A DNA stretch of 64,000 bases from Vitrella brassicaformis CCMP3155 (taxonomy: Eukaryota; Protista; Chromerida), in contig CDMY01000666.1 in the NCBI GenBank assembly GCA_001179505.1, positions 1 through 64,000 of the forward strand, written 5' to 3'. Under the pieces are notes generated by a model. That model saw only the letters and a program-made list of their open reading frames with translations, searched no databases and was not told the DNA's origin. Positions 1 to 64,000 of the stretch are shown one piece after another; position 1 is the first letter of the stretch, and each line of letters opens with the position of its first letter. The position numbers and the translations under genes were made by a program.

Positions 1-11
1 TGTGTGTGTCG

Positions 12-3000
12 TCAGGGCGATGCATTGCCGTCACCGCCGCCGTCTTGGTTGTCCTCCTCGGCTGGTGCATCCTCACCTGTCAAGTAGACACACACACGCA
101 CGCACACACACACACGCATAGCTGTGTGATGGCGACGGGCATTAGGGCGTGTGGTGTGCTGTGTGTGCCTTCCTCCTTCCTCGTGTGCACCTCCGCTGTC
201 GACGTCCATATCGTCCCAGCCACCGCCACGATGGCCGTCTGCACCACACACAAAGACAGACAGACAGACAGACAAGTAAATGCCATCCATCCATCCATGC
301 ATCCATGGCCACCATATAGAGGTGTCCCCTCTCTCCCTGTCCGTACCATCATCATCCTGCTGCTGGTCTTCTACTTGGCCGTCAAAGACATATGGCGCCA
401 CTCGCCCCAGCGCCACACGGGCCAGCTGAGTGGTCACGGGGAAGCGGTCCTTGAAGGGCGCATCCTCACTCACACCAGCCACAGGCGCCTCGGTCGTCCA
501 GATCCAAATCAACACTGCAGACAGACGAGAGAGAGAACAACACTGATGACATTTGACCACCTGAGCCTGTCTGCCATCCTCACCGGTGCCGTTTCCCACA
601 TCCAGAATCCAAATCCACGCGACGAAGTTGTGGCTGCTGTCAGCACCAGCCACCGCATGTCACCGTCCCGGCTGAGTGTCGTCGAGCATCCGGCCACCGG
701 TGTGTGGGGCGACTGAGTGAGGAGGCCATCCAGACGGCCGCCACCAACACGCCTCAACCAAGAACACACGCACACACACAATCACACACGCACCCCTCTC
801 GCCACTGCTGTCATTGGTGTGGTACCTGTTGAGCCGTATCCTTGTGCGATTGATCTGGTGAGTCCAGTAGAAGTGGCTGAGGACCATGCTCTTGGCGAAG
901 GACGACACCGACGCATCGGTGGTCGGACCGCGCGACACCCATTCGCCGTCTTCGTCCCGGCAGATAATGCGGCTGCGCACTGGTGGGTCATGCTGCTGTC
1001 GGTGCTGCTGATACAGATGGCCGGCAGCGAGGGGCGGGTTGACGGCCAGTCGGAAGCCGGGCTCGTCCTTGATGGCCCGCACCTCACCATTGGCATGGCG
1101 GACGATCTGCAGGCAGCTGCCGTCACCGAAGTCGATCTGGCGGCCGACCACCATGAGCTGCGCCAACACACGGGGGAACGATGAGTAAGCCTACACCACA
1201 CCACACAGACAGACAGAGAGAGAAGGGATGAGGCCTCTCTGTTTTCTCCCCGCCCCTCTGTGTGTGCCTTACCGTCTTGTTGACGTGTGTGTTGATGTCA
1301 TCTCTCGTGAGCATGAGGGGCAGCGTGCAGTAGCGGCACTGGCTGGCCAACTGCAGCACCTCCCGCGTCTCATCCCACCGCCCGCCCTCCTCGGCTATCC
1401 ACACCGCCGCCATGAGCTCACCAATCCCGAGCGATGGGTCGAACCGCAGCAGCTGCAGCCGCTGAGTGTTGATGCCATCTCCGTCACGGCTCAGTGAGTG
1501 GTCCAGTCGGCTGCGCAGCTGGTCTGACGAGAAGGCGTCTCTGATGTCTCGTGAGGCTGCCCTCAGCTGCAGTGTGGTGCTGATGTCGGGGGTGCGGCAG
1601 CGGTCTTCGGCAAACAGATGGGCGAGGGGGTGCTCCTGGCTGCCCCCCTGCAGATCGCACACACACGTAACAATGCAGATCGATACACTCACAAGGCACA
1701 TCTGGTGCATGGCGGTCGGTTGTATCAGACCCACCTGACAATGCTGCTGCTGCTGCGCTTGTTGTGGGTGGCTGCGGGTCGATGCGACGCCGTGGCGGTC
1801 GGGCGAGGCGAACAACTCGTCTACAGCATCGGTCACGATCTGCACACACCACACACAGACGACAGACAACGACATCAACATGGTGCTGTGTTGGCGATTC
1901 TACTGGTCTTCTGACATGCCCACCCCTTTGGTGGTCTGTGTGTCGCCCCACATGAGCCGCTGCATCCTCAACGTCGTCATGCTCGACTCCAACACCGACT
2001 CGCTAACTGAACTCTCAGCCTCAAGGGCCGCACTCTGACAATGAACAATGGGACACACAAACCCACACAGGCCATAGATAGGCCACGACACGTGTCGCTT
2101 TGGCTCACCCATATGCGGCCCGCTATCTGCTTCTGGTTGGTCTTGCGTGTGACGTAGACGGCCGTGGCGGCCAGCAGACGGACATCGCACCCGGCCAAAT
2201 CGATGTCGCACATCGACAAGAACTGCACACACACAGAAAGGCACACACAGAAAGGCACGGACAGACAGACAGACAGACAGACAGACAGGGAGAAGCCATG
2301 CGATGGCTGGAGGTGTCTGTGTGTGGCTGGCGGACAGACTGACCATGAGGTATTTGGCGAATGAGAACAGGCGGCCGTGGGTGTTCATGCCGGCAGCAGT
2401 GAACAGCTTATCCAGACACCCGATGCCGCACACAGAACTATCAGCCGCCGCGCGACCCACCACCTGCACACACAGAGCCAGACAGACAGGTCGGCGCTGC
2501 ACAGGTGAGCGTCGTGTGCGTGTCTGTGTCTGTGTGTCAATACCTTTGCCTGTGTGTGTGTGGGGTCATCCGGCATGTCGTCCATCAGCAGGTGTGGCTC
2601 CAGCCGCTCGACGCAGGCGGCCACACACGCATCTGCTACCTGTGTGTCAGCAGCCAGGCAAGTGACACACACATCCCATGAGTCCTTACTCTCTGTCTGT
2701 CATTCAGATCTCTTTGCCTGTGTGGCGTTGTTCGGGTCGATGAGTCTGTCTGCGCGGCAGACTCCAGCAGCCGCACCGCCCGCATGACGGTCGCGTCGCA
2801 ACAGCCCATCGACGCCGCTCTCTTGACCATGCCGTCCACCAACACGGCTGCAACACATCACAGACAGCACAGCACACCTTTGAGGGCATCTGTCGTCTGT
2901 TGTGTGTGCGAGTCGGGCGTACCTCTCTGCTGCGGCCATTTCATGCTACCGACCTGTTTGTCAGACCAACCGAAACACAGAGCACCTCTTGATTGATCAC

Positions 3001-3286
3001 TCATCCGGCATTCCCGCTCGATTATTTTCCTGCTCGCCTCACCGTGATGACTGCCGCCATGATGCCCTGCGGTGGGCCTCAGCGATGAGTTGAAACCATC
3101 AGTTTGTGTCTGATGGGGCTCCTGCTGCCCTCTGGAAGGCCGCACAAGCCCCACGAAGCGACGATTATCTGTGATCGGATCGACTCCGACGAGGGAGGGC
3201 TGTTTCCGGGCTCTGCGGACATTCCAGCGCCATTGGAGGACACACCATGGTAAGGGAAGCCGTCTTATGGCGCAGATCTGTCTCAT
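12..3286 (-). CDS. Multi-exon gene: divergent cyclin fold spliced to an F-box-like/lineage-expanded domain with an acidic tail (copy 1)
   Basis: Exon AVLVDGMVKRAASMGCCDATVMRAVRLL (from ~2847 down) resembles the cyclin N-box. Exons ...RLFSFAKYLM|FLSMCDIDLAGCDVRLLAATAVYVTRK...RIW|SAALEAESSVSESVLESS...KG|IVTDAVDELFASPDRHGVAS resemble the cyclin C-box. These join through phase-0 GT-AG introns to GGSQEHPLAHLF...LQLRAASRDIRDAF...QCRYCTLP...VLAQLMVVGR. The first exon and start codon are uncertain, and there is a 1-bp indel at ~2763 relative to copy 3. Confidence 0.55.
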
Positions 3287-3463
3287 TCTGTGTTGTCATC
3301 CATCTGTTCTCTCAGGCGTTCGTTGATGGGCGAGTGACGTAGCTCTCAGCACCAAAACAGAGGGCCGCTGAGCACCTGACCAGGTCAGTGAAGGACGGCA
3401 GAGAGCAACAATGGACCATTGCACTCTGTTTGTCTGTGTTTCGGTCTTCGCAGCTGTGGTCAA

Positions 3464-5340
3464 ATGGAGTCGGCGGCCAGCACAGCCGAGGCCACAGACG
3501 GCCACCCCTCGCCCCAAGCAGTGCTGACCAAGGCGAGAGACCTCTGCGATGGCATCCACACCAAAGAGGCCTACGACCAGACCGTCCTTCAGCGTGGTTC
3601 TGAGGCTCTGAGGCCCGACATCGCGTCTGTCACGACCAACATCTGCCATCTCATAGCCTCGGCGAGTGATGCTCATCTCAGGGCTGACGCCATACAGCAG
3701 CTCGCTCGGCTTCTGCACATTCTCCAAGTGGCTGTCACCATGGGGCAGACAGCTGTGGACGAGCACATCAATGGCATCCCCGAGAGAGCCATAGCTGCGG
3801 GTGTGGTGCCTGTCTTGGTGGAGGAGCTGAGCGGATGCGAGGAGGTGCAGCTTCAGGCAGCCACGGCCCTTAGGATACTGGCGTTCCATCATGCGGCAGT
3901 GGTGGCCAGTGCGGGGGCCGTTCCGCCCCTGGTGCAGCTCGTGCCATCACCCAATGAACGTGTGTGTGGAGAGGCGATTCTGGCGCTGTGCTTCATCACA
4001 CACGATTCGGCCACCCGTCGCGATGCCGTGCTGGCCGCCGGTGTCCTGCAGCCCCTGCTGACAGTGATGCATGAGAGTGATAGCGCCGATGCGCTCGCCT
4101 GCGGTGCCCACCTGGTGCACAGTATGTCGCGTATCCGGCCTCTGTCGGTCCCCCTGGCCGAGTTTGCCCGGTTCGTACCGGTGCTGGCCAGCCTCGTTGG
4201 GGACTTCGTTGGTGAGTTTGAGCAGCATGAAGACGACCGTGTGCTGATGTCGTCACGAGCAGCCTTGGCGGAATTCGCGGGGTTGTGTGTCGGGGGCGAA
4301 GGTCAGTGAGGGTGCATTGATCGCTCATTCATGGCTCACTGTGTCGTACTGCCCCAGGTGACGATGCTGCTCGTGACGCGTTGGTCCAGTGTGGCGCCGT
4401 GGCCCCGATCAAGACCCTCCTGCAGAGTGCCGATACAGTTGAAATGAAGGGCACCGCGTGCATGATAGTGTACTTCGTGACTGCAGGTGAAGGAGAGTAC
4501 CATCACACACACACACACCATCTCTCACGTCACGCGTAGCGTGCCTTCTGGTCCATGGATGCAGGTAGCACTGCTCACCGGCAGGCGATCATCGATGGCG
4601 GGCTGGTGCCTGTGCTCGTCGACGTGGCGGCCAGCGAGGTCACCGGCGGGCAAGTGCATGCCGGTCTGAAGCAGATGGCGGGGAAGGCCATCATGAACAT
4701 TGTAGCCGATGGATCGCAGCAACAGGTGTGAATCAACGTATGTGTGCTCATTCATTCACTCATTGGACCGTGTTTTTCGTCCATTTTTTTATGCAGATGG
4801 AGCAGGTGGCTGAGTGCGGGGGCATTTTCAGCGTCCCTGCGGCATGCTCGAGGCCGACAATCACGATTTGCTCGTAAAGATGACGCTCGTAGTGCTGCAA
4901 AAGATACTCATGTAAGTCCGCACCCATGCCATCGTGTGTTGCCCATGTGTCTTGCCCATGTCTGCTGCGTGTGTGCAGTGCGGGTGAGGAGAAGCAGGCC
5001 AACGAGGGCCTCCCCGACAACCCCTACCAACAACTAGTACACCAGGTTAGTGGACAAGAGAGGAGCAGAAAGCACCAGAACCCGACACACACGGCTTTCT
5101 TGCTCTACATTCCGTGCAGGCCGGCGGTGTGGACAAGATAGTGACGCTGCAGGCGCACGATGATGCTCAAATTGCCCTGCAGGTGCCTGCCTGCACCCCA
5201 AGGGCCAGAACACACATCATGTCTTATCTTATGTTCAGGCTGTGGTAGTCCTCGCGCACTATTTCCCGGCTCACGCCGACGCGCAGGTGCTGCTGGCGGC
5301 CGCGACTCTGGCGGCCTTTTACGGCAGCATCCGCAATTGA
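3464..5340 (+). CDS. Importin-alpha-like armadillo-repeat protein with no IBB domain and an apparent frameshift
   Basis: ARM-like repeats: AGVVPVLVEELS..EEVQLQAATAL, AGAVPPLVQLVPSPNERVCGEAILAL, AGVLQPLL, CGAVAPIKTLL, GGLVPVLV. Importin-alpha-like C-terminus: GEEKQANEGLPDNPY...AGGVDKIVTLQAHDD...VLAHYF. The frame breaks in the T run at ~4824-4828. Confidence 0.7.
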
Positions 5341-5837
5341 GGCGACAGACGACAGCAACGGTAGCAGTAGCGATTGAGAGGGTGATCGGCAGGAGGGCGG
5401 AGGGATAGACAGATCACTCCATGTGGATGGATGGATGGATAGATGTGTGTGTGCATGACAATGCCTCGTGTGTGTAGCCAGCTGGCCAGACGGAGGCAGT
5501 GGGAGACACGCTGCATGACCGACCTGCCGTGTGTGTGTACAGACAGACTTTTCCCCTCCACTCACGTGAGCGACAACAGCAACGGCAGCAATAGGGGGAG
5601 AGATAGGCAGATCACGCCATGTGGAGGGAGAGATGGGTGTTTTCATGGATATACCCCGTGTGTTAGCTAGCCAGAGGGAGGGAGGGACACGCGTGGCTGA
5701 CCGCATGACCTGCTGCGTGAGTGTACAGACACATTCTTTCTCCCCACTGGCAGTATGCCGCATCTTCAACCATGCACCACGAGGCCATCCTCTCCTGCTT
5801 GCTCTCTTCGCCTCCCTGCGCCAGCCGTTCATCTCCA

Positions 5838-5960
5838 TGACGCTGCACGCAATTAACGAATGAATGCGTCGCCTTAATTGAAGTTGACGTCGAGAAAAGA
5901 GATCGACGCAGGCCAGCAGAGACGCGTCTTATTTTTTCCGTTTATTTTTGCAGCGCAGGA
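5838..5960 (+). promoter_or_regulatory. Conserved non-coding element upstream of the plus-strand module cluster, with an inverted homolog at ~26240-26355
   Basis: atgacgctgcacgcaa...aatgaatg...ttgaagttgacgtcgagaaaagaga...gagacgcg...attttttcc...attttt...gcgcaggat recurs in reverse complement upstream of the minus-strand cluster. The regulatory role is inferred from position only. Confidence 0.4.
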
Positions 5961-6600
5961 TTTCGTCCTGCACGGCATCCCCACCGGACCTTCAGCTCCA
6001 TCACGCCCTCGTGCACGAGTCTGCGGCCATGGAGCTCTCCGCCTTTCGCCTCTTCCCGTTCCGTGGCCCTGCTTACGATTGCCGCCGCGTCGTGGCGATG
6101 GGAGAAGTGTTTGCAGGAGACGACGCGCTTCACCGATGAAGCCCTGCCTCCAGAACGACGACAAACGCGCTGGCAAAACCACAAGGAGAGGTGCGGCACA
6201 GCCATTTGAAGGTGCGCACGTGCGGCGGGTGGTGCAGATAGATGCGCGTTCCTCTGCTGATGGCTGTGGTGTATTATGTGCAGTGGCACTTCAGAATGGT
6301 CGGGCAACGCTGCTTCTTCGAGCTCAAGGCCATGCTGTGCGACACCGCCAACCAAGCCACTCACGCCAAGATTCGTCCGCATGTGAGAAACCGTCACAGC
6401 AGGAGCACTCCCAGGGTGTCAGACGACATGAAAAACATGACAATTCTGACTTCATGTCTTTCAGGTGCGCATTGGCGCCTGCCGCCCAACCGATTGTCGA
6501 GAGCGTCCTTGGGCCAGGCGTCGAGGATAGATCATCATGGGGGGAAAAGAGACGAATTGGACTCATGCATGGATGGGTGGATCTTTGTTGATAAACGCAG

Positions 6601-8855
6601 GTTCTGACGGACCTTCGGGTCAAGGAGACGGCCCGAGGTGAGGGTCTGCATCGCCACGGGACTCCTCCCCCCGCCCAAGATGGTCCACTATGACACCTAC
6701 GTCAAGGCTGATGGCGAGTAAGACGACAGCCACCAACACACCAGAGGGATGACTAACGTGACGCACGTGCAACGGATGGATGGATGGATGGGTTGTTGAT
6801 GGTGTGGATGAATGAGTGCAGTATACTCAAAGTGGAAGGAGGCGTATGGGTGGAGGAGCGCCTCTACATGGGACAGGTGGTCAACAGTGCTACAGGGGCC
6901 GTACCTTCGTCAGCACCCCCCTCGCCCCAACCACTTTCCTCACCACCACAACCCCACACCAGAATGGAGGCACTCAATGGGTGAGAGAGAGGGGAGCATG
7001 AGCTGAGGGCGAGCAGAATCTGTGTCTTTCTTGTGTGGTGTTTGCTTATCCATGCAGACCTAGAAGGCCCTGCAGCAGCGGCAGCAGCTGCAGCAGGAGT
7101 TGCTGAAGACGTCCTGGTGCCATCACCAGATGGCGGCGAAGTCGCCGGGTGGGTAATGTACCTCACGCACCCACACGCCGAGACAGGCACACAGACATTG
7201 AGCCAAACGACTCTCGCTATCTGTCTGTCTGTCTGTCTGTCACCAGCTTCCCTCCGCCCATATTGCAGCAGCCTGACGGCGACATCGATGACGATGTGCC
7301 ACTGGCTGCCCGCCGCAAGCGCCGACATCGAGAGCCGGCCGCCACCATAGATGGAGATCGCCAGGACGGCCGTCCATCACCGCCCAAGATGGTCCACTAT
7401 GACACCTACGTCAAGGCTGATGGCGAGTAAGCCGCCAGCCACCACACACACCAGAGGGATGACGCACGTACTACGGATGGATGGATGGATGGGTTGTTGA
7501 TGGTGTGGATGAATGAGTGCAGTACACTCAAAGTGGAAGGAGGCGTGTGGGTGGAGGAGCGCCTCTACATGGGACAGGTGGTCAAGGTGCAGTGCTACAG
7601 GGGCCGCACCTTCGTCAGCACCCCCTCGCCCCAACGCCAGCCGCTTCCCTCACCACCACAACCCCGCACAAGGCCACCCCTTCCACTCCACCAATCGCAC
7701 ACAGGATGACCGGTAAGCGGGCGATGGATGGATGGACACATGGGCTGGGCGATGCTGAGATGCATGGATCTCTGTCTTTATACAGGACTGTGCCCAGGGC
7801 GACGGTCCACGAGAGGACCTACCTGGGCGAGGTCAAGGGCCGGTTCCTGACGCCCACCTTGACCCACTACGACGAGTACACGACGTCGAACCACGAGTAA
7901 GACGGGCGGCAGACGAGAGGGATGATGGGCACACAACAAACGGAGGGATGCATGGCTCAGTCATTCGGTGTGATCTGTGTGTGTGGATGAGTGCAGCGTG
8001 TTCGACAAGGTCGTGCTCGAGTCCCGGTGGCGACTCGGGTGCGTCAAGGTGCGGTGGTGGTACCTTCATCCCCCGCCACGCCCGCTACAGGACACAGAAG
8101 GGCAAGTAAGTGACGATAAGTGGGAAGATGGACTCGAAAATGGATCCATGGATGGGCCGGGATCTGCTGCCGCCCCTCCTGTGTGCAGACTCGTGAAGAA
8201 GGCGCTGGTCACGACGAGGACCTACCTCGGTGACGTCAAGGTGCGCGTCCTCTCCCCCCGACTGGTGCAGTACGACACCTACACCACCGCCGACCACGAG
8301 TAAGACGGCGACAGACAAGAGCGATGACGGGCATACAAACTGCGTGTTGTTAATGGTGTGGTCTGTATGTGTGGATGAATGAATGAATGCAGTGAACTAG
8401 AGGATGTGCTGGTGTACGAGTCCTACCGACTGGGGTGCGTGAAGGTGCGGTCCTGGTACAGCGGCCGCACCTTCACTGCCCTCAAGCCGCCACCCACCAT
8501 CATAGAAGCCGTGAAGCTAGGCACCAAGGAGGCCACGGCTGCCCCTCTCGCTGCCGGCGCGTCTGCCTCGACTCTGTTTGAGTCAGGGCAGACACATGCG
8601 CCTGACAGCCCAGCCAGTGGCTCACGCCGCGGCAGTGTGAGCCCCGACCATGGTGCGGCCTCCCCCCGTCGCGGCAGTCAGCCGCAACTGCCGCCCGTCC
8701 AGGAGCAGCCTGAGGGAGAGGGCACGACTGAGGGCGCGGCTGAGGGCACTGAAGGGCAGCAGGGAGAGGGAGAGGGGGAGGTTGAAGGCAATTGGTTGAA
8801 GGTGTGGGCGGAGGTGGTGTGCGTGGGGCAGGGTGGGGAGGGGGAGGCGACATAG
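6601..8855 (+). CDS. Tandem array of four copies of an unrecognised two-exon module (RTYLGxVKxRxLxPxxxxYxxYxTxD | xxxKVxxxESxRLGCxxVRxWYxGRT); partly degenerate
   Basis: Exon pairs at ~6601-6717/6821-6980, 7380-7426/7521-7700, 7786-7895/7996-8101 and 8190-8299/8391-8855, all using the same phase-2 GA|gtaag donor. The first copy has a 4-bp deletion at ~6884 (aacag versus aaggtgcag). Confidence 0.55.
7031..7389 (+). repeat. Inverted, near-identical copy of two exons plus their intron from the gene at 28190-30290
   Basis: Matches the reverse complement of ~28285-28637 (DLEGPAAAAAAAAGVAEDVLVPSPDGGEVAG; FPPPILQQPDGDIDDDVPLAARRKRRHRE...SPPK). Confidence 0.9.
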
Positions 8856-9114
8856 CCGCAGCAGCAGCAGCAGCAGCCCTTAAGCCAGCCACCATGGGGG
8901 CGGGCGGAGGTGAGGGAAAGAGAGAGGAGCATGAGCTGAGGGCGAGCAGAATCCGTGTCTTTCTTGTCAGGAGGGGCAGGCACCTTTGTGGGCATCGTTG
9001 TCTACATTTTATATTCTGATGTCTCTGCTTGGAAGAATCAACGCGTCACGTAAGTGAGAATGGTGGGTGGGGAAATGGATAAATGGATGGATGGATTGTG
9101 TCTCTCTATGTGCA

Positions 9115-9650
9115 GGAGTGTGCAGAAGCGCTGGCGAGGGAGCGGACCTACCTCGGCAAGCTGAAGGGGCGCCTCCCGCCGCCACCAGAACCACCACCTA
9201 CCCCCCTGCACAACACACGACGGGACGTAAGTGGGACGATGGGTGCGAGAAAGGATGATGGATCGATACATGGGTTGGGCAATGCTGGATGGATGGATGG
9301 ATCTCTGTCTTTATACAGGATTGCGCCCAAGACGACGGTCCTCTCACCATCCACCATCACTACCCCACCATCCACCGCCACACCCGCCATCCCAGCACCC
9401 CTCATCGAGGCCGTGAAGCGGGGCACCAAGGACGGCAAGGAGGCCACGGCTGCCCCTCTCGCTGCCGGCGCGTCTGCCTCCACTCTGTTTGAGTCGGGGC
9501 AGACACATGCGCCTGACAGCCCAGCCAGTGGCTCACGCCGCGGGAGTGTGAGCCCCGACCATGGTGCGGCCTTCCCCCGTCGCGCCAGCCAGTCTGCAGC
9601 TGCCGCCCGTATGCAGGGGCAGCAGCAGAATCTGCGCACTTCTGACAACG
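9115..9650 (+). pseudogene. Degenerate module copy with an internal deletion and a duplicated Pro/Ser-rich tail
   Basis: RTYLGKLKGRL exon at ~9115-9226. The next exon jumps from IAPKTTVL directly to the tail. 9430-9590 is near-identical to 8530-8690 (EATAAPLAAGASASTLFESGQTHAPDSPASGSRRGSVSPDHGAA). Confidence 0.55.
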
Positions 9651-10100
9651 AAGTGAGGAGAGGCAGGCCTATCGCTGTCTACATTTTATATTCTCATGTC
9701 TCTGCTGCGAAAGCGATGCATGCAACGAAACACAATGGACGAATATCTGAAGGTACATATTTGTGTCTCAATCCATCCTGAGCCCGGCTCGGCCCGTATC
9801 TCTCTCAAGAACATACAGACAGACAGACACTAATGCCCCAGCTGCTGATCGCCAGCTCGATCAGCTCCTCAGACCGAGACAAAAGGTTGGGCGAAGCGAA
9901 AAAGGAAAAGTCCTCCAGACATGCCAGCAGACCCGAGGGTCCCTCCCGATGAAACCCTGCCGCAAGAAACCCTGCCCATAAAACCCTTCGCTTTTAACCC
10001 CACACAACCCCACCAGTCGCTGGTCCATCTGACGGCACCACCAGCATCGCAGCAGCAGCAACAACAGCAACAGTAGCAGCAGTAGCAGCAGTCGCAGCAT

Positions 10101-11163
10101 CATGGAGCCGTTCATGGTGAGCTACCTCGTCCCCCCGCCGACCACCACGACCTACGCGCCCTACATGACACCCGACGGCACGTAAGTGGGACGATGGATG
10201 CGGAAAGGGATGATGGATCGATGGGCCGAGCAATGATGGATGGATCTCTGTCTGGATACAGGATTGTGCCCAAGGCCACTGTCCTTCAGAGGACCTACCT
10301 GGGCGACGTTAAGGTGCGCGTCCTTTCGCCCCGACTGGTTCGTTACGACAATTACACGACTGCCGACTACGAGTAAGGCGATGGACAAGAGGATGATGGG
10401 CACACAAACTGATGAATGGATGGATGGGTCATTGCTGGTGTGGTTGATCTGTGTGTGTGAGTGCAGCGAGTTCGACAAGGTGGTCGTACACGAGTCGTTC
10501 CGGCTCGGCTGCAGAACGGTGCGGTCATGGTACACCGGCCGGACCTGGACCTTCACCGTCCCCAAGCCACCCACCACCGTCACCCCCACATCGCCACCCT
10601 GCGCCATCCCCGCCCCCGTCATAGAGGCCGTCAAGCGCGGCACCGCGGACAGCAAGGAGGCCAAGCCAGGCCCCCCCGCTGTCGGCCCGTCTGCCTCGAC
10701 TCTCTTTGAGTCGGGGCAGACGGACATGCCCGAGAGCCCAGCCAGCGGCTCACGCCGCCCCAGCGTCAGCGGCCCAGGATCGCCCGTGGCGCCCCGGCGC
10801 GCCAGTCAGCCGCAGCTGCCGCCCGTCCCGGAGCAGGCTCTCGCGGTGCCGTCGGCGGCCATCACGCCCCCCCAGCAGCAGCCAGAGGGAGAGGGAGAGC
10901 GAGAGGGCGCGGGAGCGGGGGCGAGCGATGGTGAAGGAGAGGCCGAGGCGGCGGCTGGGGGCGAGGCGGCGGCTGCGACGTGTGAGCCTCAGGCTGCCCG
11001 TCCGTCACGCTGGGAGGCCGTGAGCGACAACCCGCTGGACGGCTGGTGGTTCAGGGTGGTTGGGGACTGGGAGATCTACGTCCCCCACCCCCTGCCACCT
11101 GTCCTCTACGTGGCGGCCAATTACCTGTTTGCGGCACTCCTGGCACCCTTCCTCCTGTGGTAA
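10101..11163 (+). CDS. Apparently intact module gene with a low-complexity linker and a C-terminal hydrophobic (tail-anchor-like) segment
   Basis: MEPFMVSYLVPPPTTTTYAPYMTPDG | IVPKATVLQRTYLGDVKVRVLSPRLVRYDNYTTADY | EFDKVVVHESFRLGCRTVRSWYTGRTW...RWEAVSDNPLDGWWFRVVGDWEIYVPHPLPPVLYVAANYLFAALLAPFLLW. Splice phases are consistent; the true start may lie further upstream. Confidence 0.6.
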
Positions 11164-11330
11164 GCAAAGCAAGCCGCACACAGACAGACAGACGTACAGC
11201 ACACTGTGGGCGGACGCACCTGTTGTGTGTATGTTCGTTCTCTGTGGTGTCTGTCTGTTGTGTGTGGCTGTGCAGAGGGGAGGGGAGGTGCAAGTGGACC
11301 AGACTCCTCTCTCTACCTCTCTCCCCCCCT

Positions 11331-12587
11331 CCCTGTCCGTCGTCTGTTGGCTGGCTGGTCGCTGCCTGTGGTGCTATGTGTGTTTGTGGGTCGATTGGTT
11401 GCGCTGCTGAGCCTGGATGGATGGATGGATGGATTTGCTACACGTACGCAGCTGTGCACCAGTTGTGATGCCACGCTCACCTAGTGCCCACTCACTCACT
11501 CACTCACGCGGCCCATTTCATGTTTGTGTGCCTACTCAGACAGAGAGACAGACAGACACACACACAGACGGTGTGTGTGTGGGGTGCGTGGGCATCACCG
11601 CCTCCCTTTTACGGCTGTGTGGCCCGTGAGAGGTGGTTTGCTGACTCTGTGTGGCGCCGCCCGTCCCCCGGCTGTTTCCTCTCCACTTGTCACGTACGAG
11701 AGGAGACGGCCGGGCGATTGGCCGACTGCCATCTCCCCCTCTCCCTCTCTCCCTTTCTCTCTCCCTCTCCGTGGTGTGAGTGTGGCGGGCGGGATGTGTC
11801 CATTTGTGAATGGGCGGGCTCGTGTGGTGTGTGCCGGGGAAGGCGAGGGGCTCGTGTGGTGTGTGTGTGTGGGCGGGGCTGTTATGTAACATAAGCGCGT
11901 CACACACGTCGCGCGTTTTGTCGGAAAGACACGTAAGTCCACATAAGCGTGTCGTTTGTACATTGGTGACTGACGGCCTTCATTCTTCTGCTTTCAAGTG
12001 AACTCATTTGGGAGTCTGCCTATGTCTGATGCCCACCCACACACAGCCAGGCAGGCAGACAGACAGATGAAGGGATGGGCTCAGCAGCTGAGCTGCCTGG
12101 CGTGTCGAGTGTCCTGTCGGTTATCTATCTGCTATCTCCTTTTGGACAGAGGGTCTCCCTCCGTCCCTCCCCTCTCTCTCTCTCTCCCTCTCCCTCTCTC
12201 TCTCTCTCGGTTGGGGTCAGTCAATATCTATTCAGCACTGATGGTGATTTGTGTTTCGTCGTGTGAGTGAATCATCGATCTCTCTAGAGAGACTGCACCG
12301 ACACACAACAGACACACACACACGCACACACGAGGAGGGAGGCAGGCAGGCAGGGAGGGAGGGATAAGGGCAGGAAGAACGACACACTCATCTTGTGACC
12401 CAAAGAGAGAGTCTCCGATGAGCTAGGTAGCTGCTTTAAGCAATGCCCTCCCTCCCTCCCTCCCTGTGTCCCTGTGTCCCTCCCTCCCTGTCCGTCGTCT
12501 GTTGGCTGGCTGGTCGCTGCCTGTGGTGCTATGTGTGTTTGTGGGTCGATTGGTTGCGCTGCTGAGCCTGGATGGATGGATGGATGG
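11331..12587. repeat. ~100-bp direct repeat (11331-11432 and 12486-12587) in non-coding DNA
   Basis: ccctgtccgtcgtctgttggctggctggtcgctgcctgtggtgctatgtgtgtttgtgggtcgattggttgcgctgctgagcctggatgg... occurs twice. Confidence 0.85.
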
Positions 12588-13818
12588 TTTCGTGTGCCTG
12601 CACGTGTGTGAGCGAGACATAGCAAGGAAAGAGTGTGGTGGTAGAGAGAGAGAGAGATGTCGCGTGCGTCGCTGTGTGTGCCTGAGGGCATGCGACTTGC
12701 TGTTTTTTCCCCACTTCTGATGCGTGTGGTCACCCAGACAGACACACACGTACATCTTCTTTCTCTACTTTGCCAATGCGTTGCAGATGGATGGATGGAT
12801 GGATGCCGCCCCGCTCCGCCTCCATGCGCCTTACATGCCCCTTGGCCCCCCCGCTGTCTGCGTGTGTGTGTGTTCGGCTGTGCCACGACACGGACCACAA
12901 CACACAGCAGAGGCCAGGCAGACACATGTGTGATGCTGCATGGCAGACAGGGAGTGTGGGTGATGGGGAGATGCCGTGCGCTCGCCTCTGTTTTTCAGCA
13001 ATTCTGCCCGTTCGTGTGCAGTGTGGGACGGCTGGCCAGTGTCCTCTAATCGTTGCTACCCGACGTGCTGCTGTGTCCTCTGTACGGTGGCACCACATGA
13101 GTTTCTTTTTCCACCTGTGTCCACTGACAGCATGGCTGGATGACTGCGTGGGTGCTGTGGGCCTGAATGACGTGACGTGGACGGTGCTGGTGATTCGCAC
13201 GTGGTCGCCTGGCAATTTTGTCGTATGGCCGGTGTGTGGCTGTGCATATGGATGGATGGATGGCTGGATGGCTGAATCAATGAATGAATGAATGAATGAG
13301 GAAAGGGCCGAGGGTTCTTTTTTGCTGTGGTGACCGACTCTGCACACGTCATGAATTAACGCTGAAGGGCCTCCCTTAGTTCGTCCATCATAGCATAGCA
13401 TAGCGTCTTTTTGCTGGTCGACAACAGACAGCGCCCTCTCACCCCACTAAGCGACCTGACGGCATCCATCCACAGCCAAGCACAGTGCCAAAACAGTCAT
13501 GAAAAGGTGAAAACGTATCCTCACGCACACACACAGACAGACACACACACATGCACACAGGGAGTGGGTCTCAGCCTCATCAGCCAGCCGCCCATCAATC
13601 GTCAGCATATCACTCACTCTCAATAAACGCATTGAGAGAGCGGCAAACAAGCGACAGACAGACGGGACGGCCGCCGAACTTACCTTGGCTATCTGTTATG
13701 TCAGCCCCCCTAGCCAAGCTACTAGATGGGTCGACTCGGCCTTGGGAATGTCATCATGCAACCCACCCACCCACGTGTGTGTGTGCGTGCAGTGTGGGGC
13801 TGCCCACCTGTTAGTTCG

Positions 13819-17225
<3,407 letters not shown>

Positions 17226-17281
17226 TTTGCCGGGATCTGCGCGCTTAGAATTGGCGAGCTTGAAGGTGGGAGGTAAGCGAA

Positions 17282-20200
17282 ATGGAGCCTAGAGATGCCT
17301 ATCAGGAGCTGGACGACATCCACCGAGGCATCCTTGCACTGCAGAAAGAGGTGCCGCGTCAGAGAGATGTGGCCAACGCCATCAGCCACCTCACGGACAA
17401 ACAGGTGGAACTGCAGTATACAGCCGGGGCAGGGCTGCCGAAGGGAGGGGGATCGGGGGGGCCACTCTCCAGTCGGTTGGCCGTCATATGCTATGCGCAG
17501 ACACACATACACGGCATCCCCTTCGATGGGGCGCTGAAAAGGTAAGGTCAGCTCACGTGGGGCTCCTGTGTTCATGGCTGTACGTGCTTGTGTGTGCATG
17601 TATTTGTGTGTGCAGGGTGCTCAAGAAGCGGGCGAATGTGTTGCCGAGTGCCGGATGGTCGTCAGGAGCCAAGCAGAGGAAGTTTCTGCAGGAGGCGACA
17701 CTTGCAGCACTCGCCCCGACAAATCGATGGGGGCCTGGCGGCCTGAAGGTACCACAGCACGTTATGGACCAATCCATCACCAGCTATTCGATTGCCGTTT
17801 GTGTCTGTGTGACCACCAGTCGTATCTTGAGAAAGGAGTTGCGAAGGAGGCGACCAAGGCGCTCACACAGGGCGAAAGTCAAACTGGGAAAGGCCTCACA
17901 CACGACGAGGCGGCAGCCTTCCTGGTCACGGAGGATGCGCATGCCGTGTCTACAACAGACAACGACGTCACCAAGAAACTTCAGGCCAGCTTCACCGAGC
18001 CTGCCCTTTCGGCTCTCGTCCACACCCACTTCGGCACACGCAGGCCTCCAGAGTCCATGCTGAGGCACATCCACGAGCAGACGATGATCGAGTGCGCACA
18101 GAAAGGCATCCCGCCCCCATCAATGGACAGCCGGGGGGAGGAGGGGCTCGTCAATGTGCTGGCTGATGCGCTGACAATCGATTTGGAAAAAGTCGAGTAT
18201 CCCTTTCGCGAAACGGCGAAGCGGCCGGGGTTTGTGAGTGTACAGGTGACCACGCGGCTGCCGACGGCCATTTGGGACCCTGTCGATCCGTCCAAGAAGT
18301 CCATCACGAGCAACGAGCTGTCGAGCGGCGTGTTTGTGGCCAGATGTGACTTTGAGCCGGGGACGGTGCGGCACCTCAGATTCACCATCTCGCACAACCA
18401 ACTGATCAAGTGAGACAGCATACGAAGCCGCCCAAAACTGTCACTCGGTGTGTATCTGTGGTTGGTCAGGACGTTGGTGGGACATCTGGCGCAACCTGAG
18501 GCATCCTTTGAGAGGCGGCTGCGCAAGAAGTTCTCCGACGGCGAGGCGCAGTGTGCCCTCATCAAACATGCTGTCGCAGACCTGTGCAGGAGGTGCGCAG
18601 CCACACACTAGCACACACAAGAGAGCTGCTATCCTTCTTATCTGTGTCAGATCTCCACTGATCGCTCCAACAGACAGGTCTCATCGACAGGCGGCCAAGG
18701 ACGCCTCCCGCGCCCCCTCCTCCCTTCTCCCAGACACCAGCGTGACTGAGTGGCGGCAGCCGACAGCAGCGGATGTTGCGTCAAGGTCTTCGGCAAAGAA
18801 GTCAACACTCGCGCCGCACGGCCACAAGAGCGAGGGCGGGAGGGAAGAGGGAAGGCGCATTGGGTTGGGAAAAGGGATGGGGGAGCTGCTGGACTTGCTC
18901 ATGGGGCAGCTGAGCCGATTTGCTAAGGTCGTGGGACCGTTCCTGCAGGTGGGTGTCTGTGTCTCCTCTATGCGTGGGATCGCATGGGGCACTGTTGTGC
19001 GCTTGTGTCTGTCTGTCTCAGGGGGCCCCTGGCTGTGTAGACTTGATATCTCTCGGCGTGCTGCGGATAATGGATGACGTCATCGACACATACGAGAACC
19101 AAATGGAAGAGGTGCACCCACAGCCCAAGCCACAGACGCCCATGGATCGATGGCATCGACAACGTACGTATGTGTGTGTGTGTACGTCTGTGTTAGGACA
19201 GCGATGGGCACAGGCGGGCGCTGAGTGAGAAGGACAGAGAGATCGACGACCTCCTGGAGCGCCAGAAGCAGAACGAAGGGGCGGGGTCTGCCTACATGAA
19301 GCTGAAGGAAAAGTACCGAGAGCTCAAGGAGGAGATGCAGAAACAGGAAGACATGTGGTGAGCACGCCACGCACACACACAGGCAGTCAGGCAGGCTGCA
19401 CTTGCACTTGGATCGAGCGACCCTTTGTGGGTGTGTTGCAGGTCTGACTTGTTGCGGCAGAAGAATGACTTGGAGGTGGAGAATGAGGAGCTGCACGACC
19501 GGGTGGAAGAGATGGAAAGGATCATCAAAGCCTCCCAGGAAGGTACAAATGAGTGGAGTGGTGGAAATGGCGGTGATGGATGGCTGCTACACGCACTGGC
19601 AGGAATGGATGAGCCTCCCGCCGAGCCATCGACGGGCACGCTACAGAGCCCTAAGATACCTGGTGCTGTGCCGCCAGCCGATGGGATCAGCAGGCGCAAG
19701 TCGATGATGTACATCATGCAGAAGATGGTCATGCGCATGCCGGCAGCCACACAGACGGGCGACCTGAGTGAGCACGACGACCAGCGGGAGATCCATAGCC
19801 TCTTCGACGGCCTCAGTTTTTTTCAGGTGGGTGCATGCTACACACAGCACAAGTCATGTCTCACTTAATCCAAGATCGTCTGTTTATTTTGATGCGTGTG
19901 TGTGCGTGTGTGTGTGTCTGTAGGATAGGACGGCAGACTTTCTGTATGATCCCGTGAAGAGGAGATACAAGAGAAGGGCCGCAGCGGTACGAGCCTCACG
20001 ACGATCGGTGGCAATGTTGTGTCATGTCTCGTCCCTGATGTCTGCTGGCAGGAGGAGGGACTAGACGTGATGTCGAAACAAAGGTAGTCGATTACCACTC
20101 TGCACATTTCTTTCAAAGAGGCGTATGGCTGCATCTCTTTTTTGTGCAGGGACAAAGTGAAGAAGACGCTCACGGCACTCTGCCAAGCTCAGATGGATAG

Positions 20201-22877
20201 CATTGCCCAAAAGGCTGGGCCGTCCCTGGGTGACTCACGCAAAGCCATCCAACAAGCACTCACCGACCAGGCAGACGCTAGGTACGCCATCCACATGTGA
20301 TATCGAACACCCCTGTTCGAAGCGTGTGTGCGTGCGAATATGCAGGTATCGTTCTCTCGTGGATCGGCTGGATCAGTCATATGAGCTGTACGAGGGCGAA
20401 TACAAGGCACTGTCCGCCTCACTCAAGAAGCTGCAGGTGGGTTTAGGTGCCCCCGCCCGTTGCGTGGGCCGACACTTTCGGATGCGTTTGCTATTCTCCT
20501 TTTCTATGGAGCAGCAAGAGAAGTCCATTGTGGGTCTGAGTGAGGAGGTCTCGCCACTCAGATCGAACAAGGAGACGCAAACAGATGCGGTGAGACAAGG
20601 AGGAGGGGCCCACCTGTGTGCGCGTCGCTGTGTGTCATCCTGTCTGTCTGCTTGTGTGTCAGTCTCTCAAGGCGACTGTGGCCAAGCGTGTGCGTCGCAT
20701 GAGTCAGGAGGACTTCCTCAAAGACACCGGCACAAAGCCATCCACACTCACCAAAGAACAGGTATCCCGCACATACACAATCCTACGATCTAGAAGAGCC
20801 CGCAGACATCTGGTTGATGGATCAGTTTGCCGCTGAGGGCAGAGACATCCTCGTCACATGGGCCAGCCGACTGCTCAAAGCAAGCGAGCCCATGCAGACA
20901 CATAGATGGACGCCCATGCAATGTCCTGTCTCTGCTGCTAATCGGCTTTTCAGGAGCAAGAGGGTCCGCTGTCCGGTGTTAATCGCTATCGGCTGACGCA
21001 GCACCTCACCACCTACTACCTGCGGAAATACGGCCTCGTCTCCCTCACCAATGCGGCCAAACAGAACTTCAGCAGCGCCGTCACCGGGCAGCTGAGCAGC
21101 AACCACTTCGCACAGCTAATCATCAGGCACGCACAACTCACATGACACACAAGCATTGACACCTCCTTGTCTCACGTGGGGTGATGAATCGACCGTCAGG
21201 ATGTTGTGCGACGAGACTGACGACGCCGACTCATACCCCTTGCCGGACTTTCTCGAGTCCAAGATGCAGCACCAGTTCATCAACAAGGGCCACTCACACA
21301 CTAACGGCTCGACAGACTTTGCCAACGAAGGATTCCTGCGCCTGAAATTTCGCAAGTTGGGGAGGCTGGCAGCTCAGCAGACGTCTCTCGCTGTGCGGCT
21401 GCTGCACGAAATGGACACCATTTGGAAGGGCGACAAGGACAGCAAGAAGACAAAGAGGCGGAGCGGGCCAACGGGCGAAGTGCAGGGCGTGGATGTGTGC
21501 CTGCAAGCGGCGAATGCGTGAGGGACCATTGCGTGCAAGGCGAATGAAATGTGTGTTGGCTCTTTTCAAAACGTCAGGCTTTTGAAGGATGCATCGCCTG
21601 TGCTGACACATGAGTTCCACCGATGTCTGGCAGACTTTGCCCACATGGAGTCAGAAGCCGCCGCCACTCCAAATGGCGACGTAGGCACAAAAGATAACAA
21701 GGAAGAGCCACATCCCACCGTGCTTGTGTGTCCTGCTTGCTGTCTCTATGCAGGGCAGTCGCACGTCGTCTGGCGATCCTCTGGTGCGCCTGGCTGCGTT
21801 GGTGGGGATGTGCATCGTCAGCTACATGAAGAAGGCAAAGCCGCACACAGTCGTCGCCGGCACCTGGCCAGTGGACTCATGGCAGCTCATTGCCAAGGGT
21901 GGGCTGAAGAGCGGGAAGAGGAGTAAAGGGTGCTTGTGTGCATTCCTTGGATGTGTGTGTCTGCGGGCGTCAGGCGAAGAGAATGCCTCATTTGAGAGTG
22001 TCTACAAGTGGCTGAGACACAAGGCCAAAGTGCACTTCAACCGGGTGAGCGCACTGGCCGTCTCTTATCCAACCGATTACTTGGACACCTTACGTGTGCA
22101 TGTCAGAGTGAGATATCTGCCGTGTTTGCTCGGGAAGGTCTCGTCGACAAGGACAGTGCCGCGGACGGGGCAAATGCGACCGTCAGCGGACCCGCGTTCA
22201 GGAGACTTTTCATGTAATGAGAGACTGCACGGGCAGACAGATGAGAGTGTCTGGACGGTGTCTGTGTGCGCGTGTGTGTGGAATGGTGTCAGGAAGACCA
22301 TGACAGCCGATTATGCGTGTGTCGTGTCCGACGCGTCTGCCATGTGGTGCATAGTCATCGCGGCGGTGCAGGAGCACTATCACAAAGCCGACGTCATCAA
22401 CACCATATTCGACCAATTCGCCACCTCTGGTAAGGTTACAGAGACAAAGAGGGAGAGACATGAATACGGTCCTCTATGCTTGTGGTGTCTGTCGATGTGA
22501 TGTGATGTGGCGAGCAGGTGACGGCCTGTTGCAGCTGGATGAGTTTTCTGCTTTCATGCGGCACCTCGACAGCAACGTCTCCGAGAGCACCATCGAGTCC
22601 ATCTACGTCACATCCATCGACTACGGTACGCCACGTGTCCCGTGTCTCACCTCTCTTCTCTTCATTACCTTGTGCCTCTGTTCATCTCTCAGGCGAGGCT
22701 GACGCCTTCAGCAAGGCAGGTCTGCTGGCATGTCTGGAGGACTTCTCCTTCTTCGCTTCGCCCAACTTCCTGTCTCGGTCTGAGGAGCTGATCGAGCTGG
22801 CGAGGAGGCAAGAGCCATCCCTCACGCCCCTGAGCCACAGCAGCAGCAGCAGCAGCTCTGCATCGGGGCGTGATTGA
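17282..22877 (+). CDS. Large multi-exon coiled-coil protein with a C-terminal EF-hand-like motif (could be two genes)
   Basis: Long run of GT-AG-bounded exons. Heptad-rich stretches: EKDREIDDLLERQK...KLKEKYRELKEEM, LRQKNDLEVENEELHDRVEEMERII, YEGEYKALSASLKKLQ. EF-hand-like INTIFDQFATS|GDGLLQLDEFSAFMRHLD. Confidence 0.6.
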
Positions 22878-23374
22878 TATGATGCTCGTGTGATCCCATT
22901 CGCTTTCATTGTGGGTGCCTTCGGTCAGTGTACAGTGAGCAGATTTGAGCTGTCAGTGACATGACGGACACTTGGGTGGGTCCAATACATTGTCCTGTGC
23001 TGACGTGGGAACAATATACGAAGAGACACCACAATATAAAATGTAGGCAACGATGAGCAAAAGGAGAGGGGATGGGAATCTGCCGGTCGCTCGGCCGCGC
23101 TCTCTGTGTGTGTCACAGAGGAGAGAAAACAGCCGAGCCGTTCACCCTTTCCAAACAATACACAGCCAGACAGAGCGACAGCAGGAAAGTCAGTCAGTCA
23201 GTCGAACCCTTCCCCCCTCCCCATACGCACGCACACCCGCGTGACTTAGTCTGTGTTTGCGTCTATCTGGCCTTCCTCCTTGCTGTGACACATTCAGGTC
23301 CCCTCTGCACAGCCACACACAACAAACACGACAGAGAATGAACATACACAGGTGCGTCTGTCTGTGTGTGCGGC

Positions 23375-24823
23375 TTACCATAAGAGGAATGGTGCCAAGA
23401 GTGCCGCAAACAGGCCATTGGCCGCCAGGTACAGGACAGGTGGCAGCGGGTGGGGGACGTAGATCTCCCAGTCCCCAACCACCCTGAACCACCAGCCGTC
23501 CAGTGGGTTGTCGCTCACCGCCTCCCAACGCGACGCACGGGCAGCCTGAGGCTCACACGTCGCAGCCGCCGCCTCGCCCCCAGCCGCGGCCTCGGCCTCT
23601 CCTTCACCATCGCTCGCCCCCGCCTTCGCCCCCTCGGCCTCTCCCCCACCCTGTCCCTCCTCCTCCTGCTGCTGCTGCTCCCGGACTGGCGGAAGCTGCG
23701 GCTGACTGGCGCGCCGGGGCGCCACGGGCGACGCCACTCCTGTGCCGTTGGTGACGCTCGGGCGGCGTGAGCCGCTGGCTGGGCTCTCGGGCATGTCCGT
23801 CTGCCCCGACTCAAAGAGAGTCGAGGCAGACGGGCGGACAGCGGGAGGGCCTGGCTTGGCCTCCTTGGCGTCGACTCGGAGCTTGAGGGCCTCGATGAAG
23901 GGTGCGGGGATGGCAAAGTAGGGGGTGATGGTGGGGTGACGGTGGTGGGTGGCTTGGGGACGGTGAAGGTCCAGGTGCGGCCGCTGTACCAGGAGCGCAC
24001 CGTCCTGCAGGCGAGTCGGTACCGGGACTCGAGCACGACTTTGTCGAACACGCTGCACTTATTCACACACACAGGTCACACCGAATGAATGAGCCATCCC
24101 TCCCTCCGTTTGTTGTGTGCCCATCATCCCTCTCGCCTGCCGCCTTACTCGTGGTTCGACGTCGTGTATTCGCCGTAGTGGGTGAAAGTGGGCGTCAGGA
24201 ACCGCCCCTTGACGTCGCCCAGGTAGGTCCGCTCGTGGACCGTCGCCTTCGGCACAGTGCTGCACACAGACAGAGATCCATCCATCCATCCATCCATCAT
24301 TGCCCAGCCCATCCATCCATCATCCTTTCTCGCACCCATCGTCCCACTTACGGCCCGTTTGCCGTGTATGGGGCGTAGGTCGTGGTGGTGGTGGTGGGAG
24401 GCGCCCCTTCAGCTTGCCGAGGTAGGTCCGCTCCCTCGTCAACTTCTTCTGCACACTCCTGCACATAGACAGACACAAACCATCCATCCATCCATCCACT
24501 TCCCCACCCACCGTCTCACTTACGTGCCACCTTGATTCTTCCAAGCAGAGACATCAGAATATAAAATGGAGACAACGATGGCCAAAAAGGTACCACTCCC
24601 TCACACACACTGCACACGTAGCACAGAGACGTCAAAGGGCAACATCGATCAGCCAGACAGAAATGGAAACACGTGTGGTGTGTGAGGCCATGTGTGGGTG
24701 GTGCTCGGTGGAAAACGGTTGACTGAATCGACAGCCAGCCACCAGCAACACGAAGGATCCGCCTCAGCCCCTGAATGCACACACAAGCAACAACACAAAC
24801 ATACAGAGCGGCCCTCCTCTCTC

Positions 24824-24871
<48 letters not shown>

Positions 24872-25697
24872 TGTGTGTGTATCTTACGTGAGGGCAAGGT
24901 ATATTGGGAGTCCCAGGAGGTAGACGGTGAGGCAGAGGAGGGGCACCCACCAGAGCCTTCTGTGTCGTGTAGGGGGCCTAGGTGGTGGTGGTTGACGGGG
25001 GAGGAGGTACTGGACGCGGGCCGAACAGACGATGGCGGCCATGTCGATGCTGCTACTGCTACTGTACTGTCGCTGCTGCTGCGATGGACTTGGTGGTGCC
25101 GTCCAAATTCACCAGCGAGGCTCGGCTCATGGTTGTCAAGCACGCTGCACTCCAGACAGATCACTTCATCAATGACCCATCCGTCCGTTTGCGTGCGCAT
25201 CATCGCTCTTGTCCGCCGTCTTACTCGTGGTTGGCGGTGGTGTATTTGCCGTACTGCGCCATTCGGGGCGAGAGGACGCCCACCTTGACCTCACCGAGGT
25301 AGGTCCTCGCTTCTCGACGAGCACGTTCTCCGGGACTCTGCACACCATCCATCCATGTCATAGTCGCCTATCCCATCCATGTGTCCATCCATCCATCGCC
25401 CGGCTTACAGGCCGTCCTGTGTGCGATAGATGGAGCAGCTGCACCGCCATGGGCACCCAAAATGGCGGCATGGTGGCCGTGGCCCGACAGGATGGCTGGG
25501 AAGGGCTGCTGGTGCTGCTGCATTCATCCACACGCACCACACCATCAGTGATCCATCCATCCATTTGCGTGTGTCATCCTACTTGTGTGTCCTTATTCGT
25601 AGTCGGCAGTCGTGTACGTGGCGAGGAGTCTCGTGGCGATGCGGGCCCTCACGCCTCAAGCCGGCTGTCTCCTTGGACCACACGTCCTTCAGAACCC
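23375..25697 (-). CDS. Inverted cluster of the same two-exon module genes; the distal gene looks intact and the proximal exons are degenerate
   Basis: 24261-24147 TVPKATVHERTYLGDVKGRFLTPTFTHYGEYTTSNH and 24058-23375 VFDKVVLESRYRLACRTVRSWYSGRTW...LYLAANGLFAALLAPFLLW parallel 10262-11163. Further exons with frameshifts or stops lie at ~24350-24458, 24900-25146, 25224-25340 and 25596-25697. Confidence 0.55.
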
Positions 25698-26559
25698 TGT
25701 ATGTGTCCACAGAGATCCATCCATCCATCTGTATTCCCGCCCATCGTCCCGCTTACCTCCCGTCGGGTGTAAGCGCTCTGTCTGTCTGTTTGTCTGCCTG
25801 CCTGCCAAATCCACCCCGCCACTCAATCTACACCAGCACTCGCCGCCGATATATATCATCACGCCGCACACGCACCACCGGTGAAGCACACACACACACA
25901 CACAGCACATCGGTCAGCACGGACCCACGGGGAGAGAAAGAGGTGTCCGGTAGGTGAAGGCATACCTACCGTACACAGGAAGGATACACCAGACAAAGAA
26001 AAGCGATAGTGCACGGCCTTGGGCGGGGGAAGGCGATACTCGTCGAGTGGGATGGAGCTCGAGGACGATGGGCGGAGGGCGTGATGGAGCTGCAGGACGA
26101 GTCACCACCCCTCGTCCATCCATTCCATCCATTCCTGCTCACTCACTCATCTGCGCAACCATGCCCAACCATCGTCAACGAACACACTGTTCACAGCCAG
26201 AATCGGCTCCAGGCGGGGTATCCATCACGTGTGCGGGCAGCTCTGGCATCCTGCGCGTAAAAATGAGGGAAAAAAATACCGCGCGTCTCGGCCGTCTCTT
26301 TTCTCGACGTCAACTTCAAGGCAGTCCTCCATTCATTCGTTGCGTGCAGCGTCATCTGAAAGCAAACTGAAAGAAACACGTGCCTTTCTTCCAGTGGAAA
26401 ATGGTTTGGTGCGCTGCTGCTGAACGGCAGGCAAGGAGCGAGGGCGTCTCACGTGCGTACCTCAAATGGCTGTGTCATGTCAGCCCACCAATCCATTTTA
26501 CACGTCCGTGTCAGCCGGCACCCACCCAGCCATCCCATGTATTTTTACACAACCCGCCC

Positions 26560-27845
26560 ACCTACACATCAATCAACGAACGCAGCCTCGCCCAACCAAT
26601 GAGTGTCCATATCAACGGACGCCCAGCCGTCCATTAATTCGCATGCGCGTACACACAATCGGCACACACGCAGAGCCGCCAGTCACACACAGCCGCTCTG
26701 GGGTACACACGGGGAATGGAAGAAAGGCAGACAGACAGCCAGGCAGCAGTGGATCTACTTACAAAGAAAACACACGACAGACATTGGATGGCTCCTATCA
26801 ATTGGCTAAATGGCCGGCCATCAAAGGAAAGCACATTATATATCCACTGAGATAGAGCACAAATGTTAAGCATGGGCAGTGATGAACAGCCTCACATGTG
26901 CACACCAGACCATGCACGACAAACACCAGGCGAAAGCCAGACTCACACCCATTAACACACCATTCACCCACCATTCACACACACGGCAGCACGATCAGTA
27001 GAGGGGCTCTCTTTTTCTCTCTCGTGTGTGTGAGTGTGTGTGCGTTATGGATGATATTATAGAGTACGTGGATCCATCCACTCACCGCCCACCCACTCCG
27101 TTCACTTGAGCGAGTCAGTCGAGCCGTTGTCTGTCTGTCTGTCTCTCTTGTCGGTTAGTCCGTCCACTCACACACATCCCAGGCCACACACACCACCCCT
27201 CCCCCTCCCAGCACTAGTTATCCACTAGTTATCCCATCACTGCCCCTCTCCTCAAGCTCAGTCAAAGAGCGGCCAAAGGTCAGAGCGGCAATGGGGCAAC
27301 TAGTGCTGGCAGAGGTGGGGTGGTGTGCGGTCGAATTGCACAGCCAGCCAAACAAAAACTCAACGAACGCAGCCTGGCCTCGCCCAACCAACGAGTGTCC
27401 ACATATATCCACACATACATACCCGCTCAAACGCAGCCAGCCGTCCATTAATGCGCATGTACGTACGTACAACACACGATCGGCACACACGCAGAGCCGC
27501 CATTCACACAGAGAGGCACTCTGGGGCACACACGGGGAGAGGAAGAAAGGCAGACAGACAGCCAGCCAGGCAGGTGTGTGTATATCTACTAGGAGTGTGC
27601 GTGTGTGGGTGGGTGGGCGGGAAGCCTCTGTCTCTCTGTCCGCTGTTTGTCTGTCTGTTCTGCCCCCCAACAAAACACACGACATTAGATGGCTCCTATC
27701 AATTGGCTAAATGGCCGGCCATCAAAGGAAAGCACATTATGTATTCACTGAGATAGAGCACAACATCAAGCATGAGCAGCACAGCCTCACATGTGCACAC
27801 CAGACCATGAACGATAACACCAAAGCCAGACCGACGCCCATTCAC
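26560..27845. repeat. Diverged ~400-480-bp direct repeat (~26560-26950 and ~27355-27845)
   Basis: Shared blocks include atggctcctatcaattggctaaatggccggccatcaaaggaaagcacattat, ctgagatagagcaca and acagcctcacatgtgcacaccagaccatg. Confidence 0.8.
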
Positions 27846-28189
27846 ACACACACACCGCAGCAGAACACCTCGGGTACGTGGGCTATCTGTCTCTATCGTG
27901 TCGGGGCGGGATTGACACTTGGCGCGCCCCTCCTTATAGTGCGTACCACCTGGCTGATGAATGACGGATCGTCCATCCATCCATCCGTCCATCCATCCAC
28001 CACCCACCACATCTATCTGCCGGATACTGTACACTCTCCCGGTCTCCCACCTTTCCACCACTCGACCAACACTCAAGCTATACAATTGCGTGTGTGCATG
28101 GATGTCATCCATCCTCCCGGCCCCGTGTTCCCATCCATCCATCGCATCCATCAGCCACACACACACCCCAGCCATGATGACTTGGCTGT

Positions 28190-30290
28190 CTACTTCCGGC
28201 GCTTTAGTCGCCCGTTCTCGTCACGGGTCCACTCAACACCAGCAGCACTAGCCCCAGCACCACGGGCAGCCTCCCGTCGGGCCCTCTTGGGCGGTGATGG
28301 ACGGCCGTCCTGGCGATCTCCATCTATGGTGGCGGCCGGCTCTCGGTGTCGGCGCTTGCGGCGGGCAGCCAGTGGCACATCGTCATCGATGTCGCCGTCA
28401 GGCTGCTGCAATATGGGCGGAGGGAAGCTGAAGACAGACAGACAGACAGACAGAGAGAGTCGTTTGGCTCAATGTCTGTGTGCCTGTCTCGGCGTGTGGG
28501 TGCGTGAGGTACATTACTCACCCGGCGACTTCGCCGCCATCTGGTGATGGCACCAGGACGTCTTCAGCAACTCCTGCTGCAGCTGCTGCCGCTGCTGCAG
28601 GGCCTTCTAGGTCTGCATGGATAAGCAAACACCACAACACATCACACGGAGAGATTAGGGGATGCATGCATAGCTCGAGGTTTTGGATGGTCTGTCCGTC
28701 CGCTCACCAATATCCATCCCATCGCCACGATCTCCCCAGTCGACACGACGACCACCACCGGCACCACACGCGGCCATAGCCCTCTCCCGCCCGTCGGCAC
28801 ACTCACGCGGATCGTCATTGTCGTCCCTTGCGTCGTCGGCTGTGGCTTTGCGCTTCTTGGTGAAGGCCGCCTCGCGGGCGAGGTCGTCCTCCTGCTCATC
28901 GTCATCGTCATCGTCGAGTAAACCACGCCGACGCCGCAACTTGGCTGCACGCGGACACACCGCACACAGACAGAGAAGGACAGTGCAAATGAATGTCAGC
29001 ACCCCGGCGTACATTTTCCTTTCCCTCAATCCCCCCACCCCTGCCCCCTTCCCCCTCTCCCGGCTTACATTTCGATCCGAGCCGTCTGGGCAGTATGTCC
29101 TCCTCCGATTCATCATCATCACACTTCATCGACTCGTCCTTGCCCATCCCACCACCACCACCAGCCGCCGCGGCCGCTGCAGCAGCGGGCTCACTGCGGG
29201 CATCTCCATCCCCCTCCGCCTCCTGGTCCTCTGCGTCGTGAGGGTCGTCTGCCAGCGATTTGGGTCGGGCAGCGTCGTCGTCAATGAGCATCCTCTCGCG
29301 CGGCCTGTGTCCGCCACCCACACTCGCTGCTGCAGCTGCAGGGGCCGCTTCCTCGCGGAGTCCCTGGGCGCGCCCGCCGCCGCCACGCCCAGCTTCCTGA
29401 CGCCGGCGAGTGCGAACGTCATGACTCTCACGCCTCACCTTCGCCCCATTCTCCCTTAGGTCTCCGTACACTGAAGGCCTAAGCCCTTGGCCTTTATGGT
29501 GTGCGGATGTACACATATATACCCAATATACTCACCAGGGCCCATGGCAAGGAGTACGGCCTCAAACGCCCATTTGAACAGATGCTGCACCGCCTCGCCC
29601 CCAGCTGCCCTGGTACTGCCCTCCAGCACTAGCTCCAGCATGATCTCCTCCCAACGCTCTGTCAGCTTGGCCTTGTGTGGGCTGTCGTCTGGCAGCTCGC
29701 TGAGCCATCTACTGACCAGCTGCAGCTGCTGGTCCCTCCCCATGGCCCCCGCCAGCTGCCCTCCCAGCCTGTGAACGTCAGCCAGCCCCCCCTCGTCGCG
29801 CCCCGGTGGACGCGCTTCTGGCTGCGGGATGCAGGGGGGGAGGCGGCTCGGCCGCCGGTCGCTCTTCTGCTGCGAGGTCTCCTTGGCCGCGAGTTGTTCC
29901 TGATGCGCCGGTATGACAGCCTCACGAGAGTCGAAGCAAGGCCCCGTGTACGGCTTGGGGGTGGCGCGATGCGATGGTCGGGGTGTACGGCTTGGGGGAG
30001 CGCCATGAGGCGCGAGTGGTGGCCGAGGGTGCTGCCTGCCCTCTTGCGGACCACCTGAGCACAAACAAGGTGAACGATCCCATTGAATGCACATTTGTTT
30101 CATGCCTCCCCTGGCTGCCTGCACAATTATGCCTGCATGCCTGCCTATTCCCCAGCGGCACCATCGCACTTACGTCCTCTGGTGGTGCCGCTGTTGTGCG
30201 CTTCGCGTGCGCGTACGTCTTGGCTGTCTCTCGACAGGCGCTTCTCCCCCTCCTCCTCCGTACCGAGGAGAGTGTCCCTCCGCTTGAGCA
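28190..30290 (-). CDS. Hypothetical multi-exon protein with acidic/low-complexity regions and basic NLS-like clusters; 5' end uncertain
   Basis: Exons MGRDQQLQLVSRWLSELPDDSPHKAKLTERWEEIMLELVLEG...AMGP; ...AAKLRRRRGLLDDDDDDEQEDD...KKRKA; DLEGPAAAA...; ...ARRKRRHRE...SPPKRARREAA...LKRRK*. Confidence 0.5.
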
Positions 30291-30452
30291 TCATTATCAA
30301 TCGCTCACTGGCTCAGCATGCGTCGCTGGCGGTTGCGGCTGTCACACGCGATACCACATGGCGAAATTGTCGCCTTTTCCCTCCTCTTCAGTTGCGAGCT
30401 TGAATGCGTAGCTCGCATTGTGTGGCGAAAGAGATTAAAGAGATCTGGGAAA

Positions 30453-31680
30453 ATGGTGGCCTTTCATTGTCTGTCCTTTGCTGTGGCAGTGCTGCTGGAT
30501 CATCTCGTCTTCGTCCGGGCTCAGACGACTCCCGCATCTTCGCCCCTCCGTCTGCCATCCGATGGACTCATCCCGCGTCCACAAACGGCCCAGATGAAGA
30601 TGCCGCAGCTGCCGAACGACACGGCGACGCTTCCATCTTCAAGTCGGCCGCAGAGGGCCCCGCAGCAAAAGAAGGGACGGCTGAAACGTTGTCATTCCAG
30701 GATGGGAGGCGGCAGGCGTCTTCCGCAGATTTTCTTCAGCACGCTGGAGTCGGTCCTGTGGCACCATCCATCTGTAGCTAATGTGAGGTTGCTGACGACC
30801 GGGAGTGAGGGCCACTCAGAGGGCGCCTTTCGACGACTATGTGCGTCACGGGTATTCGGCCGAGTGGCTTGACGTCGATGCGGTCTGGTGGGACCTTCCC
30901 GGCGCGGCGATGCGTGTGTTGGCCGCGTGGCTGGAGAGGGGACAGAGGGACCTGGCCACCACACTGACGTGCCTCATCCTGCAGCTGCGACTAGTCGCGG
31001 AGGTACGTGTCAAGGACAAACACATGTGGCTGGCTGGCTGGCTGGCTGGCTTGGTTGTCTTCCTGTACTGGTGTGTGGTTGCAGGTGTGTGTTAGCCACC
31101 TCATGGTGTGCTCCTGAATGCCCCTGACGCCTTCCTCCCAGCACCTCTGTTCGACGGCTCCTGCGACGGGAGTTCGATGGCAGTGCCTACATTTTATATT
31201 CTGCCGTCTCTTGTTCGGAATTTCCGCATCGATGGATGTCATGTCTGTCAGACTTTCGATACCAAGGCAACCTGGTCAGTCGTCTCGCAAGCACACACAT
31301 GCGCACATCTTTCTATGTGTGTCTAGTGTGGTGTGGTGCATGTGTGCAGGTTGAGCGGGCCAGAAGGGACACCGCGGCAGGGCCCACCTGGGAGGTCAAG
31401 CAGCCCGGACGGTACGACTGGACAGAGAGAGACACTCCCACGTGTTGCAACATACGCGTGAGTGTGCTTGTGGCTGTCGTGGTGGACTACACCTCATCAG
31501 TGTCCATCCGCCCGCGGATGTTGCGTGATGATGTCGACATATATGACCTGGGCAGAGATGAGCATCGGGCGCAGCTTCACCCAGCCGATTGATTGTGTCT
31601 GTCGTGTTGTGGTGTCCGTGTGTACTGATCAGGACAAGTTTTTCCCCATTCTACCCCACCTCATGGTGCGAAAGCGGTAG
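30453..31680 (+). pseudogene. Degenerate GT32 (alpha-1,4-glycosyltransferase-like) gene with an N-terminal hydrophobic leader
   Basis: IFFSTLESVLWHHPSVANVRLL, PFDDYVRHGY, AAWL...LILQLRLVA and DKFFPI resemble GT32 motifs as I recall them. There is a frameshift near 30820, an in-frame TAG just after the ~31084 acceptor, and no GGxYxDxD motif visible. Confidence 0.4.
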
Positions 31681-32519
31681 CTGCCCCTCCTCGGCATTTC
31701 CGAGTCACGCTTCATCCACATAGACCTCATCGCGGCTTCACCGTCTCTTCCCCGACGACAAAGCCGACATCTCACTCCTGTAAGTCGCGCGACTCCGTCA
31801 GCGAGGTGGAGAAGGAGTGTGCTGTCGTGCTGAAGCGTGTGGATGAGTTCTGCGCGCGGGTGCGGTCGCTGGGCGCCAATCGGGCCGGACGGTCAGTAAT
31901 CGACGAAGACATACGCTCGCTCTCCACCACACAAAGGACATGGACATGTGTCGTGTGGGTGCTGATGGGTCAGGCCACATCGCCTCCAACATGCCGGGCA
32001 GCGGCCACGACAGCACCACTTGTCTGGTGGGGCTCAAGTACCCCACATCGGCCCAGGCGGCAGTGGACCTGTGCAGTATTGTCTGGATGTGTGTGAGTGT
32101 GTGTGTGAGTGTGTGTTGGCTGGCTGGCTGTCTGTTCCTCTGTCTGGCATCAGTGGTGTTGGCCGCCCACCATGCCCATGGCGTGGCTGCGATGAATGTT
32201 GCACTCATTTCACGGATGGACCGACGGACCGTTTCCTTTGTCTTTTCCATGAAGCGCTCCACACGGACATTTTGACACAGACAGACCAAGGAGTGGGGGC
32301 CCAGAACACAACCACGACATTCACACCTCTCCCTACCAACACGCCAGCCAGCCGTTCCATACCTGCCTCCCTCCCTCCCTCTTGGCTCACTCTCTCACTC
32401 TCAAGTGTGCCCATCACTGTCCCCCTATTTGCTGTCCTTCCAACACACAGTGAAGCCCTCCCCTCCCCGCTTTGCACAAGACGGTCTACGCGACGCCAGG
32501 TACACTGGACTGGGCACTG

Positions 32520-32770
32520 ATTGGATGTAGGTAGCTCTGTCCACAGCGAGCGGCTATCGCATCGGTACCTGCGGCGCGGCAGGCAGCACACAACCAAGGG
32601 CGGTAGCACGACAGAGCGATCAAGGTAATGACGATGTTTCGTACACCCTTACTGACCTTCGCCTTCGGCCACAGGACCGCGAATTCCGTCAAAGTAGCTC
32701 GTGCAGACATCAGCACACGGTCATCCTGATGCTGCTCACTCGCCGATGAAGTCCGGTGAGGCCCTGGCCA
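32520..32770 (-). pseudogene. Relic fragment of an importin-alpha-like ARM paralog
   Basis: The reverse complement ggacttcatcggcgagtgagcagcatcaggatgaccgtgtgctgatgtctgcacgagctactttgacggaattcgcgg...ggcgaaggtcagt aligns by eye with 4201-4307 of the ARM gene, including the donor and the start of the next exon. Confidence 0.65.
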
Positions 32771-33245
32771 GGACCAGATAAGGCAATATATACAGTAACA
32801 GGCATCCGGAAATGATGACCATGGAGAGGAGGACGAATTATCTAGCAGGAGGGGGACGTACTATTATTTCTGACGGGGCTCGAGGAGTCGCCCAACCGCA
32901 CAGGACCAATTGTGGTGTTCCGACAACTGTATTGCTGAGCACAGATGCACGCATGCACTGGTGCCTGAGCGGTTCGTTTCAACACAGACGTCATACGCAG
33001 CTGCTGCACATGCTCCTGCACGTTGCTGAGGGGCAGATCTGTGAGCCAAGCCAGAGAGACGGTAGGCGGGATGGAGAAACCCAGAAAAATCGCCGGTTTC
33101 GTTACGGCCAGGAATGCGAGCTTATGTATTGGGACAGGTATCCGTAACCGCATGTGAAGCAAAGGTTCGAAAAAGAGCAAACGCTGTATGGAGGAGTGAG
33201 TGAGTGAGGCAGTGGAGATCTGCTGACGCATTGAGGAGATCTTTG

Positions 33246-36200
33246 ATGGCTCACGTGCCTCCGCCGACAACACCAACGCGCACCCAGTCCCCGAACGAAG
33301 ACGCCATGTCTGGAGGGACGACGGCCAAGCAGAACGGCAGCCCGTATGTGGCCTGCTTCGCTGGACAGGTAATGGGCGGGAGGGGGGACACACACACGGG
33401 GACACACGCGGACACACACGCGCGTGCGCAGAGGTGTGAAGCATCACAGAGAGACGCTCTCCACGCAGCGCACGACAGCACTCACTACGCCAGACGCACC
33501 GGCACCAAGCAGCAGACACTCGCATCCCTCCCTGTGTGTGTGTATCATGCAGGCGGTAGGGGACTACATCGCTGACCTGCGGGCTTTGTATGAGGAGTAC
33601 CCGAGCATCCGTCCGTTTGTGGAGCACCTGTCGCAGCAGCTGTACCACGAGGTCGAGGACGAGGCTGTGGGCATCGTGCAGCGACTGGGCTTCCACAAGT
33701 ATGGCTTCGACGTCATGGAGTGGATACGCAAACCAGAAACCACACCGCCACAGGTCACCCTACTACCAGACAGAAGGGCAGGCTGTCATGCAGACAGACA
33801 GGAGATCCATTGAGGGTCCTGTGTGTGTCTGTGTTGTTTGCAGAGTTACCTGTCGTTCGCGCCCATCAGTTTCCCTATGATCTTCTTCGTCCAGATGACT
33901 CAATACCTATGCGTACGCGGCCAACACACACACACGCCAGACAAGCACACCTGTGTGTACGTCATCGTGGATGTGCTTCGTGTGTGCAGACGCTCGAGGA
34001 CATGGGCATGACCCCTGGCGAGTTCCGCGGCCTGCTGCACGCCGCCATCGGCCACTCACAGGGGCTTGTGGCCGCCGCATGCATCGCACACCGGGACGCA
34101 CACACTGTCGAGGGACTCCAGAAAGTCGCTGGAAACGTACGTGACACGAGCGACAGACGTGGGTCGACATGCATCCATGTCTGTGCCTGTCTGTGTGTGT
34201 GTGTGTGTGTGTGTGTAGGCCCTTCGTATGATGTTCTGGAATGGGCTGCGGCTGCAGTACGCCTATGGCCACCCCAGGAGGGTGGCGCCTAACGTTTTGA
34301 ACGCCGCCGTCGAGGCGGGAGCGGGCAAACCCACACCCATGCTGTCAATCAGGTACACACGCCCACCAGCTCCATACACTCACACATGGGCATGCTCACG
34401 CACACCGACGGCCACTTTCTCTGTTTGTGTCTGCAGAGGATTGCCCGTGCCTTTGCTGACGGCGAGTCTGGCAAAGGTGAATGCGTACCTGCCGCCGACG
34501 CACCACGTCCACATCGCCCTCAAGAACGGCCCCGACTTCACCGTCGTCGCAGGGGACCCCTCGGCCCTCGTGCAGGTCATCGAGGCCATCAAACCCATGC
34601 AGGCCGCTCCATCCGAGGACCAGACCAGGGTGCCGTTCAGCCAGAGGAAGCACCCGGTGGCCTTTCAGTTCCTGGACGTTTCCACGCCGTTCCACTGCAG
34701 GTGGGCTTTGAGATTGCACACGTACCACCGTGATGTATCGGCATCAATGTGTGGCTTTGTGTGTGTGTGTGTGGTTGTCAGTTTGTCTGAGTCTGCTGTG
34801 GCCAAGGTTGCCGACGACATCGGTCGTTTGGGCCTGTTTGCCGACTGCAGCCAGGCCAGCCCCCTGACCATTTCCTGCCTGTCGAATGAAGACGGCACAC
34901 CCCTCAGCGACAAATGCAGCACCTGGAACGACGTGAGCACCCCCCCACCCACCCACACACAGATACCACTTTCTCACATCTCCCTCGCTCCCTGTTCAGG
35001 TTGCCATGGAGTTGGTTCGCCTGCAATCGGTGGTGATCAACGACTGGCTGTCGGTGTGTCGGAATGTGGCCGCCATGACGGCCAGCGTCACGCACGTGCT
35101 GGACTTCGGCCCCGGTAAGGCGGGTGCGTCCATCGGGGGGCTGACGGCGAGGAACCTCAGGGGCTCGGGCATCGGGGTGGAATTCGCACCCACACGTGCA
35201 CTCGAGATCAAAGTCATGAGGTGAGCAGGCGCACGCACTCGTGGATGCAACTACACGTGTCTGTGTGTGTGTGTGGTGGTGGCGGTTTTGTTCGTTCAGT
35301 TTGCAGCCAGCAGTGAACTGGCTCGATGAGTTTGGTCCCCGTGTGCGGCTAGACGTGCACGGCCGACCGTATGTCGACACCAAGTTCCGCCGATTGCTCG
35401 GAAGGCCGCCCGTCATGGTCGCCGGCATGACACCAACTACCGTCAAGGTGACACAAAAGCCATCCCACGTGTGCACATGAGTGGATGGATGGATGTGTGT
35501 GTGTGTGTGTGTGCGCGTGATTGTGTTCTTTTCTTTTGTCAGCCGCGCATTGTCAAGGCAGCGCTCAAGGCGGGTTTCCACGCCGAGATCGCTGGCGGCG
35601 GGCAGCACACCCCCGAGATATTCAAGAAAACCGTCAACGACGTTGTGCAGAGCATCGCGTCAGTGCCTGGCAGACAGACAGACAGACACACTCAACACCC
35701 TCTTCCTCCTCTCCCATGTGTCTGTAGTGACGGCGAGGGCGTGTGGTTGAATCTGCTGTTTTTGAATCCCTTCCTGTGGAAGATGCAGTACCCCCTCATA
35801 CTCCAGCTCAGGCGCGACGGCTGGCCCATCCTCGGCGTCACTGTGGCGGCAGGCGTCCCCAGCCCCGCCAAGGCCGACGAGATACTCGCCAACTTCAGAA
35901 GCGTCGGAATGTAAGCAACACACCAACCACCAAGTCATCTCACTCTGTGGACAAAGAAACACGTGTGTGTGTGCGTGTGTGTGTGTGGCAGTCATTGTGT
36001 TGCGTTCAAGCCTGGGTCGGTGCCGGCCATCCGAGCGGTCCTGGAGATAGCTGACCGCAACCCTGACACGCAGATCGTTGTGCAGTGGACGGGCGGCCGC
36101 GCTGGCGGGCACCACTCATTCGAAGACCAACAGTAGGCAACGCCCCGCCCGCTCTCACACAGCACGCATGGATCCCTGTGTGTCCCCTCAACCAGTGCGC

Positions 36201-39200
36201 CGATTCTGACCACGTATCACGAGATCCGTGCTCTGCCCAACACCATCCTCGTTGCCGGCGGCGGCATCGGCGACGGCCTCTCTGCGTGGAAGTACCTGAG
36301 CGGCCAGTGGTCTCTCCCCTACAACCGCCCCCCGATGCCCTTCGACGCCATCCTCATGGGCTCGCGCGTCATGGCCTGCGAGGAGTCGTGGACGGCAGAC
36401 GAGGTCAAGGAGATGATTGCCAAGGTCGAGGGGCTGCCTCTGGATAGGGAGAAGGAGTGGGAGCAGAGCTATGGGACGAAGGGGTGTGGCGGGGTGCTGA
36501 CGGTGACAAGCGAGCTGGGCGAGCCCATCCATCTGGTCTGCAACCGGGCGGCAAAGCTCTGGCGGGAGCTGGACGATCAGTACTTCAACAAGTGAGTTGG
36601 AGAGATGGGGGAAGGAGACAGCCACGGAAACAACAAACTATCGTCCCCATGCTTGTGTGTGCCTATGTGTTTGGCAGGTTGCCCGATGACCAGCTCACCG
36701 CGGCTCTCGATCGCGATTGGCTCAAGATCGCCCAGCGATTCAACGACGACTACCAAAAGGTCCGTGTGTGCAGATAGAGACACACCAAAACACTACCAGA
36801 CCACGTCTCCACAATCTTTTTCTTTGCCCCCTCTCTGGCTTGCAGCTGTATTTTTGTGAGAAGAAGGACGGCACCATCGTGCGCAGCCTGTCCCACATGA
36901 CCTACGAAGAGGTCGCCCTCCGTCTGATCAACATCTCACGATCCACCACGCCCTCCCCGCCCAGGTGGCTCACTCCCCACTTCAAGGAACGCCTCGAGAG
37001 GTGGCTGCTGCGCGCGGCCGAGCGGCTGGCGAACAACGAGATTCGGCAGGCCGGCGGGAAGCTGTTCGCCACACATGAGCTCGAGGACGATCCTGAGGGT
37101 GTGGTGCAGAGGCTGGTGGAGAAGGTGCCCGAGATCGCCACCCGATTGGTGTGCGCGGCGGATGAAGACTACTTCATCGAGGTGAGAGGGTGGATGAGAG
37201 GATGGGTGGTCGGATGGGTCAGAGTGGTGATGGTTGTGTGCATGTTTGTGGTTCTTTTTGAACAGATGTGCAGGATTGTGTGGATGAAGCCGCCCAACTT
37301 CATTCCTGTCATCGACCCGTCGCTTAAAACATGGCTCAAGAAGGACAGCCTCAGCTACTCCGAAGACGACATCCGATTCGTCAAAGACAGAGACCCGCAG
37401 AGAGTCATCGTAAGCAACATACAACACCGAACGGACCGAAAGCACCGAATGGACAAAACAAAGAAACACCTACTCCCCGCCACTGTCTGCCTGTCTGTGT
37501 GGGTCAGACGATCCACGGCCCGATAGCCGCCGGGTACACGCACAAGGCCAACGAGCCCATCTCAGACATCCTCACCAACATCCACAAGGACCTCATCGAG
37601 CAGGCCGGCCCCCCCGTGGGCCAGGACGCCCCCCCGCCGGTCGGCGACCCCTCTGGCGAGGGCAACTGGAGCATGACACTGCCGAGCGAGCCTGGCGCAA
37701 TTTCCAAGGTCAAGGCCTCTCACTGGCTGGAGAGGCTTGCAGGGCCGGAGAGGATCTCATGGAAGAGGTGGGAGTAGAGAGCCGAAGGAATGAGCAATGG
37801 TGGAGGCCTGCCTACGTGTGTGTGTCCATGTCTGTGTGTGTCAGGGCGCTGCTCACTGCGCCGCACATCGTGCGCGATAAGCGCTGGGTGGCCAACGACC
37901 TGGCACGGCTGTTCTACCCCCGCGCCTCGCAGACCTTCAAGTGCAGCGACACATCCATCCTCATCTTCGACCCAGACATCACCCGCCTGGGCCTCGACCC
38001 GTCCCTGCCATCACTTGAGGCCACGCTCGTCGCCGGCAAGTCCGCCGATGCGCCCACTGTGCGGGTCGTGCTGCGCCACCCCATCATTTGTTGTGAGAAT
38101 GGGGGCGGGGGAGGGGGGAAGGGCAAAGGCAAGGAAGACCCCCATGCGGAGCTGTGTCTCGAGTACCGCTTCTACGCCGACCGGCCGTGGGCGCCGATCG
38201 TCGAGGAGAGCTACGAGGACCGCTGCCGCAAGATAGCTGCGTTTTACACGGCGGTGTGGATGCCCGAGGGCTGCAGGAAGGGCGAGGAGGTCATCGACTC
38301 GCTGGGTGTGCGGCGGTTCAGACACTCTATCTCGGAGCAGACCCAGGGATACGAAGACCTTGACACGGTGAGGGGGTGGGCGAGGGGCAATATGCGGCTA
38401 AATATGGATGTGTGTATATGTGGTGTGGTGTGTTGCGCAGGCGCCTCTGGAGTATGCCATCGTGCTGGCGTGGGACGCCATCCTGACGTCGCTCATCGGC
38501 GACCGGCCCCTGGGTGACCTCTTCCGACTCGTCCACCTCTCAAATCAATTCAAGCTCCTCGACCTCAACCAAAAGCCATTCAAAGTGAGACCACACCCAC
38601 AGACACACACACACACACACACTCTCTCTCTCTTCTTCTGTTCTGTGATCAGGTGGGCGACAATGTTGACGTGAGTGCGATGCCGACCAGCCTCGCCGAC
38701 CGCGACGAAGGCCGGATCGTCACGGTTCGTGCGCTGGTGTCGCGCAAAGGCCAGTCGCCCCTGGTGCGCATCGACTCATCTTTCCTCTTCCGCGGCCCCC
38801 TTCTTGAGGAGGAGAAAGGCTTCACCGTCATCGAGAGGGATGTCGACGTCTTTGTGGCCGACGACGCCGTCAAGGGCGTCCTTATGAGCAAGGACATGTG
38901 GCACGACCTCAAGGCCACCGACGTGCTGGTGGGGGTGGCGCTGAGCCTTAAGGTCGAGAGCAGGGAGGAGCGAATCGGAAACGGAATGAGCAAATTCGAG
39001 ACTAAAGGTAGGCGAGCGGGACACACAGACCAAAGGGATTGATGCCTCAATGATAACCATGTGTGTGTGTGGGTGTTGTCTGCGACTCTTTCTCAGGCAC
39101 GATAACCCGTTCTGGTGTGCAGATCGGTAGCATCTCCCTGACGACCCCGTCGGCCACCAACTGCCCCGTGCTGGCCTTCCTCGACCGCCACGGCACGCCC

Positions 39201-42200
39201 CATGACAAGATGGCCCCGGCACCGCCATGCACCTACCGCACTCAGCTCGACAGGGCGCACCACAGCGACGTGCCATACGCGTTCGCCTCCAGGGACACAA
39301 ACCCACTCCATGTACGCTGACACCGAGAGACACATGCGAGGTAGTGCCATGTTGGCATGGCATGGTGTGTGGGGTGTGTGTTTCTGCAGGTGAGTCCGTT
39401 TGCGGCGGCTTTGGCCGGTTTGGATCGCCCCATAGTGCACGGTATGCTCAATGCGGCAAGGGCGCGTCAGGCCATCGAGGCGGCCGTGGGCGGGCCTGTG
39501 GTCATGATCAAGGCGGAGTTCGTCGGCATGGTGCACTCGGCTTCAAGACTGAAGACCAGCTGTAAACACACACCCACCCACCCACCCACACACACACACC
39601 CCGGTACACATGTGCGTGACTCGCTCTCTCTGTGTGTGGGTGTGTGCGTCAGGCACGTTGATTGGTACGCGTCACGGGTCTCGTGTGGTGCAGTGGGAGC
39701 TCAAGACAGAGGACCCCCACCGAAGGGGCAACTGGGTGCTGGCCGTCAAGGGGACCGCCGAGGTCGGACAGCCACCCATCACTTACCTCTTCACAGGTAC
39801 ACGACACACCCACTCCCCCTCACAGCACATAACCAGGCACACAGAGGCAACCACGAGTGTTTCCTCTCACAGGTCAGGGATCTGCCGAGGCCAACATGGG
39901 CATGGACCTCTACAACACGAGCCACGCCGCCCAGGCGGTGTGGGACCGTGCGGACGCCTTCTTCAAGCAGAAATACGCCTTCTCCATCATCGACATCGTC
40001 AAGCGCAACCCCAAGGAGCTCTGGGTCTCGTTCCTCGGACAGGGCGGCGACCAGCTGCGGCAGGCATACGCCGCCATCCGCAAGAGCGGCAAGGACGGCA
40101 AGGATGAGGCGCTCTTCCCGGAGGCAGAGGACAGCAGCGCACCTGGCATCAGGTTCTACGCATCCGAGGGGCTGCTCTTCGCCACACAGTTCACGCAGCC
40201 TGGTAAGAGTGCATGGATGTGCACCCCTTATAGCTATATGTGTGCAATGGTCTTGTCTTCTGTCAGCGATTCTCCTGTTCGAGAAGGCATGGTTTGAGGA
40301 CCTCCGTGCCCAGGGTTGCGTGCAGCCGTCAGCTCTCTTCGCCGGGCACTCTTTGGGCGAGTATGCGGCCCTGTGCAGCGTGGCCAACGTCATCCCGATC
40401 GAGACCATCGCCGAGCTGGTCTTCCTCCGAGGGCTCACCATGCAGTCGGTCGTCGACAGGGATCACCTCTCTCGATCCCGCTACGGCATGGTGGCTTTCT
40501 CGCCGTCGCGCGTGGGCAAGTGGGTGACTGACGACATGCTCGAGGCTCTCGTGACCGGCATCGATCAACGCACTGGACGGCTGCTGCAGGTAAATAGTCT
40601 GGGCGGGAGGGTGCTGACGGACGGACGGGGGGATGGAGAGAATTGTGTGTGTGGGTGTCTGTGTATGTGTGACAGGTTGTCAATTACAACCACAAGGGCT
40701 CCCAGTACGTCATCGCGGGCGACCTCACCGCCCTCGAGACCCTACGACTCGCCGCCGACAAACTCGCTAAGGAGCCGGTGAGCAGGCAGACCACCACACA
40801 CACCTACACACACAGACCTTTTTCGTTCCCTGTGTATGTCTGCTTTCCTCAGCCCACCGACCTTCCCAAGGGTCCTGCGTCGTCCTTGCCGCCATCGGTG
40901 GAGGCACTGATCGGCTCGTGCTGGGCGGATGCGCTCGAGACCGAGCAGCGTGCGGCCGAGAGGGAGGGGCCGGGCCCGCTAGGCGGCGAGACGGGCGGCA
41001 TCGGGGGCTTCGTGCCGCTGCAGCGAGGCACAGCCACCATCCCACTCAAGGGCATCGACATCCCTTTCCATTCACGGTGAGGGGCAGATGGAAGGACGGT
41101 GGGATGGCTCGGTGATTGTGTGTGCGGCTTCTTGATTCAGGTTGCTGCGCAAGGGCGTGGGGACTTTCAGGCGGCTGCTGGAGCACGGTCTCGCCGCCGT
41201 GGAATTCCCTCCCAGCGTCTTTGTGGGCAAGTATTTCCCCAATCTGGTGGGCCGTCCGTTCTCCCTCACCGAAGGCTTCATCGAGGCGGCGCTCAAGGCC
41301 ACTGAGGGCCAGTCCAACTCACTCAAAGACCTGCTGGACAAATTCGACGAGTGGAAGGAGGACGAGCGGGCCATGACCAAGAAGCTGCTCATCTGCCTGC
41401 TCTCGTGGCAGTTCGCATCACCTGTGTAAGCAGCAACCGATAAATGGATGACCAACATATATGTGCGCATTCTCGGCTCTCCTATGCTGCTTGCCTGCAG
41501 TCAGTGGATCAAGACCATGTCCGGCGTAGGCGAGCACTCGCCCAGCGGCCCTCTGCAGATCATCGAAATAGGCCCCGCCCCGGTGCTGGTGCGGCTGGCC
41601 CGTCCCCTGCAGCAGGCCAACCCCCTGGCGACTACCTTGTGGATCACCAAGGACCGCGACACCATCTACTGCCACGACACGTCCATCGACGAGGACGAGA
41701 TCATCGATGACGGCGGGCCGAGCCCCAGCGAGGCGGCACAACTGTCGGCCATCGACACCACCGTCGGTGGCGGGAGCGAGAGTGAGAGGATGGAGAGCCC
41801 GCAGAGGGGCGAAGGCTCGCCTGTGGCCAGTGCTCCACAGGTGGGCATCATGCCTGTCGGGGAGGTGGTTGACGTGCCCATGGACGCGCTGCACGCGTTG
41901 CGGTCCCTCCTGGCCACAAGGCTGCATCTGACGCTCGATGAGGTGCCTCCCACTGCCACCATCCGTGCCCTCTGTGGCGGCAAGTCGGCTCTGCAGAACG
42001 AGGTGGTCGGCGACCTCTCCACCGAGTTCGGCAGCGAGCCCGAGGGCGCCTCCGACAAGTCTCTCGAGACGCTGGCGCGAGACCTGGGTGCGGGCTACAC
42101 CCAGCCGGGCAAGATACTTACCAACCTGACCTCCCGCATGCTCACCAAGATCATGCCGGCGCCGCTCTCGACCGTGTCCAAGGCCAGGGCCTGTCTGGCG

Positions 42201-45200
42201 GGAATGGGTCTGGGCGAGAACTTCCAGAATGGGGTGCTGGTGCACGCCGTGGCTCACGAGCCAAGCAGCAAGTTTGGCGGGGAGGGCGAGGGCCGGTCGT
42301 GGCTGCGGAGCATGGCTGAGAAGTATGCAGACCTTAGGGGAGTTGCTATGCCTGCGGGCGGAGCCGCCATGGGGGCTGGGACCGGCGCTGGTAAGTGGGT
42401 GGGTGGGAGAGTCCGCACGCACACACCCGAACACCGAAAGGACAAATTCACCCACGCGCACTGGTGTTTCTCGTGTCGTGTTAGGGTCTGCGAGTGTGGC
42501 CGTGATTGATGCCGCGGCGCTCGACGACCTCAAGTCGGCCCTGCGCAGGTCCATCGACGCCCTGCGGCAGTACACCGACCCGTCGCCATCCTTCGAGGAG
42601 GAGCAGCTGATCACCAGCGCACTCACCGACCTGGAGAGGCTGGAGCAGGGAGTCGCGCCATCGTACGTCTTCGACGAGCACGGCCCGAGGTACCTGAGCA
42701 TGATCAAACCCATGTTCAAGCCACCGAAGGTGAGCCAGAGAGGAAGGGATGTGTCCAATGTTGTCTGGAATTGGTATGTGTGGTGTTTGTCAGGTCCGCA
42801 CATACGACTCCTCATGGGCGTGGGTTCGTGTGGACGCCATGACGGCCATCCACTGCCCCAAGCTGCTCTCGCCCCAGGACCCAGACCTCACCCTGCTCAC
42901 CCAGAAGGTGGCCAACACCTCCTCCCCCTCCCTGTGCACCCTCCTCGAGACGCAGGCCGCACTCCTGGCGCAGACAGACAAGGCAGACAAGGGCAAGGCT
43001 GAGAGGGCCCGCATTCTGGCCCAGGCTGCCATTAAGGGGCTGAACCGGCCGCCGGTGTGGCTGGAGACGCGCGAGCCTCGTGTGCCGGCCATCGAGATAA
43101 CGGACGACGGGACGGTGTCGCTGGCCAAGAACCCGAGGAAGAGGCACGACAAGCATGAGGGCTTCTCGGGATTCGCTCTTGAGATGTTCAACAAGTGAGT
43201 GAGCAAATGGGCGGGGGGATGGGTGAGAGAGACATCGGACGGTCATTCTGCTGATGTGGATGGATGGATGGATGGATGTAGGTCGACAGAAGAGACTAGA
43301 AACCGCTGCTTCGGCCTCAACCGCGCCCTGCCCGGGCAGCGGCTGCCTGAGAACCACCAGCTGGACGCCATATTCTCTGAGGCCATGACCACAACGGCCG
43401 ACGACGGGCTGTCTTTCTACGGCAAGGTGGCGCTTGTGACGGGTGCTGCCGTGGGCAACATCGCCTTTGAGGTCATCAGAGGGCTGCTGATGGGCGGCGC
43501 CAGGGTCATCGTGTGCACCGCATTCCCTGAGGAGGGATCCATCTGCTCGTACGAAGTCTTCAAGGACCTTTATCAGGTCAGTGGGTGTCTGTCTGATGGC
43601 TGGGGAATTTGTCCACGTCCACACACGTGTGTGTGTGTGTGTGTGTGTGTCTGGGTCAGTCGTGTGGAAGCAACGGCAGCAGCTGTGTGGTGGTGCCGAT
43701 GAACGGGATGTCGGCCATCGACTGCAGTCGCGTCATCGACCACGTCTTCGACGCCGTCCTGCCAAGCCTCCAACCCCTCCCTGTAAGAACCCACAGCACC
43801 AAAACACTGACGCCGATGCATGCGTGTGTGACCTCTCCCTCTCCCTGTCCCTCCCTCTCCTGTGCCTGTCTTCACTGGTCAGCTGAATCACGCTTCCTCG
43901 GCTCCGTCCATCCCCCACCTCGACCTGTTTGTGCCCTTCGCGGCCATCCCCGAGACGGGCCGGACCATCCAGATGATCGACGACCGGTCCGAGGCGGCCC
44001 ACCGCCTGATGCTCACCAACGTCCACCGCTGCATCGGCCGCATCATGGAGAAAAACCCCAGGGGCGTGCCGCCCTGCCATGTCATCTTGCCACTCAGGTG
44101 AGCTGCTTGGAACTATGGTGTGGATGGATATGTATCTGCTGTTGGGGTGTGTGCTGTCTGTCTGTCAGTCCCAACAAGGGTCTGTTTGGTGGGGATGGTC
44201 TGTATGGCGAGAGCAAGATCGGCCTCGAGACCCTGTTTGCAAAGTGGAAGAGGTGAGGGTCGACGAACGAACACGGCACGGCGGCGCACACCTGCACCTA
44301 CCTACCATCTTTCCCTTGTGTGTCCGTGTGTGTGTGTGTGTGTGCAGTGAGGGCTGGCAGGATCGCGTGTCGATAGTGGGTGCGGAGATGGGATGGGTCC
44401 GCGGCACGGGCGTCATGTCCCACAACGACATGGTCGCACCCGACATCGAAAAAGACATTGGCATGAGGGTCAGTCACCCGCCCCCTCTCCCCCTTGCCAT
44501 GGACACTCCTGTGACGCGCTGCTGTCTTGTCTGTCTGCGTATATATGTGCAGACGTTTGCCCAGATGGAGATGGGTTTCACTCTGCTGGTTTTGTGCCAT
44601 CCCCGGCTCGTCGAGGCCGCCCGCACCCACCCCCTGCGGGCCGACCTCACCGGCGGCTTCAGGATGGGCGCCAAAGGCATTCCCGTACGAACAAACCACA
44701 AAAAAAAGTCACGCCACTGCCTCCCTATGTGTGTGTTGTCGCTGTCTTTATGTGTGCGTGTGTGTGCAGGCCGCGGCGATCCGTGCGCGCATCATGAAGG
44801 ACGCGGGCATCCGCAAGGCCATCCACCAGGACGCCATCAAGGACAGGGAGGTCACTGCACAGGAGAGCGGCAAGGAGGCAGCCATGGTGGCGGTCGACGG
44901 CCGCCAGGCAGACATCCGTGTGGACTTCCCCGAGCTGCCCACCAAGCGGCGCCTGCAGAGCCTCCCCGACCTCACCGGCATGCTTGACCTGAAATCACAG
45001 GCACGTGAAGAGCGGACGAGACGAGCACACATGCGGTGCGGTCATCTGTCTGTCTGTCTGTCTGTCTGTGTGCTGGGTTTGTGTTGTGTTGTGTGTCATC
45101 AGGTGGTGATAGTAGGTTTCGGCGAGGTGGGCCCGTGGGGATCGTCCCGGACGCGCTGGGAGATGGAGGCCTTTGGGAAGCTGACCATCGAGGGGGCGCT

Positions 45201-48200
45201 GGAACTCGCCAGATGGATGAATCTCATCAAGTACCACACCGGTCAGCCACACCAGCAACCATACCCACACCACACCACACCACACCACACACCGTTTCTC
45301 TGTGTGTGCAGGGCCTCTGGCGACTTTATCCAATCGGCCCTACACAGGGTGGATTGACTCGTCGACGAGCCAGCCCGTTAGCGAGAAGGACATCCTCCCC
45401 ACCTACCACTCCCAGCTGCTGCAGCACTGCGGCCTCCGCCCTATCGACCCGGTGTGGTTCAGAGGCACCTACGTCCCCACCGAGAAGATGTTCATCAGCG
45501 AGCGGGCGCTCGAGGGAGAGATGGAGCCGTTTGAGGTGACCAGCAGGGAGGAGGCCGAGTGGTTCAGCAAGTACCATGGCCACAGAGTGGATGTGGTGGA
45601 CATGCCCGATGGCAGCGTGCGGGTGAAGCTCAAGGAGGGGGCCAAGATCTATGTGCCAAAGGCGATGCCCTTCTCGCGAAGGGTGCGGGGGCACACATCG
45701 CCACTGAGCACATACACGCGCCACACACGTGCCTCTTTCCTTCTCTGTGTGTCTCTCAGGTTGGTGGTCAGCTGCCCAATGGGTTCGACCCGGTGTCCTT
45801 CGGCTTCCCCAAGGACCTCAGCACCCGTGTCGACCGCGTCACACAGTGGGCGTGCGTCGCATTCGCAGAGGCGCTCACAAGCGCCGGTCTGCTGGATCCG
45901 TATGAGTTGTACGAGCACGTTGGCATCAGTGAGGTGGGCACATCCCTGGGCAGCGGCATGGGCGGCCAGGCGTCCCTCAGGGACATCTTCAGGGAGCGAT
46001 GGCTTGAAAACGACGTACGCCCCTCATCCTCTGACCCTTCGAAGACGCCCACCACAACCCCCCTCTCCTCATGTCTGTTGTCCTGTCGGCAGGTGAACGG
46101 CGATGCTCTCCAGGAGACCTTTGTCAACACCCCAGCGGCGTGGCTCAACATGCTGCTCGTCAGCTCTGCCGGCCCCGTCAAGCCATGTGCTGCCGCGTGC
46201 GCCACGGCGGGCCTGTCTGTGGAGCTAGGCGTGGAGACCATCCGCAGCGGCAAGGCGCAGGTCATGATCACGGGAGGCACTGAGGACTTCACCGAGGAGG
46301 GATCCTTCGAGTAAGCCCCACTCTGGGGAACGAACACCATACACCTGATCTTGCTGCATCATTTCTGTGTGTGTGTCTTGGCTTGGGACAGGTTTGCGAG
46401 CATGAAGGCGACGAATGACTCGACGCTGGAGGTTACTGCCGGCAGGCGGCCGTCAGAGGCGTCGCGGCCGTTCACTTCGACCCGCGGCGGCTTTGTGGAG
46501 TCCTGCGGCGCCGCCATACACATCATCACCACCGCCGAACTCGCAATCAAAATGGGACTACCCATCTATGGTGAGAGAGACAGACGAGACCTAAACACAT
46601 ACACGCAGAGGACTCTCTTTGTCTCTCTCTGTGCGTGTGGTGACATCAGCGGTTGTTGGTGGTGCTGAGACGGCGACAGACAGGGAGGGTCGGTCGGTGC
46701 CCGCGCCAGGTACCTCCTGCCGTACACGTTGCAGCCATGCGGCCACACGATGTGCCTCGAGTGCCTGCTTCCGGCCGCCGTTGTCGGCCGCAAACAACGG
46801 AGCGTGTGTGGAGCGTGTGTGTGTGTGTGTGTGTATGTGTGCGTTCGTACAGGCCAGGGCATCCTGTGCACCGCCCGGGAGTACCACCCGCCGTCGGGCT
46901 CCCACGTGCCACACCCACTGCTTGAGCTCAACTACCGCAAGGAGGCACTCAAAGACGAAATGCAACAGGCATGCGCCCACTCCCTCACTTAACCACACAC
47001 AGACTCAGAGGCGGTCCAATTCCTCTGCGTGGGTGGGTGTTCAGATCGCCGATTGGCGTGCGAGGAAGGTGTCAGAGGGCACCGCACCCGAAGGCGTCAT
47101 CGACCGCTTGTGTGAGGCCAAGTGTCAGCGCGCGCGGCAGTACTGGGGCAGCGAATTCTGGAAGGGCGAGGAGGCCATCGCGCCGCTGAGGGGCGCCCTG
47201 CACGCCTATGGCCTGACCATCGACGACCTCGACGTCTGTTCGATGCACGGCACGTCCACACAGCTCAATGACAAGAACGAGAGCCAAGTGCTCAACAGAC
47301 AGCTGGAGCACCTCGGACGCAAGAAGGGTGCGTGGGGGCGTGTGCGTGTGTGTGTGGGTGTTGGGTGACGGCCATCTTCACTCTCTCTCTCTCCCTCTCC
47401 CTTTGTCTGTGTGTGTGGTATAGGTCATCCGCTCTTCACGATCTGGCAGAAGTGGCTGACGGGCCACCCCAAGGGCGCGGCGTGTGGATGGATGGTCAAC
47501 GGCCTCATCCAGGCCATGCACACCGGGCTGCTGCCCCCCCAGCGCAACGCAGACAACGTCGACAGCGCCCTGTGCGACCAAGCCTACGACGGCATCCTCT
47601 ACTCCCATCGGCTCATCGACGTCGGGCGGCCGCTCAAGGCCGCCATGGCCCACTCGTTCGGTTTTGGCCAGGCCAACACGGAGATACTCATCATTCACCC
47701 CGGTAGGGGCACACACCACCCACCACACACACACAATTGGCCTGCTTATGTGGTCATGTGGTTGTGCAGACTACCTGTGGGCGTCTGCGGGCACGTCCAA
47801 GTGCACGGCGTACTCGGCCAAGCGGGCAGTCAGGCAGCAGAAGGCCTCGCAGTTCCTTTACGAGACTCTCGCCGACAGACAGAAACTCATTCAAGGTAAC
47901 AGGAGGCCCTACGCCCGCACCCACATCCACGCACAGACACACACACCTTTCTCCCTCCCTCTCTGTGTCTGTCTGTGTGTGGATGTGCAGTCAAGACATC
48001 GCCCCCCTACTCGCCAGATGCGACGATGGAGACCCTCCTCAATCCCTCGGCCAGGGCGAGTGTCCAGCCCCTGACGCATCGGTATGCCATCGACCCCGCC
48101 AAGTCGTCACCCACGCACATCGCCGAAGGGCAGCCGTCGCTCGAGCAGACCATCAAGAAGCTCGCCACAGACGTCTTCAACGCACAGCAGCTCCTCAAAC

Positions 48201-48857
48201 AAGACAGCAGGTACCCTCACCCATCCACCCGGCCCACACACACGATGGCCCTCATTGTGGGCTGTTGCGGTGTCATGTGTGTGTGGTCAGTCTGCATGTC
48301 GACTCGCACAGTGGCGCGCTGGCCACCACGGGCTGCTATGTGGGTGTGGACGTCGAGCCCGTCTCGACCTTCGCCCAGCACTCAGAGCGCAGCGACTTCA
48401 TTACGCGCAACTTCACGGCAAAGGAGAGGGCCGAGGCCTTCGGACAGCCCCAGCAGCAGCAGGGATCAATGACAACCAACAGTGTGCGGGCTGCTGTTCG
48501 TCTGGCGGGTCGGTGGTGCGCCAAGGAGGCCATCGTCAAGGCCATGGGCAACCTCGGAGAAACCAAATCACCCCCTGTGAATGTCACACTCGACCCAAGT
48601 ACACACAAACCCCACACACATCATCAGAATGCGCCCCAAACATCTGTGTGTCTGTCTGTGTTGCAGGTGCGAGTTTGGTGGACATCGAAGTGCTGTCTCT
48701 GAGCAGCGCGTCCCACGGCGTACCGTTGGTGTCGCTCTACGGCCGTGCGGCCGAGGTGGCCAAGACGATGGGCGTCACACACCCCACCAAGCAGATCAGG
48801 GTGTCCATCTCCCACACAGACGAGCAGGCCGTCGCCATGGCCGCCATACACCTCTGA
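33246..48857 (+). CDS. Single-chain fungal-type type I fatty acid synthase (AT-ER-DH-MPT-ACP-KR-KS-PPT), more than 40 introns by my count
   Basis: AT: [11 protein letters not shown] and GHSQG (34050). FMN-type ER: [25 protein letters not shown] (~36096), [18 protein letters not shown]: DTNPLH (~39293), IVHGM. MPT: [14 protein letters not shown] (40344), [17 protein letters not shown]: GGKSALQNE (41976). KR: [16 protein letters not shown]: [16 protein letters not shown] (Cys ~46198), HGTST (47246), [11 protein letters not shown]: GVDVE, WCAKEA, VSISH. Stop at 48855-48857. Confidence 0.93.
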
Positions 48858-50556
48858 GGCCGAGGGGGCGGGGGGGCGGTATTGGGCGGGAGTGTTTTAA
48901 CGATGCATGACCAACTAAGGCGTTTGGGAGGGGAGAGGGACGTGTAGGGCCTTTTTCTGAGAAAGATGAGACCGATCCGATAAGGTGGGTCGCATCATTC
49001 ATGTGTGCGTGTTTCCGTGTGCGTGTGTGTTGTGTGTTTTGCAAGAGAGGACGTGCGAGTGAGTGACCGAATGAGGCGGTGTAGATCTGAATGCCTGTTT
49101 TGTGTGTGTATGATACATACATACAGAGAGGGAAAGAGGGAGACTTTTTCGGCGTGAGTTTTGTGCCCCCCGTGGATGCTTTCTGCCCACATCTGCCTGT
49201 CTGCCTGCCTCACTGTCTGTCTGTCTGTCTGTCCCTGATCTGACCTTTTCCCGACTCTGATGAAGTTCTGCCAGCTTCTTCAATTATCTTTGAGAAGGAG
49301 GATTGTTTGTTCATGTGTGAGCATGTGTGTAGGACGTCCTCATGTGCATGTCTCTGTTTCTGTTGCCGGGGGCGGTGTTTTGGGCTGGTTCGGTTTGGTT
49401 CGGCTTGGTTCGGTTTGGTTTGGTGTTTGTTCTGTTGCGGCCACTCGACCTTTTGCACTCAGTGTTTTTGTCCCGACAGGTCGCTTTTTCACCCTGCCTG
49501 GTGTTGATGCACTACTGTGCACGCACGTCGAAGTGACAGTGTGAGATGTGACTGGGGTTGTTGGTGCGTGTTGGTGCATGTGCGGTCGGACGGGCGGGTG
49601 ATGAGGGTTATTTCTCCCCCTCTTTCTCGTCCTTTTTGCCGTTCCTGGTGGGCCTGGCCTGCCGTCCTTGCTGCGCTGTGATCGATCCATCCAGCCTACA
49701 TGACATGACACCCACACACGCAATCCAACCAACCACCCAACACGAACACTGATTCATGCACACATACACACACATTCGTGTCGCCATGCCTGCCTGCCTG
49801 CCTGCCTGTCTGTGGACGTGAGCCATTTTTCTGGCGTGCTTGTCAGCACGTGGGTGTGGACAGACAGACAGACAGGTGAGGTGGGATGGGGTGGGGTGGG
49901 GTGAAGGAGGAAGGGAAAGTGGCGCGCACAGGACAGGTGCAGGGTAGCAAGGCTGGTAGCTAGGCCTGCCGAGAAAGAAGGTCTGCCCCATCGATGGGCG
50001 GTAATTCATATATGCGCAAATTCACACATACATACACTCACACATACATACACACATGTATACCGATCGCCGGGGGTGGGGCAGACAGATAGACAGACAG
50101 ACAGACAGACAGAGCGAGTTGTGTGCGTGCGTGGCGTCAACAGCACGACCAAGCCGTGGCAGAAACACTGCCGGTCTATAGATACCTTCACGGGTGGCTG
50201 ACAGATCGCACCATCGCACTTACACACAGGAGGGGTCTGCACGGGGCGAAGGGCCGTTTTGTATTGTGCGTGAGTGGTTGACTGGTTGAGAGGTGGGTGG
50301 GGGGGGTGGGGGGATTTTGACGGGACGCGACTGAGAGGGGGGGAGAGAGGCAGTACGTTTATGTGTTCGTGTGCATGTGGAGTGAGGGAGGGAGTGGGGG
50401 CGACACACGCGGACCGATTTACATGGAGAGAAGCGACACACGGAGACAAAGGGATATCCATGGCGATTCAATACAGCCATCACACGTATGTATGGTACAC
50501 AACGGCCGTCACCCCGAACAAACATCCACACTATCGCACCATCCATCCATCCATCC

Positions 50557-52014
50557 TCACGCAGCGACTGCCGTCTGCTCGGCATAGTACCCTGGGGGCG
50601 CTCTCGCTTCGTCCACAGGGCCAGCACTATAGTCTGTGTCACTCGAATGAGACCTGATAACAAAACCACACACACACACGAGGCAGAGGTCAGAAGTGCA
50701 GACACACGGCTGTGTTGTGTGGTGTGTTTGGGTATGCCTGAAGAACGCGTCAAAGTCATTGGTTGGGGTGCCCTGCCCCTCATCCCTGCTGCCGAGGTCG
50801 AAATTCCGGTTCTTGGCCGCATCACATACCAAGCTCTGAACCAACACCTGAGTGAACGCACCATACGCGCACATCACCCATTTGGCCCTCGTCGCCCACC
50901 CACCCACCTCGGCAAGGTCAGGTCTGGACACCGACACAGTCACCCTCTCTCCCCCTCCCTCAGCTCTCCGCTGCCGCAACAGGTCATCATTCACACCCCA
51001 CACCAGCTCACGACGGCCGCCGGGTGAGTCTACAAGAGAGCCTGGGTGGCAGATGGTGTAGGTAAGGCCGGACGCAATCACGTACTCCTCGGCCTTCCTC
51101 TTCCACCACAGTATGTCGCCGCCTGTGCCGTCGCGCTTGCGGCCAACGCGATTGAGCTCGTTTTGGGGGTCGTTCAGGTAGACGCTGAGGCCCCAACAAA
51201 CAGATAGACAGACAGACAGACGGACAGACAGGGGGTGAATGGTGTGCGTGTTGGGAGGAGGATGTGGCGTACCTGCAAGAGGTTCCCATGGTGCTGCAGA
51301 GAACCACATGCTCCACACCCACTCTCTTGGCGCTGTCAATAAGGTTCTTTGTCCCCAGCCAATCGACCTCCCTGCACACACACACACACACACACACACA
51401 ACACACACAACACACACAACACGCCTCACAAATGTACGACACTACGCAGCGCCTCCGTCCGCCCCTGCCGCCCGCACACCTGGGTGCCTGTCCTCTTTTA
51501 TATCTCCACTCTGACGGCGGCTTCTGCCCTCTCCTCGAGAACAGCCGAGCCACCAGCCGCCTCAGGAGAAACCGCCTCGTCGGCACAATCACCGCCCCCG
51601 AACAGATAATCATGTACTGACACTGCGATGACGCCAGGGACTCATAGACCTGCCCATGGTCCCTCACATCCGCCACAAAGACTTGGTCTTCAGCCGCCCC
51701 AGCCTTCTTCAACCGCCTCGCCGCCCCTTTGGAGCGCACCATTGCGACGGGGCGGAAGATGTGAGGCTCCCGCTGCAGCCGCTTGAAGATCAGATGGCCT
51801 GTCCGCCCAGACGCACCAGTGATCAGCACCTGAAAATGCAGGCACACACAATTCTTTTCGATATGCAGCCCTTGCCATGCCATGCCTGTCAGTGTGTAAG
51901 GATGCAACCTGTTACCTTTGGCAGCTGTGCAGGGGCGGCCGAGAAGGCGCATTGGGAGCTGATGGCCCATCGAACGGCGTCACATAGGAGCAGCAGCTGG
52001 AGAAGGAGCCTCAT
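50557..52014 (-). CDS. Atypical SDR / NAD(P)-binding Rossmann-fold protein with an N-terminal signal-peptide-like leader
   Basis: MRLLLQLLLLCDAVRWAISSQCAFSAAPAQLPK|VLITGASGRTG...VDWLGTKNLIDSAKRVGVEHVVLCSTMG...ILWWKRKAEEYVIASGLTYTICHPGSL...RRELVWGVND...FDLGS. Splice phases are consistent. Confidence 0.85.
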
Positions 52015-52236
52015 AGCATGAGTCCTTCGTGTGATCTGCGACCAACCATGCAACACACACAGAGCGGAGAGATGGGTAGATCTTTCACTCAATTGATGAA
52101 CTGCGTGACGGGCTGTGTACCTCCTCCCCTCCCTTCGCCCCTTTTCTCCCGTCTGCGAGCTAAACCAGGGATGGTTTTGAGCTCGCCTTCTCTTTTCCGT
52201 GCGTCGCGCCCGTGTTCGTTGCAGACAAGCCACAAG

Positions 52237-53381
52237 ATGCACACTGTCATCCCTCTCCTACTTGCCTGCCTGTCAGCGCTGCCATTCGCGTGTGGCGGAG
52301 AGGACGGCGGTACGCATTTCAGACAACGTGTGGCAGAGGCCGCGCAGCAGATCTGTACCCCCTGGATGGATGGAAGAATGGCAAAATCCAACGCGGGAGG
52401 CGTGTGTTTGTCTTGTGTTCTTCAGCTGTGTCAGATCAGGACATCCCGCCCGCTCCTCACGGTGAGATTTTCATCCATGCAGGCATGGCATGCACGAGTC
52501 GGGTGCCCGTGTATGGTCCTTTCTGTCCATGCAGGTTTCGTGTACATCGGTGGCGGCCTGTGTTACCCCACCAATGACACGAGTGGCAAGGACAGCAGCA
52601 CCGAGACGCCCATTATCGATGAGGATGGCGTAGTGGTTGGCTTGGGAGGCGTTCGGCACCAGGCGCAATCTGTCGGCATAGACATCGATGAATGCGTACG
52701 TGGAAGGAGGAAGGAACCAACGACCGACGGGCATTCTCTTGTGTATTTGTGTGTGCTTTCAGGGCAGGCTGTGCCGTCAGATAGCCCCCGGCGCAGAGAG
52801 GCCCCCCATGGCGCCTGAAGAAGGGAACTGCTACGGTGCGCATCTACGGATGACACGACCATCATTGGTTTTGTGTCCGTGTACTGTAGTTGTACATCCG
52901 TGCACTTTGCTGTGATCAGGTTTTCAGTATTCGCCCTTGAGTCAATCGTGCACCTTCATCGTCGACACCGTGCCGGTCACCTCGAACGGGATGGACTTCT
53001 CGAAGTGCTACAGATTCGTCGGGGGAGAAGGTGAGGAAGGGCAGCACATTCAACCAGGCTCAATGCACACGTGCATCTGACGTGTGTGCATCGTTCTCAG
53101 AGCCGTATGAGTATGTTGGCAGTGGCGCCTGTCGTGTGGAGGTCGACGGGAAGGTCACCGTCGGTCAGTTCTTCTCGCTGTTCGACGTCCCCCAGACCAA
53201 CATCACGGCCGAGTACTGCTTCGAGTACTGCAACAGGTTCAACAGGGAATACGGGGCCATCTCGACCATCACCAACGAGCCCTTCTGCACAGGGGTGGAG
53301 GTGCGCACTCTGTGCGAGATACAGGTGCTGTACCCGCCGACCATTGCCGAGCCGCAGCTGTGCTATGCACTCAAGCAGTGA
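52237..53381 (+). CDS. Small secreted Cys-rich protein with two PAN/apple-like modules
   Basis: Signal peptide MHTVIPLLLACLSALPFACGG. Module 1: FVYIGGGLCY...IDEC..LC...CYGFQYSPLSQSCTF...CYRF. Module 2: YEYVGSGACR...AEYCFEYC...FCTGVEV...CEI...CYAL*. Six exons with compatible phases. Confidence 0.6.
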
Positions 53382-54674
53382 GACTCAGAGGCAGTATGCA
53401 GCACGACGGGCGGCTGTCATGTTTAAGACGTGTGTGTATATGCGTGTGCCCATATCCCTTCGTATGTGTACAATAAGCTGGGTCTGTCTTTACTAGTAAG
53501 ACATCTGTCTGTCTTCGTGAGTTGGCCAGGCGTGGCGTGCCTAGCAGTTTGTAAGCATCATGTGTACTGGGTCGCACGCACGGGCGGTCTTTTTCGCGAG
53601 GCTGCATTGCATTGATTGCAGCCGGAGTTTTGTCGTCCAGCTGCCGGTTTTCCTCTGTGTATGTGTTGTGTGTACGTTGTTGGCGTTTCGTGTGCAGGCA
53701 ACATGGTGTTTGTTTATCTTACACGTGATGTGACGGATGTCACGGCACGTACTGTATGTCGTGAGAAGAGACACATTTGGCCATCCACATCAAGAGAGGG
53801 GTGTACAAGCACATTATGTGATTGATAGTGAGGCCGGCACCTTGTCTGTCTGTCTGTCGTGGTTGAATCGCGGAGAGGGAGTGCAGAAAGGAAAGGGCGC
53901 TGTTCTTGGAGGCGGTGTGTGTAGATGATTGAATGGACGGATGACACAGATGGATGAGATTGATGCACCTGAAAAAAATCGCGCCATGGCACTCAGGATT
54001 CTTCGGCCAGGAATTCTCGCCAAAGCTCGCGTGGTGCAAGACTGCTTTTTACATCTGATTCCTCCTTACATTACCGTGTGACATCTCCCGCCCTCCTCTT
54101 GTCACCATCGGTAAGACCAAGAGACCCCTCAACCCATTCACTTCGTTGAGCCGAGCGTTTCCCACTTGGTTGAGGCCAGTTGAGGGGCAAACAGGGAGGC
54201 AGGCAGCCATGCATGACGCACAGAAACGACAGGAAACACACTCTTTTCCCTGTGCGGGGCTGTGCGTGGTGTGTGTGCTGCCAGATCCCACGGTGACGAC
54301 TCTGAGAGGTCTTGCGCGTGCGCGGCGGCAGCAGAGCATTGGCGGCATCAATCGGGCTGCTTCTCGATAGGCGACGTCAGTTCCAGCTGCACACACTAAG
54401 CAGTGAGTCGGCAAACTGAGAGCATAGGCACACTGATGAACAGATCCCACCTCGTTGTGTGGTTTGTTCCTTCGTGCAGATGGTCGATCGCGTTCGTCCG
54501 ATGGACACGAGCAGCCACGACGCCCCGGCTCCCTCGAGAGGTGGGCGATGACGCACGCAATGCAATATAGCACACAGTTGTCATGCGTGTGTGTGGTGAT
54601 GGTGTGTGTGGTGCAGGTGGGCGGGGCAATGGTAGCTTACGAGATGTCGTAGGGGAGATCCAATCGGTGGGTGA

Positions 54675-54709
<35 letters not shown>

Positions 54710-54934
54710 GGAGGTCGAGCCGCCACGCCATTTACTGTGCTGCCCGCCTGGCTGGTCGCCGGCTGTTTGGTGCGCCGGCTGTTTGATGTTCAGCACAACT
54801 TGGCCCTCAGCAATGAGCTGGCGCAGACGCCCACTTATCACGACAAACGCGTAAGGCTCCACTGACCGATGGGTGGCACAGACAAGCCGGTCACTCCCAT
54901 GTGTGTGTCTGTGTGTGTGTGTCGATGTCAGCGG

Positions 54935-55037
54935 ATGGAAGTCGATGTCGAGGCGGGCAGTGCGGTTGGACCGAATGAGACCGACGACAACAAAGAGCAT
55001 AGCGAAGCGGTACGCACAAGTCCACACCCACACACGC

Positions 55038-55096
<59 letters not shown>

Positions 55097-57262
55097 AACT
55101 CATTGTTGTCGATCGCTGGTCAGGTGTCTGCTGATGACGGCGCCGCGAAGCGTAGACGCGTAGACATTAGTGCTGCTGCTGGTGGACATAGTGGAGGTAC
55201 GCAAAGCATCGGCTGCTATTGGTACCTGCAGGTGATTCGATTGGTGCGGCAGCGACACAGCAGCAGCAAGAGGGCGTCAGCTCACTCTCGGCAGACCTCA
55301 CGGCCCCCATGCAGCACAGCAGCCACCAGCAGCAGCAGCAGCAGCACCCGGTGTGGTATGTCTGCGTCCCCCCAGCAGCCTCCCCGGCCAGCCGGCGCAG
55401 CTTCTTTCTTCTCCAGATCGACGACATCGTGCGTCTGCGGGCCACGTGCAAATGGGTGAGGGACTTCTTCGGAGTGACTGAGCTGCGGCAGAGACTCAGG
55501 CATTCGCTCAGCGCACAGGCGGGGCTGCGGCGGGTGGTCAATGGGTAGCAGGTGCCGCTGGTGCGCTTCGACGACGACCACTTCGGCGTGTGTGATCTGC
55601 TGGCGGCTGTGTGTGTGATGGAGGAGGGAGAATGGGTGGAGATCGGCGAGGTGATTGAGCTGGCGGGGCAGTGCCGCTACTGCACGCTGCCCGTCATCCT
55701 CACGGCAGATGACATCAACACACACGCCAACAAGACGGTAAGGCACACACACAGAGGGGCGGGTGAGAACTGAGAGGCCTCATTTGTTCTTCTCTCTCTC
55801 TGTGTGTGTGGCGTCGTGTAGGCGTATGCATCGTTCCCCCGTGTGTTGGCGCAGCTCATGGTGGTCGGCCGCCACGTGGACTTCGGTGAAAACGGCAGCT
55901 GCCTGCGGATCGTTCGCCACGGCAATGGTGAGGTGCGGGCCATCAAGGACGAGCCCGGCTTCCGACTCGACTTCAATCCGCCCCTCCCCCCCGGCAATCT
56001 GTATCAGCAGCACCGACAGCAGCATGACCCACCAGTGGTCAGCCGCATCTACTACTCTGGCGGCACCAGTAGATGGGTGTCGGGCTCTTTCCCGATCCCC
56101 TATGCGTCGGTGTCGTCGTTCGCCAAGAAAATGATCTTCTTCCACTCCAACGCGACTCGCCAGACCAATGGCACATCGACATATCTCAACAGGTAATACA
56201 CCAATGGCCCAAGTGACGAGAGGGGTGTGCGTACGTGTATGTGTGTGTGTGTGTATCTGGTTGATTCAGGTATGTTGGTGGCGGCCGTCTGGATGGCCTC
56301 CTCACCCAATCGCCCCACACACCAGTCGCCGGATGCTCGACGACACTGAGCTGGAGCCTACTGGGCTCGAAGCAACGGGTGCTGGTGCTGACCGACAGCA
56401 GCCACCCCTTCGTCGCGTTGATTCACATTGGGGAAATTCTCATGGGATACAACGATGACGGTAAGGCAGACAGACAGGCAGTCCTGCCGGCCGGCCGCAT
56501 GTCATGTGTTGTTCTCTCTCGTCTGTCTGCAGTGGATGTGTTTGTCGTGACGACCGAGCCACCTGCGGCTGGTGTGAGTGAGGATGCGCCCTTCAAGGAC
56601 CGCTTCCCAGTCACCACTGGGCTGGCTCGTGTGGTGCCGCTGGGGCCAGGCGTTGCGCTCGCCTTCGACGAACAAGCACATCGATACGATCCATCAGCGG
56701 ATGAGGATGATGGTGGTACGGACAGACAGACAGAGGATACACACAGTGGAGAAGAATGGGCCTTCTTGTGTGTGTGGTGTAGACGGTGACGGTATCGATG
56801 AGAGTGACGATATGGATGAGAGTGACGACGTCGAGGAAGAGGGCGGCGGAGGTACTGAGGAAGCCAGACACACACAGCACACCAGACACCCTCTGATGTC
56901 GACCCGCACCGCATTCATGTGTGCCTGTGTGGATCTGTTCTGGTGCCCTGGCGAGATGCAGTCCGGTCCGGGTTCGACGATAGTGATGACGATGGTACGG
57001 ACAGAGAGAGGGAAGGGACACACACACACGTGGGTTGAGTGTATGGTGGACCTGCCATTTGTGTGTGGTGTAGAGGGCGATGCTGACGACATGGATGACG
57101 GCAGCGGAGGTACCAGCAAAGGAAGAGAGGCGCACACAACACTCACGCCCTCACATCACTCCCGCCTCATATCCGTGTGTGTGTGTGTCGATGGCAGGTG
57201 AGGGTGCGTCGGCTGAGGAGGAGCACGAAGACGGCGCTGAGGGCGCTGCATCGCCCGAGTGA
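54935..57262 (+). pseudogene. Cyclin-less member of the F-box-like expanded family (copy 2) with an in-frame TAG at 55546-55548
   Basis: MEVDVEAGS...FFLLQIDDIVRLRATCKWVRDFF...RRVVNG*QVPLVRFDD...QCRYCTLP...VLAQLMVVGR...VGGGRLDGLLTQSPHTPVAGC...EDAPFKDRFPVT...acidic tail. Homologous to the 3' parts of copies 1 and 3; additional upstream exons are possible. Confidence 0.6.
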
Positions 57263-57705
57263 CTGACACACAGACCCACCGATCTCAATACTCACTGGTG
57301 CGCCACAGACACACTTGAATCCTTCTGTGATGTGACCGGCTGGTGCCATGCCTCTGATGTAATGGGTGTGTGGATGAATGGGTGGGTGGGTGAGTCCCTC
57401 CCTCTCCCCTCCGTGTGTAGCCCTCACATCTGCCCTCACATCTGCCTGCGTGTGTCTGTGGGTGGGCCGATGTGTGTGGATGGATAGATGGATGGATGGA
57501 TGAATGAACTTGCAGACGTGCGTGTGTGTCTGTGCCTGGTCTTTGACTTTTTGACTGAGTGTGCGCACTCATTTCTGTGGGTCAATACAATACGTGCATT
57601 CGCTTCCACCCCACCCGCTGGCACGCACACCACAGAAAAACGACCACGAACAAACAGCATGATCGGGCTGCGACGCTTTCTTTCTCCTCAACACAACACA
57701 CAGCC

Positions 57706-60700
57706 CTACGCATTCCTCTCCTCGCCTAACTGCCCACCCTCTCCGCCGGCCTTCTTCCCGCCCCCACTCAGGCTGGGGTGTCTGCGTGTGTGCCCTTGGC
57801 CGCCGCCACTATCGCTGTCGTCATGCTTGTCGCCGTCACCCTCGTCGTTGTCCTCCTCGGCTGATGCGGATTGGCATAAGGGCATCTGCGGTGGGCTGGG
57901 CTGTCTTCCCCTTCCCCTCGTGTGTACCTCCGCTGTCCTCTCCGTCGCTGTCGCCGTCCATATCATCCCACCAGCCGCCATGGCCGTCGGAATCTACACC
58001 AAACACAAAGACAGACAGACAAGTAAATGCCACCCATCCATCCATCCATCCATCCATGGCCACCATATAGAGGTGTCCCCTCCCTTCCCCTGTCCGCACC
58101 GCTATCATCGTCATTGTCATCATCTACTTGTCTGTCGATGACGTACGGCGCCACTCGCCCCAGCGCCACACGGGCCAGCAGAGTGGTCACGGGGAAGCAA
58201 TGCTTGAAGGCGCCACCAGCATCAGCCACAGGTGCCTCGGTCGTCGCGACACGAACGTCCACTGCAGACGGACGAGAGAGAACAACACGTGACACCAGCG
58301 GAGCTGCCTGTCTGTCGGCCTCACCGGTGCCGTCCGTCCATTCCAAAAGGCTAATCCATGCGATGAAGGGGTGGCTGCTGTCGGTGAGCACCAGGAACCG
58401 CACACGACAAATGCTACCGTGCCAGCCGGGGCCATCTTCACGGCTGAGTGTGGTAGTGCAGCCGGCCACCGGTGTATGGGGCGACTGGGTAAGGAGGCCA
58501 TCCAGACGGCCGCCACCGACGTACCTGAACCAATCACACACACATAAACACACAGACACCCAATCAAACACGCACCCCTCTCGCCACTTGGGCCATTGGT
58601 GTATTACCTGTTGAGCACATTCACTGTGCTATTGGTCTGGTGAGTCGAGCTGAAGTGTTGGAGGATTGTGCGCTTGGCGAACGACGACAATGACGCATCG
58701 GTGGACGGGAAGCCCGACACCCATTGGCTGATGTCGCTCCGGTAGTTGATGCCGCCCCGGTAGCAGATGCGGCTGACCACTGGTGGGTCATGCTGCTGTC
58801 GGTGCTGCTGATACAGATTGCCGGGGGGGAGGGGCGGATTGAAGTCGAGTCGGAAGCCGGGCTCGTCCTTGATGGCCCGCACCTCACCATTGCCGTGGCG
58901 AACGATCCGCAGGCAGCTGCCGTTTTCACCGAAGTCCACGTGGCGGCCGACCACCATGAGCTGCGCCAACACACGGGGGAACGATGCATACGCCTACACG
59001 ACGCCACACACACAGAGAGAGAGAAGAGTGAACGAGGCCTCTATGTCCTCTCCCTTCCGCCCTGTGTGTGCCCTACCGTCTTGTTGGCGTGTGTGTTGAT
59101 GTCAGCACTGGTGAGCATGAGGGGCAGCGTGCAGTAGCGGCACTGGCTGGCCCACTGCAGGGTCTCCCCCGTCTCTTTCCACTTCCGCCGCGCTCCTGGC
59201 TCCTCGGCTATGCACGCCGCCGCCATGAGGTCGCTCACACACAGCGATGGGTCGAACCGCAGCAGCTGCAGCTGTGGGGTGTTGATGCCGTCGCCATCAC
59301 GGCTCAGTGAGTGGTCCAGTCGGCTGCGCAGCTGGTCTGACGAGAAGGCGTCTCTGATGTCTCGTGCGGCTGCCCTCAGCTGCAGTGTGGTGCTGATGTC
59401 GGGGATGCGGCAGCGGTCTTCGGCGAAGAGGTGGGCGAGGGGGTGCTCCTGGCTGCCCCCCTGCAGACCGCACACACACGTAACAATGCAGATCGTTACA
59501 CACACAAGGCACATCTGGTACATGGCGGTCGGTTGTGTCATACCCACCTGACAATGCTGCTGCTGCTCTTGTTGTGCGTGGCTGCGGGTCGATGCGACGC
59601 CGTGGCGGTCGGGCGAGGCGAACAACTCGTCTACTGCATCGGTCACTACCTGCATGCACACCACACAAACGACGCACAACGACATCAACACGGCGCTCTG
59701 TTGGCGATTCTACTGGTCTTCTGCCATGCTCACCCCTTTGGTGGTGTGTGTGTCGCCCCACATGAGCCGCTGCATCCTCAACGTCGTCATGCTCGACTGC
59801 AGCGCCGACTCCCTAACCGAACTCTCAGCCACAAGGGCCGCACTCTGACAATGAACAATCGGACAAACAAAGCCACACAGGCCATAGACACATCAGGACA
59901 TGTGTGGCTTTGGCTCACCCAAATGCGGCCCGCTATCTGCTTCTGGTTGGTCTTGCGTGTGATGTAGACGGCCGTGGCGGCCAGCAGACGGACATCGCAC
60001 CCGCCCAAATCGATGTCATACAGCGACAAGAACTGCACACACCAGAAAGGCACAGACAGAGAGGGATAAGTCATTCGATGGCTGGAGGTGTCTGTGTGTG
60101 GCTGGCGGACCCACTGACCATGAGGTATTTGGCGAATGAGAACAGGCGGCCGTGGGTGTCCATGCCGGCAGCGGTGAATAGCTTCTCTACACACCCAATG
60201 CCGCACACAGAACTATCAGCCACCGCACGACCCACCACCTGCACACACAGAGCCAGACAGACAGACAGACAGACAGACAGGCAGGCAGGCAGGTCGGCGC
60301 TGCACAGGTGTGTGTCTGTGTCTGTGTTTCAATGCCTGTGTGTGTGTGGGGTCATCCGGCATGTCGTCCATCAGCAGGTGTGGCTCCAGCCGCTCGACGC
60401 AGGCGGCCACACACGCATCTGCTACCTGTGTGTCAGCAGCCAGCCAAGTGACACACACATCCCATGAGTCCTCACTGTCTGTCATTCAGATCTCTTTGCC
60501 TGTGTGGCGTTGTTCGGGTCGATGAGTCTGTCTGCGTGGCAGACGTCCAGCAGCCGCACCGCCCGCATGACGGTCGCGTCGCGGCAGCCCATCGACGCTG
60601 CTCTCTTGACCATGCCGTCCACCAACACGGCTGCAACACATCACAGACATCACAGCACACCTTTGAGGGCATCTGTTGTCTGTTGTGTGTGGGAGTCGGG

Positions 60701-60930
60701 CGTACCTCTCTGCTGCGGCCATTTCATGCTACCGGCCTGTTTGTCAGACAAACCGAACACAGAACACCTCGTGATTGATCAGTCATCCGGCATTTCCGCT
60801 CTCTTATTGTCCTGCTCGACTCACCGTGAGAGCCGCCGTGAGGCCTTTCGAAAGGCCTCAGCGATGAGTTCCAACCATCAGTTTATGTCTGCTGAGGCTC
60901 CTGCTGCCCTCTGGAAGGCCGCACAAGCAC
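57706..60930 (-). CDS. Cyclin fold plus F-box-like family gene (copy 3); segmental duplicate of 12-3150, 5' end possibly disrupted
   Basis: Colinear with copy 1 in exons and introns (AVLVDGMVKRAASMGCRDATVMRAVRLLDVCHADRLIDPNNATQ; FAKYLM|FLSLYDIDLGGCDVRLLAATAVYITRK; VVTDAVDELFASPDRHGVAS; GGSQEHPLAHLF). Similarity stops at ~60930, and there is a TAA in the first-exon frame at ~60882. Confidence 0.55.
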
Positions 60931-61138
60931 CCAAACTGTTGAAAAAGCTCAAGGGGGATCGACCGGTTGCGAGCTGGAAGAGGAGAAAAGTAAGGGTTCT
61001 CCCGCTCCCGCGATGAGGATACCGTTCTTGTGAGCCGCCTGAGGCGTGTTGTATTCTCTTCCGGCGGACAGCCTCGCTCGCGCCGCCGGGCTGCGTTTCG
61101 ACTGGAGGAGATCTGCGTCTGTCGGTCAGTGAGCAGCC

Positions 61139-64000
61139 ATGGAAGAGGAAAAGGCAAGATACCTCGAGCAGAAGGTGGTGGGCAGAGCAGACAGACAGGC
61201 CAAACGATCGCAGCCGCTGGCATGCATGTGTATGTGTGTGTTGTTGCTGCACGGCTGATTCGGTTGCTCAGCTGACGGCCTTCCTGGAGGGGCTGACCGA
61301 GTCCCTCTTGAAGTAAACACACACACACACACCCCTGTGCACCGAGATTCAGAATGACCAACGCATCCGTCTGTCCGTCTGTGTGTCCGTCCTGTGTGTC
61401 CTGCCTGCCTGCAGGGAGTTGCCTGACAACCCCGTGCAGCACGCGCATTCCTACTGTGCCCACCTACTGGAGAATGAAAAGCAGGGTGGGCGACACAGCC
61501 ACAAATGCTCAGGCGGACAGACACACAAATCACATGCAGCTCACGCGCACTTTTTCTTTCCTCTTGATCCGTCGGTTGGCTTGCATGTGTGTGTGTGTGG
61601 ATGCAGCGGGGAGGTCCTCTGGGTCCAAGTCGCGTTCGATCATGGCTGTGCCGCCCGCGTACCTCAAAGCATTCTTCGACTCAGCAAAGGTACCCACACG
61701 TGAATCGACGGACTTATCCTTATCATGGCGTGTGGTGTCCATGCCCCCCACCATGGCTGTGTGCGGTGCAGGCGATCAACTCGCACATCAGGCCCCAGGA
61801 CACCATCAAGGCCATCATCAGAGAGACCTGCAGCCTACTCAGATGCGAACGGTAAGCAAACAGCAAACAGAAGGGAGAGCCGGACCAGGTTTGCCTAATG
61901 ATGATGTCTGTCGTTGCCTCACCACACACAGAGCCACCCTTTTCACCTTTGATGGCCGGCTGAACGCGCTTCTTGTCCTTCAGAGCGTCGGCAAACAGGT
62001 ACACACACACACACAGAGGGAGGCCTTTGTTTGCCCACGTGCCTTTTATGTGTTTGGTGCAGTCGAGTTTGATCCGTGTGGTGCCTGGCGAGGGCATTGC
62101 CGGCACAGTCTTCAAAGAGGGGGAACCGCTGCGCATACCGTAGGCACACATCGCACACAGTCGCAGCCAGTGTGTCTTGATGCATGTCGCATTATGTGTC
62201 CTGAGTGTGTGTAGGGATGCATACGAGGACCCGCGATTCGACCAGAGCCATGACAAAGAAACAGGTAGTTGCACGGCTGTGCCCCCGGAAGCTCACGTGT
62301 TCATTTTTCACATACGCATTGCATTACGTGGCCCCACTGTGTAGATTTCAAGACCAAGAGCATCCTGGCAGTGCCTGTGATGGAGTATTCTGCCACCGAG
62401 GGCGACGCCAAGACGATCGGCGTGCTGCAGGCCATCAACAAGCTGGGCGGCGAGGGGGAGGACCAGGCCTTCACATCGCTCGACGAACTACTACTCGAGA
62501 ACCTCGCACAATATGCCGGCATCGCTGGTGCACACACACACACACACACACACACGAGAGAGAGATTCCCTACCGACGTGCATCGTGCTGTGTTGTTTGT
62601 GTTGCGTCGTGGCTCCAAATCAAAGTGCGCAACGCCGAGGTCAGCTTGACACATCTCATTCGCTGACGTGTTGTCATATCATTTTGTGTGGCTGGGTGCA
62701 GATGTACCGTGTGGTTGAGCAGCGTGAGCTGCAGTCCAGAGCCCTTCTCGAAGTCATCAACTCGCTCAAACCTGACCTAGGTACACACACACCGAATGCA
62801 GTGGTGCTGGGGAGACGGACACATGGATCCATGTGTGTTGTCTTGTGTTGTGTGCAGGGACTCAGTCGGTCATCATCTCCATCACCACATGCGCGAAACG
62901 CCTCGTCAACGTCAGAGTGCACCACACAACAACACACATGGGCTGACCGTCGTATTGTGTTCTGCTGCGTGTGTGTGTGTTGTGTGCCATCCATCCATCC
63001 ATCCATCCATCCCTCCCATCGATTCACCAGGCGCAGCGCAGCAGTGTGTATCTGCTTGACCAGCCCAACGACGCCCTATGGACGGTCGCCACAGACACCG
63101 GACAGGTTCGCAACAGACACACCTGCATCCCATATACGTATCTGTGGGCCGGTCTTTCATCTCTCTCTCACACACATGTGCAGGAGATCCGCATCGGCAG
63201 AGAGCAGGGACTCGCAGGTAAGGAGAGAAAAATGCGCCAACCGACTGATTGTGCGCCATCTTGGTTTGTGCGCGTGTGATGTGTGTGTGTCCCATCCATC
63301 GACAGGTGCGTGTGCCAAGTGTGGTGAGATCGTCAATGTGCCCGACGCGTACGAGGACGAGCGGTTCGACCAATCCATCGACAAGAGCGGCGGTGAGACT
63401 GCTGCTGACAGATATGGATGGACGCACACTTGACCCATCGCCTTCCTTATCCATTCATCGGTCCATCGATCAGGCGACAGGTTCCGCACCAAGTCGGTGC
63501 TGTGCCTGCCCATCAAGGACGAGCGGTCAGCAAGAGATGGGACGGACGGGGGATTTGTGCGCTGGTCTCACGTGTGTGGTGTGTGTTGTGTGTGACAGGG
63601 GTGCGGTGTTGGGTGTGATCCAGATGATCAACCGTGAGGAGGAGGGCATCCTGGGCGCGTTCCACTGGCTCAGCGAAAACAACAAAACCATAGGTACACC
63701 ACACACAACACCAATCGAGACGTCAGCGTTGCAACTGTGCTACTGTGTGTGTGGTTGTGTAGGTGTGTTTGACGAGGAGGACGTCAACCTGATGGAGACC
63801 TTCTGCAGCTTCGTCGGCCAGCGGCTGCAGCATAGCGAACTCACCGCCCCCTGCGGACAGGGCACACCAAAGGTACACGCACGCACACGCACACACACAC
63901 ACACACACACCACCCCAGATGCGTGTGTGTGTATGTTTCAATGGATGGATGAATGGACGGATGGATGGATGGATGCAGTTGCGTGAGGCTGAGAAGGCGT
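61139..64000 (+). CDS. RIIa/Dpy-30-like docking motif plus tandem GAF domains (GAF-phosphodiesterase-like); 3' end outside the window
   Basis: MEEEKARYLEQK|LTAFLEGLTESLL|ELPDNP. GAF-A: CERATLF...GEGIAGTVFKEGEPLRIP|DAYEDPRFDQSHDKET|GFKTKSILAVP...IGVLQAINK...FTSLDE. GAF-B: AQRSSVYLLD...GEIVNVPDAYEDERFDQSIDKSG|GFRTKSVLCLP...LGVIQMINR...FDEED. Confidence 0.85.

Follow-up and report, generated by a model that had tools for sequence, protein, structure and literature searches.

Vitrella brassicaformis is a photosynthetic alga related to malaria parasites, and one paper on chromerid lipids reportedly holds that cytosolic fatty acid synthesis is probably lacking in chromerids. Chromerids have been described with only modular FAS-I/PKS enzymes and a plastid FAS-II (PMC4501334, PMC7464705), their de novo synthesis has been assigned wholly to the plastid FAS-II (PMC7464705, PMC6668581), and FAS-I among phototrophs has been said to occur only in Euglena, Paulinella, and Cyanophora (PMC11714747). 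In the window, by which we mean the whole 64,000-nucleotide stretch of DNA that was analyzed, the initial annotation recognized a gene for a fungal-type fatty acid synthase (FAS) and supposed that the host might be a chromerid. The locus raises the questions of which class of enzyme is encoded, whether the gene belongs to the alga, and what it does there. The host is indeed a chromerid, V. brassicaformis CCMP3155, and the locus is very probably a nuclear gene that encodes a type I FAS of the single-chain, fungal kind, collinear with Fas1-Fas2 and vertically shared with Chromera velia.

The protein CEM29078.1 (UniProt A0A0G4GH80; P0001; 3804 aa) was threaded exactly onto the window at 100% identity, giving a complete CDS of 51 exons and 50 introns (Table 1). 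The introns are 63-184 nt long (median 81), and 48 of the 50 are of the GT-AG type, the other two being GC-AG. More than 40 microsatellite introns in the style of the host had been estimated; a (TG/CA) run of at least four units was found in 30 of the 50, and the density of TG/CA repeats per kb was 9.8 in the FAS introns, 0 in the FAS exons, and 2.9 in the remaining window. The gene lies on a 305-kb Vitrella contig and is present in the DNA runs of several studies. The flanking ORFs with Pfam matches correspond to an NAD(P)-binding protein and an armadillo-repeat protein, and no lipid or PKS genes were found beside the FAS by Pfam on the flanking ORFs. CEM29078.1 was already in the public annotation.

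Transcription and correct splicing were shown over the central third of the gene. In spliced contigs from RNA run X7, exons 18-21 and likewise exons 24-31 are connected at annotated GT..AG introns, and 12 annotated introns were confirmed exactly. Moreover, a 3068-nt contig covers 39867-43196, from the MPT to the ACP, so that the Fas1- and Fas2-like halves are on one transcript across their junction. As the RNA evidence is confined to exons 18-31, the 5' end and the start codon rest on the annotation. Exon 1 is unconserved, and since an in-frame TGA precedes the annotated ATG, a longer N-terminus would require an additional 5' exon. No FAS_N-like coding sequence was found upstream of the ATG by tblastn. 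The first 50 residues are hydrophilic and contain no signal-peptide-like core, which agrees with the initial view that an N-terminal targeting peptide is not evident.

Table 1. Positions of the FAS gene, its assigned domains, and associated features in the window.
Feature	Coordinates	Strand	Residues and key positions	Basis
In-frame TGA upstream of annotated FAS ATG	33201-33203	+		Sequence reading
Complete CDS, single-chain fungal-type FAS	33246-48857	+	ATG 33246; TGA 48855-48857	Protein threading and tblastn
AT	33333-35170	+	~30-420; active Ser154 in GHSQG (34056-34058)	Pfam SAT 37-297, motif alignment
ER region	35198-37681	+	~430-1010; GGRAGGHHS	Pfam Fas1-AflB-like_hel 613-974, PDB alignment, motifs
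DH	38296-39717	+	~1190-1530; His1451 in NPLHVSP	Pfam FAS1_DH_region, MaoC, motif alignment
Stretch with direct RNA support	38139-43196	+		Spliced contigs, run X7
MPT	39781-41363	+	1552-1957; Ser1695 in GHSLGE, Arg in FLRG	Pfam Acyl_transf_1, motif alignment
Fas1/Fas2 junction	41355-41366	+	Inside exon 28 (41141-41425)	PDB alignments, spliced RNA contig
Single ACP	41859-42347	+	2098-2260; phosphopantetheine Ser2140 in GGKS	Pfam Fas_alpha_ACP, PDB 2ml8
KR	43310-45352	+	~2500-2950; Tyr2713/Lys2717 in YGESK	FAS alpha 631-1875 alignment, motifs, weak adh_short match
KS	45500-47879	+	~3000-3560; Cys3181/His3404/His3445	Pfam ketoacyl-synt N + C, motifs
C-terminal PPT	48292-48854	+	~3640-3804; GVDVE and WCAKEA	Pfam ACPS 3656-3772, PDB alignment

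Pfam searches and end-to-end alignment with solved fungal FAS structures gave the domain order AT-ER-DH-MPT-ACP-KR-KS-PPT, the same order that had been proposed for this single gene. The Pfam families on CEM29078.1 followed the fungal order, namely, AT(SAT), Fas1 helical/ER, meander, DH, MaoC, MPT, Fas_alpha_ACP, FAS_I_H, KS, and ACPS. When solved structures were searched with phmmer, fungal FAS beta and alpha were matched near full length with E = 0 and 1040-1200 bits, and mycobacterial FAS scored ~1005 bits. Residues 26-1955 align with Fas1 ~150-2050 and residues 1958-3801 with Fas2 6-1883, the alignment at the PPT end extending to Fas2 residue 1883/1887. The two halves are joined without a linker, residue 1955 corresponding to yeast Fas1 2049/2051 and residue 1958 to yeast Fas2 residue 6.

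All catalytic motifs quoted in the initial annotation are present in CEM29078.1. The motifs are positioned at 152 (GHSQG), 1693 (GHSLG), 2137 (GGKS), 3180 (ACATA), 3404 (HGTST), 3444 (GHPKG), 3657 (GVDVE), and 3714 (WCAKEA); in addition, the DH motif NPLHVSP was located at 1451 and the KR motif YGESK at 2713. The catalytic residues are conserved across a 12-taxon alignment, which showed no large deletions besides a clade-specific N-terminal FAS_N segment. FAS_N (PF17828) is absent from the Pfam lists of P0001 and P0161, and ~90 N-terminal columns are missing in the alignment. As the Pfam ER (NMO) and KR models gave no significant score on CEM29078.1, these two domains were assigned by collinear homology and motifs. 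The alignment of residues ~430-1010 with the ER of solved fungal FAS beta, an FMN TIM barrel, is unbroken, and GGRAGGHHS and AGGG are conserved, which points to an FMN-type ER as initially predicted. The MPT retains GHSLGE and the conserved Arg and is predicted to be bifunctional in malonyl/palmitoyl release; no thioesterase family was among the Pfam matches of the protein. PKS-type domains (PS-DH, KR PF08659, and PP-binding) were likewise not scored by Pfam, and beyond fungal and mycobacterial/corynebacterial FAS the best solved-structure matches of the KS region were stand-alone FabF-type KS II enzymes (E ~1e-20). Judged from these Pfam and PDB alignments, CEM29078.1 belongs to the fungal barrel class and not to the animal/PKS modular class, as had been held from the outset.

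Comparison with known systems places the enzyme more closely. The FAS of yeast and Thermomyces lanuginosus (Fas1 beta and Fas2 alpha in an alpha6beta6 barrel; PDB 2uv8, 4v58) carries the eight activities of the Vitrella FAS, arranged alike, and is collinear with it over ~3700 residues, the catalytic motifs, FMN-type ER, MPT-based release, and C-terminal PPT apparently being common to both. However, the fungal enzyme consists of two chains, whereas that of Vitrella is one chain without a linker, encoded by a gene with 50 introns. Fungal Fas1 also has the ~120-residue N-terminal FAS_N, which the Vitrella FAS does not, and the ER motif is GSGFG in fungal FAS but GGGIGD in Vitrella. The mycobacterial/corynebacterial FAS-I (CMN-FAS; PDB 4v8l, 6gjc) resembles the Vitrella enzyme in being a single chain with the same AT to KS order and without FAS_N, and the two share the ER motifs GGGQ and GGGIG. 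In contrast, CMN-FAS is only ~3070 aa long and has no C-terminal PPT, as the initial annotation had stated for the mycobacterial enzyme; the domain is absent from the Mycobacterium row of the alignment. The modular FAS-I/PKS enzymes, such as Cryptosporidium CpFAS1 and Vbra_3754, are also cytosolic type I megasynthases, and the class is represented in the Vitrella genome as well (PMC7464705). Their architecture is nevertheless unrelated, with KS-AT-DH-ER-KR-ACP modules and an MDR-type ER in an order that differs from that of the Vitrella FAS.

Single-chain fungal-type FAS that share this architecture down to the PPT and measure ~4000-4300 aa are found in Phytophthora and other oomycetes, Cafeteria, Euglena gracilis, Paulinella, Cyanophora paradoxa, and Thecamonas, although they are only 32-36% identical to the Vitrella FAS. 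The Phytophthora FAS has two ACPs and a Fas1 thioesterase-like insertion domain, whereas the Vitrella FAS has one ACP and the insertion domain was not scored. For the phototrophs Paulinella, Cyanophora, and Euglena, a cytosolic fungal-type FAS-I has been described (PMC11714747). The architecture is not new, being widespread in non-fungal eukaryotes and in many fungi, and its novelty had been overstated in the initial annotation.

An ortholog was found in Chromera velia. Cvel_3823 (UniProt A0A0G4FWX6; 3825 aa) is automatically named 'Fatty acid synthase subunit alpha', has the same domain set, and is 43% identical to the Vitrella FAS over 99% coverage; it differs by small indels and in the AT motif (GHSSG in Chromera vs. 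GHSQG in Vitrella). The orthology between the two chromerids is one-to-one. No named alveolate besides Chromera was found in word-based, length-limited searches with the full-length protein and the KS-PPT fragment. Trees were calculated from an alignment of 34 rows and 2425 columns under LG+G4 and a quick C20-PMSF mixture model. Under both models, Vitrella and Chromera were sisters (100 SH-aLRT), and the clade around them also contained Paulinella and environmental sequences; the closest non-chromerid relative (P0008) is on a 13-kb mRNA-like environmental contig. The chromerids fell outside the sampled fungi, and a clade of chromerids with fungi was rejected (delta lnL 367, p-AU 4e-48). They also lay outside the fungi-plus-Euglena subclade under both models. 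Oomycetes and Cafeteria were in another subclade, and CMN-FAS formed the outgroup clade. Grouping chromerids, Paulinella, and stramenopiles as one clade received a marginal p-AU of 0.02, obtained under LG+G4 only, and either of the origins named in the initial annotation, horizontal transfer or differential loss after vertical descent, may account for the chromerid gene. The chromerid branch was fairly long, at 0.55-0.63 substitutions per site in the C20-PMSF tree.

Judged from sequence, the enzyme most likely makes saturated acyl-CoA de novo in the cytosol and is activated by its own PPT. Going by the homologous yeast and Thermomyces enzymes, whose structures are solved, the AT would load acetyl and the MPT malonyl onto the single ACP, and the KS, KR, DH, and FMN-dependent ER would cycle the growing chain. 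The finished saturated acyl chain (~C16-C18) would then be released by the MPT as acyl-CoA. The C-terminal PPT would turn the apo-ACP of its own chain into holo-ACP during assembly. Homology likewise suggests a hexameric barrel (~2.5 MDa) with two chambers; the product chain length, the cytosolic location, and the share of cellular fatty acids are also inferred. A cytosolic acetyl-CoA carboxylase, Vbra_9562, is listed for Vitrella (PMC7464705). As this enzyme has been reported and no signal or transit peptide is evident, a cytosolic de novo route operating in chromerids beside the plastid FAS-II is proposed. Given the published model, in which all de novo synthesis is by the plastid FAS-II, the Vitrella FAS could be minor or stage-specific.

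Another reading is that the protein is a specialized FAS of secondary metabolism, comparable to HexA/HexB of the aflatoxin pathway; instead of bulk fatty acids, it would supply a chromerid polyketide synthase with a starter acyl chain that is short or otherwise unusual. Dozens of KS-containing megasynthases are present in Vitrella (PMC7464705), the AT scores best with Pfam SAT, which is named for aflatoxin starter transferases, the chromerid branch is long, and bulk fatty acids are attributed to the plastid FAS-II. However, SAT is also the top model for housekeeping FAS, such as that of Phytophthora, and the housekeeping motifs, including GHSLGE and the Arg of the MPT, are all conserved. With one-to-one orthologs in both chromerids and no adjoining PKS gene, this reading is unlikely. 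To our knowledge, all fungal-type FAS are de novo synthases, and a role chiefly in elongating acyl chains that come from the plastid, as proposed for the FAS-I of Cryptosporidium, is less probable still. An elongation role is preferred by the chromerid authors for cytosolic FAS-I enzymes (PMC7464705), but that proposal concerns modular enzymes with acyl-ligase loading domains. The Vitrella FAS has an acetyl-loading AT with intact GHSQG, and none of the domains that fungi use for de novo synthesis is missing. That the gene is an inactive or decaying relic, for which possible redundancy with the plastid FAS-II might speak, is very improbable; the 11.4-kb reading frame is uninterrupted with all catalytic residues intact, the RNA is correctly spliced, and the gene has been kept in two chromerids at only 43% identity.

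Least credible of all is a fungal contaminant or a recent fungal donor, which the fungal identity of the top named structural matches would favor: contamination of the assembly, already doubted in the initial annotation, is refuted by the introns in the TG/CA style of the remaining window, the Vitrella contig and its recovery in several studies, the Chromera ortholog, and the tree, the FAS_N of the fungal/Euglena clade is missing, and the Chromera ortholog together with the position outside the sampled fungi excludes any of these fungal lineages as a recent donor of the gene.

The reading as a vertically shared chromerid FAS bears on the published accounts. No mention of the CEM29078.1 accessions or of Cvel_3823 was found in the literature; the paper on chromerid fatty acids does not list Cvel_3823 in its main-text tables, and the text supplements of PMC7464705 gave no match. 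The 'Other KSs' of that paper include Vbra_51.t1 (3829 aa), which may or may not be the same protein as CEM29078.1. The fungal-type FAS thus appears to have been overlooked by the chromerid lipid literature. While it brings no new enzyme architecture, an intact canonical FAS in both chromerids, with expression seen in Vitrella RNA, contradicts the statements of PMC4501334, PMC7464705, and PMC11714747.

Chromerids serve as the reference for the passage from a free-living alga to apicomplexan parasites, in which lipid supply is central. We tentatively suggest, as a possibility somewhat short of even, that the ancestor shared by chromerids and apicomplexans had a plastid FAS-II, modular FAS-I/PKS enzymes, and a fungal-type barrel FAS, and that the last was lost toward parasitism. 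The apicomplexan lineage would then have undergone one more gene loss. In living chromerids, the barrel FAS would also be a cytosolic de novo route insensitive to triclosan, as an ER that is FMN-dependent and not FabI-like should not be inhibited. Saturated fatty acids, especially C18:0, reportedly persist in triclosan-treated Chromera, and the model of chromerid fatty acid synthesis from 2015 is said to disagree with that from 2020. The barrel FAS is a candidate for triclosan-tolerant saturated fatty acid synthesis in Chromera; if it is ancestral, it could explain the persistence of these fatty acids, C18:0 in particular, and could help reconcile the two models.

The FAS of Vitrella was identified from raw reading frames of the + strand, which matched Pfam families specific to fungal FAS in a window of 55–63% GC. 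The longest stop-free piece (window 39345–40778) was used as the query of an exhaustive profile search, and one 3804-aa protein was retrieved with 95% identity, namely CEM29078.1 (UniProt A0A0G4GH80, hereafter P0001), an 'unnamed protein product' of Vitrella brassicaformis CCMP3155 from a 305-kb contig, which bears out the chromerid host supposed initially. This protein threaded perfectly onto the window in 51 exons and 50 introns, with gene coordinates identical to those of the initial annotation, which had claimed more than 40 introns. The introns measured 63–184 nt (median 81), with GT-AG borders in 48 of the 50 and GC-AG in the other two, and the exons showed 63.5% GC and a GC3 of 82%.

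Features of the Vitrella FAS gene and of its product, P0001
Feature	Window position	Strand	P0001 residues	Basis
In-frame TGA upstream of ATG	33201–33203	+		Sequence
FAS CDS (ATG at 33246, TGA ends 48857)	33246–48857	+		Threading of CEM29078.1
Fas1-AflB helical, FAS meander, MaoC, acyltransferase, Fas_alpha_ACP, KS	33–49 kb	+		Pfam, raw frames
996-nt contig joining exons 18–21				Run X7
3068-nt contig joining exons 24–31	39867–43196			Run X7
AT (SAT)			37–297	Pfam, full protein
Fas1 helical / ER			613–974	Pfam
Meander			1022–1073	Pfam
FAS1 DH region			1200–1294	Pfam
MaoC			1434–1522	Pfam
MPT (Acyl_transf_1)			1552–1801	Pfam
ACP (Fas_alpha_ACP)			2102–2260	Pfam
FAS_I_H			2293–2475	Pfam
KS			3063–3473	Pfam
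PPT (ACPS)			3656–3728	Pfam

On comparing P0001 with solved structures, residues 26–1955 were aligned with ~150–2050 of fungal FAS beta and residues 1958–3801 with 6–1883 of FAS alpha (E = 0, 1040–1200 bits; ~1005 bits for mycobacterial FAS). Together with the Pfam matches, this reproduced the proposed domain order AT-ER-DH-MPT-ACP-KR-KS-PPT. Outside fungal and mycobacterial FAS, the best ketosynthase (KS) matches among solved structures were stand-alone FabF-type enzymes (E ~1e-20). Thus, grouping with modular PKS or animal FAS fails, and the fungal-type class assigned initially was upheld. All catalytic motifs, including those quoted at that stage, were conserved in a 12-taxon alignment ([36 protein letters not shown] plus Arg; ACP GGKS; ketoreductase (KR) YGESK; KS Cys-His-His; phosphopantetheinyl transferase (PPT) GVDVE and WCAKEA). 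Compared with most eukaryotic homologs, P0001 lacked FAS_N (PF17828), the N-terminal segment of fungal Fas1, and carried a few short low-complexity insertions, with no other sizeable difference. FAS_N was also missing in Chromera, Phytophthora, Cyanophora, Paulinella and mycobacteria, and no FAS_N coding was found upstream of the Vitrella gene.

To follow transcription, four public runs were aligned to window 37500–43499. Two of the four behaved as genomic DNA, their contigs passing through introns, while the contigs of run X7 omitted exactly the annotated introns with GT..AG borders. Four of the introns confirmed by X7 sit within a 478-codon stop-free stretch, so their removal was genuine. 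The equivalent of the Fas1/Fas2 boundary (residues 1955/1958, window 41355–41366) was located inside exon 28 and the 3068-nt contig; thus, the claim of one CDS held at its most critical point, on an RNA check that covered the central third of the gene.

Of the 50 introns, 30 contained a (TG/CA) run of at least 4 units; no exon did, and such runs were frequent in the rest of the window. DNA runs from several studies contained the gene. Fungal contamination was therefore excluded by the host-style microsatellite introns, the contig size, these DNA runs and the Chromera ortholog, in agreement with the earlier argument. The introns (window 33369–48666) were also polar. Runs of (CA)n clustered towards the 5' end (mean relative position 0.26) and those of (TG)n towards the 3' end (0.69); 13 introns showed 5' CA together with 3' TG, and one showed the opposite arrangement. 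First halves contained 28% A and 14% T, and second halves 12% A and 35% T. The two intron ends could conceivably pair, but their folding energy lay only weakly below that of shuffles (mean z -0.54; 9 of 50 below -2).

Downstream of the gene, window 50560–51979 (-) held two stop-free pieces with NAD(P)H-binding, NmrA-like and epimerase-like Pfam matches, with no evident link to FAS. A stop-free piece at 3392–4306 (+) matched the armadillo-repeat family (Pfam Arm, E = 4.5e-13) and adjoined the cyclin/F-box-like gene reported initially. Six marine sediment metagenome runs of 2023–2025 (X11–X16) contained 5–33% of the sampled 31-mers of window 39345–42506, which hints at Vitrella or a near-identical relative in marine sediments.

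The ortholog sought in Chromera velia was found as Cvel_3823, a 3825-aa protein with 43% identity across 99% of the length. Outside chromerids, single-chain proteins with this architecture (~3900–4350 aa, PPT included) were widespread, namely, in oomycetes (Phytophthora, Bremia, Plasmopara, Hyaloperonospora), other protists (Cafeteria, Euglena gracilis, Paulinella micropora, P. chromatophora, Cyanophora paradoxa, Thecamonas trahens) and fungi (Mycena, Lentinula, Entomophthora, Mucor, Neocallimastix). Two trees were built without ascomycete split FAS and from sequences of heterogeneous composition (3598 columns, LG+G4; 2425 columns, C20-PMSF). With bacteria as the outgroup, both placed Vitrella and Chromera as sisters (100) in a clade (99–100) that also contained Paulinella and one environmental sequence; these supports are SH-aLRT values from quick searches. 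The sampled fungi formed a separate clade adjoined by Euglena, and oomycetes and Cafeteria were placed elsewhere. Among groupings named once the tree was known, forcing chromerids and fungi together cost 367 log-likelihood units (p-AU 4e-48), which rejected a recent import from the sampled fungal lineages, and a SAR-wide clade was only marginally disfavoured (p = 0.02). We read the Vitrella FAS, from these sequence comparisons, as an ancient eukaryotic enzyme with patchy retention, older than the Chromera–Vitrella split; its distribution may reflect either ancient transfer or differential loss.

The closest non-chromerid relative, P0008 (4014 aa; L001 and L002), was encoded by an intron-free 12-kb ORF on environmental contigs of 12.5–13.1 kb with short flanks; these contigs resemble full-length eukaryotic mRNAs. 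The enoyl reductase (ER) motifs GGGQ and GGG(I/M)GD (residues 498–512 and 648–664; window ~35.5–36.4 kb) were common to chromerids, P0008 and Mycobacterium, the second also occurring in Paulinella; fungi and oomycetes carried GGGH/AGGL and GSGFG at those sites. These differences are possibly clade markers or retained ancestral states. P0173 (RefSeq XP_049851436.1, 'Schistocerca gregaria' LOC126326034), a 4348-aa single-chain fungal-type FAS on a 206-kb contig, is annotated as a locust gene. It paired in the trees with the Logan protein P0162 next to the Euglena and fungi clade, and its probable source is not the insect itself but a symbiont, parasite or contaminant.

De novo synthesis, release through the malonyl/palmitoyl transferase (MPT) and self-activation by PPT are established for the FAS family. 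Judged from its homology to the solved fungal enzymes, the Vitrella chain would carry de novo synthesis through to completion and free the product as acyl-CoA via MPT, and its PPT domain would activate the chain's own ACP. Triclosan was reportedly described by Heath et al. in 1999 as acting on FabI-type enoyl reductases. Since the ER of the Vitrella FAS is of the FMN type, this enzyme is a reasonable candidate for triclosan-tolerant saturated fatty acid synthesis. Malonyl-CoA could be provided by Vbra_9562, listed as a Vitrella cytosolic ACCase (PMC7464705). The N-terminus of P0001 was hydrophilic without a signal-peptide core, consistent with the initial report of no evident targeting peptide. 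As chromerid plastid proteins require a signal peptide (PMC4501334), this argues for a cytosolic location.

The chromerid genome paper described only 'modular multi-domain FASI/polyketide synthase enzymes' and FAS-II, and triclosan experiments led its authors to infer that FAS-I makes short saturated chains (PMC4501334). A later study devoted to chromerid fatty acids applied the label 'Type I FAS' to giant modular enzymes, never used the word 'fungal', did not include Cvel_3823 in its main-text tables, reported that C18:0 resists high triclosan, and concluded that de novo synthesis is plastidial (PMC7464705). Outside subscription journals, nothing further was found on the accessions or on fungal-FAS terms with chromerids, and it is for that literature that the enzyme can be called overlooked. 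The enzyme class and its occurrence outside fungi are already known, the Vitrella gene is publicly annotated but unnamed, and the Chromera protein carries the automatic UniProt name 'Fatty acid synthase subunit alpha'. The initial annotation was right in both observation and reading. The finding places chromerids among the few phototrophs that have a putatively cytosolic fungal-type FAS and conflicts with published chromerid metabolic models.
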